NCBI GenBank assembly: GCA_963674755.2
Contig: CAXXVS010000001.1
Span: 512,001 to 576,000, forward strand
Reading direction: 5' to 3'
Origin: Desulfobacterales bacterium
Lineage (GTDB): Bacteria > Desulfobacterota > Desulfobacteria > Desulfobacterales > UBA5852
Length of the DNA stretch: 64,000 nucleotides
Both the position numbers and the translations under genes were made by a program. Positions within the stretch are counted from its first letter, which is position 1. The number at the start of each line of letters is the position of its first letter. The notes under the pieces were generated by a model that did not search any database, was not told the DNA's origin, and was given only the letters and a program-made list of their open reading frames with translations. This document shows positions 1 through 64,000 of the stretch, piece by piece.

Positions 1-1
1 C

Positions 2-3000
2 GAGGTGTCGGGGCGTTTGTATCCCGTGGAGGTGCGCTACCGCCCGGTCCAGGAGGGCGAAGAAGGCGAGGGCGAGGAAACCTATGTGGAAGCGGCGCTT
101 GCAGCCGTGGACGATCTGATCCGGGAGAGCTCCCGGGGGGACATGCTGGTCTTCATGCCCAGCGAGCAGGATATCCGCGACACCTGTGAACTGTTGGAGG
201 GCCGCGGTTATGGCAAGACCGAGATCATGCCGCTCTATGCCCGTCTCTCGGCCGCCGACCAGCGCCGGGTGTTCACCGGCCGCGGGGCGCGCAAAATCGT
301 CGTGGCCACCAATGTGGCCGAAACGTCGATTACCATTCCCGGGATCGGCTATGTGGTGGACACGGGGCTGGCCCGTATCCCGCGCTATTCGCCCCGCACC
401 CGCACGACCGCCCTGCCCATCGCCCCCATCGCCCGCAGCAGCGCCGACCAGCGCATGGGGCGCTGCGGCCGGGTGGCCAACGGCATCTGCGTCCGGCTCT
501 ATACCGAAGAAGACTACCAGGGGCGGCCCCGCTTTACCCCGCCGGAGATTCTGCGGGCCAACCTGGCCGAAGTCATCCTGCGGATGATCAGCTTGCAATT
601 GGGGGACATCAGTACCTTTCCCTTTATCGACCCGCCCGATCCCCGCAGCGTGCACGACGGCCTGCAACTGCTGCTGGAGCTGGACGCCATCGAGAAGCAC
701 GACGGCCCTTCCCGCCGCAAAGGGCTGGCCGGCTACCGGCTGACCGACCAGGGGCGGATCATGGCCCGCATGCCCATCGATCCGCGGCTTTCCAGGATGC
801 TGATCGAAGCCCGGCACCACGGCTGCCTGCCCCAATTGCTGGTGATCGCGGCAGCCCTCAGCATCCAGGATCCCCGCGAGCGACCGGTGGACAAGGAGCA
901 GGCCGCCGACCAGGCCCACGGCCGCTTCCGGGATCCGGCCTCCGACTTCGTGACCCTGCTCAACATCTGGGAGCTATCCCGGGAGCACGTGGGCAGCGGG
1001 CCCCTCAGACGGTTTTGCCGGGCGCATTTTCTGTCGTTCCGGCGCATGCGCGAGTGGCGCGATATCCACCGCCAGCTGAGCGCCATCGCGGAAGAGGCCG
1101 CTTTAGGAAACCGCGGCGCCGGCCCGGCCCAAGCCCCCCCGGCGGCCGCTGACGACCGTACGGCGACCTTCGGCGCGCTTTACACGGCGATTCATATGGC
1201 CGTCCTGAGCGGGTTTCTCACCAATATCGCCCACAAGAAAGAGAAGAATATTTTTCGGGCCGCCCGGGGCCGGGAATGCATGCTCTTCCCCGGATCGGGC
1301 CTCTTCAACCGGGCCGGGGACTGGATCGTGGCGGCCGAAATGGTGCACACCTCCCGTTTGTTCGCCCGCATGGCGGCCAACATCGACAGCGCCTGGCTCG
1401 AACGCCTGGCCGGCCGGCAATGCCGCTACACCTACCTGGAACCGCATTGGTCCCGCAAGCGCGGCCAGGTGGTGGCCGACGAGCAGGTCATTCTCTTCGG
1501 CCTCACCATCGTCGAGCACCGCCCGGTGTCCTATGGAAAAGTCGATCCCGAAGGCGCCGCTGAAATTTTTGTGCGCAGCGCCCTGATCGCCGGGGATGTC
1601 CGCCAGCCGCCGGCCTTCATGGCGCACAACCGCGCCCTGATCGAAACGGTGACCGACATGGAAAACCGTCTCCGCCGCCGGGATCTTTTAGTGGATGAGG
1701 AGACCCTCTACCACTTCTATCGCGACCGGCTGGGAACGATCGCCGATACCCGGTCCCTGGCGCGCTTGATCAAAACCAGAGGCGGGGATGCCTTTTTGCG
1801 GCTCCAGCCGGAAGACCTTCTGCGGGCGGAACCCGATGCGGCGGAACTGGCCCTTTACCCGGACGAGATCCATCTGGGAGAGGCCCGGCTCAAGGCCGAC
1901 TACCGGTTCGAGCCGGGAGCCGAAGACGACGGCATCACCGTGGCCGTGCCGGCGGGCAGCGTCCACCGCGTCGATCCGGCCGATGCCGACTGGCTGGTGC
2001 CGGGCCTGCTGGGGGAGAAAATTGCCGCCATGCTCAAGGCTCTGCCGAAACCCTATCGCCGGCAGCTGGTCCCGGTGAATGATACGGCTGACATCATCGC
2101 CCGGGAAATGCCCAAGACCAAGGAGGATCTGGCCACCGCGCTGGGCCACTTCATCCACAGCCGTTTCAAGGTGGACATTCCGGCCGCGGCCTGGCAGGAA
2201 GTGGTTATCCCGGATCACCTGCGCCTGCGGTTTGCGGTTGTGGCTGCGGACGGCGAGGCCCTGGCCGTGGGCCGCGAGCCGGCGGTGTTGAACACGGTAG
2301 CGCCCGAGCTGCCACCCGACCGCCAACTGGAAAGGGCCCGGCGCCAATGGGAATGCGACGATCTCACGGACTGGCCGGCGGTGGACCTGCCGGAGCAGAT
2401 CGAGATCGGCAACGAGCGGACCGGCCGGCATATCCTGTTCCCGGCCCTGACCGTCACAGGGCCGGCGGAGCACCGCGTCGGGGTACGTTTGCATGGCACC
2501 TTCGAGCAGGCCGAGAAGGCCCAGCGCGCCGGGGTGGCCGCCCTTTTGGAGCAGCGGCTGGCGACTGACCTGCGGCATCTCAAACGGCAGTTGACCCTGC
2601 CCCGGGACGCCGCCACCCAGGTTCGCTTCGAGGGGGGCGCCCGGGCCCTCGAACAGCAGCTCTACGACCGGGTCAAACACGATTTGTTCTATCAGCCGGT
2701 CCGCACCAGGGAGGCCTTTGCATCCCTGGCGGCATCGGCCCAGCGGGCATTGATCACCACCGGGCGACACTATCTGGAAGCCGTGCTTCCGGTTTTGGAA
2801 GCCCTTGATCAGGTGCGCACAACGCTTTTCCGGGTGGAAGGTCAGCTGGGTGCCAAAGGGCCTCTGGCGGACTTCCTCCAGGCCCGGCGGGAGGAGATCC
2901 AGCGCCTGGTGCCGGCCCGTTTTGTCTTCCTCTATGGACAGGAGCGCTTGCCGCACCTGGTGCGCTACCTGCAAGCCGTGGCCCTCCGGGTGGAGCGGGC

Positions 3001-3247
3001 CGTGGTGCAATTCGACCGCGATCAGGCCAAAGCCGAAGCGCTCCGGCGCTGGGAAGACGGCCTGCAGGCGCTGCTCGACCAACTCAATGCCCGCTCGTCG
3101 GATCGCAAACGGGCGGCCCTGGAGGAACTGTTTTGGATGATCGAGGAGTACAAGGTCTCCCTTTTCGCCCAGGAGCTCAAGACGGCCGGACCGATTTCGG
3201 CCAAGCGGTTGGAGAAGAAGGTGGCCGAGATCCGGCGCATGGCCTGA
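2..3247 (+). CDS. hrpA: ATP-dependent RNA helicase HrpA (5' end lies before the window)
   Basis: DEAH-helicase motifs VSGRLYPV, ATNVAETSITIPGI and QRMGRCGR; HA2 region (MPIDPRLSRML); C-terminal WMIEEYKVSLFAQEL typical of HrpA. Walker A/DEAH motifs absent because the ORF is open at the window edge. Confidence 0.93.
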   Translation, partial: EVSGRLYPVEVRYRPVQEGEEGEGEETYVEAALAAVDDLIRESSRGDMLVFMPSEQDIRDTCELLEGRGYGKTEIMPLYARLSAADQRRVFTGRGARKIVVATNVAETSITIPGIGYVVDTGLARIPRYSPRTRTTALPIAPIARSSADQRMGRCGRVANGICVRLYTEEDYQGRPRFTPPEILRANLAEVILRMISLQLGDISTFPFIDPPDPRSVHDGLQLLLELDAIEKHDGPSRRKGLAGYRLTDQGRIMARMPIDPRLSRMLIEARHHGCLPQLLVIAAALSIQDPRERPVDKEQAADQAHGRFRDPASDFVTLLNIWELSREHVGSGPLRRFCRAHFLSFRRMREWRDIHRQLSAIAEEAALGNRGAGPAQAPPAAADDRTATFGALYTAIHMAVLSGFLTNIAHKKEKNIFRAARGRECMLFPGSGLFNRAGDWIVAAEMVHTSRLFARMAANIDSAWLERLAGRQCRYTYLEPHWSRKRGQVVADEQVILFGLTIVEHRPVSYGKVDPEGAAEIFVRSALIAGDVRQPPAFMAHNRALIETVTDMENRLRRRDLLVDEETLYHFYRDRLGTIADTRSLARLIKTRGGDAFLRLQPEDLLRAEPDAAELALYPDEIHLGEARLKADYRFEPGAEDDGITVAVPAGSVHRVDPADADWLVPGLLGEKIAAMLKALPKPYRRQLVPVNDTADIIAREMPKTKEDLATALGHFIHSRFKVDIPAAAWQEVVIPDHLRLRFAVVAADGEALAVGREPAVLNTVAPELPPDRQLERARRQWECDDLTDWPAVDLPEQIEIGNERTGRHILFPALTVTGPAEHRVGVRLHGTFEQAEKAQRAGVAALLEQRLATDLRHLKRQLTLPRDAATQVRFEGGARALEQQLYDRVKHDLFYQPVRTREAFASLAASAQRALITTGRHYLEAVLPVLEALDQVRTTLFRVEGQLGAKGPLADFLQARREEIQRLVPARFVFLYGQERLPHLVRYLQAVALRVERAVVQFDRDQAKAEALRRWEDGLQALLDQLNARSSDRKRAALEELFWMIEEYKVSLFAQELKTAGPISAKRLEKKVAEIRRMA

Positions 3248-3423
3248 CATTCGTTTCCAAGGGGCATCTTTCGGCCCCGGCCGGCGTTCTCGCCTTTCAA
3301 CAATCCTCGGCGTAGACAACTACGCCTGCGGTTGTGGAAAGGCTGCGGCCTTGGCCGGAACCAAAATCTACCCCTTGGAAACGAATGTCTGATGGAAGTA
3401 TGTCCTCCCTCCGGTGGTGCGTA

Positions 3424-4242
3424 ATGGTCGGTCATGCCATAAAAACGAGATCGCTTCTGCTTTTCCTGGGCCTGGCCTATGGGGCTTTGTGGGGCCTCTT
3501 TGGGCTGGGCACCTGGCTGGGGATTCCTTTTTCGATGGATCCGCGAACGCGGGGCGGGCTATTTTTCCTGATCGGCGCTGCTGCGCCGTCGTTGAGCGCC
3601 CTGGGGGCGGTCTTCGTTGTCGAGAAAGCGGAAGGGCTGCGGGGGTTGTTGAAGCGCGCCCTGGCCTGGCGGTTTTCGCCCTTCTGGTATCTGACGGCCG
3701 TTGCCGTCCCCTTCGCCGTCAACGGCCTCAATGCACTGATAGCCGTTGCCTTTCTGGGGCGCGCTTTGCCTTCCCAATGGTATGCGCCGGCCTTCGGACC
3801 GGGGTTTCTGTTGTTCTTTCTGGTCTATAACGGCCTGGGGGAAGAAATCGGCTGGCGCGGGCTGGCCCTGCCGGTTCTCCAGCAGCGGCTGGGATCCCTG
3901 GGCGGCAGCATCGCGGTGGGCGTGCTGTGGGCGCTGTGGCATCTGCCCCTGTTCTGGATGCGGGGGTCCTACCAGTACGGTGATTCGATCCTTTTGTTCA
4001 TGCTGCTCCTGACCTGCTGGTCCATCATCATCGGCATGCTCGTCGACAAAGGCGGCGGCAGTATTCTGCCGGCGATTTTGTTGCATGAAGGGGCCAATTT
4101 CATTGCCTTCAGTTTCCGCTACCCGGGCTCGGGTTACGGTTATCTCGTCTGGATTCTGGCGGCCGGCCTGGCCGCGCTCTGGTTGCCGCGGCCGCGCTGG
4201 AAGTGGCCATGGCAGGCGACGGATTCCCCTGCCATCCGCTGA
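3424..4242 (+). CDS. CPBP family (CAAX/Abi-type) intramembrane glutamic endopeptidase
   Basis: GEEIGWRG, WALWHLP and ILLHEGAN motifs; several hydrophobic segments; start uncertain (3334-3424). Confidence 0.85.
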   Translation: MVGHAIKTRSLLLFLGLAYGALWGLFGLGTWLGIPFSMDPRTRGGLFFLIGAAAPSLSALGAVFVVEKAEGLRGLLKRALAWRFSPFWYLTAVAVPFAVNGLNALIAVAFLGRALPSQWYAPAFGPGFLLFFLVYNGLGEEIGWRGLALPVLQQRLGSLGGSIAVGVLWALWHLPLFWMRGSYQYGDSILLFMLLLTCWSIIIGMLVDKGGGSILPAILLHEGANFIAFSFRYPGSGYGYLVWILAAGLAALWLPRPRWKWPWQATDSPAIR

Positions 4243-4250
4243 CGACCGTC

Positions 4251-5105
4251 TCATCTGAAATCCGTCGGGCCTCGGTATTGCTCGGCCAGGGCCTCGTAGG
4301 TTTCGGCCTCCCGGATTTTACCCCGTTTGCGGCAGCCCGCCGCATAAATAATGCATTTTTCCACAAGCTTGGCTTTTGCCGCACAGAACTGATCGTCTGA
4401 GAGCGTACCGCTGCCAAGGATCTTGTCGAGGGACTGGATGCGGTAGCGGTCCAGGCTGTGTTGGCGGGAGAGCTGATCCGGGTGGCCGCCGCGTTTGACC
4501 ACCAGGGGCTCTTCGATCAGGTGGATCGGATAATGCGCACTGACCCGCAGCCAGAGATCGTAATCCTCACAGGCGGGCAGTTCCTCGTCGAACAGACCCA
4601 CCGCGTCGAACAGTTCCCGGCGCATCATGACGGCCGATGGACTCACCAGGCAAAGCCCTAAGGAAGGTTCGAAAATCCACCCCGAGGGTTTGCGGTGCCG
4701 CTGCTTGGGATTGACGCGTACGCCCCGGCGAATCCAGATTTCCTCGGTCTGGCAGATCATGGCGTCCGGGTGGGCGTCGAAAAAGGCCACCTGGTGGGCC
4801 AGCTTTTCCGGCTGCCACCAATCGTCCGAATCCAGAAAGGCCAGCAGCCGCCCACATGAAGCCTGGATGCCCCGGTTACGGGCGGCACTGACGCCCTGAT
4901 TCGTCTGTTGCAGAAACCGTACGGGGGGGCCCCAGGACGAGGCGATTCGGGCGGTATCGTCGCGGGAGCCGTCGTTCACGATGATCAGCTCGAAATCCTG
5001 GAAGGTTTGCTCCCTTACGGAGGTCACGGCCTGGGGCAGGCACCAGGCCCGGTTGTAGGTCGGGATGATAACGGACACCGGAACGGCGGGCGTGCTTGGG
5101 GTCAT
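4251..5105 (-). CDS. Glycosyltransferase family 2 protein
   Basis: VSVIIPTYNR, IIVNDGSRD, GVSAARNRG, FLDSDD and EDYDLWLR motifs. Confidence 0.92.
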   Translation of the reverse strand: MTPSTPAVPVSVIIPTYNRAWCLPQAVTSVREQTFQDFELIIVNDGSRDDTARIASSWGPPVRFLQQTNQGVSAARNRGIQASCGRLLAFLDSDDWWQPEKLAHQVAFFDAHPDAMICQTEEIWIRRGVRVNPKQRHRKPSGWIFEPSLGLCLVSPSAVMMRRELFDAVGLFDEELPACEDYDLWLRVSAHYPIHLIEEPLVVKRGGHPDQLSRQHSLDRYRIQSLDKILGSGTLSDDQFCAAKAKLVEKCIIYAAGCRKRGKIREAETYEALAEQYRGPTDFR

Positions 5106-5401
5106 ATGGCGCTTCCACATAAGGTCATGGAACCAAAACGGCTGTCCCGGCCCACTGATAGAAGGACTGGTGCGCAATGTCAATTCGGACGGGCGCTGCC
5201 GCCCGTTCTCGAAAAGGGCTATTGGTCCCGGGGGGTTGCACTTGACGGGCCGATTTGTTACACAGATAGGCCTCAACCCGTTCAATTTTTATTTTGCATT
5301 CATTCCCCGTAGGTTACACCAGAAAGGAGGCCATCTTCAAACGCCATTCTGGCCCCACTGTTCACGCGGGCCATAACCCTTATGTATTCGAGGAGGTTCC
5401 C

Positions 5402-6382
5402 ATGAGAAAAGCACTATTCTTGACGGTTGCCATCGTATTCGGCCTGGCCCTGATAATGGGCGGCACCCCGGCCGACGTCCAGGCCAAAACCACCTTTGTC
5501 ACCATCGGCACCGGCGGGATTACGGGTGTCTACTATCCCACCGGCGGCGCCATCGCCAAGATGGTCAATGCCAAACGCGACGAGTACGGCATCCGTGCCA
5601 CGGTCGAGTCCACCGGCGGATCGGCCTTCAACATCAACGCCGTCATGGCCGGCGACCTGGAGTTCGGCGTAGCCCAGTCCGACCGCCAGTATCAGGCTTA
5701 TAACGGTATCGAAGAGTGGGCCGGTAAACCCCAGAAAGACCTGCGGGCCGTATTCTCGATTCACGCGGAGACGGTCGACCTGATCGCCTCGGTGGATTCC
5801 GGCATCAATACCATCCAGGACCTCAAGGGCAAGCGCGTCAATATCGGCAATTTCGGCTCCGGATTTCGCCAAAACGCCATTGATGCCCTGGAAGCCAACG
5901 GATTGAATTACGAGACCGATTTCACCGCCGAAAACATCGCGGCGCCCGAAGCACCCGGCCTCATTCAGGACGGCCGCCTAGATGCTGCTTTCTACACCGT
6001 GGGGCATCCCAGCGGCTATTACAAGGAAGCCACGGCCGGCAAGGTCAAGGTCAAATTCATCCCGATTCCCAATACGGACAAGATCGTCGCCAAGTATCCC
6101 TACTACGCCAAGGCCAAGACCCTGATGTCCAACTACCCGGGCGCCGCCAACACCGAAGACGCTGTCGAGACGTTCGGTGTCAAAGCCACCTTCGTGACTT
6201 CCGCCAATGTGCCCGATGAAGTGGTCTATGCCATCACCAAGGAAGTCTTCGACAACTTCGATCAATTCGTCAAGCTCCACCCGGCCTATGCCGGCCTGAC
6301 CAAGGAAGACATGCTGACCGGTCTTTCCGCGCCGATCCATCCCGGTGCAATGAAATACTACAAGGAAGCCGGTCTGAAGTAA
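5402..6382 (+). CDS. TAXI-family TRAP transporter solute-binding subunit
   Basis: Signal peptide; IGTGGITGVYYPTGG, STGGSAFN and C-terminal PIHPGAMKYYKE motifs; GAGGAGG SD before ATG 5402. Confidence 0.93.
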   Translation: MRKALFLTVAIVFGLALIMGGTPADVQAKTTFVTIGTGGITGVYYPTGGAIAKMVNAKRDEYGIRATVESTGGSAFNINAVMAGDLEFGVAQSDRQYQAYNGIEEWAGKPQKDLRAVFSIHAETVDLIASVDSGINTIQDLKGKRVNIGNFGSGFRQNAIDALEANGLNYETDFTAENIAAPEAPGLIQDGRLDAAFYTVGHPSGYYKEATAGKVKVKFIPIPNTDKIVAKYPYYAKAKTLMSNYPGAANTEDAVETFGVKATFVTSANVPDEVVYAITKEVFDNFDQFVKLHPAYAGLTKEDMLTGLSAPIHPGAMKYYKEAGLK

Positions 6383-6604
6383 TCCGTCATAAGCCCACGG
6401 CGGCGGGTCGCCCTATTCACGCGATTGTCTTTCAGGGGATCTGCCGCCGTACAGGCGCGATATCGCGCCAGAGAGTTACCCCATTTTGGGGGCGTGCAAT
6501 TCCGCCGAATACGACTCATGCCCTGAGCGCTAAACACGTTTCGACTTCCCCAGGAAATGCGGCATCGGAAGCTTCGGATCTTTATTTTGGAGTAGGTGAC
6601 CACC

Positions 6605-8680
6605 ATGAGCAAAGTTGAAATCGACGGACGAGACGACGGTCTGGAACTGGCCAAACGCATGGCCGAGGAGGAAGAAGGCATCGGCCGAAGGCCCCGCGGG
6701 CCCATCCGATGGGTGATTCCCACCATTTGCGTGGCCTGGAGTATATTTCAACTTTCCATTGCCAGCTGGCTGATTGTGGACACCACTTTCATCCGCGCCA
6801 TTCACCTGGGGTTCGCCCTATTGGTGGTCTACCTTAATTATCCCATGCTCAAGAAACCGATCTTGGGGCTCAAATACCTGGCAATCAAGGACCGGATTCC
6901 GATTCTCGATTTTGTTCTGGCCGTGGTGGCCTGCTTTTCGGCCCTCTACATCGCCATCGACTTCGAAGGCATGACAATGCGTTTGGGCCAGCCCATTACA
7001 CGGGATATCGTCATCGGCCTTGCGTTGGTATTCCTTCTGCTGGAGGCTTCCCGCCGGGTTATCGGCCCCGCCCTGACGGTAATCGCCGGGGCGTTCATTG
7101 TTTACGCCTTTGCCGGGCCTTACATGCCGGACCTGATCGCCTTCAAGGGCACGTCCATGGGCCGTTTTGTGGGGCAGATGACCATGTCCACGGCAGGGAT
7201 CTATGGCATTCCATTGGATGTGTCCGCCACCATAGTATTCCTGTTCGTTCTGTTCGGCGCCATGCTGGACAAGGCCGGCGCCGGCCAATATTTCATCCGC
7301 CTGGCCTTGAGCCTGTTGGGTGGTTTCAAGGGCGGCCCGGCCAAGGCCGCCGTCATGGGCAGCGGGCTTACCGGCCTGGTGTCCGGCTCCAGTATCGCCA
7401 ATATCGTGACCACCGGGACCTTCACCATTCCTTTGATGAAAAAGGTGGGCTATCCCGCCAAGAAGGCGGCTGCCGTGGAAGTGGCCGCCAGCACGGACGG
7501 CCAGCTGGCCCCCCCCATCATGGGGGCGGCGGCCTTCATTATCGCCGAGTACGTGAACGTCCCTTACGTGGATGTGATCAAAGCGGCCGCCGTCCCGGCG
7601 TTTGCTTCCTATGCCGCTTTGTTTTACATTACCCACATCGAAGCCTCCAAGCTTGGGTTGCGCGGAATTCCGCGCAACGAATTGCCCGCATTTTTCAAAA
7701 CCCTTTTCGCTGGCGCACATTATCTGATACCCATCTCCATGCTGCTCTGGGAGCTGATTGTGGAACGGCACTCCCCTGAATTGGCAGCCTTCAACGCCAT
7801 TTGGGTGATGGCCATTATTATGCTCTTCCAGCGGCCGATTGTCGCCATGAGCCGCAAGGAGCCCCTCGGACCGGCCGTCAAGCAGAGCATTGTGGACATT
7901 TTCGGGGCCTTGGCGAGCGGGGCCCGCAACATGGTGGCCGTGGCGCTGGCCACGGCGGCGGCCGGGATCATCGTCGGTGTAGTGGCCCTGGGCCTGGGGC
8001 AGCTCATCACCGCCATTATCGATACGTTATCGGGAGGCAATATCTATATAATGCTGGTGATTACGGCGTTGGCCAGCCTGATCATCGGCATGGGACTGCC
8101 CACGACGGCCACCTATATCGTCATGGCCTCCCTGACGGCCCCGGCCATTGTCGAGATTGGGGCGTTTAACGATTTTATCGTACCCCTCATGTCGGCCCAT
8201 CTGTTCTGCTTCTACTTCGGCATCCTGGCGGACGACACCCCACCGGTGGGGCTGGCGGCCTATGCGGCCGCCGCCATTGCCAAATCACCCCCCATTGCGA
8301 CCGGCATCCAGGGCTTCATGTATGACATCCGGACGGCGATCCTGCCGTTCATGTTCATCTTCAATAGTGATCTCATTCTGCACAATGTCGATTCATGGCC
8401 CCAGGGGATTTTGATTTTTATCATGGCCTGCATGGGAAACTTCGCCTTTGCATCGGCCACCCAGGGCTGGTTTGTGGCCCGCAATAAAATCTGGGAACTG
8501 CCCCTTCTCCTGTCGGTAACCCTCTCCCTCATGCGGCCGGACCTGATTGCATCGCTCATCGGTATCCCCCATGAGCAGCGCTACTGGACCTATCTCATCG
8601 GTCTTGGGATCTACGGTCTGATTTATATGATGCAGCGGCCCCGTATGCCGAAAGAAGAGCAGGTACTCGTGGCGGCCTGA
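6605..8680 (+). CDS. TRAP transporter fused permease (4TM/12TM, DctQM fusion)
   Basis: GGPAKAAV, SGSSIANIVTTGTFTIPLMK, GMGLPTTATY and DDTPPVGLAAY motifs; follows the TAXI gene. Confidence 0.93.
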   Translation: MSKVEIDGRDDGLELAKRMAEEEEGIGRRPRGPIRWVIPTICVAWSIFQLSIASWLIVDTTFIRAIHLGFALLVVYLNYPMLKKPILGLKYLAIKDRIPILDFVLAVVACFSALYIAIDFEGMTMRLGQPITRDIVIGLALVFLLLEASRRVIGPALTVIAGAFIVYAFAGPYMPDLIAFKGTSMGRFVGQMTMSTAGIYGIPLDVSATIVFLFVLFGAMLDKAGAGQYFIRLALSLLGGFKGGPAKAAVMGSGLTGLVSGSSIANIVTTGTFTIPLMKKVGYPAKKAAAVEVAASTDGQLAPPIMGAAAFIIAEYVNVPYVDVIKAAAVPAFASYAALFYITHIEASKLGLRGIPRNELPAFFKTLFAGAHYLIPISMLLWELIVERHSPELAAFNAIWVMAIIMLFQRPIVAMSRKEPLGPAVKQSIVDIFGALASGARNMVAVALATAAAGIIVGVVALGLGQLITAIIDTLSGGNIYIMLVITALASLIIGMGLPTTATYIVMASLTAPAIVEIGAFNDFIVPLMSAHLFCFYFGILADDTPPVGLAAYAAAAIAKSPPIATGIQGFMYDIRTAILPFMFIFNSDLILHNVDSWPQGILIFIMACMGNFAFASATQGWFVARNKIWELPLLLSVTLSLMRPDLIASLIGIPHEQRYWTYLIGLGIYGLIYMMQRPRMPKEEQVLVAA

Positions 8681-8762
8681 TGCCAACGCCGTCGATCCTG
8701 CCATGAAGATTTCGCTGGATACCCCGATCCAGGGGAACAACTATTCAACTTAGGACGATTTC

Positions 8763-9260
8763 ATGAAAACCGTTCGTAAAGTTCTCGTGGCCCTGGCGTT
8801 TTCCGACTACGCCAAGGGCACTTATGCGTTTGCCGCCGATTTCGCCCAGGCGACCGGGGCCGAACTGATTGTGGCCAGTGTAATCAATGAACGCGATGTG
8901 GAATCCGTACGGACGATTTCCGCCATGGGCTACGAAGTCGACGGGGAGCACTACGTCGAAGGTATCAAGGCGGACAGGGCGCGCTTATTGGAAGGGATCA
9001 TGTCCGGCAGCGATTTGCCCCGGGAGCGTGTCCGTACTGTATTTGTGCTGGGCCATCCCATCGACGAACTCCTTAAACTGATTGTGCAGGAAGCTGTCGA
9101 TGTGGTGGTCATGGGGCCCAAAGGGCGTACCGATCTGGAACATGTCCTGGTGGGATCGGTGGCCGAAAAGATTTTTCGACGTTCCCCGGCCACAGTCATT
9201 TCCTATCGCGACGGCCAGGTGGCCGAGCGCTATAAACAACGGATCGAAAAGCACCTCTAG
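8763..9260 (+). CDS. Universal stress protein (Usp)
   Basis: KVLVALAFS N-terminus and VVMGPKGRTDLEHVLVGSVAEKIFR motif; Usp genes commonly follow TAXI-TRAP operons. Confidence 0.9.
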   Translation: MKTVRKVLVALAFSDYAKGTYAFAADFAQATGAELIVASVINERDVESVRTISAMGYEVDGEHYVEGIKADRARLLEGIMSGSDLPRERVRTVFVLGHPIDELLKLIVQEAVDVVVMGPKGRTDLEHVLVGSVAEKIFRRSPATVISYRDGQVAERYKQRIEKHL

Positions 9261-9344
9261 CCCCTGCGCCCACCGGCCTGTCCCGGACGTCGACCTGTTC
9301 CCCGGGGTCGACGACAGACCACCTATTTTCCCAAGGAGGGTTCT

Positions 9345-9833
9345 ATGGCCCGCATGCTTCCAATCGTTCCGATATCCTTTTGGATTGGCATGGTGCTGCT
9401 CCTGGCGGGCGCCGCTGTCGCCGGTGAGCGGTTTGCCGACAACGGCGACGGAACCGTAACGGATCACAAAAACCGATTGATGTGGGCGCGTGCCGACAAC
9501 CAGGGCGATATCGACTGGAAACAGGCCGATCGCTGGATCCGCTTTACCTTCCCCGATACGATTCAGGGCCGTTACGATGACTGGCGCCTGCCCACCCTGG
9601 CAGAGTTGCAAACGCTCTATGTCCGGGATACCGCCTATGACGGCTACGAGACCGACTGCGGCCAGGTGGTGCGTATCGCCCCTCAGATCCGCCTGAGTTG
9701 CGGATGGGTCTGGGCTGCGGATACCCAGCTGATTACGGCCGCTGTTTTCAACTTCCAGCGAGGCATTCATTACACGGACCGCATGGTCCATTTTCGTGGA
9801 TATCGTGCGTTGGCGGTCCGCGATATCGATTAA
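9345..9833 (+). CDS. Exported DUF1566 (Lcl C-terminal-like) domain protein
   Basis: Signal peptide, RFADNGDGTVTD...LMW and DWRLPTLAELQTL motifs; AAGGAGG SD. Confidence 0.82.
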   Translation: MARMLPIVPISFWIGMVLLLAGAAVAGERFADNGDGTVTDHKNRLMWARADNQGDIDWKQADRWIRFTFPDTIQGRYDDWRLPTLAELQTLYVRDTAYDGYETDCGQVVRIAPQIRLSCGWVWAADTQLITAAVFNFQRGIHYTDRMVHFRGYRALAVRDID

Positions 9834-9934
9834 CCGGGCTGCCGCTCAAGGCCTGTGCCGCAAAGGGTTCGGCAGCCGGACCGCCACCGTTTCCCCGCAT
9901 CAGGAAAAGCCCGGCTCCCGAAGCTTTCACAGGG

Positions 9935-9963
9935 TTGACAAACGACCGCTCAAACCTATCTTA
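9935..9963 (+). promoter_or_regulatory. Candidate heat-shock/sigma70-type promoter for htpG
   Basis: TTGACA (9935-9940) followed by CCTATCTT; fits a sigma70 -10 (TATCTT, 16-nt spacer) or a sigma32-like CCCCATNT box. Confidence 0.45.
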
Positions 9964-10148
9964 TATGCCGAAATAAAAGGGCTTTTGCCTGCCATTACGT
10001 CTCCTGCACAGCGGGGGGCGTCTTTTTTGGCGGGCGGGAGAGGCTATCCGTTTGCGCTCCGGCAACCCGGTGCCTCCACGTGGTGCGGCACCATGCGAAC
10101 GTCGGGGTCATCCTACTCATTACCAGGCAAGGAGACGGTAAAATCACA

Positions 10149-12083
10149 ATGACAGTGCGCAAAGAAACACGACAATTCCAGACCGAAGTTCAACAAATCC
10201 TCAAGCTGATCATCAATTCCCTTTACTCCAACCGGGACATCTTCCTGCGGGAGCTCATTTCCAATGCTTCCGACGCCATCGACAAGCTGCGCTTCAAAGC
10301 CCAGACCCAACCCGACCTTCTGGGGGATGACGGTGATTTAAAGATCAAGATCGTGCGGGACGGCATCAAGCGCACCCTGGAGATTGCCGACAACGGGATC
10401 GGCATGACCTACGACGAAGTCAATGAAAACATCGGCACCATTGCCAAAAGCGGGACGGCGGCATTTCTGGAGGCCATGGAAACGCTGCAACAGAAGGATG
10501 CGCCCCTGACACCGGAATTGATCGGGCAGTTCGGCGTAGGCTTCTACAGCGCTTTTATCGTGGCGGACAAGGTCACTCTGATTACCCGGGCGGCCGGCGA
10601 AGACAGCGCCACGCGCTGGGAATCCACCGGCGACGGGGCCTATACCGTCGAAGAGACCACCAAACCCGAGCGCGGGACCCGCATCATCCTCGAACTGTGC
10701 AAGCCCGAAAAGGATGAACCGGACTACACCGACGAATGGACGATCCGGCGCATTATCAAGAAGCACTCGGATTTCGTGGGCTACCCGATTGTAATGGACG
10801 TCGAAAAACAGGAGCCCATCCCCGAGGAAGAGCAGATTCTGGACGGTGACGGCAAGCCCGTGGGCGAGACCACCCGCACGGTGGAGCGGGAAGAGACGCT
10901 GAACTCCATGAAAGCCATCTGGGCCCGCAATAAGAACGAGGTCAGCGAAGAAGAATACAAAGAGTTCTACACCCACATCAGCCATGACTGGAATCCACCC
11001 CTCAAGCACCTGCATGTCAAACTGGAGGGGACCACCGAATATACGGCCCTGCTCTATCTGCCGTCCAAGGCCCCCTTCGACCTGTTCCAGCCCGAGCACA
11101 AGCACGGCGTTCATTTGTACAGCCGGCGGGTGTTCATCATGGACGATTGCCGGGAGCTCCTGCCCGAGTACTTCGGCTTCGTGAAGGGGGTCGTGGACGC
11201 TCCGGATCTCAATTTGAATATCAGCCGCGAGATCCTCCAGCAGGACCGCCTGGTACTCAATATCCGCAAGAATCTCATCAAGAAGCTTTTCGATCTCCTG
11301 AACGGTCTGGAGAAGGAGGAGTACGACAAGTTTTATGACGAGTTCGGCGCTATTCTCAAAATCGGCATATACACGGATCCCGCCAACCAGACGAAACTGG
11401 CGGATCTGGCGCGTTTCAAGACCACGACCTCCGACGGGGCCTGGGTAGCGCTGAAGGATTACGTGGCACGCATGCCCGCGGAGCAGAAGGACATCTACTA
11501 CCTCACCGGGGACAGCCCGGCCACCCTGCTCAACAGCCCGCACCTGGAACGCCTCAAGGCCAAAAACTTCGAGGTGCTGCTGATGACCGATCCCGTGGAC
11601 GAATGGGTCGTGCAGTCCCTGACGGCGTATGACGGCAAAGCCCTCAAGAGTGCCGAGAAGGGGGATCTGGATATCGATGGCGCGGACGCCAAGGAAAAAG
11701 ACGAGCAGTACAAGGATCTCTTCGGTTTCATTCGCAAGACGCTGCAGGATGAGATCAAGGAGGTCAAGCCGTCTTCACGCCTCCTGGACTCCGTGGCCTG
11801 CCTGTCCGGGGAGGACGGCGATATGAGCGGCTACATGGCGAAGATCCTGAAATCGACGGGCCAGGAAATGCCCAAAACCAAGCGTGTCCTGGAACTCAAC
11901 ACCGCGCATCCGGTGCTGCTCAAGATCAAACAGATTTACGACCAGGACCAGAGCGATGCCCGCCTGGAACCCTACAGCCAGCTGCTCTACGACCTGGCGG
12001 TGATCGGGGAGGGCGGCAAGCTGGACAATCCCTCCCACTTTGGCAAGATGATCGGGGAGATGATGGAAGCCGCGCTGGCCTAG
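10149..12083 (+). CDS. htpG: Molecular chaperone HtpG (Hsp90)
   Basis: [48 protein letters not shown] and LNISREILQ motifs. Confidence 0.97.
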
Positions 12084-12115
12084 CCCTATCCCGGTTATCA
12101 TGATGGGCTGGTTCA

Positions 12116-12156
12116 GCCCGCCGGGCGACCCCGCGAAAGGCGGGGGCCCGGCGGGC
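12116..12156. terminator. GC-rich hairpin between convergent htpG and dodecin genes
   Basis: GCCCGCCGGGC...GCCCGGCGGGC inverted repeat enclosing CCCCGC-GAAAG-GCGGGG. Confidence 0.6.
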
Positions 12157-12164
12157 GTTGTGCT

Positions 12165-12374
12165 TCAGGCCTCGTATTTAAAGGAGAGACTGACGCGCGC
12201 CCGATAAGCCGTTACCTTGCCGTTTTCGATTTTCATATCCAGTTTGGAAATTTCCGCCACGCGCAGATCGCGCAGATTGCTCCCGGCCGTTTCCACTGCG
12301 GCGCGGGCCGCATCTTCCCAGGACTTCGTGCTTGTCCCCACCAGATCGATAACCTTGTAAATGCTCTCCGCCAT
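12165..12374 (-). CDS. Dodecin family flavin-binding protein
   Basis: 69 aa; YKVIDLVGTSTKSWEDAAR...YRARVSLSFKYE; AGGAGG SD. Confidence 0.9.
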   Translation of the reverse strand: MAESIYKVIDLVGTSTKSWEDAARAAVETAGSNLRDLRVAEISKLDMKIENGKVTAYRARVSLSFKYEA

Positions 12375-12696
12375 GGTGTGCCTCCTTTGGTTCGGGTGTT
12401 GAGGGTGGGAGGGCCTCTATATCTTTCGGTGCCGGTTTGGGGTTTCCCGTTTTCGCGATGGAAACGAGATCGGAATGATGCGCAGGGGCAGATGGGGTTT
12501 CAGATCAACAGCGGCGTGGCGGTGCGGGGTAAAGCAGCAAACGGCCAAGTCAGTTGGCGGTCGTTATGGGCGGTAGCCGATAGAAAGGCCCGGATGAGAT
12601 GGTTTCCCAAAACGTCCTTAGCGGGGAACGGACGTCTTGTCAAGAAAATGACGATCGCTGGAGAGGGGCGTCGGAAGGCCGATTCGACCGGGCGGC

Positions 12697-12873
12697 TTAG
12701 CGGGATCCGGCGTAGATCTGCTGCCGTCTCTGGAAGCGGTCCCGGCCCAGGGATTTGCGGACGCCCACCACGAAGTGCGATCGTTCTTCATTCAGCGTGG
12801 CGCGGGGGCTCCCGTCGGCGATGATCCGAACGCCCCGGTCCTCGGGGGTATACGTTGCCGTGTGGGCGCTCAC
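12697..12873 (-). CDS. Small 58-aa protein coupled to the ECF sigma gene (possible anti-sigma remnant)
   Basis: GTG start overlaps the sigma TGA stop (GTGA) with AAGGAGG 7 nt upstream; reads MSAHTATYTPEDRGVRIIADGSPRATLNEERSHFVVGVRKSLGRDRFQRRQQIYAGSR; not listed in the ORF track. Confidence 0.4.
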   Translation of the reverse strand: MSAHTATYTPEDRGVRIIADGSPRATLNEERSHFVVGVRKSLGRDRFQRRQQIYAGSR

Positions 12874-13487
12874 GGTTGGACCTCCTTGATATAGGCACGA
12901 AACGCCTGGTCGTTCTTGAATTTTCCCAAGGCCCGATACAAGTGTGTTTTGACCGTGCTTTCACTTTTGTGGAGGACCTCCGCAATTTCCTTTAGGCCGA
13001 GATCGTCCAGAAATCGCAATAAAAAGACTTCCTTCTCCATTTTGGAGAGTCGCGTCAGCATGGTCTCCACCTTTTGCCAGAACTCTTTGCGAACGATGGC
13101 ATCCATGGTGTCGCTTTCCCGCTCCGCCGGGGGATCCGCTTCGCTTTCGCCGTCCGTGTCGTGCAGGACACTGAACAGGGATCTGAATTTCTGGCGACGG
13201 TGGTGGTCGTTCACGCGGTTGACCGCGATCCGGAACAGCCAACTGGCGAAGCGCTCCGGTTCCTTGAGCTTCTTCAGGCTCCGGTAGGCCTGGAGGAACA
13301 CATCCTGGCAGATATCTTCAGCATCTTCCCGCGAGCGGGTGCGGTAAAAAATCATGCGAAAAACCCTGGGTTCCAGCTGCGTCACCAATTGCTGAAAGGC
13401 AAAGCGATTGCCGTCGCGGGCCTCCGCGGCAAGCCGGCTGACATCGGGATCGTGATCTGGGGGCTGGGCTGATGGGGTTTCGGCCAT
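12870..13487 (-). CDS. ECF-family RNA polymerase sigma factor
   Basis: Region 2 (DAEDICQDVFLQAY, FASWLFRIAVN) and region 4 (GLKEIAEVLHKSESTVKTHLYRA). Confidence 0.93.
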   Translation of the reverse strand: MAETPSAQPPDHDPDVSRLAAEARDGNRFAFQQLVTQLEPRVFRMIFYRTRSREDAEDICQDVFLQAYRSLKKLKEPERFASWLFRIAVNRVNDHHRRQKFRSLFSVLHDTDGESEADPPAERESDTMDAIVRKEFWQKVETMLTRLSKMEKEVFLLRFLDDLGLKEIAEVLHKSESTVKTHLYRALGKFKNDQAFRAYIKEVQP

Positions 13488-13603
13488 GGTGCATCTTAAC
13501 CGTTCCGATCAAACCTGTCCACAAGCGGGCGGCTTGCCGCAGTCTCGCCGCCTGGCTGCCGGCCGCTGCCATCGCCCGGCAGCGGTCGGCGTCCGAAGGG
13601 GCA

Positions 13604-13972
13604 TCAACGCCGCGCGAAGGCGTGGTGACCGCGACGGCAGGCCCGGGGCGGTTCCATCCGGTGCTGGTTGTGTTTATAGCGGTCGATCTGGTCGCTGGCG
13701 CGCGCCAAGTAGACCAGCAGGATGCGCCCTTCCTTGTGGGATAAATGTCCATCGGCCATGGCGTAACGGGTCATCTGGCGCAGCTTGCGCTGGTCCTGAT
13801 AAAGCGTTTCCGCTTCCCGGGGGGTAATCTGGCCACGGGCAATGCCTTGCCGGATCCGTTGCGCCTGCTGCTGCTGACGATCCGAAAAATAATCGGCGCT
13901 GGCGGTTGATACCATTCCCAAAACGGCGGTCAACAGGATGGCGGTGATGACGATGGTGGCTTTCGTTTTCAT
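13604..13972 (-). CDS. Exported helical protein of unknown function, upstream of the ECF sigma gene
   Basis: Signal peptide ending ASA-D; Q/R-rich helices with RIRQGIARGQITPRE and ADGHLSHKE motifs; AAGGAG SD. Confidence 0.7.
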   Translation of the reverse strand: MKTKATIVITAILLTAVLGMVSTASADYFSDRQQQQAQRIRQGIARGQITPREAETLYQDQRKLRQMTRYAMADGHLSHKEGRILLVYLARASDQIDRYKHNQHRMEPPRACRRGHHAFARR

Positions 13973-14006
13973 GGGATGTCCTCCTTAAGGGTTGGTATTT
14001 GTCAGG

Positions 14007-14037
14007 TAAGACGTGCGGGGGAGGAATTTGGTCGACA
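14007..14037 (-). promoter_or_regulatory. Candidate ECF sigma-dependent (autoregulatory) promoter
   Basis: Minus strand TGTCGAC-N17-CGTCTTA, with the CGTC -10 core typical of ECF promoters, about 35 nt before the 13972 start. Confidence 0.45.
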
Positions 14038-14073
14038 AGGGGGCACCCGGTTGCGGCCGGGTTTGAAAAATGA

Positions 14074-14101
14074 AGGGGCGGTCCCGTCGGGAACCGCCCC
14101 T
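14074..14101 (-). terminator. Rho-independent terminator of the PKS-PPTase-ligase operon
   Basis: Minus strand AGGGGCGGT-tcccgacggg-ACCGCCCCT followed by TCATTTTT. Confidence 0.65.
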
Positions 14102-14217
14102 GGTTAGGTCGTTAAGGAGGATCGCGGATGCCAATCCGCTTTCCAAACCTTATACTAAGATATCATTTGGATTCGTCAACAGGCTGCGATCCGGAATCGC
14201 TCCGGGCCGTCCACCCG

Positions 14218-16011
14218 CTAGTCCTCCGGATACATGGTATCGATTTCCGCGGCGAAGCGTCGGGCGATGACCTTGCGGCGGATTTTCTGGGTCGGTGTGA
14301 CTTCCCCCTCCTCTTGGGAAAACTCCCGGGGCAGCAAGGTAAAGGCTTTGATGGTTTCGAAACCGGCCAGTTCGCCGGATTGCTGATCGATGCGCTCCCG
14401 AAAGAAGCGGATGATGTCCGGATGTTTAACCAGTTCTTCCCGGGATCGGAAAGGAATGCCCTTTTCCCGGGCCAGCGTTTCGACGACCTCGAAGGAAGGC
14501 ACGATCAAGGCGCTGACGTATTTGCGGCGGTCGCCGATGGTGGCGATCTGTTCGATATAGTGGTCTTTGCCCACCGCGGTTTCGATGTGCTGGGGCGCAA
14601 TATTTTTCCCGCCCGAGGTGATGATCAGATCCTTGATGCGATCGGTGATGACCAAAAAGCCGTCGCCGTCGATCCGGCCTACATCGCCGGTGCGAAACCA
14701 GCCGTCGTCAAAAGCCGCGGCGGTGGCCTCCGGGTTGTTGTAGTAACCCAGCATGACGTTGGGACCCTTAACCTGGACTTCGTCGTTGGGCCCGATGCGG
14801 ACCCGGCAGCCCGGGACCGGCCGGCCGACCGTACCGAATTTGAAGTGCGGGGGGGTGTTGTAGCTGATCATGGGGGCAGTTTCCGTCAGACCGTAGCCCT
14901 GACAGACCAGCAGGCCCACATCCAGAAAGAAATCTTCGATCTCCTTGGCCAGGGGCGCACCTCCGGCCGAGAAGAAATTTTTATCGCCGCCCACGATGGC
15001 GCGGATCTTGCGCAGCACCAGCCGGTCGGCCAGCCGGTACTTGAAGGCTAGAATGCCTCCGGGCTTTCGATCGGCGCGCCGGGCATCCGCCCGCTGCCGA
15101 CCGATGGCAATCGCCCAGCTAAACAGATGCCGGCGCAGTGGGGGCGCCTTCTCAAGGCGGTCCATGATGGCGGCATGGACTTTTTCATAAAGGCGCGGCA
15201 CGCTGACCATGACGGTCGGTTGGACCTCGCCTAACGCCTGGAGGACCTCGCGGGGGTTTCTAATATAGTGGTTCTGGGCGCCCTGGTGGAAAACGAGATA
15301 GGACCAGCTGCGCTCATAGACATGGCTGAGGGGCAGAAAGCATAGGGAACGGTCCTCCGGGCGCACCTGGAAATGGGCATTCACGGCATCGATCTGGTGG
15401 AAGAAGCTCCCGTGGCTGAGCATCACCCCCTTGGGGTCGCCCGTGGTGCCGGAGGTATAGATGATGCTGGCCAGATGTCGGGACGTGTCGCAGGCCGGCC
15501 GTTCGGCGGGCAGGGTTTCATCCCGGGATGAGGGCGATGACGCCAGCAGGTCGCTGAAGGTTTGGGTGCGGTCCCCGTCTGCCGAAGGGGTGTCCGCTGC
15601 GTCGAAGCGGATGATATGGTCCAGCGGACCGTGGCGGTCGGCGAAAGAAGTTATTTTGGCGTACTGGGTTCCATCGCCCACAAAAAGGACCTTTATGCCG
15701 GCGTCGCGTACGATATATTCGGCCTGGCCGGCCGTATTGGTGGCATAAATCGGCACGGTAACAGCATCCACCGTCAGGATCCCGAAATCGGCGATGGCCC
15801 ATTCCGCGCAGTTCTGGGAAAAGATGCCCACCCGGTCCCCGGCCCTGACGCCCATGGCGGTGAGGGCCGCTGCGATGCGCCGGATCCGCTGGCCGAGTTC
15901 CCCATAGGTGATGGCCTGCCAGGCACCATTCGATTTATAGCGCATGGCCACCCGGTCGGCATGGCGGCGGCAGCTTTGGGCGATCATATCGGCGAGATGG
16001 CGCTGTTCCAT
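14218..16011 (-). CDS. Long-chain fatty acid--CoA ligase (AMP-dependent synthetase)
   Basis: IIYTSGTTGDPKG, QGYGLTET, FRTGD, DRIKDLIITSGGKNIAP and TPTQKIRR motifs (FadD15/LACS-type). Confidence 0.92.
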   Translation of the reverse strand: MEQRHLADMIAQSCRRHADRVAMRYKSNGAWQAITYGELGQRIRRIAAALTAMGVRAGDRVGIFSQNCAEWAIADFGILTVDAVTVPIYATNTAGQAEYIVRDAGIKVLFVGDGTQYAKITSFADRHGPLDHIIRFDAADTPSADGDRTQTFSDLLASSPSSRDETLPAERPACDTSRHLASIIYTSGTTGDPKGVMLSHGSFFHQIDAVNAHFQVRPEDRSLCFLPLSHVYERSWSYLVFHQGAQNHYIRNPREVLQALGEVQPTVMVSVPRLYEKVHAAIMDRLEKAPPLRRHLFSWAIAIGRQRADARRADRKPGGILAFKYRLADRLVLRKIRAIVGGDKNFFSAGGAPLAKEIEDFFLDVGLLVCQGYGLTETAPMISYNTPPHFKFGTVGRPVPGCRVRIGPNDEVQVKGPNVMLGYYNNPEATAAAFDDGWFRTGDVGRIDGDGFLVITDRIKDLIITSGGKNIAPQHIETAVGKDHYIEQIATIGDRRKYVSALIVPSFEVVETLAREKGIPFRSREELVKHPDIIRFFRERIDQQSGELAGFETIKAFTLLPREFSQEEGEVTPTQKIRRKVIARRFAAEIDTMYPED

Positions 16012-16168
16012 GGCCAGTGTCCCCCTGTCGGTGAAAGCTTTTGTAAAGCGTGTCTGTCTTGCAGCCAAAGCCATACCACAGGCCGGGCGGCAGTCCAACA
16101 TCAATTTAAGTGAATACTATACGGTATGGCGGGCCGTCCGATAGACGGATGAAGGCGGCGTGCCGCGG

Positions 16169-16954
16169 TCAGGACACCATGGCGAAGGCGTAACCGGGAA
16201 AAAGCAGATGGGTGGCGAGGGAAAGGGAGGGAACGGGACACCCATCGTGGAAAATGGTGTCGTCCAGGATTTCCACCCGTTTGAGGCTTTCGTGGAACCC
16301 CAGACCGATATACTTGAGGTAGGCTTCCTTGGCGGTCCAAGACCGAAAGAGGGTGGCATCGTCCCGGGATTCGAGGGCTTGGACCTCCCGGGCGCTGAAA
16401 GCGGTGCGCAGGAGCGTTGACCGGTTCTCCGGTCGAATCTGTTCCAGATCCACCCCCAGGAGGCAGGCGGGCGCGAGCCCCATCCCGGCCACGGCAAAGT
16501 TCCCGGAGTGTGAAATGGAAAGACACAGGGCGGGGTCATCGCTGAAATAGGGGGCGCCTTTTTGCCGGTAGGCCACCCGGGTGTGGTCGAGGGGGGGGCG
16601 ATGTGGCCGGAAGTGTGCCGCCAGTTGCTTGGCCGCATAGCGCCCGGCGATCCATTCCACCTGTTTTTTGAGGGCTTTGAAACCATTCAGGAGGATCAAT
16701 TCATCCGACCCCAGGAAACACTCATGGAAATCCTGCGGTACAAAAACGCGCGGCGGCGCCGTGCGAAAGGCGCTTCCGACGGCAACCTTCAAAACGTTGT
16801 GCAATAAAGCGGGGATCGATACGAAGGCCAGGCGGTAACCCGGGCCGGGTCGTCGAAAACTGAGTACGGCGTCAGGTTCCGGCCCTTGGCTAAGGGGGGG
16901 GATGGGTGCGGTCATATGGGTATTCGACATGACCGACGACCGGCCGAGACACAT
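16169..16954 (-). CDS. 4'-phosphopantetheinyl transferase (Sfp-like)
   Basis: KGAPYF, SISHSG, GVDLEQ and WTAKEAYLK motifs; directly downstream of the PKS; start uncertain (16915-16954). Confidence 0.9.
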   Translation of the reverse strand: MCLGRSSVMSNTHMTAPIPPLSQGPEPDAVLSFRRPGPGYRLAFVSIPALLHNVLKVAVGSAFRTAPPRVFVPQDFHECFLGSDELILLNGFKALKKQVEWIAGRYAAKQLAAHFRPHRPPLDHTRVAYRQKGAPYFSDDPALCLSISHSGNFAVAGMGLAPACLLGVDLEQIRPENRSTLLRTAFSAREVQALESRDDATLFRSWTAKEAYLKYIGLGFHESLKRVEILDDTIFHDGCPVPSLSLATHLLFPGYAFAMVS

Positions 16955-16984
16955 GCTCCGACCGGCCGTCGGCCTTCTATCCTT

Positions 16985-19900
16985 TTATGAGGCGCGCCGG
17001 GCGCTGCCGGTTTGCAGGGCATGCAATATCTGATCTTCCCCGGCCAGCCGGTCCACCTGGACCATCTGGAAGTCGTCGATGGCCATGTGCAGGCGGCCCG
17101 CTTCATCCACCAGACGAAGCTGGTAGGTATTGGTTTCCTCGCCCTGGTCGGTCTTTTCGGTGATGCACAGATAGGGCCTGCCCTTGGCGAGGGGCCGGTA
17201 GAAGCGCATGCGGCCGATGGCGTATGGCAGAACGATGATATTGGTGGTCATGACCTCGAGCATGCCGCCGGTCTGGAACATGGCATCCACCACGGCCACA
17301 TCGGTCAGAAAATCCGGCTGGGGGCAATCCGCAAAGAAAGGCTTCGTGCTGCGATTGACGATGCGGGAGATCAGCCGTTGGGGTTCGAAAGAGACAATGT
17401 CCTCCACCGTCCGGAAAAGGCCGTCCATGAACAGGCGCGACGGGTGGTAGAGCAGTTCCTGGATGTCACCGGCATAGTCCACGGGCCGAAACGGCGGCAG
17501 CGTGACCTGTTCGGAGGGCAGCGGCGTCGGTCCGAACCGGTAGGCGCCCTGGTAGTGCAGGGTGGGTTCGCCCATGGCGATGCCTTTGGGGTTGCGGAAC
17601 TGGGAACGGATGCGGCAGTCGAAGACCTCGTCATCCTTCTCTGATCGAACGGCTTCCACCAGGATTTCCTTGGGGCGTCCCTTGAGGATCTTAATGCCGT
17701 AGGGGATTTTGAAATCCCGCACTTCCTGTAGGGCGGCCTGCGGCGGGACCAGGGTGGCGGCCGCCTCGGCCATGGCTTCAATGCCGGTGGCGCCTAGGAA
17801 AATCGGGATGTCCTCCCGGCTGTGATCCAGCAGGAAAAGGTCCCGCTGGAGATCCAGAATGCGGCGGTAGATCCGGCTGTCCGCCGTTTGTTCCACAAGG
17901 CGATCGAGGAAGGGCGCCTGGGGGCCGGCCGGGGCAGCATCCTCGGGCGCTAAAAGACCGTCGGTGTCAAAGGCGCGGTCGATGCCGGAGAACACCACTT
18001 CGGAAGTGTTTGTGTCCCCCAGTTCTTGCATGAAATGCGCCACACCGTCTTCCAGGGGCAGGAAGGTCAGCCCCCGCTGCTTGAGGACCTTATTGACGGT
18101 TTCGTTGGTGGCCATGCCGGCGCCCTCCCAGGCGGTCCAATCGAAAATCTTGACCATCGTGTCGGGGTGGAGCGCTTGATAGTGCTGCAGCATTTTTCCG
18201 ATGGTGTCGTTGGCGGCCGTGTAATCCACCTGCCCCTCGTTGCCCAAGCGGGCGGTGACCGACGAAAAGGCCATGAGGTAACGCAGGGGATTTCCTTCCA
18301 GGGCTTTCAGGAGATTATGCAGACCGCGAACCTTGGTGTCGAACACCCGATCAAAGGAGGCCATGGTCTTCTTGGTGATGAACTGGCTTTCTTCGATGCC
18401 CGCGGCATGCAGCACGCCGTCCATTTTCCCGGTCCTTGCCAGGACCGCGTGAACGCTCGCGGCATCGGTGACATCCACGGCATGGTAGGTCACTCCGGCC
18501 CCCGAAGCGCGCAGGGTTTCAAGGTTGCGCAGGGAGGCCCGCAGGTTGAGCGTCCGGTTGAGGGCCTGTTTGACGGCCAGCGGCTTGGCCTCCGGCATCC
18601 GGGTTTTCAGCCGGGCCATGAGGGCCGGGAGGTCCAATGCCGGGTCGGCCAGGTCGGCATCCAGGTCGTCGAGGTTGCTGCGGCCCAGGATCACCAGCTT
18701 CACTTTGACGGCGGCAGTCAGCGCTTTCAGAATTTCAAAAGTGATGCCCCGTGCGCCTCCGGTAACGAGGAAGGTATCGCCCTCGCGAACGAAGCGCTTC
18801 CCCGTGTGCGGTGCCTGGGGGGTGAGCTGCAGGACCCATTTATTGCCGTTGGCGTACCCGCATTCCACCCGCGGATCGCCGGAGAGCAGTTCATCGAGCA
18901 GCGTTGTGACAATGGTCTCCGGAGCCTGCCGGAATTCGCTTTCAGCCAAATCCACGACCTTGACCCGGGTGTCCTTAAGTTCTTTGTTGACCGTCTTCAG
19001 CATGCCGGCCAGGCCGGCCATGAGCGGATCGATGGCCGCGCTGGTTTTCCGGTACGGGAATACGGTCGAGTGCACCGTCGGTACGGCGATAAAGGTCCCC
19101 GGGCGATCGAGCTGGTCATAGAGCCCCCGGATCAGGACGAAGAAGGCTTTCAGACTGCCGGCGATCCGCTGGGGCGCCAGGCGATCGGCCGTGCCGTAGG
19201 TTTCCAGGGGGAGCAGATGGATCACGCCGTCGATGCGTTGGCCGCTATCCAGCAGATGGCCGGGCAGGGCGGAAACCTTTTGGCGATCCTGCCAGTCGCA
19301 GGGGAATTCGACACTGTCGCCTGATCCCACAAGCACGGCATGTCCGCCCCGGGCCGTAATGTGCTCCGCCATCACGGCGGCCAGCTGGCTGCCGCCGGTC
19401 GTGATCAGGACCCGTTGCCCTGTCATTTTATCCGCCGGCCTGCTCGATTCATTGGCAGCCGGCACCGCTTCGATCACCAGACGCTTGACTGCGCTGTCCA
19501 GCGGCACGGCCGCGACAGGTCCGCGAGCGGCGGGTTCGGCCGCCGCCGGCGTCTCGGTTGTGGCTTGGGCTTCAGGGGAACCAGGGAGTTGTTTAGCGAG
19601 ATAATCGCTCAATTTGGCGATGGTGTTAAGATCGCGCAGTTTGAGGTCTTCGGGGACCTCGATGCCGAAGCGCTCGGATACCTTTCCGAAGATTTCCACC
19701 TGTTTGACGGTGTCGATGCCCAGATCGGCTTCCAGGTCGAGGCCGTCTTCGAGCATGTCGGTGGTATAGCCGGTCTGCTCGGCGACGATGGCCTTGACCG
19801 TGGCCTGGACATCACCATCGGCGGATTGCATTTCGACGGCCGGGGTCTGGGGCGCTGTAGCGGCGTTGCCCACCGGTACCTTTTGGGCCAGATAATCGCC

Positions 19901-22900
19901 CAGTTTGGCGATGGTGTTGAGATCGCGCAGTTTGAGGTCTTCGGGGACCTCGAGACCGAAGCGCTCGGAGAGTTTGCCGAAGATTTCCACCTGTTTGACG
20001 GTGTCGATGCCCAGATCGGCTTCCAGGTCGAGCGCGTCTTCGAGCATGTCGGTAGTGTAGCCGGTCTGCTCGGCGACGATGGTCTTGACTGTGGCCTGGA
20101 CGTCGGTGACGGCCGGTGTTTCCGTCGCCGGGGCTTGTTGCTGGGTAGCGGCCGTGCTTTGACCGGGCATTTTTGGGGTCAGATAGTCGCCCAGTTTGGC
20201 GATGGTGTTGAGGTCGCGCAGTTTGAGGTCTTCGGGGACATCGAGGCCGAAGCGCTCGGAGAGTTTGCCGAAGATTTCCACTTGCTTGACGGTGTCGATG
20301 CCCAGATCGGCTTCCAGGTCGAGGCCGTCTTCGAGCATGTCGGTGGTGTAGCCGGTCTGCTCGGCAATGATGGCCTTGACCGCGTCCAACATATTCCCGT
20401 CAGCGGCGACTGGCGCCGGTGCCGCCGCCGGCAATTGGTTCTCGGAAAGCGGTTTGGCCTCTGCCGCAGCGACCGGTTGGGACTTGGGCGGCGTGTCGGT
20501 GACCGGCGAAATGACGGTCGGGTCGATACACAGGGTGTTGTTGATGGTCGTCAGGCGGGGCCGTTTGAGGCCACTGATCTTTTGTAGCCAGGCCTGGTAG
20601 CGCGGATTGTCGGCGGCCCGGTTCTCTTCGATACGGCGGATCATGAGAAAAGCGAAGTGGGATCCGAATCCGGCGGCATAGTGCAGACCGAACTCGAAGG
20701 GCCCCTTGGACGCGTCCCGGCTGAAACGCAGGTCCCGGAACTCCTCCGGAATGTTGCTGAGGTTGGCGATGGGCGGCACCTGGTTGTGCTGAAGGGCCTT
20801 GACCATGACGGCGTCTTCGATGGCGGCGCCCAAAGTATGCCCGGTATAGCCTTTGGTATTGGTGATGGTGATGTCGCGGTAGTGTTCCGGAAAGGTCTTC
20901 TTGAGGGAGGCCACCTCGGCCGAGGCGCTTCCGCCCCGGGCAGGGGTGAAGGTCTCGTGGGACATGAAGACCATCTTGCGGGTGTAGTCGCGGCGATCGA
21001 GATCGTGACGGTGTTCCACCCGGCGCACGAAGCCTTCCATCTCCTCGGTCAGATGGCCGAGGTCGATCTGGGTGGCGTGATAGGCGCTGTTGCCGATATA
21101 GGTGCCCAGGATTTCGGCCTGACCGTTCAAGCCCCGCTCCCGGACCTGGTCTTCGCGTTCCACGATGAGGGAAACGGCGCCGGCGCCTAAAATGGTGCCG
21201 TTGCGGTCGGCGTCAAAGGGTTTGGCGGCCTCGGCCACCACGTTTTTGATGCTGGCGGCTCCGAGGGCCAGAAAGCCGGAAGCGATCCACGGACTTTGGG
21301 TTTCCGAGGTGGAGGCCTCGCCGCCGATCACGACGACCCGGTCGCAGCGTCCGGTGCGGATCCAGTCCTCGGCCACTCCGACGGCCTGGGTGGTGGAGGC
21401 ACAGGCGCCGCTCATGAGCATGTTGGGCCCCTTGGCTTTGATCAGCTGGGCGAAGTGGGCCGATCCCAGAGGCACCACATCGAAGAGCAGGTTGCGCTCG
21501 AACTGGTAGGTGCCGTATTTCTTGCGGCGCTCCTTGATTTTGAAAAACCAGTCGGTGATCTGTTCCTTGATGTCCGCGTCCCGCACGGATTCCATCAGAT
21601 GGTAGTAGATGTTCTCCAGCTCCTTGTAGGGCCGCACGTAGAACTTGTTGTAGTAGTATTTGTTGAGTTGCTCGATCAGGGTTTCAAACCCCGGAAAGAG
21701 AGAGGTCATGATGACGCCCGTGCGCCCCTGGAGCTCCCGCGGCAGGGCATAGCCGGCCGGAATCTGCTGCCCGGTGGAGGTTTGCTTGTGCTGCAGAACC
21801 AGGGGGATATGGGCGTCTTTGAGGGCCTCGATGCCGGCGGCGATGGCCAGGGAGATCGTGATGTCGTAGTCATAGTCCACGCCGTACTCGTTTTTCAGAT
21901 TGAAATAGCCGAGTTTGCCGGCTAGCTGGATCACGTCCTGGGTGTCGGTGATCTTGAGAAAGCGGGCATTGCCGTCGGGCTGCTTGAACACCCGGGTGAT
22001 ATTCATGTCGACAATTTTCTCCTTCTCCTGGGCGGAGAGCGGCTCGATAAAATTGTTGCCGCTGAGAAGCTTGTCGAAGTTGTTGGAATTGAAGACTTTG
22101 TTGCCGGTGCCCGGCAGTCCGATGGCGGTTCCGGCCACGACGGTCTTGCCCGTATAGAAGTTGAAGCGCTCCACCTCCTTGAGGGCCTGCTCCCGCTTCT
22201 GCTTCAGAAACTCCTGGTAGAGTACGCCCCGCAGGGCCTCTTCATTCTTCTGAAGAAAGGCTTCGAAGTCCGGGGCTTCCGCCAGGGCGGGTGGGCTGAC
22301 AACCTCCTCCGGCAGGTGGTCCGGGGAGGCCTGTGACGCCGCTTCGGCGGCATCTGTTCTTGCGATCAAGCCTTCTGCTGCCAGATGTGCTTTGAATTCC
22401 GCGAACGATTTGGTTTCACCGGCCTTGGCATCCACCGACGGCCGGGCATGGTAGTCTTCGATGCGGATATTCTTCAGTAGGTTGACCAGAATGCGGCCAG
22501 CGCCGATTTCGTAAAACCGAGCGTGGCCGGACTGGCGCACCCGCTCCACCGAGCGGATGAATTCCACCGGCGAGACGATCTGGCGCACCAGCAGGGCTTT
22601 GATCTCCTCGGTCTCTTCCGGATAGGGCGCAGCCGTCACGTTGGAGATAATCCGGCTGGTGTCCACCGGCCGGAAGGTGACGTCCCGCAGGTAGGCGGCC
22701 ATGCTGTCCGCCGCGCTTTGGAAGAGCGGCGTGTGGAAGGCGCCGGAAAGGGCCAGGGCCTTGAACATGACCTTGACTTCCTTGAGGTAGCCTCCGAAGG
22801 CTTCGATGGCCTCCTGGGCGCCCGAGACGGCGGTCTGGTTGTCGCTGTTCTTGTTGGCCACATAGATGTTGCGGATGCGGGAGGCCCGGATCAGCTGGTG

Positions 22901-25900
22901 GACGCGGTCGGCATTCTTGAAGACCACCATGATGCGGCCCGGCTGAACCTCGGTGGCCGCCTTCATGAAGTCGGCCCGTTTGACGATCAGCTGCATGGCG
23001 GCTTCGAAATTCAGCAGGCCGGCGCAGTACAGGGCGGTGTATTCGCCCACGCTGTGGCCGATAAAGCGGTCCGGTGCAAAGCCCCGGGCGGCCAGATCCG
23101 TATAGATGGCCGCCGAGCTCAAAAAGACCGCCGGCTGGGTGTTTTCGGTCAGGTTCAAACGGGCATCTTTGCCGAACATGATATCCAGCAGGCTGTAGCC
23201 GCGCATCTCCTGGAAGATCCGGTTGCCCTGGTCCAGGGTGGCCCGGATGGAGCGGTTTTCATGGTAGAGATCCTGCAGCATGCCGCCATACTGGGCCCCC
23301 TGGCCGGACACAAGCGCCACCACGCCGTTAGGTTTCGTGGGGATGGCGGCTGCGGGGCGGCGTGTCACCGCCGCGGTGGCTGTTACGGCCGGTTGGACGT
23401 CCGTTTGCAGCCAGGGCGGCAGGGTGCCGACTACGGTGTGGCCGTGGTTGCCGCCCACCCCGTTGACATTGGCGGCGAAGTAGAGGGTCTGCCGATTTTC
23501 CGGCTGTCGCAGGCGGGCGTTGGGCGCGAGACATGAATCGGAGCCCACAATGGCGGTATCGGGTGCGTAGCTGAAGTTGGGCAGCAGGGTTTGGGCACGG
23601 TTCATGAGGAGCAGCTTGGCAAGGGCGACGGCCGGGTTGGCGGATTTGAAATAGCCGAACTCCGGCTTGATGTTGCCGAAATAGACCGGCCGGTCAAAGG
23701 TGCGCTCGATGGCCTGCTTCTCCATCTGATCAAGCAGGCTGTTGGCCACGCCGAAGACGTCCAGGTGATCGATCTGGCGGGTGTTGACCGGCAGGCGGCG
23801 ATAGCTGTCCCGGATGGTGTCCCGATAGACTTTTTCGGACGGGGCCAGAAGATGGTCCGGCACGGAAGAACGGAAGGCGCTGTGGAGGAACTCGCCGATC
23901 ACAGGCATGCGGTGCTTTTTGGCATGGCCGTAGGTGGTCATGACCAGCAGGGCCGCGCCTTCGCTCATAACATAGCCCTTGGCCTGCTTGTCGAAGAAAC
24001 GGCAGTCTCCGTCGGACAGCAGGCTCAGGCGTTTGAAGGCCAGCATCACGGTGGGGTAGAAATTGGCGTCCACTCCGCCGGTTAGCACGCTGTCGAACTC
24101 CCCGCTGCGCAGGCCCATGGCCGCCAGCCGGGTGGCCACGGTGGCCGACGCACAGGAGGCGTCCACCACGAAATTGGCCCCGTTACAGCCGAAGGTGTTG
24201 GCAATGCGTCCGGAAACGATGTTGGACAGCAGACCGGGGATCGTGTCCTCGTTATTTTCAGGAATGCGGTCCCGGATTTGCTCCCCCAGACGGGCGGCGA
24301 TGGCTTTTTTGGTTTTCTCCGCGGTGCCTGCCAGGCGGTTGATGATGCCTTCGATCATCCCCAGGCGGACCCGCAGGATGTTCTGCACCTGGCGCTCCCC
24401 CGGCAGGGTCCCCAGCACCACCCCCACCCGGTTGCCGTGGGCCAGCTGGGATTCCAGGGTGGCGGCGTCGATGGCCTGCCGGGCGGCATCCAGGGCGAAG
24501 AGCTGGGCCCGGTCCAGGGAACGGGCCGTGGCCGGCGGGATGCGGAATTGCACGTTGTTGAAGCGGTAGTCCTTCACCACCCCGGCTTTGACGAGGGGGA
24601 TGTGGTAGCTGGCGTCGGCCGGCTCGGCGGCATAGGCGCTGTTATGAAAGCGTTCTTCCGGGATGGTGGACAGCACCGATCGGCCTTCGGTCAGGTTGTG
24701 CCAGAAGGTATCCACGTCCGGCGATTCCGGCAGTACGACGCCCATACCGGCAAAAACGATGCGGTCGTCGTTGAAGTCGTAGTCCAGGTCGGCAAAGATG
24801 CGGCGCGGCCGGCAGGTGTGTTCGGGAGTGTGCTCGGCCACCACGCAGTGGTAGTTGATGCCGCCGAAGCCGTAGGAGCTCACGGCCGCCATGCGCGGGC
24901 GGCCGGCGTCGGCCTCCCACTCCCGGGCCTCCTCGATGATATAGAGCGGGGTGTCCCTAAGGCTGTGGGCCGGGGCCAGCGTTTCGAAGCGGCCGTTGGG
25001 GGGCAGGGTGTGATGGTTGATGGCCAGAATGGCCTTGATCATGCCGGCATAGCCGGCGCCGCCCAGCAGATGGCCGATCTGGGATTTGATGGAGCTGATG
25101 CCGATGGGGTGCTCGCTCCGGTAGATTTTCTTGAGCGTTTCGATTTCGGCCTGGTCGCCGGCGATGGTCGATGTCCCATGGGCTTCGATATACCCGATGT
25201 CGGAAACCGTCACCGGATCGCGCATGTCCGCAAAGCAGCGTTCCAGCGCCAAGGCTTGCCCGTCGGGGTTGGGGGCGGCGATGGCTTTGCCTTTGCCGTC
25301 CGAGCTGGATCCGATGCCTTTCACCACGGCATAAATCTTGTCTCCGTCCCGCAGGGCGTCTTTCAAGCGTTTGAGGACCACCACGCCGGCGCCTTCCCCC
25401 AGGACGAACCCGTCGGCCCGGGTATCGAAGGGGTAGGAACCTTTGGCCGAAAGGGCTCCCATCTTGGAAAATCCCACGAAGGATTCCGGGGCCAGGTTGG
25501 TGTTGACCCCGCCGGAAATCACCAGGTCGTATTCGCCGCTGAGCAATTCCTTGACAGCACAGTCCAAGGCGGCAAAGGAAGTCGCGCAGGCTGCGTCCAC
25601 CACATAGTTGATGCCCGTGATGCCCAAATGGTGGGCGATGCGGGAGGCTTCGATATTGAGCAACTGGCCGTGCACGGGTTCGTAGTCCATCCCGTTGGCC
25701 ATGCCCTCGCGCAGGGTCGTGAGCAGCGCTTCGCGTTCGTCTTCCGCCAGGGTGTTGAATTCCTCGATCTGCTCCAGGTGATGACGTACTTCGGGATACC
25801 AGTATTTCAGGTGCAGATCGTTGCCCAGTTCGTTGCCCAGGCAGGTGGCCACAATGACGGCCGTGGAGGCCTGGTAGGCCGCATCCAGACTCAAATCCTC

Positions 25901-28300
25901 TTGCAGATAACCGGCGTCGGCCACGGCCCGGTAGGCCGCTTCCAGAACCATTTGCTGACTGCGGGAAAGGCGGGTTGCCTTGTCGGCGGTGTAGCCGTAG
26001 CGGTCGTGGTCGAAATGGAAATCCCGCACCACGCCGGCGATCTTAGTGTAGCTCTTGTCGGTGGCCTTGCGATTCTCGTCGAAATAGAGGGCCGGATCCA
26101 GACGGTCAGCCGGCATTTCACCGATGGCGTAGGCTTTGGCAATGACATTTTCCCAGAGTTGTTCCGGGCTGTCGGCCCCCGGGTAAATGCAGCCCATGCC
26201 GATTACGGCGACGTCGTCTTCAATGGCATGGCGTGGGCTGGTGAGAACTTCAAGCGCGTTGAGCTGCCGGAAGAGATCTTCCTTGCGGTGGAAGAAGGTC
26301 TTGTGGATATCTTCGATGGTGGTGCTGCAAGGGTTGAAGGCCAACCCATCCCCCACCATGAAGTTGCCCTTTTCGAATTGTTCCTTTTCATCGTAATGGA
26401 GAAAGCAGACGTCGCCGCTTGCTTTGTCAAACTTCGGGCAAAAGGCCTTGGCGCCGATCAGCAGGGATCCGATATTGTCTTTTTCAAAGGCTTTCTTGCG
26501 CTCCTCCAGGGAGAGCCCCTCCCGTATGCGCTGGTGCTCGTTTTCGATCATGCGCTGGGAGAAGGGGGTCGCCACCGTGCGGGAGGCCAACCCCACCGTG
26601 GTCCCCATGACGATGGTTTCATCCCGCTCGCAGACCACGTCCTGGTAGATTTTTTTGATGGCGCCGGTTTCGATGATTTCGCAGGAGAAAAGATAGGCCG
26701 TACCCACCTGAATGCCGATCTTGACGCCCCGGCCGGCCAAGCGGGCGGTCATGCCGGAAATGAAGTGGGGCGCCCGGTGGGTGCCGATCCCACCGGCGAA
26801 GATCATGGTTTTGTCCCCCAGCTGGCCGTCCGGCAGCGCGCTCATTTTCTCCATGGCGAGCTCCCACAGCACCAGGCTGCTCAAGGTGCCCACGTGGCCG
26901 CCGGCCTCGGCGCCTTCGAAGATAAACCGCCGGCAGCCTTTCTGCAGGGCGTTTTCGAGCATCATCAGGCTGGGGGTGTGGAGATAGGTCTTGGTTCCGG
27001 CCGCTTCCAGATCCTTCACCTGGGAGGGAATCCCCCCGGCGAAAAGGGCAAAGGGCGCGTTGTATTTCTTTACGGAATCCAGGTGGTGGCTGATGGTGGG
27101 GTTGAAGGCTTCGATGCCGATCATGCCGGCCCCGAAGCGCTCCACCTTGGCTTGGCCGGCGGCCAGCATGTCGTCGGCCAGATTGGCCGGCAGGTTGCCC
27201 AGGGCGAAAAAGGGCAGGCCGCCGGCGGCGAAGACCGCGGCGGCGAAATCGGCATTGTCGCTCACATTGGCCATGGGGCCCTGGATGATGGGGTAGCGCG
27301 TGCCGTGCTCCCGGGCCAGGGCGCTCTCCGCCCGCATGGGGTCATGGGCGTCGACGGCCTGCAGCTGTTCGCCGATATGGGTGAAGAGGCCCGTTATCAT
27401 GGCGGCCAGGGTGGCGCTGTGGCGGGCGAAGTGCCGTGCAAAGACCGCGTCCTGACCCAGGTAGAAGAGACTTTGCAGGGGCGTGTCGCTGGGCGTGCCC
27501 AGATCGGCCATGTTTGCTTCGATGTCGTGGTAGAGCAGGGCATCGGCATCTTCCCCGCCGGCCAGCTGGATTTCCCGATCCCGCAGGGTCTTGACGATGC
27601 GGGTGCCCAGCTTGGCGAAGAAATGGTAGCGGACCTGGAGGGATTGACCGATGATGGTGGCATCCTTTTCCTCCAACTGGCCGATGACATCCTTGTATAC
27701 CGGGGCCAGGGGGGCTTCTTGGGCCAGGAAGAGCTGGTTGTCCAGGACGATGCCTTCCGCGCCCATGGCGAACAGGCCGGCGGCCGTATGCCAGCCCACA
27801 CCGCCGTGGACGAATACGGGCCACTCGCCGTTGTTGAGGTACCACTGCAGCAGGACAAAGGACGAATAGCGGGAAACCTTGCCCGGTCCTTCATGGCCTT
27901 TGACGATCAGGCCGTGGGGGTCGATGCGCGTCAGCGAATCCTTCAGGTTGATGTCGGTGGTTTCGATGAAGAACCGATAATCGCGGTTGTCGAACCGGAA
28001 TCCATCCAGATCGGCGGGGGTGCGATAGGTGAAAACGATCAGGTCCAGGTTGGCGATGCTGTTGGTTTCCAGATAGTCACGCAGGGCCTGGTTATCGACG
28101 GCCAGACGCAGGCCGAAGATCAGCTCGTTTTGGGAGAGGGTTTCGACCATTTGGATGATATCGGTATTGGTGAAAAACTCCGTGTCCAGCATCGGCAGGG
28201 CGCCGGCCGTATGGAGGCTTCGGAAATAAGTGAGGTCGAATACCTTCGATGGATGATAAACCAACAGGGGCAAACGGGCACTGATACGTCTCGCGATCAT
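16985..28300 (-). CDS. Single-chain type I FAS/PKS, PUFA-synthase (Pfa)-like, 3771 aa: FabK/PfaD-like ER x2, KS, degenerate KS, AT, KS, ACP x3, KR, DH
   Basis: ER (YPIIQGPMANV, EGAEAGGHVG); KS1 DAACATS/EAHGTST/IGHLLGG; KS2 DASCAS lacking both His; AT GQGAQ/GHSVG/SGAFH; KS3 GACAST/SHETFT/TGHTLGA; 3 ACPs; KR TGGARGIT/YTAAN; DH DH...FLG/DAMFQ. Confidence 0.93.
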   Translation of the reverse strand: MIARRISARLPLLVYHPSKVFDLTYFRSLHTAGALPMLDTEFFTNTDIIQMVETLSQNELIFGLRLAVDNQALRDYLETNSIANLDLIVFTYRTPADLDGFRFDNRDYRFFIETTDINLKDSLTRIDPHGLIVKGHEGPGKVSRYSSFVLLQWYLNNGEWPVFVHGGVGWHTAAGLFAMGAEGIVLDNQLFLAQEAPLAPVYKDVIGQLEEKDATIIGQSLQVRYHFFAKLGTRIVKTLRDREIQLAGGEDADALLYHDIEANMADLGTPSDTPLQSLFYLGQDAVFARHFARHSATLAAMITGLFTHIGEQLQAVDAHDPMRAESALAREHGTRYPIIQGPMANVSDNADFAAAVFAAGGLPFFALGNLPANLADDMLAAGQAKVERFGAGMIGIEAFNPTISHHLDSVKKYNAPFALFAGGIPSQVKDLEAAGTKTYLHTPSLMMLENALQKGCRRFIFEGAEAGGHVGTLSSLVLWELAMEKMSALPDGQLGDKTMIFAGGIGTHRAPHFISGMTARLAGRGVKIGIQVGTAYLFSCEIIETGAIKKIYQDVVCERDETIVMGTTVGLASRTVATPFSQRMIENEHQRIREGLSLEERKKAFEKDNIGSLLIGAKAFCPKFDKASGDVCFLHYDEKEQFEKGNFMVGDGLAFNPCSTTIEDIHKTFFHRKEDLFRQLNALEVLTSPRHAIEDDVAVIGMGCIYPGADSPEQLWENVIAKAYAIGEMPADRLDPALYFDENRKATDKSYTKIAGVVRDFHFDHDRYGYTADKATRLSRSQQMVLEAAYRAVADAGYLQEDLSLDAAYQASTAVIVATCLGNELGNDLHLKYWYPEVRHHLEQIEEFNTLAEDEREALLTTLREGMANGMDYEPVHGQLLNIEASRIAHHLGITGINYVVDAACATSFAALDCAVKELLSGEYDLVISGGVNTNLAPESFVGFSKMGALSAKGSYPFDTRADGFVLGEGAGVVVLKRLKDALRDGDKIYAVVKGIGSSSDGKGKAIAAPNPDGQALALERCFADMRDPVTVSDIGYIEAHGTSTIAGDQAEIETLKKIYRSEHPIGISSIKSQIGHLLGGAGYAGMIKAILAINHHTLPPNGRFETLAPAHSLRDTPLYIIEEAREWEADAGRPRMAAVSSYGFGGINYHCVVAEHTPEHTCRPRRIFADLDYDFNDDRIVFAGMGVVLPESPDVDTFWHNLTEGRSVLSTIPEERFHNSAYAAEPADASYHIPLVKAGVVKDYRFNNVQFRIPPATARSLDRAQLFALDAARQAIDAATLESQLAHGNRVGVVLGTLPGERQVQNILRVRLGMIEGIINRLAGTAEKTKKAIAARLGEQIRDRIPENNEDTIPGLLSNIVSGRIANTFGCNGANFVVDASCASATVATRLAAMGLRSGEFDSVLTGGVDANFYPTVMLAFKRLSLLSDGDCRFFDKQAKGYVMSEGAALLVMTTYGHAKKHRMPVIGEFLHSAFRSSVPDHLLAPSEKVYRDTIRDSYRRLPVNTRQIDHLDVFGVANSLLDQMEKQAIERTFDRPVYFGNIKPEFGYFKSANPAVALAKLLLMNRAQTLLPNFSYAPDTAIVGSDSCLAPNARLRQPENRQTLYFAANVNGVGGNHGHTVVGTLPPWLQTDVQPAVTATAAVTRRPAAAIPTKPNGVVALVSGQGAQYGGMLQDLYHENRSIRATLDQGNRIFQEMRGYSLLDIMFGKDARLNLTENTQPAVFLSSAAIYTDLAARGFAPDRFIGHSVGEYTALYCAGLLNFEAAMQLIVKRADFMKAATEVQPGRIMVVFKNADRVHQLIRASRIRNIYVANKNSDNQTAVSGAQEAIEAFGGYLKEVKVMFKALALSGAFHTPLFQSAADSMAAYLRDVTFRPVDTSRIISNVTAAPYPEETEEIKALLVRQIVSPVEFIRSVERVRQSGHARFYEIGAGRILVNLLKNIRIEDYHARPSVDAKAGETKSFAEFKAHLAAEGLIARTDAAEAASQASPDHLPEEVVSPPALAEAPDFEAFLQKNEEALRGVLYQEFLKQKREQALKEVERFNFYTGKTVVAGTAIGLPGTGNKVFNSNNFDKLLSGNNFIEPLSAQEKEKIVDMNITRVFKQPDGNARFLKITDTQDVIQLAGKLGYFNLKNEYGVDYDYDITISLAIAAGIEALKDAHIPLVLQHKQTSTGQQIPAGYALPRELQGRTGVIMTSLFPGFETLIEQLNKYYYNKFYVRPYKELENIYYHLMESVRDADIKEQITDWFFKIKERRKKYGTYQFERNLLFDVVPLGSAHFAQLIKAKGPNMLMSGACASTTQAVGVAEDWIRTGRCDRVVVIGGEASTSETQSPWIASGFLALGAASIKNVVAEAAKPFDADRNGTILGAGAVSLIVEREDQVRERGLNGQAEILGTYIGNSAYHATQIDLGHLTEEMEGFVRRVEHRHDLDRRDYTRKMVFMSHETFTPARGGSASAEVASLKKTFPEHYRDITITNTKGYTGHTLGAAIEDAVMVKALQHNQVPPIANLSNIPEEFRDLRFSRDASKGPFEFGLHYAAGFGSHFAFLMIRRIEENRAADNPRYQAWLQKISGLKRPRLTTINNTLCIDPTVISPVTDTPPKSQPVAAAEAKPLSENQLPAAAPAPVAADGNMLDAVKAIIAEQTGYTTDMLEDGLDLEADLGIDTVKQVEIFGKLSERFGLDVPEDLKLRDLNTIAKLGDYLTPKMPGQSTAATQQQAPATETPAVTDVQATVKTIVAEQTGYTTDMLEDALDLEADLGIDTVKQVEIFGKLSERFGLEVPEDLKLRDLNTIAKLGDYLAQKVPVGNAATAPQTPAVEMQSADGDVQATVKAIVAEQTGYTTDMLEDGLDLEADLGIDTVKQVEIFGKVSERFGIEVPEDLKLRDLNTIAKLSDYLAKQLPGSPEAQATTETPAAAEPAARGPVAAVPLDSAVKRLVIEAVPAANESSRPADKMTGQRVLITTGGSQLAAVMAEHITARGGHAVLVGSGDSVEFPCDWQDRQKVSALPGHLLDSGQRIDGVIHLLPLETYGTADRLAPQRIAGSLKAFFVLIRGLYDQLDRPGTFIAVPTVHSTVFPYRKTSAAIDPLMAGLAGMLKTVNKELKDTRVKVVDLAESEFRQAPETIVTTLLDELLSGDPRVECGYANGNKWVLQLTPQAPHTGKRFVREGDTFLVTGGARGITFEILKALTAAVKVKLVILGRSNLDDLDADLADPALDLPALMARLKTRMPEAKPLAVKQALNRTLNLRASLRNLETLRASGAGVTYHAVDVTDAASVHAVLARTGKMDGVLHAAGIEESQFITKKTMASFDRVFDTKVRGLHNLLKALEGNPLRYLMAFSSVTARLGNEGQVDYTAANDTIGKMLQHYQALHPDTMVKIFDWTAWEGAGMATNETVNKVLKQRGLTFLPLEDGVAHFMQELGDTNTSEVVFSGIDRAFDTDGLLAPEDAAPAGPQAPFLDRLVEQTADSRIYRRILDLQRDLFLLDHSREDIPIFLGATGIEAMAEAAATLVPPQAALQEVRDFKIPYGIKILKGRPKEILVEAVRSEKDDEVFDCRIRSQFRNPKGIAMGEPTLHYQGAYRFGPTPLPSEQVTLPPFRPVDYAGDIQELLYHPSRLFMDGLFRTVEDIVSFEPQRLISRIVNRSTKPFFADCPQPDFLTDVAVVDAMFQTGGMLEVMTTNIIVLPYAIGRMRFYRPLAKGRPYLCITEKTDQGEETNTYQLRLVDEAGRLHMAIDDFQMVQVDRLAGEDQILHALQTGSARRAS
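19595..20390 (-). repeat. Three tandem ACP-coding repeats, 291-bp period
   Basis: Near-identical AEQTGYTTDMLED(G/A)LDLEADLGIDTVKQVEIFGK...DLKLRDLNTIAKL units; Thr codons at 20291-20293, 20000-20002 and 19709-19711. Confidence 0.95.
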
Positions 28301-28472
28301 GCGGTCTCTCCTGAATAGAGCTGTTTAGCGATGAAAACCTCCGGCGGATCACGGCATCGCCGGAAAAGGGCCTTGGTTGTTGCGGGTCCTGACCACATCG
28401 GGTAAAGCCTGCGCCAGCCGCCGGACGGCTTAAGTGACGATCGTGTGTGGTCCCGCAAAACCCATCGACACA

Positions 28473-28488
28473 AGCAATTCCGATGCCA
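28473..28488 (-). promoter_or_regulatory. Sigma54 (-24/-12) promoter of the PKS operon
   Basis: Minus strand TGGCATCGGAATTGCT = GG-N10-GC, close to the TGGCAC-N5-TTGC consensus. Confidence 0.8.
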
Positions 28489-28504
28489 TGCCGAATAATG
28501 GCCT

Positions 28505-28517
28505 TAACACATTGATA
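28505..28517 (-). promoter_or_regulatory. IHF-binding site
   Basis: Minus strand TATCAATGTGTTA matches WATCAANNNNTTR and lies between the sigma54 site and the upstream palindrome. Confidence 0.6.
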
Positions 28518-28573
28518 AAATACAACTAAATTTTAAAATGGGAATGATGGGGAGGATGCAGTTGGATTTCAGG

Positions 28574-28590
28574 TGTGCATGGCGTGCACA
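28574..28590. promoter_or_regulatory. Candidate upstream activator sequence for a sigma54 enhancer-binding protein
   Basis: Perfect palindrome TGTGCA-N5-TGCACA about 90-100 bp upstream of the -24 element. Confidence 0.55.
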
Positions 28591-28631
28591 GGCTGTCGAC
28601 ATGCGGTGTGCGGAAGGTGCTGATTTAAGCG

Positions 28632-29597
28632 CTATTTCAGAGGCATGTCGAATTTCAGATGGATTGCGAAATCGCCAAAATAAAGAGGGGTTACGGCCAC
28701 CGTCGCCCCGGTGCGTTCCAGGGTTTGCCGTTTGCCGCCCACCTCCAGGGTGGCCCTGATTTTCAGGTGGCGTCCCAGAAGCATGCGGGCGGCCTTGTCG
28801 GTGGCTTTGATGTAGAACGACAGTCCTGTATTGGATAGGTCGGCCATGTCGCCGCGGAAGGGTTTGCCCAGCAACGCCTTAGCCGTGTCCATCATCTGGG
28901 CCACGATGAGACCCTCGACTTTGATACGGCGGCTCTGGCGTCGCTCGAGTCCTTTGGCGGTGACGAGTTTGCCCACATCCTTCGCCTGGCAGAATTCTCG
29001 TAGTTTGGTTTCCAGGGCGGGCAGGGATTCTTTCCATTCGCCCAAATGCGTATTGTCGATCACCTGAAGCTCCGCATGAGACTGAACCGCCAGGGATGTG
29101 GTGCAGGTGGTGGTGGCGAAAAAAGTGTCCTGGCCGGCGACATCACCCGGTTCCAGGGTGGTGATGAGGCTGTCTTGGCCTTCGCGGGAAAAGTAGAGTT
29201 TCAGTTGGCCCTGCTGAATGAAAAAAAGGCGGGTATTGATATCGCCCTGCCGGTAGAGCACTTCCCCGGCATCCAGCGCCAGCGGCTGTTGGGCGAAATA
29301 GAGGGCGTTGGTCTCCTCTTCGGAGAGCCGGTCGTAAAGCGCCCTGAACCGCTCAATGTGATTCGGGTCGATGGCCCCGCTTTTCTCCGCTTCGATGATT
29401 TCGGCCGCTTTGATGATTTCGGTAAGGGCCATCTCGTCCACGGCCATCAGGCGTTCGCGCATGGCTTCGGCTTTGGGGAAATTCTTGGCCCGGGCATGCT
29501 GTGCGACCAGGTCATAGAAGCATTTGACGGCGGCCTGGGTGTCGCCGTCGCGGGCATATTGCTCGGCCTGTTCTTCCAGTCGGGCGATATCGTCCAT
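28632..29597 (-). CDS. Cyclic nucleotide-binding domain + PilZ domain protein
   Basis: cNMP region (GEVLYRQGD...LFFIQQGQL...LEPGDVAGQ) followed by PilZ motifs RRQSRR and DLSNTG. Confidence 0.8.
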   Translation of the reverse strand: MDDIARLEEQAEQYARDGDTQAAVKCFYDLVAQHARAKNFPKAEAMRERLMAVDEMALTEIIKAAEIIEAEKSGAIDPNHIERFRALYDRLSEEETNALYFAQQPLALDAGEVLYRQGDINTRLFFIQQGQLKLYFSREGQDSLITTLEPGDVAGQDTFFATTTCTTSLAVQSHAELQVIDNTHLGEWKESLPALETKLREFCQAKDVGKLVTAKGLERRQSRRIKVEGLIVAQMMDTAKALLGKPFRGDMADLSNTGLSFYIKATDKAARMLLGRHLKIRATLEVGGKRQTLERTGATVAVTPLYFGDFAIHLKFDMPLK

Positions 29598-29895
29598 GCT
29601 ACGCGTCTCCAACGCCGGAGCGGTTGGGAAGCCGAGCGGTGCGCCGGGGTAGAGCTAGTCTAGGTCGCATTGGATTCCGGCGTTGATTCCGATGGACCGG
29701 ACCACCGGCCGCCCGCTCTGCCAGCCTGTTTTGTCGCTGATCTTACAACAAATTCACTATAGACGATAAAATCCGGTTGATCAACCGGCTGTGCCGCAGG
29801 AGGCGTTGTCCGCCCAACTTTGCCCTTGCAAAAACCAGGCATTGCCACTATGAAACAGACTTTTAAGAATTACTCAAAACTAAAGTGGACAAGCC

Positions 29896-30933
29896 ATGAA
29901 CTCATCGGTCATTCGTGCTCGGCAAAATCTTTCCGTCGATATCGAGGCCTTGACCCGCCTGATTCTCGACCAGCAGCGTGCGAGCGGTGAAATTCCCTGG
30001 TGCGACGGGCAGAAAACCGATCCCTGGGATCATGTGGAATCCGCGATCGGATTGACCATCGGCGGCCATTACGAAGCCGCCCGGCGGGCCTACGAGTGGA
30101 TGCGCCGGACCCAGCTGGATGACGGCAGCTGGTATGCCGCCTATCGTGACGGCCGGCCGGAGGACCGCACCCGGGACGCCAATCTTTCCACCTATATCGC
30201 GGTGGGGATCTATCATTATCTTCTCGTCACCGGTGACCGGGCGTTTGCGGAAGCCCTCTGGCCGACGGTGCGTGACGCCATTGAATTCGCCCTGAAGCTG
30301 CAAACCCCGGAAGGCCCGATCCACTGGGCCATCAGCCCCGAGGGCCGGGTGGACGCCATGGCCTTGCGGACCGGGTCGAGTTCGGTGTTCATGAGCCTCA
30401 AATGCGCGCTCAAACTGGCCGAGCTCCTGGGCCGCCCACGGCCCCGCTGGGTTGACGCCCTCGGTCGCCTCCAGGACGCGTTGTGCCGCAAGCCCCATCT
30501 TTTCAACATGACCAAATCGCGTTTTTCCATGGACTGGTTCTACCCGGTTCTCTGCGGTGCCCTGCAGGGTGACGATGCCCGCCGGCGCATCGACAAATAC
30601 TGGAAGAAGTTCGTCGTGGAAGGCCAGGGGGTGCGCTGTGTCTACGATGAGCCCTGGATTACCGTCGCCGAAACCTGCGAACTCGTCCTGTCTTTGGCGG
30701 CCATGGGCAACGAGGCGCTGGCCCGGATCGTCTTCGGCTGGATCAGCACCAAGCGCTTCGAAGACGATACCTACTGGTGCGGCTTTACCTTTCCGGATAT
30801 GGTGATCTGGCCGGAAGACAAGATTAGCTGGACCAATGCCGTCGTCCTCATGGCGCTGGATGCCCTCTATCACCTGACCCCCGCCAGCCAGTTGTTCCAT
30901 CACGCCAGCTGGGATGACCGCGCTCCGGTCTGA
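29896..30933 (+). CDS. (alpha/alpha)-barrel protein, prenyltransferase/squalene-cyclase-repeat-like; function unknown
   Basis: QW-like repeats (QQRASGEIPW, QLDDGSW, QTPEGPIHW); DPWDHVE, MDWFYP and WITVAETCE motifs. Confidence 0.65.
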   Translation: MNSSVIRARQNLSVDIEALTRLILDQQRASGEIPWCDGQKTDPWDHVESAIGLTIGGHYEAARRAYEWMRRTQLDDGSWYAAYRDGRPEDRTRDANLSTYIAVGIYHYLLVTGDRAFAEALWPTVRDAIEFALKLQTPEGPIHWAISPEGRVDAMALRTGSSSVFMSLKCALKLAELLGRPRPRWVDALGRLQDALCRKPHLFNMTKSRFSMDWFYPVLCGALQGDDARRRIDKYWKKFVVEGQGVRCVYDEPWITVAETCELVLSLAAMGNEALARIVFGWISTKRFEDDTYWCGFTFPDMVIWPEDKISWTNAVVLMALDALYHLTPASQLFHHASWDDRAPV

Positions 30934-31012
30934 CCGGAGCGCAGCATCCCGGGGCCATTCCCAGACGCTCAAGGGGCGATGTGCGGCGGTCCCTTGCGCG
31001 GGAGGATCCGGA

Positions 31013-31732
31013 TTGCGACGCGACCACCGTCCCTATAGCGTCAAGAAATTATTCCTGAACTGGCAGCGCTTTTATGTACGGCGTTTCCTGCGGCCCCAAT
31101 TCGATGCCCTGGGCCGCGGCCACCATTTCATGCGCCCCTGGTATGTGGAGCTGTTCGGGGCGCCCATCGCGTTGGGGCGCTATGCCACCGTGATTGCCTG
31201 CGCGGATGCCCGGGTGCGCCTCTGTGTCTGGCCCCGGCAGGACGGCGAAGGCCTGATCCGGATCGGAGATTACAGCCTGATCTGCCCGGGCGTGCGCATC
31301 AGTTCCGCCTGTCGCATCACGGTGGGGCACAGCGTCATGCTGGCCAACCGGGTCTACCTGACCGATTCGGACTGGCATGATGTCTATGACCGTACGGCCG
31401 CCGGGCAGGGCGCGCCCATCGCGATCGGCGACAACGTCTGGATCGGGGACAGCGCCATCGTCTGCAAGGGGGTTGCCATCGGTGACAACAGTATTGTCGG
31501 GGCCGGAGCGGTGGTGGTGGATGACGTGCCGCCCAATGTGGTCGCGGCCGGCAATCCAGCCCGGGTGGTCAAGATGCTCGATCCGCAGCGTCCGCTCAAG
31601 GCCCGCCGCGATTGGTTTGCCGATCCGGCCCGTTTGTCACGGGATTTCCGGATCTGGGACCGCGCCCTGCTGGAAGGCAATACCCTGGCCCACTGGCTGC
31701 GCTATCTGGTGCGGCCCAGCCAGCAGGATTAG
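31013..31732 (+). CDS. Hexapeptide-repeat (left-handed beta-helix) acyltransferase
   Basis: IGDNVWIG...KGVAIGDNSIVGAGAVV...AGNPARVV motif; TTG start after GGAGGA gives MRRDHRPY. Confidence 0.85.
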   Translation: MRRDHRPYSVKKLFLNWQRFYVRRFLRPQFDALGRGHHFMRPWYVELFGAPIALGRYATVIACADARVRLCVWPRQDGEGLIRIGDYSLICPGVRISSACRITVGHSVMLANRVYLTDSDWHDVYDRTAAGQGAPIAIGDNVWIGDSAIVCKGVAIGDNSIVGAGAVVVDDVPPNVVAAGNPARVVKMLDPQRPLKARRDWFADPARLSRDFRIWDRALLEGNTLAHWLRYLVRPSQQD

Positions 31733-31830
31733 ATCGTTTCCATCCAGAGATGGGCAGATAGCATCGGTCTGCAGCACTTCGTCCTTTTCCCCCCATCAGA
31801 CCATCCGCTATTCGATCCATCTCAGGCGCG

Positions 31831-32982
31831 CTAAAGTGCGCTGCGGGCAACACGCTGCCGCCGCCGATGCCACCCGAACAATGCCCCGCCCCCCAACGCC
31901 AGCAGGCTGCTGGCCAGAAACAGGTTGCGGGCGCCCCAGGCATCGAACAGGACCCCATTGACCATGAAACCCACCATCAACCCCAGTCCATAGGTAACGG
32001 CATTGTTGGCCGCCTGGCCGAAGGTCTTGGCCGGTCCCGGAGTGAGGCGGTCCATATAAAGGATGCTGGCCATATGAAAGGTGCCGTAGGAAAAGGCGTG
32101 CAGGACCTGGGAGGCCAAAATCAGCAGGGGCGTTTGAAAGATCGCCAGCAGCAGCCAGCGCAGAGCGGCCAGAAAGAAGGAGGCCTGCAGGACCGCCTCC
32201 AGACTGGCCCACTGGAAGAGGCGCCGGGAGTTGAGCATGACCAGGATTTCGGCCAGTACCGCCACGGCCCAGGCCACACCGATGAAAGTCGGCGAACGTC
32301 CGAGATTTTCCAGATGAATGGAGAAAAAGCCGTAGTAGGTGCCGTGGCTGACCAACATCAGGAAGCCGCAGCCGAGAAAAACAAGTACGTTGGGCCAATC
32401 GATACGGACACGGCCTGGCCCGGTATGGGGTTTTAGTGCGGCGGGGCCGGCCGGCAGGGCGGTTGCCAGGAGCGTTTGCAGCAGGGAACCGGCCAAAATC
32501 ATGGGAACGATCACCCCGATGCCGTAGCGGTCGATCAGGGGGCCTAAAACCGTGACGATGAGAATGAAGCTGAGCGACCCCCAGACACGGATACGCCCGT
32601 AGGCCTTTTTATCTTCTCCCAGAAGGTCCATGGCGTAAGCTTCCAGGAAAGCGATCAGGGGCGCATAGAAGATGCCGTTTCCAATGGTAATGAGCAGCAT
32701 GGGCCCAAAGGCGGTTGTCGTCAGGTAGCCGGCCCAGGCCGCACAGGCCGCGGCATTGCAGAGCAGATAGATGAATTTGCGTTTGCGGAAGCGGTCCGCC
32801 AGAGCGCCCCATACGAACGGGAACAGGACCAGGGTTGCCGAGCGAAGGCCCGCCAGATAACCGATCTGGGCTCCGCTGAATCCCAAATGATAGCAGTAGA
32901 GGTTGAAATAGGGCAGATACAGTCCTAGGATACCGAAGTAGACGAAATACTGGGCCCTCAGGATGATCCTGGACGAAGGCAT
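31831..32982 (-). CDS. MFS transporter (MFS_1-like / HcaT-type)
   Basis: About 12 hydrophobic segments; WGALADRFRKRK and YGRIRVWGSLSF motifs. Confidence 0.88.
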   Translation of the reverse strand: MPSSRIILRAQYFVYFGILGLYLPYFNLYCYHLGFSGAQIGYLAGLRSATLVLFPFVWGALADRFRKRKFIYLLCNAAACAAWAGYLTTTAFGPMLLITIGNGIFYAPLIAFLEAYAMDLLGEDKKAYGRIRVWGSLSFILIVTVLGPLIDRYGIGVIVPMILAGSLLQTLLATALPAGPAALKPHTGPGRVRIDWPNVLVFLGCGFLMLVSHGTYYGFFSIHLENLGRSPTFIGVAWAVAVLAEILVMLNSRRLFQWASLEAVLQASFFLAALRWLLLAIFQTPLLILASQVLHAFSYGTFHMASILYMDRLTPGPAKTFGQAANNAVTYGLGLMVGFMVNGVLFDAWGARNLFLASSLLALGGGALFGWHRRRQRVARSAL

Positions 32983-33125
32983 GGCGATGTCCGCTCTGAC
33001 CCGTAGCGACGGTGACGGCGGCGGGGATGCCGCTTTACAAAAAAAAACCGAAATGGTACCTTGCCGACACTGCTAGGCTGACTGATTTATAATAATATAA
33101 TTGTCTTAGCAACCGGGAGCCGGCT

Positions 33126-33572
33126 ATGGAATACATCAAAATTCGATTCGGCAAAGATTGGGGTAAACTGGAGTCGGGTTTCGAACGCACCCTCGACACC
33201 ATCTTCCGCTCCGTCAATCCGATGTTTGCCGACTGCGACCAACCCTGGACCCCCCAGATGGATGTCTACGAAACCCACGAGGAATTCTTTATCACGGCTG
33301 AAATTGCCGGTGTGGACAAGGAGGATCTGGGCGTCGAAATCAACAATAAGGCCGTCAAGATCAGCGGACGGCGCGTACCCCAGCCGCGTGCGGCGGACGC
33401 CTCCTTTCGGCTGGCGGAAATTCAATACGGGGATTTCGAACGGGTGCTGTACATGCCGACCGCCATCGATCCCGAGGTCGTTTCCGCAACGTATAATAAC
33501 GGATTTCTCCAGCTTCGCCTGGCCAAAGCATTGTCCCCAAAAGCCCGTAGGATTCCCATCGCCGAAGACTAA
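33126..33572 (+). CDS. Hsp20/alpha-crystallin family small heat-shock protein
   Basis: PQMDVYET, AEIAGVDKEDL, EIQYGDFER and ATYNNGFLQL motifs. Confidence 0.92.
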   Translation: MEYIKIRFGKDWGKLESGFERTLDTIFRSVNPMFADCDQPWTPQMDVYETHEEFFITAEIAGVDKEDLGVEINNKAVKISGRRVPQPRAADASFRLAEIQYGDFERVLYMPTAIDPEVVSATYNNGFLQLRLAKALSPKARRIPIAED

Positions 33573-33637
33573 CCATCCTTTTGATATTGACGGGACACGT
33601 CACTGTGCAATCGATTGACCGCCCTGGGAGGTAAAAA

Positions 33638-36040
33638 ATGACACAACACCGGTCGCCGGAGGATCTTACTGCCGAGAAGCTTCCTGAGCGTCTGCCCATT
33701 CTACCCCTGCATGAGACCGCCCTCTATCCCAAAATGGTCCTGCCCCTGGTGGTCATGCAGGCGGATTCCATCAAACTGGTGGACGAAGCCATGCAGAAGG
33801 ACCGCATCATCGGCATGCTGGTAGCCAAGGCCGATGCGCCGGCCGCAGGCGACCAGGCAGCCCAGGAGACGACTGCCGAAACCGCGGCGGAAGAATCCGC
33901 CTTCGACCCCCGGGAACATCTTTCCAGCATCGGCACCAGTGCCATGATCATGAAAATGGCCAAGACCCAGGACAATCAGACCCAGATGCTGGTCCAGGGC
34001 ATCAGCCGTTTCAGGATCAAGGATTTCGTACAGGAAAAGCCCTATCTCATTGCAACGGTGGAGCATCTCAAGGAGGAGAAGGCCGAAGGCAAGGAAATCG
34101 AAGCGCTGATGACCAACCTGGTCAATACCTTCGGTCGGGTCGTCGAGCTTTCCCCGGGCATGCCGGCAGAGATTGCGACCATGGCCAAGTCCATCCAGGA
34201 ACCGGGCACCTTGGCCAATATGGTGGCCTCCACCCTGAACGTGGATGCCCAGAGCAAACAGGCCGTCCTGGAGCTCGACGATGTCAAAAAACGCCTGCGG
34301 GCCGTCATGCGGATGGTGAACGAGCAGTTGGAGATCCTGGAACTGGGCAACAAGATCCAGTCCCAGGTCAAGGGCGACATGGAGAAAAGCCAGCGGGAGT
34401 ACTATCTGCGGCAGCAGCTCAAGGCCATCAAAGAAGAACTGGGCGAGACCGACGACAGCAATGTGGAACTGGAAGAATTCCGTACCAAGATCATGGAGGG
34501 CGACCTGCCGGAGGAGGCCCGCAAGGAGGCCGAGCGGGAGCTCGACCGCCTGGCCAAGATGCATCCCTCTTCGGCGGAATACACGGTGGCCACCACCTAT
34601 CTGGATTGGGTAACCTCCCTGCCCTGGCATCAGAGCACCGAAGACAATCTGGACATCAAGGCCGCCCGGGCGATTCTGGACGAAGACCATTTCGGGCTGG
34701 AAAAGGCCAAGCGGCGCATCGTCGAACACCTGGCGGTGCGCAAACTCAACCCCGACACCAAGGGCCCGATCCTGTGTTTCGTGGGGCCGCCCGGTACGGG
34801 CAAGACGTCCCTGGGGCGTTCGGTGGCGCGCGCCATGGGGCGCAAGTTCTGGCGGATCTCCCTGGGCGGGGTGCGCGACGAAGCCGAAATCCGGGGCCAT
34901 CGGCGTACCTATGTGGGGGCCATGCCCGGGCGCATCATCCAGGCCATCCGCCGTTGCGAGTCCAACAATCCCGTGTTCATGCTGGATGAAATCGACAAGC
35001 TGGGCAACGACTTCCGGGGTGATCCCTCCTCGGCCCTGCTGGAAGTCCTGGATCCCGAGCAGAACTTCAGTTTTTCCGATCATTATCTGGATGTGCCTTT
35101 CGATCTGTCGCATGTTATGTTTATTACGACGGCCAACGTCCTCGATACCATTCCTGCGCCGCTGCTCGACCGCATGGAAGTGCTGGAAATGGTGGGCTAT
35201 ACCCTCGAGGAAAAAGTCAAGATTGCCAACCGCTACCTGATTCCACGCCAGCGGGAGGCCCACGGCCTCAAGGCGCGCCAGATCAAGATCTCCACCGGCG
35301 CCGTGAAACGGATTATCGCGGGTTATACCCGGGAAGCCGGTCTGCGCAACCTGGAACGGGAGATCGCCTCCATCTGCCGCGGCGTGGCCGCCAAGGTGGC
35401 CCAGGGCGATGCGGAGGCCGTCTCCGTCGGGATGGACGAGGTCGCCGAATATCTGGGGCCGATCAAGATCACTTCGGAAGCCAAAGCGCGCACGGCCACC
35501 CCGGGCGTTGCCATAGGACTGGCCTGGACGCCCACCGGCGGCGAAGTTTTGTTCATCGAAGCCACCGCCATGAAGGGGCAAAAGGGGTTGACCCTTACCG
35601 GGCAGCTGGGGGACGTGATGAAGGAATCGGCCACCGCGGCCTTAAGCTTTATCCGCTCCCACGCCAAGGAGCTCAAGATCGACGAGGATTTCTTCAGCAG
35701 CCACGACATCCATATTCATGTGCCGGCCGGGGCGATCCCCAAAGACGGACCCTCAGCGGGGGTTACCATGCTGACGGCCCTGGTATCCCTGATGACGAAC
35801 CGGCGGATCAAAAAGGACCTGGCCATGACCGGTGAAATCACCTTGCGGGGCCAGGTGCTTCCTGTGGGCGGGATCAAAGAGAAGGTTCTGGGGGCCCACC
35901 GGGTGGGCATCAAGATTTTGATTCTGCCGGCGGCCAATGAAAAGGACTTGATCGACGTGCCGGAAAAGGTACGCATGGCCATAGAGTTTCACTTCGTCTC
36001 CAAGATGAAGGATGTGCTCCGTATTGCCCTCGGCACCTGA
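33638..36040 (+). CDS. lon: Lon protease (endopeptidase La)
   Basis: LON N-domain, GPPGTGKTS, GHRRTYVGAMPG, LDEIDK and catalytic PKDGPSAG...GGIKEK. Confidence 0.97.
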   Translation: MTQHRSPEDLTAEKLPERLPILPLHETALYPKMVLPLVVMQADSIKLVDEAMQKDRIIGMLVAKADAPAAGDQAAQETTAETAAEESAFDPREHLSSIGTSAMIMKMAKTQDNQTQMLVQGISRFRIKDFVQEKPYLIATVEHLKEEKAEGKEIEALMTNLVNTFGRVVELSPGMPAEIATMAKSIQEPGTLANMVASTLNVDAQSKQAVLELDDVKKRLRAVMRMVNEQLEILELGNKIQSQVKGDMEKSQREYYLRQQLKAIKEELGETDDSNVELEEFRTKIMEGDLPEEARKEAERELDRLAKMHPSSAEYTVATTYLDWVTSLPWHQSTEDNLDIKAARAILDEDHFGLEKAKRRIVEHLAVRKLNPDTKGPILCFVGPPGTGKTSLGRSVARAMGRKFWRISLGGVRDEAEIRGHRRTYVGAMPGRIIQAIRRCESNNPVFMLDEIDKLGNDFRGDPSSALLEVLDPEQNFSFSDHYLDVPFDLSHVMFITTANVLDTIPAPLLDRMEVLEMVGYTLEEKVKIANRYLIPRQREAHGLKARQIKISTGAVKRIIAGYTREAGLRNLEREIASICRGVAAKVAQGDAEAVSVGMDEVAEYLGPIKITSEAKARTATPGVAIGLAWTPTGGEVLFIEATAMKGQKGLTLTGQLGDVMKESATAALSFIRSHAKELKIDEDFFSSHDIHIHVPAGAIPKDGPSAGVTMLTALVSLMTNRRIKKDLAMTGEITLRGQVLPVGGIKEKVLGAHRVGIKILILPAANEKDLIDVPEKVRMAIEFHFVSKMKDVLRIALGT

Positions 36041-36058
36041 GGGAGGCACCCTCGTTTT

Positions 36059-36892
36059 ATGTCCAGGTTATCAATGAAAAGCATGCCGCGACGTTCAAGC
36101 AGGCCCACGCGGCGGCGCCCCCATCGCCTGGCGTGGCGGTCCGTCGGCCGATGGGCCGTGGTTCTGGGGGGATTGTGCCTGCTGGTGCATGGCTGCCAGT
36201 CGGTTTCGACATCAAGGCCGTCCCCCAGCACGCCCAGCGCCCCGCCAGGCTACCCCAAACCTTACCGGGTGGACGGGCAATGGTATCAGCCCCTCCCGGA
36301 TGCCGCCGGCTTCCGCCAGCAGGGAACGGCCTCCTGGTACGGCCGCCAATTTCATGGCCGCCGGACCTCAAATGGCGAAGTATACAACATGTACGGCGTT
36401 TCGGCCGCCCACAAAACCCTGCCCTTCGGCACCGTGGTGCGGGTGCACAATCTGCGCAACAACCAGCAGCTGGATGTGCGCATCAACGACCGCGGTCCCT
36501 TCGTGAAAAATCGCATTATCGACCTGTCCTACGGGGCCGCCCAAAAACTGGGCGTGGTGGGCCCCGGAACGGCGCCGGTGGAAATCGTGGTCCTGGCGGC
36601 TCCGGCCCGCAGCGTGCAAGAACCTGACGGACAGGAGCACCTGGTACCGGTGGACCTTACCCACGGCAATTTTACGTTCCAGGTGGGTGCTTTCCAGGAC
36701 CGCAACAATGCCGAACGCCTGGCCGCCAAACTGTCCCGCACCTACCACCATGTCCACGTGGCCTCCTTCGATCGGGGAGACGGCCTCTTCCACCGCGTGC
36801 GGGTAGGCCGGGCCACCACCCTGCAAGAAGCCGATGACTACGAGCAGGCCCTCATCCGCCAGGGCTTCGACGTCTTCATCGTGGCGGAGTGA
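36059..36892 (+). CDS. rlpA: Septal ring lytic transglycosylase RlpA with SPOR domain
   Basis: Lipobox-like LLVHGC; ASWYG, AAHKTLPFGT and RINDRGPF...IIDLS motifs; C-terminal FQVGAF SPOR; start uncertain. Confidence 0.9.
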   Translation: MSRLSMKSMPRRSSRPTRRRPHRLAWRSVGRWAVVLGGLCLLVHGCQSVSTSRPSPSTPSAPPGYPKPYRVDGQWYQPLPDAAGFRQQGTASWYGRQFHGRRTSNGEVYNMYGVSAAHKTLPFGTVVRVHNLRNNQQLDVRINDRGPFVKNRIIDLSYGAAQKLGVVGPGTAPVEIVVLAAPARSVQEPDGQEHLVPVDLTHGNFTFQVGAFQDRNNAERLAAKLSRTYHHVHVASFDRGDGLFHRVRVGRATTLQEADDYEQALIRQGFDVFIVAE

Positions 36893-36893
36893 C

Positions 36894-37457
36894 ATGGCCC
36901 CCGGTGCCATCGGAAAAACGGTTTTTCTGGATCGGGACGGCGTCGTCAACCGCGATTCGGCGGATTATATCACCTCCTGGGCTCAATTCGATTTTCTGCC
37001 GGGCAGCCTGGCGGCCATCGCCCGCCTCACCCGGGCCGGCCAGAGCGTCATCGTGATCACCAATCAGTCGGCCGTGGGACGCGGCATGCTGGACCTGCCC
37101 ACCCTGGAGGCCATGCACCGGAACCTGCGGGCGGCCGTCGCGGCACACGGCGGGCGGATCGCGGAGATTTTTTACTGCCCCCATCACCCCGAGGACGGCT
37201 GCCACTGCCGCAAACCCGAACCCGGCCTCATTTTCCAAGCCCAGCGCCAATTCGGGCTGGACTTGGGCTTGGCGACCATGATCGGCGACCGTGCCAAGGA
37301 TATCCAGTGCGGCCTCAACGCCGGCTGCGGCCGGACGATCCTGGTCCAATCGGGCCTGCACGACGACAGCCCGCAGCTGCAGAGGTCGGGTCTGGCGCCC
37401 AATCACGTCGCGGCCGACCTGGCAGCCGCCGTCGACTGGCTGCTGGCCCGGCCGTGA
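36894..37457 (+). CDS. gmhB: D-glycero-D-manno-heptose 1,7-bisphosphate phosphatase
   Basis: FLDRDGVVN, ITNQS, YCPHHPEDGCHCRKP and MIGD motifs. Confidence 0.88.
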   Translation: MAPGAIGKTVFLDRDGVVNRDSADYITSWAQFDFLPGSLAAIARLTRAGQSVIVITNQSAVGRGMLDLPTLEAMHRNLRAAVAAHGGRIAEIFYCPHHPEDGCHCRKPEPGLIFQAQRQFGLDLGLATMIGDRAKDIQCGLNAGCGRTILVQSGLHDDSPQLQRSGLAPNHVAADLAAAVDWLLARP

Positions 37458-37462
37458 CGCGT

Positions 37463-39700
37463 ATGAACCATCTCCCGGCCGACAGCGATGCCCCCATGGC
37501 ATCCGCCCCTGACGAAGTGACCCTGCGGGGCCGTGTGGAGCACATCACCTTCCAGAACCCGGACACCCATTTCACCATCGCCCGTCTGCGGACCGATCCT
37601 GACGGCCACCGGGTGACGATCCTGGGCCATCTTCTGCTGTCCGGGCAGGGCGAGACCCTGGAGGTCAGCGGGCACTGGGAGCGGCATCCGCGCTTCGGCA
37701 CCCAGCTGAAGGTCGCCCGCTATCAGATCCTGCTACCGGATACCATTGACGGCATCCGGCGCTATCTGGCCTCGGGCGTCATTCCCGGAGTCGGCCCCAA
37801 GCTCGTGGAGCGTCTGGTGCGGCATTTCGGCGCGGACCTGCTGGCGGTGATCGAAACGCGCCCCCGGGAATTGACCCGGGTGCGGGGAGTCGGTCCCCAA
37901 ACCGCCGCACGGATCGAAGAGGGCTGGAACACCCACCACGCCGCACGCCTATTGATGCAGTTTTTGCAGGACAACGGCTTGAAGCCGGCCTATTGCGGAC
38001 GGATCCTCAAGGCGCTGGGCGAGGACGCCCTGACATTGTTGCAGGAAGACCCGTACAGCGTCGTGGACGAACTGCCGGGCATCGGCTTCATGGTGGCCGA
38101 TGCCATAGCGCGCAATCAGGGGTTGCCGGCCGAAGATCCGCGGCGCATCCGGGCCTGCATCGGTTATTTGCTGGAACAGGCCGCGGCCGAGGGACATGTC
38201 TTCCTTCCGGAAAGCCATCTGCTGGAACGCAGCCACGCGCTTTTCGAGATCGCTCCGGATGACCTGGCGGCCGTGCTGGACGCCATGGCGCGGGATCGCG
38301 CCCTCCACGTCAGCGATGGCGGGGATGACACCGGCCGCCGGCTTTACACCATGGCGCTCTATGAGGCCGAACGGGGCCTGGCCCGGCGCTTGAACGCGAT
38401 GTTAGCGTTGCCCCTGCCGGCGACCGAATTCGCACCCGATGTCATCGAGGCCACGGTCACCAGGCGCCTGGCCATTCATCCCTCGCCTGCCCAGCAGGCC
38501 GTCCTCCAAGGGGTTCTGGGTCACCGGGTGGCGGTGATGACCGGCGGACCGGGCACGGGCAAGACCACCTTGATCCGGTCCCTCTACACCCTTTACCACG
38601 CCCAGGGCCGTTCGGTCTGTCTGGCCGCCCCCACCGGGCGGGCCGCCCGCCGTCTGTCCGAGGTAACCCGGCGGCCGGCGGCCACGCTGCACAAGCTGTT
38701 GGGGTACAATCCCTCCGCCGGGGAATTTGAAAAGGATCAGGACGATCCCATCGATGCGGATGTCTTCATCGTGGATGAGGCCTCCATGGTGGATACCCTG
38801 CTGATGGCGCAGTTTCTCAAAGCCGTGCCCCTGACATCCGTCCTGATCCTGGTGGGGGATGTCTTCCAGTTGCCTTCGGTGGGACCGGGCAATGTTCTCC
38901 ATGATATCATCGCGTCCCAGCGGCCGGCGATCTACCATCTCAAGGAGATTTTTCGTCAGGCCGAGGAAAGCCCCATCATCCTAAACGCCCACCGGGTCCG
39001 CGACGGTCAACAGCCCGACCTGGAGGCCGGCCGCGAATTGGATATCCTGGCCCCCTTCCATTTTATCGAAGCCGCCCGCATGGAAACCGTGGTCCGGACC
39101 ATCGTCGAGCTTTGCGCCCACTGGATTCCGGACCAGTACGGGATGGATCCCATAGACGACATCCAGGTGCTGACCCCGGTGCACAAGGGGGAAGCGGGCA
39201 CCATCAATCTCAATCAGGTGCTCCAGAAACGCCTCAATCCTGACCGGCGGAAGAACGCCGTGGGATTTCACCCGGGGGACAAGGTTATGCACCTGCGCAA
39301 CAATTACGGCAAAGAGGTCTTCAACGGGGATATCGGCCGGATCACGGAGGTGGCGGCGGCCCGGGAGCGCCTGAGCGTGGATTTCGACGGGCGGGAGGTT
39401 TGCTACGATTTTTCCGAGTTGAGCGAGTTGACCCTGGCCTACGCCATATCGGTACATAAATCCCAGGGGTCGGAATATCCGGCCGTGGTCGTGCCGCTGC
39501 TCACCCAGCACTATGTGATGCTGCAACGCAACCTGCTTTACACGGCCATTACACGGGGGAAAAGGCTGGTGGTTATCGTGGGCCGCCGGCGGGCGCTGGA
39601 AATCGCTTTGCAGAACGATCGCCCCCGGCAGCGCCTGTCCTATCTGAGGCAGCGGCTGGCATCCGGTGGAAACCTCGACGGTGGCGGATTTCCGGTCTAG
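37463..39700 (+). CDS. recD2: RecD2 (RecD-like) ATP-dependent DNA helicase
   Basis: N-terminal OB/HhH region; TGGPGTGKTT, APTGRAA, VDEASMVD, FNGDIG and AYAISVHKSQGSE motifs. Confidence 0.92.
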   Translation: MNHLPADSDAPMASAPDEVTLRGRVEHITFQNPDTHFTIARLRTDPDGHRVTILGHLLLSGQGETLEVSGHWERHPRFGTQLKVARYQILLPDTIDGIRRYLASGVIPGVGPKLVERLVRHFGADLLAVIETRPRELTRVRGVGPQTAARIEEGWNTHHAARLLMQFLQDNGLKPAYCGRILKALGEDALTLLQEDPYSVVDELPGIGFMVADAIARNQGLPAEDPRRIRACIGYLLEQAAAEGHVFLPESHLLERSHALFEIAPDDLAAVLDAMARDRALHVSDGGDDTGRRLYTMALYEAERGLARRLNAMLALPLPATEFAPDVIEATVTRRLAIHPSPAQQAVLQGVLGHRVAVMTGGPGTGKTTLIRSLYTLYHAQGRSVCLAAPTGRAARRLSEVTRRPAATLHKLLGYNPSAGEFEKDQDDPIDADVFIVDEASMVDTLLMAQFLKAVPLTSVLILVGDVFQLPSVGPGNVLHDIIASQRPAIYHLKEIFRQAEESPIILNAHRVRDGQQPDLEAGRELDILAPFHFIEAARMETVVRTIVELCAHWIPDQYGMDPIDDIQVLTPVHKGEAGTINLNQVLQKRLNPDRRKNAVGFHPGDKVMHLRNNYGKEVFNGDIGRITEVAAARERLSVDFDGREVCYDFSELSELTLAYAISVHKSQGSEYPAVVVPLLTQHYVMLQRNLLYTAITRGKRLVVIVGRRRALEIALQNDRPRQRLSYLRQRLASGGNLDGGGFPV

Positions 39701-40113
39701 TCCTCTTCGGGAGGGGGCGGGACGGGCAGCTTGACGAAATCGACGCCTTCTTCCCGCAGCGTTTTTTCTTCCTGTCGGGTACTGACACCCCGGATGTTGC
39801 GGGGTTCCGCGGCGCCATAATGGATTTTAAGGGCTTCCTTGGCAAAATCCGGGCCGACGTTGTCGAAATTTTTATCGACAAAATCATAGATTTGACGGCC
39901 CAGGGCCTTCAGGCCGGCCATGTCCGGAGCGGGGCTATGCGCGGCCGGACGCGATTTGATGGCGAAGGTCGAGGGCCGGCGGCACACGCCCGCGTCGTTG
40001 CAGACCGGGCAGGTCACAAGCCCCTTTTTCTTCTGCTTCTGGTAAGCCTTGGCATCTTCGAACCAGCCTTCGAAGGTGTGGCCATTGGGGCATATCAAGT
40101 CGTAAGCAATCAT
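39697..40113 (-). CDS. DUF1178 family protein
   Basis: MIAYDLICPNGHTFEGWF...CPVC...NVGPDFAKEALKIHYG...RNIRG. Confidence 0.88.
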   Translation of the reverse strand: MIAYDLICPNGHTFEGWFEDAKAYQKQKKKGLVTCPVCNDAGVCRRPSTFAIKSRPAAHSPAPDMAGLKALGRQIYDFVDKNFDNVGPDFAKEALKIHYGAAEPRNIRGVSTRQEEKTLREEGVDFVKLPVPPPPEED

Positions 40114-40351
40114 GGCATCGGGGCCTTGGCGGTTTTCTTCATTGCGGTACAAACCGTGTACCACACTGCCCCGACGCCTATCACAGAGGGGAAAAAAATT
40201 AAAGTTATTATTGACATATGGGACATTTTCTAATCAATATAAGGAGATATTTGGATAAGGGAATATGCGGCCTTATCCGGTTTGAAAGACCAGCGGCCGC
40301 CATGGGCAGTGCAACGCTGGCAGGATTTGGCAACAAGGAGAATTTAGACGC

Positions 40352-40972
40352 ATGTTGAGAAGTCATCTTAAGCGGAACGCAGCACGCGCAAGTCGCCAGG
40401 GGATGCGAGGTCTTCTCCTCGGAATCGCGATCGTGTTGTTTCTTTCGGCAACGGTCGCCTGGGCGGAAACGGTTTATGTGGATGATAAACTGACGATCAC
40501 CTTCCGCAGCGGCCCCGGGATGGATCGCAAGATCATAGAGTACCTGACGACGGGCGACCATATGGAGTTGCTCCAAGATGGCGAGGAGTGGGCGCTCGTG
40601 CGGTTGCCGGACGGCCAAGAGGGCTGGGTCATGAAACAGTACATCACCAAGACCAAACCCAGCACGATGCAGGTTGCGGATCTGCAGCAAGCGAACAGCA
40701 ACCTTACCTCCCGGTCAGATGAATTGGCCAAGGAAAACGAAACCCTCAAGGCGACCAACCAGAAGGTGAACGCGGCCCTCGCGGAGAAGACCAAGGCCTT
40801 GGCCGACCTTACCACGGAGTTCAACGACCTCAAGCAATCATCGGATGCCAGCTCGTTTCAGATGCGCAAGTATCTGATTTTCTTTTTCAGCGGCGCCGGC
40901 ATCCTGTTTATCGGTATCCTGCTGGGTCTGGTCATGAAGCGCCAACGGCGTAAATCCATGTATATGATTTAG
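40352..40972 (+). CDS. SH3 domain-containing membrane protein (TIGR04211/YgiM-like)
   Basis: Signal peptide, ETVYVDD..RSGPG..GWV SH3b domain, coiled coil and C-terminal TM helix followed by basic residues. Confidence 0.85.
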   Translation: MLRSHLKRNAARASRQGMRGLLLGIAIVLFLSATVAWAETVYVDDKLTITFRSGPGMDRKIIEYLTTGDHMELLQDGEEWALVRLPDGQEGWVMKQYITKTKPSTMQVADLQQANSNLTSRSDELAKENETLKATNQKVNAALAEKTKALADLTTEFNDLKQSSDASSFQMRKYLIFFFSGAGILFIGILLGLVMKRQRRKSMYMI

Positions 40973-41082
40973 CATTCGGACGCGCCTGACCGCCTTTTCC
41001 GACGGCGGGACCGCTCCCTTCCAAGAGCGTGCGTTGCATCCGGTATACCACCCTATCCCCTGACTGACGGTCGTGACAGCTG

Positions 41083-42714
41083 ATGAAAGCACATGAATCC
41101 GATTTCCTGATTATCGGCAGTGGGGTTGCCGGTCTTCTGTTTGCCCTCGATACCGCCCAGGTCGGCCGGGTCGCTCTGGTCACCAAAAAAGAGGCCATGG
41201 AGAGCAATACCAACCATGCCCAGGGGGGGATCGCCGCCGTGCTCGACGGCAATGATTCCTTCGACCTCCACATCCAGGACACCCTGGCCTCGGGCGCCGG
41301 TCTTTGTCATTCCGAAGTGGTGCGCCTGGTGGTCGAGGAGGGGCCGGCGCGCATCAAGGAGCTGGTCCAGCTGGGGGTATCCTTCAGCCAGGGCACCAGC
41401 GCCCCGGCGGAAACCTTCGATCTGGGGCGTGAAGGGGGCCATTCCCGCAACCGGATCGTCCACACCCAGGACATGACGGGCCGGGAGGTGGAGCGGGCCC
41501 TGCTTGCGCAGGTCCGGGAGCACCCCAACATCGAGCTGTTCGAAAACCACATCGCTGTGGACCTCATTACCCACTCCACCCGCATGAAACGCGGCCTGGT
41601 GACCACGACCCACGAGGAACATTGCTGCGGGGCCTATGTGCTGGACCGGGAAGCCCACCAGGTGTGCCCCTTCGTGGCCCGCATCGTATTGCTGGCCACG
41701 GGCGGAGCCGGCAAGGTCTATCTTTACACCAGCAATCCCGACATCGCCACCGGGGACGGGCTGGCCATGGCCTACCGGGCTGGTGCCACCCTGGCCAACC
41801 TGGAATTCGTGCAGTTCCACCCCACCTGCCTCTACCACCCCGAGGCCAAGAATTTTCTGATTTCCGAAGCCGTGCGCGGGGAAGGGGCCCTGCTGATCGA
41901 TGCCCGCGGCAACCGCTTTATGGAGCACTACGATCCGGCCCGGGAGCTGGCCTGCCGGGATGTGGTGGCCCGGGCCATCGACACCGAGCTTAAAAAGAGC
42001 GGGGACGATGCGGTTTTTCTGGATATTTCCGGAAAAGAGGCCGATTTTATCCGGAAGCGGTTTCCCAACCTGTACGAAAATTGCCTGAATTTCGGCATCG
42101 ACATGACCCGGGATCCCATACCCGTGGTTCCGGCGGCCCACTATATGTGCGGCGGCGTGGTGACCGACACCGAAGGCCGCACGGACATCCGCCAGCTTTA
42201 CGCCGTGGGCGAGACCGCCTGCACCGGCCTGCACGGTGCCAACCGCCTGGCCAGCAATTCGCTGCTGGAGGCCTTGGTTTATGCCCGCCGGGCGGCCCGC
42301 CAGGCCATCCAGGAATTCCAGTCCGGTGCGCTTGCGGCCATGCCGGAGCCGCCCGGTTGGGATGAGGTGGGCACATCGGACAGCGACGAGCGGATCATGG
42401 TCTCCCAGAACTGGGATGAGATCCGCCGCTTCATGTGGAGCTATGTGGGCATCGTGCGCTCGGACAAGCGCCTGGAGCGCGCCCGGCGGCGCATCGAGAT
42501 GATCCAGCAGGAAATCCGCGACTACTACTGGAATTTCAAGGTGACCGCGGACCTCATCGAGCTGCGCAACATCGCCATGGTGGCCGAACTCATCATCCGC
42601 AGCGCCTCCCACCGCAAGGAAAGCCGCGGCCTGCACTACAACATCCTCTACCCCGAGCGCGACGACCAGCGCTGGCAAAAGGACACCATTTTGCGGCGGC
42701 CTATCGTGGGATAA
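41083..42714 (+). CDS. nadB: L-aspartate oxidase
   Basis: IIGSGVAG, AQGGIA, EGGHS, FVQFHPT, SEAVRGEG, HYMCGG, GLHGANRLASNSLLE and ESRGLH motifs. Confidence 0.95.
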   Translation: MKAHESDFLIIGSGVAGLLFALDTAQVGRVALVTKKEAMESNTNHAQGGIAAVLDGNDSFDLHIQDTLASGAGLCHSEVVRLVVEEGPARIKELVQLGVSFSQGTSAPAETFDLGREGGHSRNRIVHTQDMTGREVERALLAQVREHPNIELFENHIAVDLITHSTRMKRGLVTTTHEEHCCGAYVLDREAHQVCPFVARIVLLATGGAGKVYLYTSNPDIATGDGLAMAYRAGATLANLEFVQFHPTCLYHPEAKNFLISEAVRGEGALLIDARGNRFMEHYDPARELACRDVVARAIDTELKKSGDDAVFLDISGKEADFIRKRFPNLYENCLNFGIDMTRDPIPVVPAAHYMCGGVVTDTEGRTDIRQLYAVGETACTGLHGANRLASNSLLEALVYARRAARQAIQEFQSGALAAMPEPPGWDEVGTSDSDERIMVSQNWDEIRRFMWSYVGIVRSDKRLERARRRIEMIQQEIRDYYWNFKVTADLIELRNIAMVAELIIRSASHRKESRGLHYNILYPERDDQRWQKDTILRRPIVG

Positions 42715-42975
42715 TAACCACCCCCTGACTGTCGGTTAAAAAGCCCGTATGCTTTTGCGGGCAAAGTGGTTTATCGCATGCTTTTCCAATGCCGGACGAC
42801 GGCGCGCTCAATAGCGTTGATCGCAGGCATCGTGTGCCGGTGCCTTCTTTGCTATCGATATCGCAAATGGCGTTCACATTTTTTTTGCCCAGGGATAATT
42901 GCATAAAACCCTGCGGGCTGTGCAATCGGCGGGTGGCCAATCTGGTAACTGTTTGAAATTAAACAGTTCAATGCC

Positions 42976-42991
42976 TGGTATGGAAATTGCT
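42976..42991 (+). promoter_or_regulatory. Sigma54 (-24/-12) promoter of the phospholipid operon
   Basis: TGGTATGGAAATTGCT (GG-N10-GC); AT-rich palindrome AACTGTTT-N6-AAACAGTT (42947-42968, IHF-like) just upstream. Confidence 0.7.
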
Positions 42992-43076
42992 GCCGGTTAG
43001 CCCCATGAGCCATTGCCGCTGCAGCCCAACCATTGCGGTGCTGATGGGAAATCTTCCATTTGAACAGGTGAACGCT

Positions 43077-43682
43077 ATGCCGACCATTTATGACCTAAAA
43101 CCCCACTTCCAGACGGTGCTCCGCCCCATTGCAGACCGCTTGGCAAAAGGCGGCATTACGCCAAACCAAATTACGATTGCCGCCCTGCTTCTTTCCATAG
43201 GCACAGGACTGCTGGTTGCCCTGGCGGCCAGGCATGGACGGCTCCTACTGCTGGTCCCGGGGGTGCTTTTGGCCCGCATGGCGCTGAACGCCATTGACGG
43301 CATGCTGGCCCGGGAGCATGCCATGCAGACGTCTTTGGGAGCCGTCTTGAACGAACTGGGCGATGTCGTTTCAGATGCTGTCCTCTACCTGCCCTTTGCG
43401 TTCATTCCCGGGATCAACGCAGTCCTGGTGGTCATCCTGGTGGTGCTGGCCATGGTGAGTGAGATGGCCGGGGTGGTGGCGGTCCAGATCGGCGCGCCAC
43501 GCCGTTACGACGGTCCCTTGGGAAAGAGTGACCGGGCTTTCCTGTTCGGTCTTATCGCTTTGATTCTGGGATTGGGGTTCAGGTTTTATGTGATCGCCAA
43601 TCTCGCTTTGGCCGTCGCGTTGGTCCTTTCGCTGGTGACCATCAAAAACCGCGTTCAACATGCGCTGCAGGAGGTATCGTGA
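43077..43682 (+). CDS. CDP-alcohol phosphatidyltransferase family protein (YnbA-like)
   Basis: IYDLKPHFQ, TPNQIT, RMALNAIDGMLARE...GAVLNELGDVVSD and GPLGKSDRAF motifs. Confidence 0.9.
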   Translation: MPTIYDLKPHFQTVLRPIADRLAKGGITPNQITIAALLLSIGTGLLVALAARHGRLLLLVPGVLLARMALNAIDGMLAREHAMQTSLGAVLNELGDVVSDAVLYLPFAFIPGINAVLVVILVVLAMVSEMAGVVAVQIGAPRRYDGPLGKSDRAFLFGLIALILGLGFRFYVIANLALAVALVLSLVTIKNRVQHALQEVS

Positions 43683-44620
43683 ACACACCGCATATGAGCC
43701 CTGTCATCCTGTGGTCGCTGGGAGGCCTGTTCGGAATTCTCATTGCGGCCACAGCGATCTATTTTTTCCTCAAGCGAACCCGCCCAACCGCCGATTTTGC
43801 CGAAATCGGCCTGCGCATCCGCTCCTGGTGGATAATGGTTTTCGTTTTCTCCCTGGCCATGCTGCTGAGCCGGAACGTCTCCCTTTGCTTCTTCGCTTTC
43901 ATCAGTTTTTTAGCGCTAAAGGAATATTTGTCCATCATTCCCACTCGGCGGGCGGACCGTCGCGTGCTTCTTTGGGCCTACCTGGCGATCCCAGTGCAGT
44001 ATTTTTGGGCCGGTATCGCCTGGTATGGTATGTTCATCATCTTCATCCCGGTCTATGTCTTCCTGTTCCTTCCGCTGTGCATGGTGAATGTCGGCGAAAC
44101 GCGGGATTTCCTGCGTTCCGCCGGAACCTTGCACTGGGGTCTGATGACGATGGTGTTTAGCATCAGCCATATGGCCTATCTATTGGTGCTGCCGCCTGTC
44201 GCGGCTTCGGGGGCGGGAGGTTCCGGGCTGCTGCTTTACCTGGTTTTTTTAACCCAGTCCAACGATGTTGCCCAATTTCTCTGGGGCAAGTCCCTGGGGA
44301 GGCGCAAGATTGTTCCCAACGTCAGTCCGAACAAGACCTTGGAGGGCTTTCTGGGCGGCGTCGCAACCACCACCTTTCTGGCGGTTCTCTTGAGCGGCTT
44401 GCTCACCCCTCTGAACTTCCCCCTGGCCCTGCTGGCCGGGATTCTGATCAGTATGGCCGGTTTTGTGGGAGACGTCACAATATCGGCCATCAAACGTGAT
44501 ATCGGTGTCAAGGACAGCGGCAACCTGCTGCCCGGGCATGGGGGTATCCTAGACCGGATCGACAGTTTGACCTACTCGGCGCCCCTCTTTTTTCACTTTA
44601 TTCACTATCTATACTACTGA
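43679..44620 (+). CDS. Phosphatidate cytidylyltransferase (YnbB-like)
   Basis: RIRSWW, NDVAQFLWGK, SPNKTLEG and SAIKRDIGVKDSGNLLPGHGGILDRIDSL motifs; overlaps the upstream stop. Confidence 0.92.
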   Translation: MNTPHMSPVILWSLGGLFGILIAATAIYFFLKRTRPTADFAEIGLRIRSWWIMVFVFSLAMLLSRNVSLCFFAFISFLALKEYLSIIPTRRADRRVLLWAYLAIPVQYFWAGIAWYGMFIIFIPVYVFLFLPLCMVNVGETRDFLRSAGTLHWGLMTMVFSISHMAYLLVLPPVAASGAGGSGLLLYLVFLTQSNDVAQFLWGKSLGRRKIVPNVSPNKTLEGFLGGVATTTFLAVLLSGLLTPLNFPLALLAGILISMAGFVGDVTISAIKRDIGVKDSGNLLPGHGGILDRIDSLTYSAPLFFHFIHYLYY

Positions 44621-45279
44621 TGGTCGTCATGAACCTCATCAACCGGTTGTTGCGTTACGTATTCTACCGGGTCGTCGTACGCCTGGTGGTGCTGATCGTC
44701 TTGGGCCTGAATGTGCGCCACCGTGAACGTCTCCCTCAAAAAGGACCCGCCATCGTGGTGGCCAACCACAACAGCCACCTGGATACGATGGTTCTCATCA
44801 CGCTTTTGCCGGCCCGCCTGCTCAGCAAGATCCAGCCCGTGGCTGCCGCCGACTATTTTCTGGCCACCCCCCGCAAAGCCTGGTTCGCTCTGAATATCGT
44901 CGGCATCCTGCCCATCAAACGTCAGCGAAAAACCCCGGACGAGGACCTGCTGGCGCCCTGCTACAAGGCTTTGGAAGAAGGGCGGGTCTTAATTTTTTTT
45001 CCCGAAGGCAGTCGGGGGGAATCCGAACGGCTGGCTGCCTTCAGAGGCGGGATCGCCAAACTGGCCAAGCGTTTTCCAGAGGTTCCGGTGACGCCGGTTT
45101 TGCTGCACGGTTTGGGCAAGGCGTTGCCCAAAGGCGAGAAACTTTTGGTCCCGTTTTTCTGTGATGTCTTTGTCGGGGAACCCCTCTTCGGGACGAAAGA
45201 CCGCGGGAGTTTCATCCATCAACTGGAATCGCGCATGGCCGAGCTTTCCCAGGAAGGGGTTTTTCCGCCCTGGGAGTAG
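44620..45279 (+). CDS. 1-acyl-sn-glycerol-3-phosphate (lysophospholipid) acyltransferase
   Basis: NHNSHLD (HX4D) and FPEGSRG motifs; overlaps the upstream stop. Confidence 0.92.
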   Translation: MVVMNLINRLLRYVFYRVVVRLVVLIVLGLNVRHRERLPQKGPAIVVANHNSHLDTMVLITLLPARLLSKIQPVAAADYFLATPRKAWFALNIVGILPIKRQRKTPDEDLLAPCYKALEEGRVLIFFPEGSRGESERLAAFRGGIAKLAKRFPEVPVTPVLLHGLGKALPKGEKLLVPFFCDVFVGEPLFGTKDRGSFIHQLESRMAELSQEGVFPPWE

Positions 45280-45385
45280 GCCCAATAAAACCAATTCTAA
45301 GGGACTGGATCTGCGTTGGTTTTCCATGGACCAAAAGAGGTCGCAGGAATGCAACGCATTCCTGGTGGGACGGCAGGTTCTTGGC

Positions 45386-46336
45386 CTAATACCCCGCCGC
45401 AGTGTCGACCACATTTATCATTTTGCCAGAGCCCGACAGGTAGACCTCTATATTGTGCTCGATGATCGCCATGGCGCGCGCCATGTAGTGGGGTGAAACC
45501 CCGCAGATGTGGGGCGTCAGGATGACGTTCTCAAGGTCCCACAGGGGGCTTTCGGCGGGCAGCGGTTCTGTCTCGTAAACGTCGCTGACCAGGGCCTTGA
45601 TGCGGTGGCGGCGCAGGGCATCGATTAGATCCGTTTCGTTGACTGTCGTGCCGCGGCCCATGTTGATGAAGCTGGCCGTGGGTTTCATCGCCTCGAAGAA
45701 GCGGCGGTCGATCATCTTTTCCGTGCCCGGCGTGGCGGGCAGCAGGTTGATGACGTAATCGCTTTGCCGGAATACGAGGGCCATGTCCTCGGGGCCATAG
45801 ACCGTATCCACATCTGTCAGCGGCACAGGGGTGCGTTTGACGCCGATTACGCGCATGCCCATGAAAGCTGCCTTGCGGGCGATTTCGCGTCCGACGGCCC
45901 TCAGTCCGATGATGCCGACGGTCGCGCCGCTGATCTCCTCCTGGGGGACCGCGCGCGCCCATTTTTTTTGCATCTGGTTGCGGAACATAAAATGGAAGCC
46001 GCGTGCCAGGTTGATCATGGCCGCGATGGCATATTCGGCCATGTGGATGGTGTGGATGCCGCGTCCGTTGGTGAGGCGAATGCCCCGGCGGGCGATTTCC
46101 GCCAGGGGCAGGGCATCCACCCCGGCGGTGATGGCCTGTACCCATTTGAGCTGCGGGGCCGCATCGATCATTTTGCGATTGCCATGCAGGAAAATCAGCA
46201 GGATTTCGGTTACCGGCAAATAGTCGAAGACCTTGTCGCGATCCGTGCAGCGCATCCATGCGACTTGCGGATAGTGCTGTTCGAGCCGTGCCAGATCGGC
46301 ATCCGGCAGGTCAAAATGGATCAGAGCATGAGGCAT
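45386..46336 (-). CDS. D-2-hydroxyacid dehydrogenase family protein
   Basis: AGVD, TNGRG, FINMGRG, DVYETEPLP and ILTPH motifs; Rossmann motif reads GLRAVG. Confidence 0.9.
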   Translation of the reverse strand: MPHALIHFDLPDADLARLEQHYPQVAWMRCTDRDKVFDYLPVTEILLIFLHGNRKMIDAAPQLKWVQAITAGVDALPLAEIARRGIRLTNGRGIHTIHMAEYAIAAMINLARGFHFMFRNQMQKKWARAVPQEEISGATVGIIGLRAVGREIARKAAFMGMRVIGVKRTPVPLTDVDTVYGPEDMALVFRQSDYVINLLPATPGTEKMIDRRFFEAMKPTASFINMGRGTTVNETDLIDALRRHRIKALVSDVYETEPLPAESPLWDLENVILTPHICGVSPHYMARAMAIIEHNIEVYLSGSGKMINVVDTAAGY

Positions 46337-46431
46337 TCGCTACTCTCCTCTTATTGTTCTGAATTGCCAAAACAGAAATTTACCATGAAGAACATGAAGG
46401 CCTTAATATTGAGGTTTTTGGCCTTCGCTCA

Positions 46432-47343
46432 TCACAGTTCCTCGGGCACGAAGGCGGTCACATCGTCGATGGTCAGGGTGTCGGCCAAGAGCATCACCAG
46501 GCGGTCCACTCCCAGGGCGTTGCCGGTGGCGGGGGGCATCATTGCCAGATCCGCCAGAAAGCGTTCCGGCAGGGGGGTGGCCGGGCGGCCGGCCTGTTGC
46601 CGTAGCTGCAATTCCTGCTGAAAGCGCTGCCGTTGCTCCGCCGGATCGGCCAACTCGCTGAACCCGTTGCACAATTCGATACCCCCGATATAGAGCTCGA
46701 AACGCTCGGCCCGGTCGGGCCGGTCCGGCTTCAGGCGGGCCAGGGCCGCGCAGGGGGCCGGATAGTCGTAAAGCAAGACCGGGCGCTCCCAGCCCAGGCG
46801 AGGCTCGATTTCCAGGCCGACGATCTCGTCGAAGCGGCCCGCGGCGAGGGCCTCCTCGGGCGTGGTGCCGGCGAAAATCCGAAAGGCCTCCTCCACGGCC
46901 AGGCGTTCGAAAGGGCCCGCTATATCGATGGCCCGTCCCTGGAAGGATAAACAGCCATCGCGGTCCAGGGCGTGGGCCACGTGCTTCACCAGGGCCTCGG
47001 TCTGGTCCATCATGTGCCGGTAGTCCCGGTGGGCGGTATACCATTCCAACAGGGTGAATTCGCAAAGGTGGCGCCGGCCGCGCTCACCCCGGCGGAAGCA
47101 ACGGCAGAGCTGGAAGAGGCGCGGATAGCCGGCCGCCAGAAGCCGTTTCATGCACAATTCGGGCGAGGTCTGCAGAAAGGCGTCGCCGGCCGGTTCGGGG
47201 TCGATATGGGCTTCCGGGGCAGGGGCGGGTATCCGAATGGGGGTTTCGACGTCAAGATAGTCGTGGGTTTCGAAAAAAGAGCGTATGGCTTGCTGCACTT
47301 GGGATCTTAACCGCAGGGCGGTCTTAAGCGTCGCTTGGCGCAT
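46432..47343 (-). CDS. epmA: EF-P lysine aminoacylase (EpmA/GenX/PoxA)
   Basis: LysRS catalytic-domain paralog without an anticodon domain: LQTSPELCMKRLLAAG, FRRGE...EFTLLEWY, RFELYIGGIELCNGFSEL and GNALGVDRL motifs. Confidence 0.92.
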   Translation of the reverse strand: MRQATLKTALRLRSQVQQAIRSFFETHDYLDVETPIRIPAPAPEAHIDPEPAGDAFLQTSPELCMKRLLAAGYPRLFQLCRCFRRGERGRRHLCEFTLLEWYTAHRDYRHMMDQTEALVKHVAHALDRDGCLSFQGRAIDIAGPFERLAVEEAFRIFAGTTPEEALAAGRFDEIVGLEIEPRLGWERPVLLYDYPAPCAALARLKPDRPDRAERFELYIGGIELCNGFSELADPAEQRQRFQQELQLRQQAGRPATPLPERFLADLAMMPPATGNALGVDRLVMLLADTLTIDDVTAFVPEEL

Positions 47344-47355
47344 GGTCGCCTCGGA

Positions 47356-48672
47356 TCAGGCTTTGCGTACGGTATAGCTGTCCGTACGCTGATCCTGCAG
47401 GGCCACAAAGTCGAATTCGTCGGGATCGGCCTCGCTAAACCAGGCCTGGCCGGCCTGGCGGCAGTCTTCGCAGGCGTTGCGCGGAATGTGGATCGCCAGG
47501 AGGTGCCGGCCGCGGTCGGAGGTGGAGTCGATGCGCCAGGCGCCGCCGCACTGATCGCAGATCCGAACCGTTTCTTTTTGGAATTCGGTGATGCCGGCGG
47601 TGTCGTAGTAGAGCTGGCGCGAGCGCTGGCCGCAGCCGGACTTGGCACGGACCTGCTCCTGGATTTCACCCCGCCGCTGCCAGTAGGCCAGCACCAGGTC
47701 CCCCACCTTGCCGATGACGCGCGTGACGTCCTTGGACTGGCGGATGGTCTCCGGATTGAAATTGGGCTCGCGCACCTTGCTGTAATCGATGCCGGCCATG
47801 GCCAGGATGATGCCGACGTTAACATAGGGCAGGGCGCCTTCGATGGCATAGCCGCCTTCCAGGACGGCGATGTCGGCCTTGAGCAGCTCCGTCAGCTCGG
47901 CGTAGCCCCGGGCCGTGAAGTTCATGTTGGTGATGGGGTCGGAGAAATGATTGTCCTGGCCGGCGGAATTGACCACCAGATCCGGCTTGAAATCCTCCAA
48001 GATCGGCAGGACCACGTTGCGGATGGTGTAGAGAAAGCCTTCCTCCGAGGTGTTGGGGGGCAAGGGGATGTTCAGGGTGGTGCCAATCGCGTTGGGGCCG
48101 CCCAGCTCGTTGGGGAAGCCGGTGCCCGGATACAGGGTGCGTCCGTCCTGGTGGATCGAGATGAAGAGGGTGTCGGGATCGTGCCAGTAGACGTCCTGGG
48201 TGCCGTCCCCGTGATGGCAGTCCGTATCGACGATGGCCACCCGGCGGACGCCGTATGTTTGGCGCAGATGTTCGATCATGACGGCTTCGATATTGATGTT
48301 GCAGAAGCCGCGGGCGCCGTGGACCACCCGCATGGCGTGGTGGCCGGGAGGGCGCACCAGGGCGAAACCCCGCTCGATTTGCTTTTCCATGACCGCGCAG
48401 CCGATGGTCTTGGCGCCGCCGGCACTGATGAAATGGGACTCCGTCATGACGCTGAGCGGGTCGGGCACGCAGAAATGCACCCGCTGGACATCGGGAACGT
48501 TGACCAGGTCGGGCTTGAGCTCCACGATGTCTTCGATGTCCAGAAGCCCCTCCTCGATGACCTGATCCTGGGTATAGAGGAGGCGCTCTTCGCGCTCCGG
48601 ATGGGTGGGGTCGATGGCCCAGTCGAAGGCCGGAAAAAAAACCAGGCCGGTTTTATATTTGGCTTTCAGCAT
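47356..48672 (-). CDS. Histone deacetylase family amidohydrolase with a Cys-rich C-terminal extension
   Basis: HPE, RPPGHHA, GFC, DTDCHHGDGTQ, SAGQD and LEGGY motifs; tail CDQC...CEDC. Confidence 0.9.
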   Translation of the reverse strand: MLKAKYKTGLVFFPAFDWAIDPTHPEREERLLYTQDQVIEEGLLDIEDIVELKPDLVNVPDVQRVHFCVPDPLSVMTESHFISAGGAKTIGCAVMEKQIERGFALVRPPGHHAMRVVHGARGFCNINIEAVMIEHLRQTYGVRRVAIVDTDCHHGDGTQDVYWHDPDTLFISIHQDGRTLYPGTGFPNELGGPNAIGTTLNIPLPPNTSEEGFLYTIRNVVLPILEDFKPDLVVNSAGQDNHFSDPITNMNFTARGYAELTELLKADIAVLEGGYAIEGALPYVNVGIILAMAGIDYSKVREPNFNPETIRQSKDVTRVIGKVGDLVLAYWQRRGEIQEQVRAKSGCGQRSRQLYYDTAGITEFQKETVRICDQCGGAWRIDSTSDRGRHLLAIHIPRNACEDCRQAGQAWFSEADPDEFDFVALQDQRTDSYTVRKA

Positions 48673-48699
48673 GGCGTGTCCTCTTCCGGCCGCGGCGGC

Positions 48700-50379
48700 T
48701 CACATCAGGCGCCCCGCCACCGGGTCGTAGCCGTGAATCAGTCCGGGCTGTACCTGGGCGCGGATGCGGATATTGCGGCCGGTCGTATGGAAACCCCGGA
48801 CCATATTGAACTGCAAATCTTCGGTGACTTCCATTTCGAGGTATTCCGGGTTGGCCCCCCGTCCCACGGCCTTGCGCTGCAACAGGTCCAGCGCCAGCCG
48901 GCGGGCCTGGACCCGGTCGAAGGAGCGCTCGATACGTTCCGTATAGTTTTCTTCCGGCGCCGATACGATCCCCTGTTCCGTATCGGCATACAGCACCACT
49001 TCGCAGGTGGTGCGGGCCAGGGCGGCGCCGATGGCGTTGGCCACCGCCCAGCGCGGCACGACCCCCACCCGGTAGCTGGACAGGGACTCCAGGTGCGCGG
49101 CAAAAAGCGGGGCCGGCCCTCCGAGAACCAAGATCGTGGCGGGGCGCACTTCATAGCCTTCCTGCATCTCATGGACCGTATAGACCGGCTGGCGGTTGAT
49201 GCGCGCGATCATCTGCTCGGCTTCATCCAGGATTTGGCGGCAGGTGTGGTCAAAGACCCGGAAGGCGGCCTCCTCCACGCTTAGCCCCAGTTGTTGGGCA
49301 ATGGGGGCGAACCCCCGGGCGGCCAGTTCCGGCGATCCCCGGCGGGCCTTGCCCATGATGACCAGAGCATCGGTGGGGGTGGGGGTCGGGCCGCCGTGGG
49401 CCATGGCCGGGCCGTCGCGATGGGGGCCGACCAGGATGCGGCCGTCTTCAATCCGTACGGCGCTGTCCCCGCCGATCCCGATGGAATGGGTTTTCAGGGA
49501 CCGGATGAGGGTTTTGTAGTCCCCCAGTTCCACCCCTTGGGGGTCGAGCAGGGGCACCTGATCCACCAGCACCGCCATGTCGGTGGTGGTCCCGCCGATA
49601 TCCATGACCAGGGCGTCGCCGTTTTCCGGCCCGAAGGCGATGGAGCCCATGACGCTGGCCGCCGGTCCGGAAAAAATGGTCTGGGCCGGGTAGTCGATGG
49701 AGGCCTCGAAGTTCATGTTGCCGCCGTCCGCCTTGAGGATCCGGATCGGCACCTGCAAGCCCTTGCGCACCAGCGATTTGTGGACGGCTTCAAAAAAATT
49801 GCGGTGAATGGGGTAGACCGCGGCGTTGAGATAGGTGGTGGCGATGCGGCGCGGAAAGCTGAGGTTGCCGGAAATGCGGTGACCCAGGAAGATCTTCTCG
49901 AAATGGTTTTCAAGGTGGCGGGCGATGGCCAGTTCCTGTTGGGCATTGCGCACCGAGAATTTGGTGACGACGCCGACATGCCGAATGCCCTCCGCTTGGA
50001 ATCGGTCGCGGACGTCGTCGATTTCAGCCGCCTGCACCGGTTCGACTTCCCGCCCGCGATGGTCGATGGAGCCTGAAAGGCAGGCGAAGTGGTCGTTGGT
50101 GCGATAATACCAGGGGTCGACCCCGGGGCCGCCGGCAACGATCATGCCGACCTTGGGGAGCTTTTTCTGAATGATGGCGTTGGTGGTCAGGGTCGTGCTC
50201 ATGACCATGCGCAGGATCCGGGTCGGATCGATGCCGGCGGTGATGCTTTCAAGAGCGGTCAGGACCGTCTGGAAAAGGTCGTCGGGATCCGTCGGGACCT
50301 TGAGTTCGTTGATGATGCCTTCGCTTCCGAGCAGTACGACATCGGCGTGGGTGCCGCCGACATCAAGACCAATGATCAT
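48700..50379 (-). CDS. Hydantoinase/oxoprolinase family protein (ASKHA ATPase)
   Basis: IGLDVGGTHAD, STTLTTNA, SGPAAS, DIGGTTTD, GIGGDS and ANAIGAA motifs. Confidence 0.9.
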   Translation of the reverse strand: MIIGLDVGGTHADVVLLGSEGIINELKVPTDPDDLFQTVLTALESITAGIDPTRILRMVMSTTLTTNAIIQKKLPKVGMIVAGGPGVDPWYYRTNDHFACLSGSIDHRGREVEPVQAAEIDDVRDRFQAEGIRHVGVVTKFSVRNAQQELAIARHLENHFEKIFLGHRISGNLSFPRRIATTYLNAAVYPIHRNFFEAVHKSLVRKGLQVPIRILKADGGNMNFEASIDYPAQTIFSGPAASVMGSIAFGPENGDALVMDIGGTTTDMAVLVDQVPLLDPQGVELGDYKTLIRSLKTHSIGIGGDSAVRIEDGRILVGPHRDGPAMAHGGPTPTPTDALVIMGKARRGSPELAARGFAPIAQQLGLSVEEAAFRVFDHTCRQILDEAEQMIARINRQPVYTVHEMQEGYEVRPATILVLGGPAPLFAAHLESLSSYRVGVVPRWAVANAIGAALARTTCEVVLYADTEQGIVSAPEENYTERIERSFDRVQARRLALDLLQRKAVGRGANPEYLEMEVTEDLQFNMVRGFHTTGRNIRIRAQVQPGLIHGYDPVAGRLM

Positions 50380-50558
50380 GGCAACGTCCCGAGCGTTGAG
50401 GGATAATGGGCGCGGCCGCCTGTGCTGGGGGCAGGCGGACCGTTGTTGGGTGTGCCAGAAGACCCTAACGGATATGGCCGGTGATGTCAATCATCCCTTA
50501 TGGGGTGCGGGATTGCGGCGGGATGGACCGGCGGCGTCGTAGCCGGTCGTCCCTGTGG

Positions 50559-50963
50559 TCAATCCGCCAGGTAGTAGGTAATGGTCGACTGCCCCGAATA
50601 GCGGAATTTGATGTTTTGCGACCCGCTGTAGCCCTGGGCCTGTTTATCGATGACACTGGGCGGCCCCGTGGAGAGGGCCGATTCCGGAAAACCCTGGTTA
50701 CGGAGAAAAGCGATAATCAGGGCGTTTTTCTTCTGGATGTCGTCGTAAAGGCGGTTGAGGTCGTTGTCGGCTTCATTGAAGGTGATGGGCCAGATGGCGA
50801 TATTGGCCCTCACTTCGCGTTCGGAGAGACCTTTGACCGTTACGGTCCTTTCCAGCGCCCGGAAGGCGACTACGCTGTTACCGATCTGAAATCCCAGGCC
50901 GATCAGCCCGATGCACAGCAGCAAACCGAGAATCAGGGCGCTGCCGAGGGAGGATGTTTTCAT
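50559..50963 (-). pseudogene. SIMPL (DUF541) domain protein, short (134 aa), probably internally deleted
   Basis: ERTVTVKGLSEREVRANIAIWP motif; about half the usual family length, yet ends in a native-looking C-terminus (STITYYLAD). Confidence 0.6.
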
Positions 50964-51230
50964 TCGAGGTGACCTTTCGTTGAGGTGCGGCGGTGAAGGA
51001 CGCTGTAAACGGCGTCGGTGGTGTCATCGCGGTCGCGCTGCAACGCCTTTGGGATGATTCCCGCCATAGTGGATCAGCGCCGAAAAATAAATCGGCATTG
51101 AAATCCCCCACCGCGGCGGCTGACGTGAGCGGCTTGCGCCGGCAGGCGAATATTGTTATTCTTCTTGCTATTCGAAGGCGCCATCGCCTTGTGCTGACGG
51201 TCTCCCCCACCATAAGCTAAGGAAAGCATC

Positions 51231-52589
51231 ATGCCCGATCCTTCGCCAGCGATCGAAACCGCCAAGGCCAAACTTTCCGGAACCCTGCAATTCGTTACCG
51301 ACGACATCTGGCGCACACGCCCGGCCGATCTGCCTCCCTGGAAACGTGCCATCGTGCGCATGCTGCGGGTGCTCTCGCTGGCCATTCGCGGTTTCCGGGA
51401 AGATGTCTGCACGCTGCGGGCGACCTCGCTCACCTTCTACACCCTGCTCTCCATCGTGCCGGTGGCGGCCATGGCCTTCGGCATTGCCAAAGGGTTCGGC
51501 TTCCAGAAGATTCTCGAGCAGCAGCTTTACAAAAACTTTCCCGGCCAGGAAGAAATTCTCGGTAAGGTCGTTCTTTTCGCCAATTCGCTGCTGGCCACAA
51601 CCCAGGGCGGGGTCATCGCCGGGATCGGTCTGGTGCTGCTCTTCTGGACCGTAGTGAAGGTGTTGGGCACCATCGAGGCCTCCTTCAACAGCATCTGGGG
51701 CATTCGGCGGCCGCGTTCCATTGCCCGCAAGTTCAGCGACTATCTTGCCATCATGATGATCAGTCCCCTGCTGGTGATTCTGCAAAGCAGCGCTATCGTG
51801 TTCATTACCACCCAGCTCAGCCAGATCGCCGAACGGATTGCCCTGATCGGGTATTTCAGCCCCTTGATTACCCTGTCCTTCAAACTCATTCCCTACGTCA
51901 TCGTCTGGGTCCTGTTCACCATGGTTTACATGGTCATGCCCAATACCCGCGTCAAGTTTTCTTCCGCCTTGATTGCCGGCATGATCGCCGGCACCGGTTA
52001 TCAATTGTTCCAGTGGTTTTACATCTCCCTCCAGGTGGGGGCCGCGCGTTACAACGCCATCTATGGCAGCTTTGCCGCCCTGCCGCTTTTCCTGGTCTGG
52101 CTCCAGGTCAGCTGGACCATCGTGCTCTTCGGCGCTGAAATTTCCTTTGCCAAACAGCATGCCCAGGACCATGAGTTCGAATCCGATACCGAGCAGGCCA
52201 GTCCCGGGCTGCGTAAAATGGTGGCCCTCCAGATCACCCGCCTGGTGGTCCAAAAGTTCGTCGACGGCGCGCCGCCCCTGAGCGCCGGAGCCATCGCCGC
52301 CGGGGTGGAACGCCCTCCCCGTCTGACCCATCGGGTATTGGAGGAACTTGTGGAGGGCGGTATCCTCAATGAAGTCCAGGTTGAGAGTACGGAGGTCCCC
52401 ACCTATGTTCCGGCGCGGGACGTGGACCAGTTTACCCTGAGTTTTATCCTGGAAGCTCTCGAAACCCGGGGCGTCAATGAGATCCCCTGGCCCCAGGGTC
52501 AGGAAACCTCCTCCCTGGCACTGGCCCTCAACCAGTTGCGCGAATCGGTGCGCCAGTCGCCCGGCAACCGCCGCCTGAAAGAGCTCTGA
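51231..52589 (+). CDS. YihY/virulence factor BrkB family membrane protein with a C-terminal winged-helix-like domain
   Basis: ATSLTFYTLLSIVP, IEASFNSIWG, MPNTRV and IYGSFAALPLFLVW...LFGAE motifs. Confidence 0.9.
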   Translation: MPDPSPAIETAKAKLSGTLQFVTDDIWRTRPADLPPWKRAIVRMLRVLSLAIRGFREDVCTLRATSLTFYTLLSIVPVAAMAFGIAKGFGFQKILEQQLYKNFPGQEEILGKVVLFANSLLATTQGGVIAGIGLVLLFWTVVKVLGTIEASFNSIWGIRRPRSIARKFSDYLAIMMISPLLVILQSSAIVFITTQLSQIAERIALIGYFSPLITLSFKLIPYVIVWVLFTMVYMVMPNTRVKFSSALIAGMIAGTGYQLFQWFYISLQVGAARYNAIYGSFAALPLFLVWLQVSWTIVLFGAEISFAKQHAQDHEFESDTEQASPGLRKMVALQITRLVVQKFVDGAPPLSAGAIAAGVERPPRLTHRVLEELVEGGILNEVQVESTEVPTYVPARDVDQFTLSFILEALETRGVNEIPWPQGQETSSLALALNQLRESVRQSPGNRRLKEL

Positions 52590-52726
52590 GGTGTCGGCGT
52601 CCCGTTAACCGTCCCTGTATCCCTGGTCCGCCGTCCCTTCCCAGGGACGGCACCTATGCCTGCCGTATGTGCTGGATCCTCCTATTGTTTTGCGGACCAA
52701 AAGCGTCCCATTCCCATAAGCGGATA

Positions 52727-52755
52727 TTTTGGGTTGTTTTGGGTCGCTTTAACTG
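52727..52755 (+). promoter_or_regulatory. Tandem 10-bp direct repeats, candidate regulator-binding site
   Basis: TTTTGGGTTG-TTTTGGGTCG-CTTTAACTG just upstream of the -35 element. Confidence 0.45.
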
Positions 52756-52781
52756 CTTTTATTCTCAGGGATAAAATAATA

Positions 52782-52810
52782 TTGACAACTGATAACGGCA
52801 AATCTATAAC
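52782..52810 (+). promoter_or_regulatory. Sigma70 promoter of the tungstate regulator/transport operon
   Basis: TTGACA-N17-TATAAC. Confidence 0.75.
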
Positions 52811-52903
52811 CCCCAATTTATGATACATATCTCATTATGTGTCAGCCCCGAGCGGATGATAGGGACCCGCATTGCCATCCCCGGGGGCGAAAGGCGGATC
52901 GCT

Positions 52904-53830
52904 ATGCGTGATTTACTTTCGACGAAAGAAGTGGCCCGGTTTCTGGGTGTCAATGAAAAGATGGTCTATACCCTGGTGGCTGAAAAAGGACTGCCGGCCA
53001 CCAAAATCACCGGCAAATGGCTTTTCCCCCAGAATTTGGTGGAGCAGTGGGTCGAAGCCAACACCATCAACTATCCGGAACCCCAGCGCCATTTGCCGCC
53101 TTATGAGGGGTTGCTGATTGTAGCCGGCAGCAACGATCCCCTTCTGGAGAAGACCCTTTCGCTGTTTAACCGGCGTTATCCCGAGCATATCGCCGTACTG
53201 GGCAATCTGGGGAGTCTCGGCGGATTGCGGGCCCTGCGTCGCAATTTGTGCCACCTGGCCACCAGTCATCTTATCCAGGACAATGAGGCGGACTATAATT
53301 TCGAATATGCCGACCGCGAACTCGAACGTCAGCCGGCGGTGGTCAATTTCTGCCGACGGGAGCAGGGGTTGCTCGTGGCCCGGGGGAATCCCAAAAGCAT
53401 AAGCACGGTGGCCGATTTGGCCCAACCGGGGCTTACCCTGGTCAACCGCCCCAATAGTACCGGAACCCGCCTGCTCCTGGACCGTGAATTGGCCAAGGCC
53501 GGCATCGAGGGTGAGGACATTGCCGGCTATCACCAGACGGTGATGCGCCATCTGGACGTGGGCCTGGAAATCCTGGCCGGGCGGGGCGATGTGGGGCCGG
53601 GCATCCGCGCTGTGGCCGGGATGCTGGGGCTTGATTTCGTGCCCCTGCGCTGGGAGCGCTATGATTTGCTGATCACCAAGGAGCGTTTTTTCGACCCGGG
53701 TGTTCAGCTTTTTCTGGGGTTGCTGCCGGATGAAGAATTCCGGCAGTTGGCGGACACGCTGGAGGGCTACGACGTCTCTGCCAGCGGAAAAATGGTCTAC
53801 CCCAACGGGGAACGGCCACAAACGGATTAG
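52904..53830 (+). CDS. Excisionase-type HTH + molybdate/tungstate-binding PBP transcriptional regulator (TaoR-like)
   Basis: [11 protein letters not shown]...[17 protein letters not shown]_17; [26 protein letters not shown] and ERYDL PBP motifs; heads the wtp operon. Confidence 0.85.
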
Positions 53831-53843
53831 GAAGGAGACATCC

Positions 53844-54824
53844 ATGGATCGGAAGCGGTGGCATTTTTTAAGCATCATGCTTGTTGGATTGCTGCTGATG
53901 GGTGGGACGGCCGTTACGGCTGCGGCCAAAGACGCGGTTATCGTGTTTCACGCCGGTAGCCTGACGGTGCCCCTGGCTCAGATCGAAAAGGATTTCGAAG
54001 CGTTGCACCCGGATATCGATATCCAGCGCGAGGCCGGCGGCAGTACGAAAATGGCCCGCATGATTTCGGAATTGCACAAACCGGCCGATATTATGGCATC
54101 AGCCGACTACCAAGTTATCGAGAAAACCCTGAGGCCCCGGTATGCCGACTGGAATATCCGCTTTGCCACCAACCGCCTGGTGCTCTGCTATACCCCCCAG
54201 AGCCGTTACGCCGATGAACTGACCGCCGATAATTGGTATGAGATTCTGGCCCGCAAGGGCGTAGTCTGGGGGCATTCCGATCCGAACCTGGATCCCTGCG
54301 GGTACCGCAGCCTGATGGTCCTGCAGCTGGCCGAGCTGTTCTACAACCAGCCGGGGCTCTACGACCGTCTGCTGGCCAACCGGCCGGAGGCCAATGTGCG
54401 GCCCAAGTCGGTGGAGCTGGTGTCGCTGCTTAAAACCGGGCATATGGATTATGCTTGGGAATACCGTTCCGTGGCCGTCCAGCATGGGTTGAACTTCCTG
54501 GAACTTGATGACCACATCAATCTTGGCAATTATGCGTATGACGATTATTACCGCCAGGCCCAGGTCAAGGTTACCGGCAAAAAGCCCGGCAGCTGGATAA
54601 CCCGCACCGGCAAAAGCTGCACCTACGGTATCACCATGATCAAGGACGGCCCCAATCCAGACGGGGCGGCCCTTTTCATGGCCTATCTGCTGGATCCGGA
54701 AGGCGGCTTGAAAGTCCTGGACGCCATGGGGCAACCGCCCTTCATTCCCTGCCGGGTGGCTTCGGAAACTGAAAAGCAAGCCTTGCCTGATTCGCTGCAA
54801 CCGCTGGTTGCCATTGCGCCCTAA
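53844..54824 (+). CDS. wtpA: Tungstate/molybdate ABC transporter substrate-binding protein WtpA
   Basis: Signal peptide; [22 protein letters not shown] and [10 protein letters not shown] motifs. Confidence 0.85.
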
Positions 54825-54906
54825 TGAATCCCGCTGATGACGCTCCTGCCGGTGGGCGCCGGATAGCGCATCCCGGCCGGGGCGGGCGGTCGATTTCGCT
54901 ACCACC

Positions 54907-55742
54907 ATGCCACCCATGAATGCGTCCTTGCATAGCAGCCCCCCATCGGCCGGCGGCCGTCTGGCGATCGATCCCTTTTGGGGTCTTGCCCTGGCCGCCA
55001 CCACCGTGATCACTGCGTTCATTCTGCTTCCGCTGGTGGAAATGGTGGTCCAGCCCTCCTGGCAGGACCTGCTCGATTCCTGGCGCGATCCCGATGTCGT
55101 GCGGGCCATCGGAATGAGCCTTTATACCGCCGGCGCGGCGGCCTTGATTTCCTTCGTCTTCGGCACCCCGTTTGCCTACCTTCTGGCCCGCAAATCCTTC
55201 CCGGCAAGCGCCTGGTGGAAAGCGTGGTGGACCTGCCCATTATGATCCCCCATCCGGTGGTGGGCATTGCCTTGCTGAGTCTGGCCGGTCGCCATCACTG
55301 GTTCGGACGCATCCTGGAAGCGCTCAACATCCAGATCATGGGCACCGTCACCGGGATCGTCAGCGTTCTGACCTTCGTCGGACTGCCCTTTTACATCAAT
55401 GCCGTCAAAACCGGATTCGAGTCGATTCCGCCGCGTCTGGAGACGGTTTCCCGCAGCCTGGGGGCCTCGTTTTCAGCAACCTTTATGCGGGTCACCTTTC
55501 CCCTGGCCTGGCGCAGCATGCTGGTGGGGCTGATCATGTGCATGGCGCGTGCGGTGAGTGAATTCGGGGCCGTCGTGATCGTGGCCTATCATCCCATGGT
55601 GGCTTCGGTGATGATCTATGAGCGGTTTACCGCATACGGACTGAAGTATTCCCAGCCGGTGGCGGTGGGATTGATTCTGGTCTGCCTGGTGTTTTTCCTG
55701 CTTCTGCGCTGGGTGTCGCCCCGGAAGGCGTCCATCCCATGA
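54907..55742 (+). pseudogene. wtpB: Tungstate/molybdate ABC permease WtpB, split by a 1-nt frameshift near 55200 (real lesion or sequencing error)
   Basis: N-half (FGTPFAYLLARKSF) in the 54907 frame; C-half (PGKRLVESVVDLPIMIPHPVVGI...SRSLGAS...ARAVSEFGAV) in the 54978 frame; one extra C in TTCCCGGC joins them. Confidence 0.8.
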
Positions 55743-56800
55743 TACGGGTGGAGGACTTGACCGTCGCGCTGCCCGGCTTTGCCCTGACGGACATCCAGTT
55801 GCATGTGGCACCCGGCGAGGCCTTTGCCCTGCTCGGGCCCACGGGCGCCGGCAAGACCCTTTTGCTGGAAGCCATTATGGGGGTCGTACCGGTGCAACGG
55901 GGCCGGATCCTGGTCGCGGGCCGTGACGTGACCGGGTTGCCCCCCGAGCGGCGCCGCATCGGGATCGTCTACCAGGATCACGCCCTGTTTCCCCATCTGA
56001 ACGTGGCGGAAAACATCGTCTATGGGCAACGCTATTGTGCCGGCCCGCTTCCGGACCTGGACGCCCTGATCCAGCGTCTCGGCCTGGAGCGCCTTCTGGC
56101 ACGCCGCATCCATTCCCTGAGCGGCGGCGAAAAACAGCGCGTGGCCCTGGCGCGTTCCCTGGCCGTGGCGCCTTCGGTCCTGCTATTGGACGAGCCGCTG
56201 ACCGCGCTGGATCCGAATTTCCGCGAAGATCTTCGCGATCTGATCAAAACCCTGCATCAGGACACCGGCATTACGCTGCTGATGGTGACCCACGATTTCG
56301 CGGAGGCCCATTTCCTGGCCCAGCGCACGGCGATCATGCATAGCGGACGTATCGAACAAACCGGATCCCTGGAGGCGGTTTTTGCACATCCGGAAACCCC
56401 CTTCGTGGCGGGTTTCGTCGGCATGAAAAATCTGTTTTCGGCGGAAATTGACGGGGATGCGGTGAAAATCGGCAACCTTCGGCTGCGGTGCCGCAACCCG
56501 GGCGGCGGGTTTCGTTCGATTGCCGTACGGCCGGAAAATGTGGGTGTCAGCCGGCAACCCAAGGACGCCCCCGGGGTCAACCATTTGACCGGCCGCCTGC
56601 GCCGCGTTTTGAACCGCGGCTTTTATGCGGATATCCTGGTTGACGTGGACGGCGTGTCCTGGCATGCCATCGACAGCCGCCGTGACCTGGGCCGCTCGGC
56701 CGTGACCCACGGCGAGACGGTTTATCTAACGATCGCCCCCGAAGATATCCATTTGATTCGCGATGGTTGCGATGGGGGGACGCAAAAAGCGGGAAGATAG
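55739..56800 (+). CDS. wtpC: Tungstate/molybdate ABC transporter ATP-binding protein with TOBE domain
   Basis: GPTGAGKT, LSGGEKQRVALAR, LLLDEP and VTHD motifs; ATGA overlap with the permease stop. Confidence 0.88.
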   Translation: MIRVEDLTVALPGFALTDIQLHVAPGEAFALLGPTGAGKTLLLEAIMGVVPVQRGRILVAGRDVTGLPPERRRIGIVYQDHALFPHLNVAENIVYGQRYCAGPLPDLDALIQRLGLERLLARRIHSLSGGEKQRVALARSLAVAPSVLLLDEPLTALDPNFREDLRDLIKTLHQDTGITLLMVTHDFAEAHFLAQRTAIMHSGRIEQTGSLEAVFAHPETPFVAGFVGMKNLFSAEIDGDAVKIGNLRLRCRNPGGGFRSIAVRPENVGVSRQPKDAPGVNHLTGRLRRVLNRGFYADILVDVDGVSWHAIDSRRDLGRSAVTHGETVYLTIAPEDIHLIRDGCDGGTQKAGR

Positions 56801-56874
56801 ACCCGGCATGGGGAACAGGCGTCGTTTGATCCCTATCGCTTGCGGCCAGAATCCAGGCTTATCAGACTTGCGTA

Positions 56875-57219
56875 CTAATTTCCGGTGGGATTCGTCGGAG
56901 TATTATCCAACTTGAGCTGGTCAGCCGGAATATTTTTGTGCTGATTGGCGATTTTGTGCTGGTTAGCCGGGATATTTTTGTGTTGGTTGGCCACCTTGTG
57001 CTGGTTGGCGTCAAGGATTTTATGCTGGTTGGATACGACATCGCCTGTTGTCGCCGGGCTGGTGATGGTGGCTTTTTCGCCGGCCATAACATCGCCCACA
57101 TTGACTCCGAGGGAAGCGCCCAGGGAAGCCACGACCGTTGCGATACCAATGGTCTTTTTTAGGGAACGGATGCCCGGTTTGCGATCGTTGTGTTGCTTAG
57201 CGGTCGATTTGGCCTTCAT
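56875..57219 (-). CDS. 114-aa peptide with a leader-like N-terminus and tandem (A/S)NQHK repeats; candidate modified-peptide precursor
   Basis: GGAGG SD; basic N-terminus, hydrophobic TIGIATVVASLGASLGV, then SNQHK-ANQHK x4-ADQLK; overlaps the upstream YkgJ gene by 23 nt. Confidence 0.75.
   Translation of the reverse strand: MKAKSTAKQHNDRKPGIRSLKKTIGIATVVASLGASLGVNVGDVMAGEKATITSPATTGDVVSNQHKILDANQHKVANQHKNIPANQHKIANQHKNIPADQLKLDNTPTNPTGN
56911..57033 (-). repeat. Coding tandem repeats (NQHK x5 plus DQLK; a 42-nt higher-order unit twice)
   Basis: GCCAACCAGCACAAGGTG GCCAACCAACACAAAAATATCCCG / GCTAACCAGCACAAAATC GCCAATCAGCACAAAAATATTCCG; differences are mostly synonymous. Confidence 0.9.
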
Positions 57220-57916
57220 TTTTCCCTCCCTTCATGGAATGGCCGGCCCAGTCTTCGATGGCCCGGATGTGGATTACAAGTTCATTTTCTATCGTTAGGG
57301 GCCGGGCGATTTGTTCTCTTTTGCAAAAGTCTGATACCGCCCGGTCGACATCCCGGAGGATATCGTAAGGTTCCGCCGCCGCACAAGAAGGCTTGGCCAA
57401 GGCATTGGCCATCGCCTGGTGGTTGGCCACATCTTTTTGCAATATATCGCATAACTTCCAAAAAAGCTGCAAGTATTTATCGGCCGCCGCCATAAACGGA
57501 TGGGCCCTCTGGGCGTCGAGATAATCGCAGACCGTGGCGTCCGTTCCATAAACGCCCCGGCAGGCCGGGTCCGGTTCGAATTCGGAAAAGGACTCCTGCA
57601 AGGTCGGTGTAACGTGTCGCCCAAGGGGGTAGAGACGGCAGACCAGGGGGCGGTCCTTATGGACCATGCACCCCCGGGAACCGAGAAATAAGCAGCGTCC
57701 CTCGGCGTCCCAGGTCAGGCAGGTTCCGGCTTCGGTCGTATAGCGCTTGATAAAATCAGACGTAGACAGCCCGCGGTTGCGGGCCAGACGGGTGATTTCA
57801 TAGGGATTGACCTGGATCTTTTTGTTGCGGCAGCAGGTCCGGCAGCGCCGGCATGCGAAGGAGAAAGGCGTTTCCCGATCGAGATTGACCCTGCGTTGGC
57901 GCATATCCATGCTCAT
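57197..57916 (-). CDS. YkgJ/FliB-family CxxCxxCC cysteine-cluster (putative Fe-S) protein
   Basis: FACRRCRTCC...CLFL...CMVHKDRPLVCRLYPLG...C motif set. Confidence 0.88.
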   Translation of the reverse strand: MSMDMRQRRVNLDRETPFSFACRRCRTCCRNKKIQVNPYEITRLARNRGLSTSDFIKRYTTEAGTCLTWDAEGRCLFLGSRGCMVHKDRPLVCRLYPLGRHVTPTLQESFSEFEPDPACRGVYGTDATVCDYLDAQRAHPFMAAADKYLQLFWKLCDILQKDVANHQAMANALAKPSCAAAEPYDILRDVDRAVSDFCKREQIARPLTIENELVIHIRAIEDWAGHSMKGGKNEGQIDR

Positions 57917-57990
57917 CCATCCAAGGCATTTTGCGGCCCCGGTCGGAACAAAGATCGACCACCCTGGGACAGATACAATCTAACCGCCCA

Positions 57991-59157
57991 TTAGGGCCGA
58001 TAGCGGCGGGGCACCCGGGTGGTGTTAGTGAACAGTACCTCGTAATTGATGGTACCGAGCAGGTCCGCGACCTCATCGGCGCTGATTTCGGCTTTGCCCT
58101 GACGGCCGATGAGTACGACTTCATCCCCGGCCTGAGCGCTTGCTTGCGGGCCCAGGTCCAGCATGATCAAATCCATGCAAACCCGCCCTACCATGGGGAC
58201 CCGTCGTCCCCCCACCAGCATAACGCCCCGGTTGGATAGGCGGCGCGAGATGCCGTCGGCGTAACCGGCCGCCACGGTGCCGATCACGGTGGGCCGGGGG
58301 GCCTCCCAGGTCATCCCGTAGCTGACCTTGGTCCCTGCCGGCACCGTCTTGACCTGCAACAGGCGTGCTTTCAAGGTAAGGGCCGGGTGGAGGGCGATCC
58401 GGTTATGGTCCACATCCCGGGAAGGATAGAGCCCGTAGAGGGCGATGCCGGGCCGCACCGCATCCAGATGGGCCTGGGGCAGATCGATGAGGGCCGCGCT
58501 GTTGGCGGCGTGGCGCAGGCCGCAAGCGATGCCGGCCGCCTTCAGGGCCTGCAGAAAATCTTGGAACACCTGGAACTGGCGGTCGGCATAGGCTTTATCC
58601 TTTTCATCGGCGGCCGCAAAATGGGTGTAGATGCCCTCCAGGCGCAGCCCCGGCAGGCGGCTGATGGCGGTGGCCTCAGATACGGCCGACAGGGAAGCGT
58701 CCCTCCGCAGCGCATCCGGAAGCAGCCCCAGGCGGCCCATGCCCGAATCGAATTTGAGATGGATGGGGATGGCCTTGCCCCGGCGTTGGGCCACCGCCTC
58801 CAGCTGTCGGGCGGCTTCCAGCCCGCCCACACTCGGGATCAGGTCGTGGGCGATCAGGTCTTCGGCCGCGGCAGGGAGGGTGTGGCCAAAGACGAGAATG
58901 GGCGCTTTAATCCCTGCCCTGCGAAGGGTAATCCCCTCGTCCAGGCGGGCCACGGCCAGCATCGCCGCTCCGGCTTCCAGCACGGTGCGGGCGACTTCCA
59001 CAGCCCCGTGACCGTAAGCGTCGGCCTTGACCACGGCGATCATCCGGGCCAGGGCCCGGGTGATGCGCCGCAGTTCATGCACATTGTGCGCGATGGCCTT
59101 CAGATCGATCTCGGCCCAGATGGGCGGGCCATCCATTATCCTATCGCTTCCGGCCAT
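57991..59157 (-). CDS. alr: Alanine racemase
   Basis: WAEIDL, VVKADAYGHG, HLKFDSGMGRLG, ANSAA, VRPGIALYG, GYADG, GRVCMD and TINYE motifs. Confidence 0.96.
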   Translation of the reverse strand: MAGSDRIMDGPPIWAEIDLKAIAHNVHELRRITRALARMIAVVKADAYGHGAVEVARTVLEAGAAMLAVARLDEGITLRRAGIKAPILVFGHTLPAAAEDLIAHDLIPSVGGLEAARQLEAVAQRRGKAIPIHLKFDSGMGRLGLLPDALRRDASLSAVSEATAISRLPGLRLEGIYTHFAAADEKDKAYADRQFQVFQDFLQALKAAGIACGLRHAANSAALIDLPQAHLDAVRPGIALYGLYPSRDVDHNRIALHPALTLKARLLQVKTVPAGTKVSYGMTWEAPRPTVIGTVAAGYADGISRRLSNRGVMLVGGRRVPMVGRVCMDLIMLDLGPQASAQAGDEVVLIGRQGKAEISADEVADLLGTINYEVLFTNTTRVPRRYRP

Positions 59158-59202
59158 GGGTGCTCTTCTGATCTGCGCTCATGGTTCAAGGGGTTCCGCC
59201 GA

Positions 59203-60453
59203 CTACAACATCTCCAGCACACAGGCCATGGAGACCCCGCCGCCCCCGCACAGGGTGGCCATGCCCAGAGTCTTGTTGCGTTGTTTGAGGGCATGCAGCA
59301 GGGTGACCATGATGCGGGCCCCCGTGGCCCCCACGGGGTGTCCCAGTCCGATGCCCGAGCCGTTGACGTTGGTGATCTCGCGATTCAGCCCCAGTTCGAT
59401 TTCGCAGCCGAGATACTGGGCGGCAAAGGCTTCGTTGACCTCGATCAATTCGAAGTCCTCCAAGCCGATCCCCGAGCGTTCCATCAGGTTCCGCACGGCC
59501 GGAACCGGGGAGAGGCCCATCACGGACGGGTGGCAGGCGCCCATCCCCACGGCCTTGATGCGCGCCAGCGGGGTGAGACCCAATTCCCGGGCCTTGTCGG
59601 CGGACATGATCACCATGGCGGCCGAGCCGTCGTTGAGTCCGCTGGAGTTGCCGGCGGTGACCTTGCCGATTTCGGGAACGAAGGCCGGCGGCAGTTTGCT
59701 GAGGTCCGCCATGGTCATGCCCGGCCGGTAATGCTCGTCGCGGTCGAACACCAACGGGTCTTTTTTGCGGCGGGGCACCTCAATGGCAACGATCTCCTCT
59801 TCAAAATCCCCTTCCCGGGTGGCCCGTTCGGCGTTGTTGTGGCTGCGCAGGGCGACTTCATCCATGGCTTCCCGGCTGATGCCGTAGTGCTGGGCGATGA
59901 ATTCCGCCGTATGGCCCATAATGTAGGGCTTGCCCTTGAAATAACTCAAAGGCGGTTTTTCCGCATCCACCGGGCCGTCTTCAGGATGGGGGATCACATG
60001 GGACCCGCAGTGCAGGGCCCGTATCATGCGATCCACGAAGACCTGGTCCTGCAGCCGGCAGCCCCAGCGGGCTTTTTCCACGGTATAGGGGGCGCCCGAC
60101 ATATGTTCCACCCCGCCGGCCAGCACGATATCCACCAGTCCGGCCTGAATCATGGCCATGCCTGAGAGGGTGGCTTCCATGCCGGAAATGCAGACCCGGT
60201 TGATGGTGACGGCCGGCACGCTGTCCGGGATGCCCGCCAGCAGCGCGGCAATGCGGGTTACATTCAGGGTATCGGTGGGCTCGAGACAGCAGCCGTAGCG
60301 AACGTCACCGATCAGGGCAGGATCGATCCCGGCTCGGCGAATCGCTTCTTTCATGGTGGTGGCCGCGATGGTGGCCCCGTTGACATCCCTCAGGGTGCCC
60401 CCGAAGGTGCCGATGGCCGTACGGCAGGCCGATACGATGACAACATCTTTCAT
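59203..60453 (-). CDS. Acetyl-CoA acetyltransferase (thiolase)
   Basis: RTAIG, NRVCISG, TAGNSSGLNDG, EVNEAFA, GHPVGATG and LCGGGG motifs. Confidence 0.95.
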   Translation of the reverse strand: MKDVVIVSACRTAIGTFGGTLRDVNGATIAATTMKEAIRRAGIDPALIGDVRYGCCLEPTDTLNVTRIAALLAGIPDSVPAVTINRVCISGMEATLSGMAMIQAGLVDIVLAGGVEHMSGAPYTVEKARWGCRLQDQVFVDRMIRALHCGSHVIPHPEDGPVDAEKPPLSYFKGKPYIMGHTAEFIAQHYGISREAMDEVALRSHNNAERATREGDFEEEIVAIEVPRRKKDPLVFDRDEHYRPGMTMADLSKLPPAFVPEIGKVTAGNSSGLNDGSAAMVIMSADKARELGLTPLARIKAVGMGACHPSVMGLSPVPAVRNLMERSGIGLEDFELIEVNEAFAAQYLGCEIELGLNREITNVNGSGIGLGHPVGATGARIMVTLLHALKQRNKTLGMATLCGGGGVSMACVLEML

Positions 60454-60546
60454 CAAAAACTCCTTTCAAATGGTCCGTCATTTCGGGGCCGGCGCTTTAA
60501 GGCGGGGCCGGTCCGGCATCATGGTCGCTTTATGCGGGGGCGTCCG

Positions 60547-62397
60547 TCAGCCCCCAAAGGAGGATTCGGCCGCGTCCAGAATGGCAGCGGCATCGCCGTC
60601 TAAAATGGCGTTGATCTTGCCTTCCGTCACCGGCAGCTGGCTGCGGATAAAATAGGTGGCGGCCCTGATCTGGCCGTCGTAGAAGGCGGCTTCCTTGTTA
60701 GCGGCAATGCGGCCGGCCGGATCTTCGGTGTCACCCAGCAGTTCCGCCAGGCGGGGCTGGGCCACGGCGGCCCGCCAGAGCAGCATCCAGGCCATGATGA
60801 TATCGCCGGTGACATCCAGGAAGGGCTGCGCCTGGGTGAAGGCGATTTTAACCGCCGGGCTCATGGCCTTCTTGCCCATGAAAATGGCGGTCTCGCCATA
60901 GCGGTTGAGAAGCTGCTCCAGACGGCCGCAAAGGCCCTGCAGGGCGGGCATCGTTTCCGCCGTCTGGATGGTGCGGCGGATCTCCTGCAGAAATTGCATA
61001 AACACTTCACCTCTTTTAAGGCCCAGTTTACGGCCCAGCAGATCCATGGCCTGGATGCCGTTGGTGCCCTCATAGATGGTGGCGATCTTGCAGTCCCGCA
61101 TGAGTTGTTCCACCGGATATTCACGGGTATAGCCGTAACCGCCGAAGACGTTCATGGCCATGTCGCAGACCTCCATGCCGCGATCGGAGCAGTAGGCTTT
61201 CACCACCGGTGTCAGAAAGTCGATGAGCCCTTTGTACTTTTCCTTTTCATCGCCGTCGCGCGCGGTGGCTTCCAGGTCGAAGAGATAGGCCACATAAAAG
61301 GTGAAGCTGCGCATGCCGTCCACCAGGGCTTTCATGCGCATCAGTTGGCGGCGGATGTCGGGATGGCGGATGATGGGAACACCGCCTGCCTCGGGGGTGC
61401 GGGCTTCGGACAAATCGCGTCCCTGGATGCGCTGCTTGGCATATTCCGCGGCATGCAGGTAGGCCGAAGAGCCGTGCAGGTAGCCCTGCTGGCCGACACC
61501 AAGGCGGGCTTCATTCATCATGTGGAACATGATCGCCATGCCCCGGTTGGCCTCCCCCAGGAGCAGGCCCCGGCAGGTTCCGCGCGACCCCAGGGCCATA
61601 CTGCAAGTAGGGCTGCCGTGGATGCCCATTTTTTCTTCGATGCCGGTGCACATGATGTCGTTGGGTTCTCCCAGGGATCCGTCTTCGTTGACCCAGTGCT
61701 TGGGCACCAGGAAGATGGAGATGCCCTTGGTGCCGGCCGGAGCCCCTTCGATGCGTGCCAGGACCGGATGGATGATGTTCGCGGTGACATCGTGGTCCCC
61801 GCAGGTGATGAAGATCTTGTTGCCGGTAATGCTGTAGGTGCCGTCCGGATTGGGCCGGGCCGTGGTGGTGAGGGCGCCCACATCGGAGCCGGCCTCCGGT
61901 TCGGTGAGCAGCATGGTGCCGGCCCATTCGCCGGAGTAGACTTTTTTCAGAAACAGCTTTTTCTGCGCTTCGGTGCCGAAGAGTTCAATCATCTTGCCGG
62001 TGCCGTGGGCCAGAATGCCGAAGGCCGCAAAGGCGAAATTGGCGCCCACGATATACTCCCGAGCGGCCTGGGCCACGACCTGAGGCAGCCCCTGGCCGCC
62101 CATAGCGGGATCTTCTTCCATGGCGATCCATTCGCCGTCGACATAGTATTTATAGGGCCGATAGAAGCAGGCCGGCACCTTGACCTGGCCGTTTTCAAAA
62201 GCGACGCCGGTGCGGTCGCCTTCCACATAGGTGGGGAGGATTTCGTTGATGCCCAGACGGCGGGCTTCCGTTATCACCATATCGGTCAATTTACGGTTGA
62301 GGTCATGGTAGCGCTCGGTTTCGAAAAGGGCTTCGATTCCCAGTTGCTCGAATAAGACAAAATCGATATCCCGACGGTCGGCAATGCGTTGGGCCAT
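60547..62397 (-). CDS. Acyl-CoA dehydrogenase
   Basis: LTEPEAGSDVG, GNKIFIT, EEKMGIHGSPTC, MNEARL, FGGYGY and IYEGTNGIQA motifs; GGAG SD before ATG 62397. Confidence 0.94.
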   Translation of the reverse strand: MAQRIADRRDIDFVLFEQLGIEALFETERYHDLNRKLTDMVITEARRLGINEILPTYVEGDRTGVAFENGQVKVPACFYRPYKYYVDGEWIAMEEDPAMGGQGLPQVVAQAAREYIVGANFAFAAFGILAHGTGKMIELFGTEAQKKLFLKKVYSGEWAGTMLLTEPEAGSDVGALTTTARPNPDGTYSITGNKIFITCGDHDVTANIIHPVLARIEGAPAGTKGISIFLVPKHWVNEDGSLGEPNDIMCTGIEEKMGIHGSPTCSMALGSRGTCRGLLLGEANRGMAIMFHMMNEARLGVGQQGYLHGSSAYLHAAEYAKQRIQGRDLSEARTPEAGGVPIIRHPDIRRQLMRMKALVDGMRSFTFYVAYLFDLEATARDGDEKEKYKGLIDFLTPVVKAYCSDRGMEVCDMAMNVFGGYGYTREYPVEQLMRDCKIATIYEGTNGIQAMDLLGRKLGLKRGEVFMQFLQEIRRTIQTAETMPALQGLCGRLEQLLNRYGETAIFMGKKAMSPAVKIAFTQAQPFLDVTGDIIMAWMLLWRAAVAQPRLAELLGDTEDPAGRIAANKEAAFYDGQIRAATYFIRSQLPVTEGKINAILDGDAAAILDAAESSFGG

Positions 62398-62766
62398 AAC
62401 GGGGCTCCTTGTTTCACGGGCGGCGGCACGCGTCACCGCTGTGGAATGGGGTTGGCGCTGCCGTGGCGGCAGCCGGCTGGGTTCCTGTATTATGACATTG
62501 GGCGGCCGACGGCAAGGCCCGGGTCGCCGGATAATCGTCAGCGCGGCCCAAGCGCCGGTGGCCGGTCGGTGTGTGCCCGCTGGCACGGCGTACGCGGTCG
62601 GCGCTGGAAGCGTGTGATAAAAGATGCGGGGGGCAGGTGTAAAGCGACGCCGGCGTCGGTCGGCCGGGGTACCCCGCTCGGTTGGATGCCGCTGCCGCGG
62701 AGCCGGTCCGGCAATCTGCCTGCCGTTCAAACGGATTCGGCAGGCGCTCTCGCGAAGGCGTTATTT

Positions 62767-62919
62767 TCGTCCTGGTGAAAGCCTTGTGGAAGTAGGATCT
62801 CCATCGGAAAAGATGCACGCTCTTCCGGGAGACGCCTGCCGAAACTCGGGGGGCAACGTACGCTGATGGCGCAAGGGTCCCGCTCTCACGATATGGGAGG
62901 ACAAAGGGCAACAGGGCGA
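62767..62919 (+). ncRNA. Candidate structured non-coding RNA (about 150 nt), family not identified
   Basis: Terminal TCGTCCTG/CAGGGCGA pairing, inner GGATCT-CCATC/GATGG-GGGTCC pairing and three local hairpins; G-U pairs favour the + strand. Confidence 0.4.
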
Positions 62920-63108
62920 TTTTGTGCTTTCCGGTGCGTGGCGGTGCGGTCTCGGGCAGCATTCGGGCGATTGAAAGATACCATATGCAAAACAGGTCCT
63001 GCTTGTCAAAGCAAAAACGGGCGATGTTCGTACCCGCACTTTGAATTCGGTTTCAAACGAAAAAGATCGATTCGCAAAGACAGCGGCCGGCATGTCGGGA
63101 CCGGCCGG

Positions 63109-63137
63109 TTGACATTCACGGGCCGCCCCATTATGTT
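63109..63137 (+). promoter_or_regulatory. Candidate sigma70 promoter for the pfkB-family gene
   Basis: TTGACA-N17-TATGTT, followed by a TTAGAGCA direct repeat (63150-63157 and 63168-63175). Confidence 0.5.
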
Positions 63138-63271
63138 TCTTTTCGATACTTAGAGCACAAAATAATATTAGAGCAAAGTTTGGGTCGGCATGCCTAAAAA
63201 CTCCCATTGCCCATATTCTTTAAGGCCACCTTGCGCAGTTTAATCTATTTGTTCCCAAAAGGACATTTGGT

Positions 63272-64000
63272 TTGATCCTGGCCATCGGTGAAATCCTGTT
63301 CGACATGTTCCCCGCCGGACGGCGCCTGGGCGGGGCCGCCTTCAATTTTGCCTATCATATTCACCAGCTCGACGGGCCGTTGCGCTTTTTGAGCCGTATC
63401 GGAGACGACCCGGAGGGGCAAACCATCGAAAGGTTTTTGACCGCGCAACACTTTCCGCGCGACGATCTGCAGCGGGATGCGGTCCATCCCACGGGACAGG
63501 TCCGCGTTACCCTGGACGCCGGGGGCAGCCCCCGTTTCGAGATTCTGTCCGGGGCGGCCTACGATTTTATCACCCCCACGCCGGCCATCGCGCGTTTTGT
63601 CGCCCAAGACTGCCGTCTGATTTATTTCGGCAGCCTCATCCAGCGCACGGCCCAGGGGGCCCGGACGGTGCGTGCGATCCTCCGGCAGCGCGCCCCCCGC
63701 GTCAAATGTTTGTTTGACGTGAATTTGCGTCCCGACTGCTATACCGACGAAATCTTGGCGGTCTCTTTGGGTGAAACCGACCTTCTTAAACTCAGCCAGG
63801 AGGAGCTCGACGTTCTATCGGCCATGCAGAGCCTGAGAGGCCCCACCGCTGACCGGGTGGCCGGCCTGATGGCGCGCTTCAACATCGAGATGGTGGCCCT
63901 GACACGGGGCGCCCAGGGCAGTTGCCTTTTTACAGGGGATGCCCGTCACGATATCCACCCCCGGGACAACATCGCGATCAAGGATGCGGTGGGGGCCGGC
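63272..64000 (+). CDS. PfkB family carbohydrate kinase (fructokinase-like), 3' end beyond the window
   Basis: Translated by hand from TTG 63272: MILAIGEILFDMFPAGRRLGGAAFNFAYH...FDVNLRP...LLKLSQEE...VALTRGAQG...DAVGAG. Confidence 0.88.
   Translation, partial: MILAIGEILFDMFPAGRRLGGAAFNFAYHIHQLDGPLRFLSRIGDDPEGQTIERFLTAQHFPRDDLQRDAVHPTGQVRVTLDAGGSPRFEILSGAAYDFITPTPAIARFVAQDCRLIYFGSLIQRTAQGARTVRAILRQRAPRVKCLFDVNLRPDCYTDEILAVSLGETDLLKLSQEELDVLSAMQSLRGPTADRVAGLMARFNIEMVALTRGAQGSCLFTGDARHDIHPRDNIAIKDAVGAG

Follow-up and report, generated by a model that had tools for sequence, protein, structure and literature searches.

The window, a stretch of Desulfobacterales DNA of 64,000 nucleotides, encodes on its reverse strand a lipid synthase whose three ACPs all carry threonine at the phosphopantetheine position. 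By its sequence the protein is a member of the catalogued Type S family, and it is in all probability an iterative saturating fatty-acyl synthase; the threonines of its ACPs probably carry the phosphopantetheine arm. A distinct clade of PPTases is co-inherited with the synthase and likely attaches that arm. The layout is not new, and replacement of FAS II was already proposed for strain HRM2 in 2011 (available text of PMC3098273). What is new here is the threonine ACPs, the co-inheritance of the PPTase clade, a FabK-like ER with a dead twin, an intact FabF-like KS3, and a link to the loss of FabD.

Gene layout and family membership

The synthase gene (28300-16985, minus strand) is a single ORF of 3,771 aa with no internal stops. 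Its domain order on one chain is ER'-ER-KS1-KS2-AT-KS3-ACP3-KR-DH, and genes for a PPTase and then a ligase lie downstream. The features, with the basis of each call, are as follows.

16985..28300, minus strand: Type S megasynthase, 3,771 aa (P0001); ORF, Pfam, homologues
27341..28300, minus strand: ER', putative pseudo-enoyl reductase barrel, aa 1-320; alignment and structure model
26261..27343, minus strand: ER, FabK-type FMN enoyl reductase; sequence and fold matches
24821..26233, minus strand: KS1, type I (Pfa-like) ketosynthase, C905/H1041/H1077; Pfam, residues, tree
23411..24778, minus strand: KS2, Cys-only KS, C1383; residues, tree
22421..23338, minus strand: AT, malonyl-type (GHSVG, AFH); Pfam, residues
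20621..22153, minus strand: KS3, FabF-like with large inserts, C2300/H2448/H2488; residues, tree, dimer prediction
20171..20398, minus strand: ACP1, Thr2670 at the phosphopantetheine position; Pfam, alignment
19880..20107, minus strand: ACP2, Thr2767 at the phosphopantetheine position; Pfam, alignment
19589..19816, minus strand: ACP3, Thr2864 at the phosphopantetheine position; Pfam, alignment
17981..19423, minus strand: KR, structural and catalytic subdomains, Y3360; Pfam, residues
17021..17923, minus strand: DH, PKS-type double-hotdog, H3493/D3672; Pfam, residues
16169..16954, minus strand: Sfp-type PPTase, likely start 16915 by alignment; Pfam, profile
14218..16104, minus strand: long-chain acyl-CoA ligase family protein (AMP-dependent), likely start 16011; Pfam
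14074..14101, minus strand: intrinsic-terminator-like hairpin, 12 pairs (9 G-C), the one strong site after the ligase (14101-14074); consensus scan only

Pfam searches of in-frame pieces of the ORF returned an NMO/FabK-type barrel, two KS domains, AT, a divergent KS, three PP-binding domains, KR and a PKS-type DH, with neither a thioesterase nor a FabA-like DH (PF07977); PF07977 matches belong instead to a separate PfaBC on C2. The PfaA model TIGR02813 scored 948.5 bits on the megasynthase, below its cut-off of 1010.1. A homologue search scored 2,002 candidates, of which 552 passed, and the best 120 were used for counting. The identical domain order was present in 118 of these 120 (query included), so it is not a product of chance or of assembly fusion, and the domain set and invariant residues were kept in 117-120. 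A full set of KS, AT, KR, DH, ER and ACP domains with intact catalytic residues is present (AT S1750/H1856, KR Y3360, DH H3493/D3672). The original prediction was borne out in its domain order, single polypeptide, missing thioesterase and FabA-like DH, and genes for a PPTase and a ligase, and its iterative, fully reducing synthase is supported by the domain content and conserved residues.

The ligase had also been placed in the operon, as a possible source of starter units or a means of recapturing products. It adjoins the synthase in 5 of 20 loci with enough flanking sequence, versus 18 of 23 loci for the PPTase; a place in the system was therefore rejected and the gene is regarded as accessory. 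No KAS III, discrete ACP or hydrolase was seen near the megasynthase gene, and the PPTase alone accompanies Type S synthases, without genes for tailoring, transport or release.

Membership of Type S is indicated by the domain order, the downstream PPTase and full-length orthology to the HRM2 (Desulfobacterium/Desulforapulum autotrophicum) protein P0071, with 51% identity over 100% of the query. The HRM2 synthase (YP_002604438) was listed by Shulse and Allen in 2011 as a Type S secondary lipid synthase with the order ER-KS-CLF-AT-KS-ACP3-KR plus a PPTase, a listing that in the available text omits the ER' twin and the DH (PMC3098273). The two proteins share motifs and threonine ACPs and do not differ in architecture. 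Named homologues were found in Desulfobacula, Desulfobacter, Desulfospira, Desulfocicer and Desulfoluna, and the 40 loci included full-layout Desulfobacterales and Spirochaetota MAGs and six Type R loci from other phyla, without ER and KS2. In a literature search with few subscription papers within reach, no characterised Type S product was found; the family went unmentioned in a term search of the available part of PMC13291983, and the part of PMC11839114 at hand deals with structures only. The architecture is thus unusual against canonical Pfa, as had been claimed, but it matches a catalogued, uncharacterised family rather than a characterised synthase with a known product, and the architectural surprise was therefore already known.

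A rhizosphere RNA run contained contigs of 0.5-3.1 kb from a relative about 85-90% identical, with a depth of 22-28 across the synthase; pieces of a control stretch in the same run were shorter than 0.4 kb. This is one study, represented by contigs only and found with the synthase gene, and it was not counted as evidence.

Reductase barrels and ketosynthases

The best PDB sequence matches of ER were FabK (E 1e-22), and fold matching gave FabK at E 4e-17 with 25% identity and PfaD at E 1e-8 with 10-11% identity; TIGR02814, for the PfaD-type ER, matches a separate pfaD and not the synthase. The motifs GPMA and EAGGH (H469), which correspond to the FMN motif and the catalytic His according to the available part of PMC13311796, were invariant in 118 of 118 homologues. 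The first barrel, ER', had no Pfam match but aligned to ER (hhalign probability 90, E 1.5e-6), and an AlphaFold model of the two barrels, built from a 20-row alignment, was confident (pLDDT 86.5, pTM 0.89). In ER' the FMN motif is gone and K141 replaces the catalytic His, a position occupied by R, K or Q in 103 of 118 homologues. ER' is likely a structural twin of ER, and the model would make the two an intramolecular pseudo-dimer. Both ER-like barrels of the original prediction are thus present, but their resemblance is to FabK, not PfaD, and the catalytic His is present in one of them only.

The residues predicted for the three ketosynthases were confirmed: KS1 has Cys-His-His, KS2 has the Cys and neither His, and KS3 is complete but divergent. 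KS1 clustered with type I KSs in a quick tree. In KS2, C1383 was kept in 113 of 117 homologues, and the positions of both His are taken by F1516 and Y1550. KS2 formed its own clade in the same tree, where long branches are present and orthology to the CLF of PfaC was unsupported; KS2 is likely a partner of KS1 or a transacylase. The KS3 catalytic triad (C2300/H2448/H2488) is conserved, and its best PDB matches were FabF. The KS3 domains of Types S and R formed one clade (support 100, on a long branch) that joined discrete FabF-like KSs in the quick tree. KS3 also contains large inserts and a conserved motif variant peculiar to it, SHETF/YT. KS3 was predicted to form a homodimer (score 0.79, best control 0.00), with contacts agreeing at 85% or more between runs and pLDDT of at least 82. 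Among solved pairs, 21 of 30 reach the mark applied to this score, and among single chains 0 of 23; since FabF homodimers have already been solved, the pass may reflect likeness only.

Threonine carriers, their PPTase and known relatives

The motif DLGIDTVKQ occurs in all three ACPs, with the threonine codons (ACC) at 20293, 20002 and 19711, and the threonine aligns in the serine column of the PfaA ACPs and AcpP of the same genome. The original prediction had missed this residue. Among the 120 best Type S homologues, 386 of 387 ACPs have Thr and 1 has Ser; 120 Type R proteins gave 441 Thr and 0 Ser. A set of 150 family representatives below 50% identity, with ACP-like domains read in 130 proteins, gave 342 Thr, 10 Ser, 2 other and 17 unreadable among 371 domains, where unreadable domains come from copies that are truncated or decayed; in decayed copies the motif is lost as a whole. 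The GIDTVKQ motif is near-invariant across one to eight tandem copies and many phyla, and in some lineages an ordinary Ser motif has been swapped in, in the same frame. Serine is generally held to be the only attachment site of phosphopantetheine. In E. coli ACP the site is S36, and S36T, in use as a variant, is not known to be modified by the PPTase of that organism. No paper on phosphopantetheinylation of threonine was found in the literature within reach, which included few subscription papers, and the word threonine is absent from the main texts of PMC3098273 (as is serine) and, in the part available, PMC12144888.

A profile was built from 17 PPTases neighbouring the synthase, some rows of which come from the tested genomes. 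It matched at E<=4e-50 in 37 of 38 carriers of the synthase, with a split match in the 38th (G135), and in 0 of 42 non-carriers (best 1.8e-21); the clade PPTase was found in carriers even where it is unlinked to the synthase. A second, general PPTase is kept in the window genome and in G192 and G104. In the closed 2.1-Mb carrier G032 the clade PPTase is the only PPTase and both of its Type S ACPs have Ser. Loss of the dedicated PPTase from this genome was ruled out, the gene being present but unlinked; this one case is consistent with a private threonine pair that relaxed once its PPTase became a generalist.

The closest characterised relative is CexF/CexG, the iterative PKS for celluxanthene of Acetivibrio (Clostridium) thermocellus (Shulse 'Type T'), as described in the available text of PMC12144888. 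A metagenomic locus organised like cex (L074) was matched to CexF by a primer from that paper, gene order and sizes rather than by the paper's accession. Its PKS has the order KS1-AT-KS3-ACP3-KR-DH; the KS3 triad is intact, Thr is found in each of the three ACPs, and the PPTase of the locus falls in the same clade (103 bits). CexF and the window synthase are 29% identical over AT to DH and 38% over KS1. Knockout of cexF abolishes celluxanthenes (PMC12144888, available text), and with the Thr ACPs of L074 this indicates that a Thr-only member works in vivo, in a cluster that also has a discrete ACP, CexB, with a Ser motif. The window synthase contains the core of CexF and Types R and T (KS-AT-KS3-ACPn-KR-DH, Thr ACPs, clade PPTase) but not their other traits. 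As far as the consulted text goes, CexF has no ER, ER' or KS2 and its product is an unreduced arylpolyene, and the cex cluster includes a ligase as well as the discrete ACP, two KAS III and a hydrolase, of which the last three kinds are absent near the window synthase; the window synthase has an ER with an invariant His. Type R (Roseiflexus, Solibacter, Koribacter, Elusimicrobium; Anaerolineae) likewise shares the KS1-AT-KS3-ACPn-KR-DH core, Thr ACPs and downstream PPTase, and is without ER, ER' and KS2; its KS3 was labelled 'CLF' in 2011, a label that conflicts with the conserved Cys-His-His.

Canonical PUFA synthases (PfaA-E), from the parts of the literature available, share with the window synthase a Pfa-type KS1, malonyl AT, tandem ACPs, KR, PKS-type DH, two active KSs with one inactive partner, a dimeric FMN TIM-barrel ER and the absence of a thioesterase. 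They differ in being split over multiple proteins rather than placed on one chain, in their PfaD-like rather than FabK-like ER (11% versus 25% identity to that of the window), in having FabA-like DH/isomerases and PfaB, both missing here, and in their Ser ACPs, whereas the tandem ACPs of the window have Thr in all three and its second active KS is FabF-like. Compared with every characterised system, the synthase is thus a new variant, set apart by Thr carriers with their dedicated PPTase, by a pseudo-dimer of FabK type and by a second KS that resembles FabF.

FAS II loss and the proposed role

A survey took in 201 genomes of the order Desulfobacterales, each at least 92% complete; 38 of them carry the KS3 marker (carriers). 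Stand-alone FabD was missing from 31 of 38 carriers versus 29 of 163 non-carriers, and FabD or FabZ from 35 of 38 versus 38 of 163. Among PfaA-positive genomes the FabD figures were 28 of 35 carriers and 24 of 125 others. Related genomes do not count independently, and a 68-row marker tree whose backbone is weak placed five of the carrier families together in a single clade (0.999). With these collapsed, family-wide loss was seen in 6 of 9 carrier lineages versus 5 of 55 non-carrier families. The search for fabZ came up empty in 11 of the 38 carriers and 10 of the 163 non-carriers. Among 70 chosen genomes, six of these ten non-carriers also were without lpxA but had fabF and are therefore likely assembly gaps, so that fabZ absence alone overcounts loss; the other 15 fabZ-less genomes had lpxA and no fabF over the cut-off. 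All 11 carriers without fabZ and fabF keep lpxA and acpP. In the four carriers inspected, acpP adjoins rpiB in all and lpxD adjoins lpxA in three, so the losses are genuine deletions. Two markers were uninformative, acpP being found in 70 of 70 genomes and PlsX in 0 of 70, carriers or not.

The association has exceptions. Three carriers keep both FabD and FabZ, and five non-carrier families are without FabD. In the closed non-carrier G111 the KS domains are all those of canonical Pfa, and FabF and FabD are absent; two genomes of family f57 and G057 are without fabZ, fabF, Type S and PfaA. PfaA-like genes occur in 160 of 201 genomes and 35 of 38 carriers, and carriers of family f41 have a stand-alone PfaA-type AT. 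From G111, the five FabD-less families and the spread of PfaA, canonical Pfa or scavenging can cover the loss. Beyond the order, no FabF-scoring ORF was found in 4 of 4 spirochaete carriers, genomes whose completeness was not determined. Among 46 genomes of Anaerolineae, a Chloroflexota class, Type R was accompanied by FabF-like genes in 4 of 5 cases, and a general replacement of FAS II by Type R was rejected on this coexistence.

In the window genome itself, stand-alone FabD was not found and AT domains lie only in megasynthases; a FabI/FabV motif was not found, no clear FabG orthologue emerged, and a FabK-like protein fell below its cut-off (259 versus 453 bits). The genome does keep FabF, at a distance from acpP, along with FabZ, AcpP and three FabH. 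Replacement of FAS II, raised in the original prediction, is thus partly supported: the missing FabD and the losses among carriers speak for it, the presence here of all four genes it had named for checking against it. HRM2 was reported to be without fabA and fabZ, and its synthase was suggested to be the core FAS (PMC3098273, available text); the window genome, unlike HRM2 as reported, keeps fabZ.

The proposed cycle would begin with attachment of the phosphopantetheine arm to the ACP threonines by the PPTase. AT would then load malonyl on the Thr-ACPs and, in place of the absent FabD, possibly also on AcpP. The range of chain lengths would be shared between KS3, whose predicted dimer would join two chains, and KS1, which would pair with KS2 in cis; in Pfa, PfaA-KS and PfaC-KS-CLF share it in this way (available part of PMC12895367). 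KR, DH and the ER/ER' pseudo-dimer would reduce fully in each cycle. There being no thioesterase, chains would likely exit by transacylation via a KS cysteine to AcpP or CoA, possibly that of the Cys-only KS2, for which non-elongating KSs offer an analogy. Such transfer would explain the survival of acpP and lpxA in carriers without fabF, fabZ and fabD. Whether the main job is bulk fatty acid supply where FAS II has eroded is evenly balanced; taken as a whole, an iterative saturated synthase working on Thr-linked carriers for bulk lipid supply is the best explanation, held a shade below even confidence. More tentatively still, and from sequence comparison, a multi-phylum family (Types R, S, T and CexF) may use Thr-linked phosphopantetheine installed by a dedicated PPTase clade, an orthogonal chemistry of carriers that the papers within reach do not describe, with Type S as an independently evolved bacterial type I FAS that let several Desulfobacterales and spirochaete lineages delete fabD, fabF and fabZ. 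Within that same tentative reading, the Type S branch would have arisen when the core shared by the family gained, by fusion, a pair of FabK-like ERs and one more KS.

Three other explanations were weighed. The product made on the Thr carriers could instead be a specialised lipid, saturated and either very long, branched or linked to a head group, with FAS II loss covered by Pfa or scavenging and tied to the synthase only through common ancestry. CexF and the Type R relatives are secondary-metabolite or FAS-II-coexisting enzymes, PfaA is present in nearly all carriers, G111 relies on canonical Pfa KSs alone, and the synthase is patchily present (38 of 201), with five carrier families in one clade. 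On the other hand, nothing but the PPTase co-travels with the synthase, the FabD link persists among PfaA-positive genomes and at the level of lineages, and canonical pfa is itself tied to oleABCD-like genes in the two genomes inspected, the window genome and G192. A pfa and ole cluster makes long olefins. A specialised product is accordingly rated unlikely, though the least so of the three.

A fused FAS II in which the Thr-ACPs are never modified and serve as spacers or docking decoys, the chain riding on discrete AcpP (CexB in cex), and in which AT takes the part of FabD and DH that of FabZ, would fit the FabF-like KS3, the FabK-like ER, the universal retention of acpP, the Ser motif of CexB and the lack of any paper found on threonine phosphopantetheinylation. 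It is nevertheless improbable: GIDTVKQ stays near-invariant over many copies and phyla while decayed copies drift, some lineages swap to a Ser motif in frame, and the synthase comes with its own co-inherited PPTase even though a general one is available for AcpP. Least probable of all is that KS3 performs one terminal condensation or release (giving a head-to-head product or the precursor of a ketone or diol), the second chain being provided by the ligase. The missing thioesterase, the motif variant and inserts of KS3 and the ligase following in this locus agree with it; its difficulties are the rarity of that ligase at other loci, the absence of any linked downstream reductase or decarboxylase, and CexF, which has the same KS3 but in whose published model terminal fusion falls to separate KAS III enzymes (available text of PMC12144888).

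If the preferred reading of an iterative saturated synthase on Thr-linked carriers is true, a natural Thr-ACP/PPTase pair would break the serine-only rule, would offer engineers an orthogonal tag for carriers, and would account for any failure of such synthases when expressed with generic PPTases. The genome survey makes the one-genome guess of 2011 testable as an account of how sulfate reducers without fabD, fabF and fabZ go on making membranes and lipid A.

Copies of the synthase and their surroundings

Frame breaks were present in the MAG copies of the synthase at loci L009, L010, L014, L018, L033, and L040; errors in assembly or in the long reads, as opposed to pseudogene formation, may account for them. 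The following features overlie or neighbor the synthase in the window.

24278-28318, plus strand: antisense open frame over the synthase, 1,346 aa
28632-29612, minus strand: cNMP-binding and PilZ-like protein, immediately upstream of the synthase
12870-13487, minus strand: ECF sigma factor
13604-13972, minus strand: DUF533/TerB-like gene

The antisense frame is most likely a codon-bias shadow in GC-rich DNA. The cNMP-binding/PilZ-like gene was retained upstream of the synthase in several loci of the same genus, where its conservation ended, and its product is a possible regulator. The group at 12378-13972, which includes an unannotated ORF alongside the ECF sigma factor and DUF533/TerB-like genes, adjoins htpG, and its synteny was conserved within the genus only.

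Among the family representatives, P0285, P0263, P0320, P0312, P0331, P0365, and P0381 carried the ER'-ER pair fused to the Type R core (KS1-AT-KS3-ACPn-KR-DH) and lacked KS2, a domain order that would make them possible intermediates between Types R and S.

Canonical Pfa genes

PfaA-like genes were found in 160 of the 201 genomes of the order, many more than the scattered cases that a 2011 catalogue (PMC3098273) gave. The source genome of the window has the following locus, in which a DisA-type diadenylate cyclase/YbbR gene sits between pfaA and pfaBC.

G000:C2:832000-858000 (L057, L058): pfaD-pfaA-pfaBC, then oleABCD-like genes

Reduced FAS II and phospholipid acylation

In the closed, 2.1-Mb genome G032 (L049, L041, L045), fabD, fabF, and fabZ were not found, the pfaA and KS-CLF genes were unlinked, the Type S ACPs were Ser-type, and a single PPTase was present. 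G066 and G200 (family f57) and G057 had no fabZ or fabF over the cut-off, no Type S, and no PfaA, and retained lpxA and acpP; the KS genes of the two f57 genomes were solely clustered type II genes with aryl-polyene-like scores. Neither FabF nor FabD was found in the closed, 3.9-Mb genome G111 (family f52), and its three KS matches in total all lay within canonical PfaA/PfaBC; the canonical Pfa synthase may be the sole fatty acid synthase of this organism. Because plsX was found in 0 of the 70 Desulfobacterales genomes searched, another route must serve the first phospholipid acylation step in Desulfobacterales.

Follow-up and report, generated by a model that had tools for sequence, protein, structure and literature searches.

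Threonine at the serine position of tandem acyl carrier domains in a Type S synthase: a probable phosphopantetheinylation site in a family of Bacteria and Archaea

The synthase encoded in the window (the whole 64-kb stretch of DNA that was analysed) was found to carry threonine in all three of its acyl carrier protein (ACP) domains, at the position where PP-binding ACPs have a conserved serine at the start of helix II, each time within the same 16-residue motif. Judging from sequence comparisons, this threonine is likely to be the phosphopantetheinylated residue of the ACPs. It is also probable that the linked phosphopantetheinyl transferase (PPTase) modifies it and that the synthase acts as a fatty acid synthase (FAS) of type I, often replacing FAS II. 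No prior description of threonine in these ACPs was found in the literature outside subscription sources.

The gene codes for a single chain with enoyl reductase (ER), ketosynthase (KS), acyltransferase (AT), ACP, ketoreductase (KR) and dehydratase (DH) domains, and is followed by two further genes on the same strand.

16985..28300, minus strand: megasynthase open reading frame, 3,771 aa, Type S Pfa-like, ER-KS1-KS2(His-less)-AT-KS3-ACP(Thr)x3-KR-DH
26528..27301, minus strand: enoyl reductase, FabK/PfaD-like, residues 334-591, His469 kept
24806..26218, minus strand: KS1, Cys905/His1041/His1077
23381..24763 (boundaries approximate), minus strand: KS2, chain-length-factor-like, Cys1383 kept, both His replaced
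22463..23311, minus strand: acyltransferase, malonyl-type, Ser1750/Arg1775/His1856
20501..22108, minus strand: KS3, the family-marking ketosynthase, Cys2300/His2448/His2488
20156..20395, minus strand: ACP1, Thr2670, ACC codon 20293-20291
19865..20104, minus strand: ACP2, Thr2767, ACC codon 20002-20000
19574..19813, minus strand: ACP3, Thr2864, ACC codon 19711-19709
18125..18775, minus strand: ketoreductase, Ser3347/Tyr3360
16988..17893 (start approximate), minus strand: dehydratase, PKS-type, His3493/Asp3672
16169..16954, minus strand: PPTase, Sfp/EntD-type, 261 aa, beginning 31 bases downstream of the synthase
14218..16104 (probable start near 16011), minus strand: long-chain acyl-CoA ligase-like gene, 3' of the PPTase

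The catalytic residues of ER, KS1, KS3, AT, KR and DH were all present. An earlier note on this DNA, which had described the KS, AT, KR and DH active sites as intact, was correct for AT, KR, DH, KS1 and KS3 but not for KS2, where Phe and Tyr occupy the two His positions. It had also placed a PPTase immediately downstream, in agreement with the coordinates above. No thioesterase domain was detected in the window's synthase. In L045 and L174, which are close relatives, the acyl-CoA ligase-like gene is likewise located 3' of the PPTase, and in the window a terminator-like hairpin follows this gene at 14101-14074.

The substitution of Ser by Thr in ACC codons, as first reported from the sequence, was confirmed in the three ACPs, which are mutually 85-88% identical in DNA (80 codons compared). 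Pfam detected three PP-binding domains and no further carrier in the 64-kb window, as had been claimed for the operon; the eight other carriers of the genome lie outside the window and are all Ser-type. The threonine aligned to the Ser of solved ACPs in the four alignments shown (4/4). In an AlphaFold model with a pLDDT of 90.5, helix II (H35-49) begins with this threonine, and the modelled domain displays the four-helix ACP fold, matching ACPs at a TM score of about 0.8. Modification of a different serine, raised at the outset as an objection, was rejected, as the ACP has no conserved Ser column (the highest reached 34% in the KS3-selected family alignment). A helix-capping role is disfavoured because the threonine is the first helical residue and Asp or Asn never take its place. 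The residue at +3 was Gln in 810/812 Thr copies, versus 3/12 Ser copies.

When homologs were selected by their ACP, 112 of 120 showed threonine. A second set of 150 representatives was chosen by the KS3 domain, independently of the ACP; the site was readable in 127, of which 124 have Thr and three are all-Ser. The objection that orthologs might carry Ser thus fails, and the supposition that the motif marks a whole family was borne out. In the intact motifs of 126 proteins the position is occupied by Thr (345) or Ser (8) alone, and Ala, Val, Asp or Asn was never found there. The codons in use across loci, which were chosen by the Thr pattern, were ACC (148), ACG (135), ACT (24) and ACA (19); there were 80 pattern loci, and the chance matches L058 and L077 and the duplicate L011 were dropped before neighbouring PPTases were counted (see below). 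The frequency among homologs and the use of all four codons indicate that the threonine is neither chance nor error, in keeping with the initial view that a sequencing error was unlikely.

On the KS3 tree, forms with Ser arise within groups of Thr forms at five or more points, and a single chain can hold both residues in alternation (S-T-S, L017/P0151). The ACPs are amplified in tandem, up to eight copies per synthase. Many phyla, bacterial as well as archaeal, have threonine as the fixed residue, and the motif was present in 49/49 genomes of one family. Among the Thr-bearing representatives, the Cys, His and His of KS3 are invariant (124/124 each), as are the KS1 Cys (95/95), AT Ser (102/102), KR Tyr (92/92), DH His (50/50) and ER His (20/20). 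On sequence grounds, the Thr-ACP synthases are a large, little-studied family of Bacteria and Archaea. Contigs of a relative, covering most of the gene at roughly 87-90% identity, were detected in one metatranscriptome, whose library may include DNA; three other runs contained contigs close to the window, the listed pieces of which break at the ACP repeats.

In the window's PPTase, His149, Asp169, Glu171, Lys209, Glu210 and Lys214 align with residues that are conserved in Sfp and in the human enzyme. Of the Sfp/EntD type, the motifs G-x-D-x-E and W/F-x-x-K-E-x-x-x-K were found, as was the CoA-binding His, together with the hShxH (P1b') motif that characterises the adjoining PPTase of Type S. 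The PPTase is fused to the synthase in 39/150 representatives, 31 of them with Thr-only ACPs, and lies nearby in 56/62 loci for which 5 kb or more of downstream sequence was available. Its Asp/Glu/Lys-Glu/Lys residues are 97-100% conserved in 107 linked copies. The idea of a co-evolved PPTase held in part: by linkage or fusion the enzymes go with the synthase, and they can be recognised as a group, but the linked copies showed no invariant residue specific to Thr use. The two positions before W-x-x-K-E are both aromatic in Sfp, the human enzyme and 6/6 unlinked second PPTases, as compared with 0/103 Thr-linked PPTases. This non-aromatic form may reflect ancestry, since it is retained by the all-Ser revertant P0176. 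Synthases with mixed Ser and Thr copies and one fused PPTase suggest that the linked enzyme takes both residues. In genome G159 a single PPTase was found, yet Ser-type Pfa ACPs are present, so this PPTase type must be capable of acting on Ser. That a PPTase is needed specifically for Thr is about an even call. A complex prediction scored 0.08, which argues in neither direction, since the pair was non-cognate (the window's ACP with a PPTase alignment from Elusimicrobia).

It is proposed that the protein is active and makes fatty-acyl chains iteratively, as a single-chain synthase of Type S/R in which the tandem ACPs would use Thr for 4'-phosphopantetheine. The linked or fused PPTase would transfer phosphopantetheine from CoA to the Thr hydroxyl, and probably to Ser as well. 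Malonyl would be loaded by the AT from malonyl-CoA, which in many relatives may be supplied by the adjacent acetyl-CoA carboxylase, and priming and extension would be carried out by KS1 and KS3. Full reduction of the chain would be achieved by KR, DH and ER or, where ER is absent, by an adjacent acyl-CoA dehydrogenase-family protein. The acyl chains would be delivered to membrane lipids, and the enzyme would be the main fatty acid synthase in lineages without FabD, FabF or FabZ.

Alternatively, the Thr domains could stay apo as docking or structural repeats, while a Ser ACP acting in trans carries the chain and serves as substrate of the linked PPTase. In E. coli, the ACP variant S36T is described as non-modifiable and non-functional in the text of PMC3340395; it is a standard null there, so natural modification of Thr would be surprising. 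Most relatives encode stand-alone Ser ACPs, as does the window's genome, where a trans carrier is possible because FabF, FabZ and the eight Ser carriers are present, along with a second PPTase at C3:970976-971572; the lone PPTase type of G159 must also be able to use Ser. This explanation is nevertheless improbable. Ten genomes, picked from 50 because their counts matched, were examined in detail, and in six of them (G001, G032, G036, G040, G046 and G029, all MAGs of unstated completeness, five from archaea) no carrier apart from the Thr domains scored above the cut-off, while a linked or fused PPTase is retained; a seventh had one marginal partial match to another carrier. The restriction of intact motifs to Thr and Ser, the S-T-S alternation in one chain and the tandem amplification also argue against apo domains. 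It is still less probable that the threonine bears another group, such as an acyl chain in direct O-ester linkage or some other prosthetic group: the hydroxyl requirement is compatible with any O-linked chemistry and the near-invariant Gln at +3 indicates an altered local surface, but the partner is a PPTase with intact catalytic residues. Moreover, KS, AT, KR and DH have active sites of the thioester type, and these require a long arm. The copy identity in DNA would fit homogenisation of a dead synthase, inactivated in one strain or lineage and spread by gene conversion; this is already refuted by the conservation data (Thr fixed across bacterial and archaeal phyla with all four codons, invariant catalytic residues, the motif in every genome of one family) and its probability is negligible. 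Just as negligible is a reading of Thr codons as Ser by mistranslation or recoding, which would leave a fraction of the ACPs ordinary. It would preserve the Ser rule and has no direct support, but all four Thr codons occur in unrelated phyla, and the one base change that would restore Ser under selection happens, but rarely.

The nature of the product is a separate matter, as a specialised lipid instead of bulk fatty acids would be compatible with modified threonine. In the host's order, a stand-alone FabD-like gene occurs in 6/63 tandem-Thr genomes versus 151/188 others; the 63 are not independent, since 45 come from one family, and FabD is mostly or wholly missing in 8/9 families. The Ser-type Pfa motif is common (193/251, including 60/63 tandem-Thr genomes) but does not track FabD loss (105/133 vs 46/55). 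In the window's genome, FabF and FabZ were found and stand-alone FabD was not. Among eleven near-closed genomes of family f7, FabZ was found in 0/11 and FabF above the cut-off in 0/11; four closed ones contain a PfaD+PfaA-like cluster as a possible source of fatty acids. Across phyla, FabD above the cut-off is kept in 18/50 Thr genomes and in the host's order it is missing from 37/188 without tandem Thr, so that a main-FAS role is not universal. A specialised lipid would agree with this co-occurrence of FabD, with the lack of a thioesterase beside two or three KS domains, with the FabF and FabZ kept in the window's genome, and with the Ser-type Pfa system usually there as another acyl source. 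Against it stand the strong link to FabD loss, not seen for the Ser-type Pfa system, the AT as sole malonyl-transferase-like match (E<=1e-40) in 15/50 genomes, and the acetyl-CoA carboxylase genes that adjoin the synthase in many relatives. A specialised product is a real possibility, though the less expected one, and a main-FAS role in FAS II-deficient lineages is slightly favoured. A wider proposal is made tentatively, at a little under even chances: Thr phosphopantetheinylation would be an undescribed natural modification by a distinct PPTase group, defining an old cross-domain family of single-chain FAS that took the place of FAS II in several lineages of Bacteria and, among the archaea, provides Poseidoniales and Heimdallarchaeia with a fatty acid route dependent on ACP.

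Carrier proteins are taken to have an invariant Ser, and its replacement by Thr serves as a null mutation; natural Thr carriers would break this rule. A domain of 80 residues and a single enzyme of 261 residues would be enough to test the claim. If true, annotation rules that call such ACPs inactive need correction, and the Thr-ACP with its PPTase may offer an orthogonal pair for use in labelling and in the engineering of synthases. The synthase is also a candidate for how fatty acids are made in sulfate reducers deficient in FAS II and in some archaea of the marine and Asgard groups.

Fungal and mycobacterial type I FAS also hold the whole reductive cycle in one chain, have no thioesterase and use a fused or dedicated PPTase. 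This likeness would be one of function only, as domain order and ancestry differ and their ACP has Ser. Thr-linked phosphoester cofactors are known from NqrB/C and RnfG, flavinylated by ApbE in a Mg-dependent transfer from a nucleotide pyrophosphate; they show that such chemistry is feasible, although enzyme and cofactor are unrelated to PPTase and phosphopantetheine. PfaA PUFA synthases share tandem ACPs, the flanking motif and KS/MAT/KR homology with the window's synthase, which scores 948.5 against TIGR02813 (PfaA), under the 1010.1 cut-off. Their ACPs read Ser-Ile-Lys-Arg (8/8), whereas those of the window have Thr and belong to one chain with ER, extra KSs and a PKS-type DH. A FabA-type dehydratase (PF07977) gave no match at the synthase locus; the FabA-like domains of this genome sit in a separate Ser-type cluster on contig C2.

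Type R secondary lipid synthases were described from Acidobacteria, Elusimicrobia and Chloroflexi, with the layout KS-MAT-CLF-ACP(3-6)-KR, no fused ER, and a PPTase downstream, in some cases behind an intervening ACC gene (PMC3098273). Loci from the same phyla share this layout here and have Thr in their ACPs, the five genomes of that paper being known by description; its CLF appears to be KS3, with invariant Cys/His/His. With its fused ER and third KS, the window's synthase is not Type R but a sister architecture. Shulse & Allen (2011) list Type S from Desulfobacterium (Desulforapulum) autotrophicum HRM2, one uncharacterised representative, and propose it as a possible core FAS because fabA/fabZ are missing there; the words 'threonine' and 'serine' have 0 occurrences in the main text (PMC3098273). 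The HRM2 protein is 51% identical to the window's synthase over the full length (3,878 columns), has the same domain set and a linked PPTase, likewise carries Thr in its three ACPs (P0103), and falls in the same well-nested part of the KS3 tree. HRM2 lacks fabA/fabZ, whereas the window's genome has FabZ and FabF and lacks stand-alone FabD, a difference between hosts and not between synthases. Type S was listed in 2011; the present comparison shows that the type is large and, by its ACP motif, defined by threonine.

The Thr-bearing synthase and the genes 3' of it were located in the window as follows:

16985-28300, minus strand: megasynthase ORF of 3,771 aa, ER-KS1-KS2-AT-KS3-ACPx3-KR-DH (domain search)
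3' of the synthase, same strand: PPTase, then an acyl-CoA ligase-like gene

Residues 2670, 2767 and 2864, one per ACP, are Thr (ACC codons) and occupy the aligned position of the Ser of solved ACPs. In a confident predicted model, which superposes on ACPs with a TM of ~0.8, the Thr begins helix II. Sequence, alignment and model agree with the earlier note, which had placed Thr in all three ACPs (codons at 20291-20293, 20000-20002 and 19709-19711). The first ~320 residues of the synthase (27350-28300, minus strand) gave no Pfam match; their counterpart at locus L071 matches the nitronate monooxygenase/ER family, and the region is possibly a second, degenerate ER barrel. A 345-aa frame (29896-30933, plus strand), by eye prenyltransferase/six-hairpin-like, is followed by a hexapeptide acyltransferase (30914-31732, plus strand).

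The motif had been suspected to mark a whole family. Among 120 listed homologs out of 4,360 matches to the ACP region, the 565 ACP domains carried Thr in 510 cases, Ser in 54 and Asn in 1; 49/54 Ser domains were within eight PfaA-type proteins and the remaining 5 were single copies amid Thr copies. In order to avoid ACP-based selection of homologs, a second sampling used the family-marking third ketosynthase (KS3) as query and took the best 150 of the 50%-cluster representatives, of which 21 had no ACP, 2 had no readable site and 127 were scored. Thr was present in 124 (all-Thr 110, Thr with a degenerate copy 11, Thr with Ser 3), and only 3 orthologs were all-Ser. ACP copies with intact flanks carried Thr (345) or Ser (8) and no other residue. 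A pattern scan of GTDB returned at least 122 loci (80 titled), with all four Thr codons in use. The matches listed included Desulfobacterota, Acidobacteriota, Chloroflexota, Actinomycetota, Elusimicrobiota, Myxococcota and other bacteria, as well as archaea (Poseidoniales and Heimdallarchaeia, one closed chromosome included). The observation was right, and it extends beyond the window to the whole family.

A FastTree phylogeny of KS3 (326 columns) comprised 135 sequences of the family and 7 PfaA outgroups. Forms with Ser were nested within clades of Thr forms at five or more positions, with the root and deep nodes weakly resolved. Because of this nesting, Thr looks like the ancestral state and Ser like a rare reversion. 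The degenerate, motif-less ACP-like copy, one each in P0147, P0159, P0167, P0168, P0198, P0208, P0213, P0215, P0223, P0237 and P0249, was often at the start or end of the array. Thr ACPs lay on both sides of KS3 in the rearranged members P0205, P0207, P0214, P0232, P0239, P0251, P0254, P0259 and P0263, all with a fused PPTase.

Catalytic residues were checked in the 124 Thr-bearing representatives wherever the position aligned. The KS3 triad was invariant (124/124), as were KS1 Cys (95/95), AT Ser (102/102), KR Tyr (92/92), DH His (50/50) and ER His (20/20); the DH acid was Glu or Asp in 48/49. All these sites work on phosphopantetheine thioesters, and by their residues the Thr-bearing synthases look like functional enzymes.

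Of the 150 KS3 representatives, 39 had a fused PPTase, and in 31 of these every ACP was of the Thr type. Where the fetched flank reached 5 kb or more downstream, it contained a PPTase at 56/62 loci. Across 107 linked copies the catalytic residues, which align with those of Sfp and the human PPTase, were 97-100% conserved. A profile from 30 linked copies of other lineages matched, at E<=1e-24 (threshold set post hoc), 46/63 genomes of the host's order with tandem Thr copies vs 9/175 motif-less genomes; in one of these nine (G165) the match adjoins a contig-truncated synthase. A second, different PPTase was present in 4/5 closed genomes. In G159 the Thr-type PPTase alone was seen, although Ser-type Pfa ACPs are present, and the mixed Ser/Thr chains P0042, P0082 and P0151 each have one fused PPTase. 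The likeliest linked enzyme would accept both residues. Gln at +3 from the site (810/812 Thr copies vs 3/12 Ser copies) is a candidate ACP-side co-adaptation to Thr. The proposal of a co-evolved PPTase held up in part: the linked or fused enzymes are recognizable as a group, but none of their residues invariantly marks Thr use. The modification of Thr we infer from conservation and genome context. At L010 a frame of NRPS size (3251-7946), accompanied by an Sfp-type PPTase, is directly upstream of a Thr synthase with a further PPTase, giving the locus a PPTase on either side.

Modification of a different Ser is disfavored, as no other Ser was conserved in the ACP domain of the KS3-selected representatives. 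Separate carriers were evaluated by tallying PP-binding matches in 50 Thr genomes, ten of which, chosen for their low counts, were read in detail. All above-cut-off matches were within the Thr synthase in G001, G032, G036 (Poseidoniales), G040 (Heimdallarchaeia), G046 (archaeon) and G029 (actinomycete), which are MAGs of unreported completeness. G011 had one marginal partial match besides, G007 and G044 had stand-alone carriers, and G015 had a Ser-Thr-Ser array. A linked or fused PPTase was kept in all five archaeal genomes with Thr-only carriers; none was within the fetched flank in G029. Since a PPTase fused to a chain with only Thr carriers is otherwise hard to explain, Thr would be its substrate. 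The genome of the window (G000) encodes a second PPTase elsewhere, gave no AcpS-sized PPTase match, and has five Ser ACPs that stand alone as well as a separate Ser-type pfaD-pfaA-pfaBC cluster (G000:C2:832403-857959, outside the window), followed by ole-like genes and with no adjoining PPTase.

A domain scan of 30 neighbour or synthase frames of family loci gave many acetyl-CoA carboxylase chains or subunits. Five were eukaryote-like single chains (~1,750-1,970 aa, ACC_central domain in several), placed after the synthase and mostly ahead of the PPTase. Four acyl-CoA dehydrogenase-family genes (~570 aa), directly upstream of Thr synthases without a fused ER, are candidates for a substitute enoyl reductase:

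L004:16089-17813, L006:3302-5023, L053:3173-4924, L009:15649-17364: acyl-CoA dehydrogenase family
L004:1539-7211, L006:13657-19569, L044:13093-18843, L053:13881-19520, L043:2185-7395: single-chain acetyl-CoA carboxylase

Full ACP-dependent synthases with a PPTase were seen at archaeal loci L001, L013, L046, L052, L056, L069 and L071, two of the seven having an upstream carboxyltransferase. On a closed Heimdallarchaeum chromosome (L017:1042-16287) the synthase is split, with Ser-Thr-Ser ACPs and a fused PPTase whose region is duplicated near-identically 2 kb downstream. The archaeal loci bear on fatty acid synthesis in archaea.

Among 251 genomes of the host's order (>=90% complete), the Thr motif was found in 76, in tandem in 63. 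A FabD-like match (E<1e-70, which a few large-synthase ATs may also pass) occurred in 6/63 tandem-Thr genomes vs 151/188 others; the Ser-type Pfa motif (193/251) did not track FabD loss (105/133 vs 46/55). In family f7 the Thr motif was in 49/49 genomes, ATs were confined to megasynthases in five closed genomes, and FabZ and above-cut-off FabF were absent from eleven near-closed ones. Family f23 kept FabD (4/4), with above-cut-off FabF and FabZ absent in the two genomes tested. A search of G000 for stand-alone FabD found none, and no FabD-like gene was found in G000 or families f1, f6, f19, f29 and f38, which retained FabF and FabZ. Across phyla, the synthase AT was the sole malonyl-transferase-like match (E<=1e-40) in 15/50 Thr genomes. 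FabD retention in f23 goes against a general main-FAS rule; in addition, 45/63 tandem-Thr genomes are a single family, 60/63 also have a Ser-type Pfa system, and FabD was kept in 18/50 Thr genomes across phyla. The synthase may plausibly be the main FAS of some lineages, but not of every one.

The window synthase is 51% identical to that of Desulforapulum autotrophicum HRM2, classed as Type S by Shulse and Allen 2011 (PMC3098273), where a core-FAS role is suggested for this type and the main text lacks the word "threonine". According to PMC3340395, the S36T form of E. coli ACP cannot be modified and does not function; it serves as control in PMC13343975, and the relevant passages of PMC6619796, PMC12551638 and PMC11744666 describe Ser alone at the attachment site. 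Searches of the open literature turned up neither Thr phosphopantetheinylation nor the Thr-ACP motif; there is a small chance of a prior description in subscription journals. The synthase type is known by name only, and its Thr carrier appears to be unreported. Conservation and genome context make Thr phosphopantetheinylation quite probable. Among known systems, ApbE flavinylates Thr, and fungal FAS have fused PPTases.

Follow-up and report, generated by a model that had tools for sequence, protein, structure and literature searches.

A YkgJ-type (PF03692) enzyme and an adjoining leader-plus-repeat protein: an apparently undescribed, widespread bacterial gene pair with a putative role in lysine modification

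Introduction

The closest described relatives of the system reported here are two enzymes that methylate amines. The accessible part of the work on Salmonella FliB (PMC8598068) describes a [4Fe-4S], SAM-dependent lysine methylase that turns SAM into SAH and also into MTA; the enzyme is proposed there to methylate flagellin lysines in the cytosol before export, at sites that share no sequence consensus. DpdM, a YkgJ homolog with two predicted cysteine sites, methylates dPreQ1 in vivo, again according to the accessible part of the source (bioRxiv 10.1101/2023.04.13.536721). The family that includes YkgJ, PF03692 (CxxCxxCC), is otherwise very common, with 12 copies in the genome studied here and members in 10 of 14 control genomes; it has almost no known substrates, and we found no solved structure for it.

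We analysed a 64,000-nucleotide stretch of DNA from a Desulfobacterales bacterium (the window), in which a PF03692 gene overlaps a small ORF that encodes a hydrophobic leader followed by lysine-ending repeats. The pair appears to be real, widespread and so far undescribed: a literature search that reached few subscription journals and no supplements found no description of it.

Results

A PF03692 gene overlaps an ORF for a repeat protein

The first-pass annotation of the window had singled out an enzyme gene overlapping a 114-aa repeat ORF with a GGAGG of its own, and the coordinates, the 23-nt overlap and the six repeat units were all borne out (Table 1). Both ORFs lie on the minus strand, and the GGAGG stands 5 nt ahead of the ATG of the small ORF. 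The enzyme has 239 aa when counted from the first ATG (the database call begins two codons later, giving 237 aa), and its ORF matches PF03692 at 47.4 bits, above the gathering cut-off of 23. The partner ORF itself belongs to no Pfam or NCBIfam family; TRF detects its repeat region with a period of 42 nt (2.4 copies, score 137).

Table 1. Features of the enzyme-partner locus (positions and strand in the window; residues in each protein)
Feature	Positions	Strand	Description and basis
PF03692 (YkgJ/CxxCxxCC) enzyme	57197..57916	-	239 aa; N-terminal cysteine domain and C-terminal helical domain; Pfam, predicted structure
CxxCxxCC motif	57830..57853	-	C22, C25, C28, C29 (C22xxCxxCC29)
Enzyme residues 86-101 (HxDRPLVCRLYPLGRH)	57614..57661	-	Alignment; in the model R100, H101 and V102 touch S63-N64-Q65 of the first repeat
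Enzyme long helix, residues 139-170	57407..57502	-	Modelled grip on the leader helix
GGAGG Shine-Dalgarno of the small ORF	57225..57229	-	Inside the enzyme 3' end
Partner (putative substrate) ORF, 114 aa	56875..57219	-	Basic n-region and conserved hydrophobic leader, then a predicted signal-peptidase site and six (S/A)xQxK repeats
Leader / signal-peptide h-region, partner residues 23-39	57103..57153	-	Family pattern AxxVASLGxSLGV
V44-M45-A46, likely -3/-1 signal peptidase I site	57082..57090	-	Heuristic; 81% of 70 partners have A here
Six (S/A)(N/D)Q(H/L)K units	56911..57033	-	Spacing alternates between 8 and 6 residues (42-nt period); Lys67, 75, 81, 89, 95 and 103 are proposed modification sites

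Nucleotide comparisons indicate that the small ORF is under coding selection. The earlier statement that the repeat copies differ mainly at synonymous positions is only mildly true (27 synonymous against 19 non-synonymous bases in pairwise comparison of the six 5-codon units); a better sign is the pattern against its relative in locus L081, with 17, 14 and 51 differences at the three codon positions over 114 codons. The pair had also been called more AT-rich than its neighbours, and this bias is real (GC 0.52 for the small ORF and 0.57 for the enzyme, against 0.66 for alr, 0.64 for the thiolase gene and 0.61 for the window) but mild, the binding-protein gene of a nearby transporter having a GC of 0.58. 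The alr and thiolase genes named upstream of the pair are confirmed by Pfam, as is an ABC ATPase with a TOBE domain encoded by the convergent gene downstream. No sigma-70 promoter-like site was found, nor a terminator-like site behind the partner on its strand. An assembly artefact is unlikely because one sequencing-run contig, which may be the window's own source, covers the whole stretch without a difference.

Two further observations concern the window itself. At position 57245, near the 3' end of the enzyme gene, one low-depth contig (run X4) is one base short, perhaps by error. The region 52820-56800 (+), convergent on the pair, holds genes for a regulator, a binding protein, a permease and the ATPase, the last being the one that was scanned; by their look we take them to be a tungstate/molybdate-type ABC transporter, and they also lie beside the pair in genome G001.

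The partner is linked to the enzyme across phyla

A search with the enzyme returned 759 relatives, and an alignment of 70 of them was used to fetch loci (scanning genome contigs with the single sequence gave no match, whereas the alignment-based scan did match). The 160 loci studied are the 80 best from each of two sets, 369 genome loci and at least 568 metagenome loci; they span Thermodesulfobacteriota, Chlorobiota, Nitrospirota, Verrucomicrobiota, Pseudomonadota, Methylomirabilota and Aminicenantes. One cultured bacterium among the carriers is Chlorobium ferrooxidans DSM 13031 (L022). The first-pass annotation had proposed a dedicated enzyme-peptide pair, to be given up should close YkgJ homologs lack a linked repeat ORF, and had suggested looking for the hydrophobic segment downstream of those homologs. 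A linked partner was found and the claim survives: a profile of the leader's hydrophobic segment, trained on 93 of the 160 loci and used at a threshold of 8 bits, matches the ORF adjoining the enzyme in 139 of the 160, directly downstream in 134 and upstream in five, and 12 more partners were recognised by eye. At the same threshold the profile has no match elsewhere among the 22,689 frames of these loci, and it finds partners in 46 of the 67 loci outside its training set. Counting independently of the leader, an adjoining ORF with at least three [SA]xQxK units is present in 111 of the 160 loci, and none of the 160 has such an ORF away from the enzyme.

The 21 loci without a profile match comprise the 12 with a related leader seen by eye (six of them being upstream ORFs with twin-arginine, Tat-type signals), three that are cut by contig ends and six in which neither the profile nor inspection by eye finds an adjoining partner (L034, L044, L121, L155, L156 and L159). 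In the genome of L034 a partner lies at the start of another contig. The Pelodictyon luteolum-type loci L044 and L121 have the usual Chlorobi context, with no partner adjoining the enzyme and none in genome G441; a recent loss of the partner is possible there.

Linkage also holds when redundancy is reduced: among 53 clusters of enzymes at 70% identity, 41 are linked by the profile, nine by eye and three are unlinked. Across 41 related genomes the enzyme occurs in three and the partner in the same three, side by side, and in 400 other genomes of the phylum both strong partner matches adjoin the enzyme. Four weak matches in that phylum search are long ORFs that lack the leader and were set aside as noise. 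None of the 11 other PF03692 loci of the source genome has such a repeat ORF. The start-to-stop gaps between the two genes range from -71 to +30 nt, and an SD-like word of at least four bases precedes 115 of 117 partner starts, each start having been picked for its best SD. Enzyme and leader distances correlate (Spearman 0.38, reached in 0 of 500 permutations); we set this correlation aside as evidence of co-evolution because shared ancestry explains it. Altogether we are nearly certain that the enzyme and the repeat ORF form a dedicated, widespread two-gene system and that the pair is functional.

The patchy spread of the pair suggests a cassette that is gained and lost. A plasmid search gave no match, and a search of viral contigs gave only two distant matches. 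Within 3 kb, no third gene recurs across lineages, neighbours being lineage-specific, and neither flagellin nor MNIO genes are among the recurring neighbours. In Nitrospira-type loci (L031, L042, L050, L054, L061, L069, L076, L120, L130 and L139) the pair often lies right after an Hcp-like gene and, in several of them, ahead of a VgrG-like gene.

The repeats share a lysine-ending motif

Motif statistics were drawn from 130 partners, reduced to 109 unique sequences of at least 70 aa and then to 75 without near-copies, upstream and by-eye partners being left out. These 75 hold 458 QxK units, against 99 in shuffles (maximum 119), and 383 [SA]xQxK units, against 17, so that the family motif reads (S/A)-x-Q-x-K, with units spaced mostly 6, 7 or 8 residues apart. 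The middle position of the 458 QxK units is Ile in 19%, Gly in 15%, Leu in 12% and His in 12%; NQHK, which had been taken for the core, is thus a local variant. The lysine is fixed: it follows [SA]NQx in 120 of 124 cases, Arg never does, and QxR stays at chance level (22 against 20.7). Because the lysine is not exchanged even for Arg, it is the likely chemical target, as had been suggested earlier of the repeated Lys, with a chemistry that we infer from relatives. The glutamine is replaced in 38 of 158 [SA]N?xK units, by Glu in 21 and elsewhere also by Ala or Tyr; judged by these exchange patterns, Gln and Ser/Ala look like recognition residues. QxK is absent from four of the 75 partners, some of which keep similar Lys-ending units.

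Histidine is missing from 30 of the 75 mature regions, and Cys makes up 0.0% of their 6,194 residues. Metal chelation is not supported as a general function because His is often absent and Cys essentially so, and nor is the earlier suggestion of a His-based metal-binding product. The repeats are rich in N and Q and alternate polar and hydrophobic positions, and partner forms include long helical proteins, Tat-type proteins with a C-terminal domain and one PEP-CTERM-anchored protein. NCBIfam matches across 68 partners are scattered, with at most seven members per family. An ESM Atlas search with the partner gave a first match of 0.82, a lead at most, and a weak search for partner homologs of 397-2000 aa found none.

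The leader resembles a signal peptide

We read the hydrophobic segment rather as a signal peptide, one that may double as an enzyme-binding leader, given the complex model below. By a heuristic n/h/c pattern, 64 of 74 partners have a basic n-region and 71 of 74 an xxA-type cleavage site, so that the product is probably exported, one of the alternatives put forward in the first-pass annotation. Compared across phyla, the leader appears unusually conserved for a signal peptide: S-L-G-x-S-L-G is kept at 63-100% per position, figures that partly reflect how partners were selected. The annotation's other alternative, release of short processed cores, fares badly: no protease or exporter recurs, neither GG nor dibasic sites are enriched, and some partners carry folded or anchoring domains, which makes short released cores unlikely.

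Some partners have twin-arginine (Tat-type) leaders, and one ends in a PEP-CTERM (E 3e-7). That anchor is found in L041:5708-6349, a partner with QxK repeats and a further domain. In six loci (L062, L071, L145, L073, L148 and L158) the ORF directly upstream of the enzyme encodes a Tat-type protein (105-113 aa) that has a related h-region and a probably folded C-terminal part with Lys-Trp/Lys-Leu strands; the L073 protein has no Pfam match.

The enzyme forms a separate clade of PF03692

Seven cysteines of the enzyme (C22, C25, C28, C29, C75, C83 and C93) are conserved in 99-100 of 100 homologs and, by analogy with DpdM, may form two metal sites. Of 159 enzymes, 106 have a fourth Cys, in the C119 region; in the accessible part of their report, the authors of the DpdM study argue that such a Cys would disturb [4Fe-4S]/SAM binding (bioRxiv 10.1101/2023.04.13.536721). 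Relationship to FliB is detectable but distant. An hhalign comparison with six FliB-type proteins gives 93.3% (E 2.7e-7, 141 columns, enzyme residues 20-163), while the FliB equivalog NF038110 scores the enzyme at 14.3 bits against a cut-off of 85, the protein being some 130 residues shorter than the model, and finds 18 weak matches only among 70 homologs (best E 4.4e-5). The motif is CX2CX2CC and not the CX4CX3CC of FliB, with cysteines that align across a two-residue gap. Profile scores thus identify the enzyme as a member of PF03692 that is not FliB in the NCBIfam sense, and in a quick tree the subfamily separates as a clade from other PF03692 proteins (support 100).

Canonical radical SAM enzymes carry a CxxxCxxC motif on a partial TIM barrel; the Cys motif of this enzyme differs, and Pfam gives no radical SAM match at E 0.1. 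No RRE/PqqD leader-binding domain was seen either: Pfam and fold searches return no PqqD match, and the C-terminal domain is all-helical in the model. Among solved structures, a PDB sequence search with the enzyme reaches E 0.22 at best, Foldseek on PDB and viral models yields nothing at E 0.001, and the best VIA-align hits have Z 4.7 and 4.5; these outcomes show neither a new fold nor a different one.

A complex model places the leader on the enzyme

Enzyme residues 5-232 were modelled with partner residues 17-78 and with three controls, SAM and a cluster being included as unscored ligands. The pair scores 0.85 against 0.00 for the best control. Among 157 solved complexes 116 reach this level, and among 215 mismatched pairs 2 do, in a calibration that is rough for our own alignments with ligands. 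At least 44% of contacts are shared between runs, and the pLDDT of the partner does not fall below 64. In the model, leader residues 20-39 pack on enzyme helix 145-159 and on Q35-V36-N37, with Y148 (conserved in 99 of 100 homologs) touching leader L37, and these contacts with the leader are the strongest. The first repeat pairs with the R100-H101-V102 strand, its Gln65 contacting R100/H101, and comes to lie beside the cysteine motif; C28, C93 and Y96 are in the interface. The model supports binding of the partner via its leader, and we think it very likely that the enzyme acts on the repeats. No similar solved structure was found, so that the model is not readily explained as the reproduction of a known complex.

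A second line of evidence comes from fused proteins. Among 235 near-full-length enzymes examined, ten, picked by eye, carry a leader-like helix at the C-terminus after a variable linker. These tails match the leader profile (95.4%, E 1.7e-8); in the AlphaFold2 model of P0191 (pTM 0.87) the fused helix has a pLDDT of about 93, and in a quick tree the fused-leader enzymes fall in more than one place. Together with the complex model, the fused helices suggest that the enzyme binds the leader.

The ten fused enzymes (P0191, P0149, P0270, P0174, P0142, P0190, P0197, P0207, P0234 and P0253) have no repeats attached. In two other proteins, P0243 and P0251, the enzyme is fused to a long C-terminal part, which in P0243 matches an AMP-binding family; the quick tree places both, with weak support, alongside three fused-leader enzymes. 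Residues 90-152 of P0253, in front of the enzyme, weakly match the NGO1945 C-terminal domain (E 0.0015, below the cut-off), which we assume to be part of MNIO partner proteins. On a viral contig, a more distant YkgJ protein (L197:2995-3780) adjoins a serine-recombinase-like gene, and its cut C-terminus starts a hydrophobic helix, perhaps the same fused element.

Discussion

Building on the observed linkage, motif, lysine invariance and homology, and on leader and core binding as modelled, we infer the following mechanism. A cytoplasmic YkgJ-type metalloenzyme would bind the signal peptide of its partner as a leader helix on the C-terminal helical domain, and each (S/A)-x-Q-x-K unit would then be laid as a strand beside the cysteine cluster, its Gln read through R100/H101. 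There the lysine epsilon-amine would be N-methylated with SAM, in the way that FliB modifies flagellin and DpdM the dPreQ1 amine. The modified protein would presumably leave through Sec (through Tat in some clades), whereupon signal peptidase would remove the leader and leave a poly-methyl-lysine protein that is periplasmic or surface-exposed. To judge from methylated flagellin, this protein would likely serve to tune hydrophobicity, adhesion or protease resistance, and formation of fibres by the modified product is possible.

The group that DpdM methylates on dPreQ1 is a primary amine, and lysine N-methylation is the most economical reaction for the pair because FliB and DpdM both methylate amines and the partner lysine is fixed. 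On balance, motif-directed methylation before export is the best reading of the chemistry, held with limited confidence and by analogy to these two enzymes; the 14 bits against a FliB cut-off of 85, the strict motif as opposed to no consensus in FliB and the C119-region Cys all count against it. Other reactions are left open because FliB forms MTA and Gln is paired with Lys. The same pair and export could thus serve aminocarboxypropyl transfer, a Gln-Lys cross-link (i, i+2 or between chains) or lysine oxidation, which we regard as unlikely but worth weighing: the two residues are kept as a pair with constant spacing, the family may be capable of SAM reactions other than methyl transfer since FliB cleaves SAM to MTA besides SAH in the accessible part of that work (PMC8598068), and the subfamily is a clade of its own with no solved structural relative found. 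Yet both characterised relatives methylate amines, and Glu, Ala or Tyr can replace the Gln with the Lys unchanged, which fits a recognition residue, as does the modelled contact of Gln65 with R100/H101. A bolder proposal, which we hold to be doubtful, is that the export signal is the enzyme's missing helix, completing and activating the YkgJ metalloenzyme in trans (in cis in some) and holding export until every QxK is processed, with a new SAM/metal-cluster lysine chemistry, for example aminocarboxypropyl transfer or a polymer-forming Gln-Lys cross-link in the periplasm or at the surface.

The dominance of leader contacts in the model and the fused-leader enzymes without repeats could also speak for a protein that is not catalytic at all. 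Signal-peptide-binding chaperones of Tat substrates are known, and the YkgJ protein might be such a chaperone, or a metal- or redox-sensing holder of the signal peptide; alternatively the partner might regulate the enzyme, its leader helix completing the fold and its repeats acting as a pseudo-substrate. We find these roles improbable, for they leave unexplained why Arg never takes the place of Lys in 124 units, why the modelled first repeat lies beside the Cys motif and why there are so many repeat copies. A classical multi-core RiPP, in which short NQHK-type peptides are released from a modified precursor, seems less probable still. A conserved maturase-bound leader with repeated cores is what defines such systems and is seen here, with binding by model only; most units are 6-8 residues apart and housekeeping periplasmic proteases could act in trans. 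But genes for a protease, an exporter or an additional tailoring enzyme do not recur in the 3 kb around the enzyme, GG (15 against 19.7) and dibasic sites (18 against 31) are not enriched, and the long helical, Tat-type and PEP-CTERM partner forms fit poorly with short peptides. As for the partner being a His metal-binder for the adjoining oxyanion ABC transporter, or an unmodified amyloid-like protein with the enzyme incidental, this particular partner does have five His, the convergent transporter is next door here and in same-genus G001, and the N/Q-rich repeats alternate polar and hydrophobic positions; the many mature regions without His, the failure of the transporter to recur in distant loci and the near-universal linkage to the enzyme make both ideas very improbable.

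Returning to methylation guided by a leader, some further findings count against it. The signal peptide is dispensable in bufferin and oxazolin, fused-leader enzymes exist without repeats, six loci have no adjoining partner, and four of 75 partners are without QxK.

In a family with so few known substrates, this subfamily brings a putative substrate encoded alongside it, a well-defined target motif and a model of how the two bind, making the chemistry of the family testable by co-expression. If our reading is correct, the pair would represent a new enzyme family in ribosomal peptide and protein maturation and a new route to modified secreted proteins; it would provide a motif-directed lysine methylase that is neither SET nor Rossmann, with possible use in protein labelling, and a signal peptide that doubles as leader, a property tested and not found for bufferin and oxazolin.

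How, then, does the pair compare with known systems? FliB of Salmonella (NF038110; PMC8598068, accessible part) shares a homologous N-terminal cysteine domain and is likewise a cytoplasmic enzyme proposed to modify lysines before export. In contrast, it has a CX4CX3CC motif and about 400 aa, where the present enzyme has CX2CX2CC and 239 aa, and it acts on flagellin without a site consensus, where the pair described here includes a short partner of its own that has a leader and a strict motif. DpdM, in the accessible part of its description (bioRxiv 10.1101/2023.04.13.536721), is similar in being a YkgJ homolog that methylates a primary amine, and its CxxxCxxCC motif is divided between two metal sites; unlike the present enzyme it acts on a DNA base in phages, and the likeness is taken from that description. 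The main text of a review of MNIO clusters (PMC12452194) mentions neither YkgJ nor FliB by a term search of the accessible part. The bufferins and oxazolin (PMC11626156, PMC11252979), as far as the accessible parts of these reports describe them, are the nearest in architecture: small Sec-exported precursors, with repeated motifs in oxazolin, that receive their modification from a dedicated cytoplasmic metalloenzyme and need only signal peptidase for maturation. There, an MNIO with a DUF2063 partner acts on Cys, the products bind copper and the signal peptide is dispensable for modification; here, a PF03692 enzyme is paired with partners whose mature regions lack Cys and whose signal peptide shows unusual conservation and, in the model, is the part that the enzyme grips.
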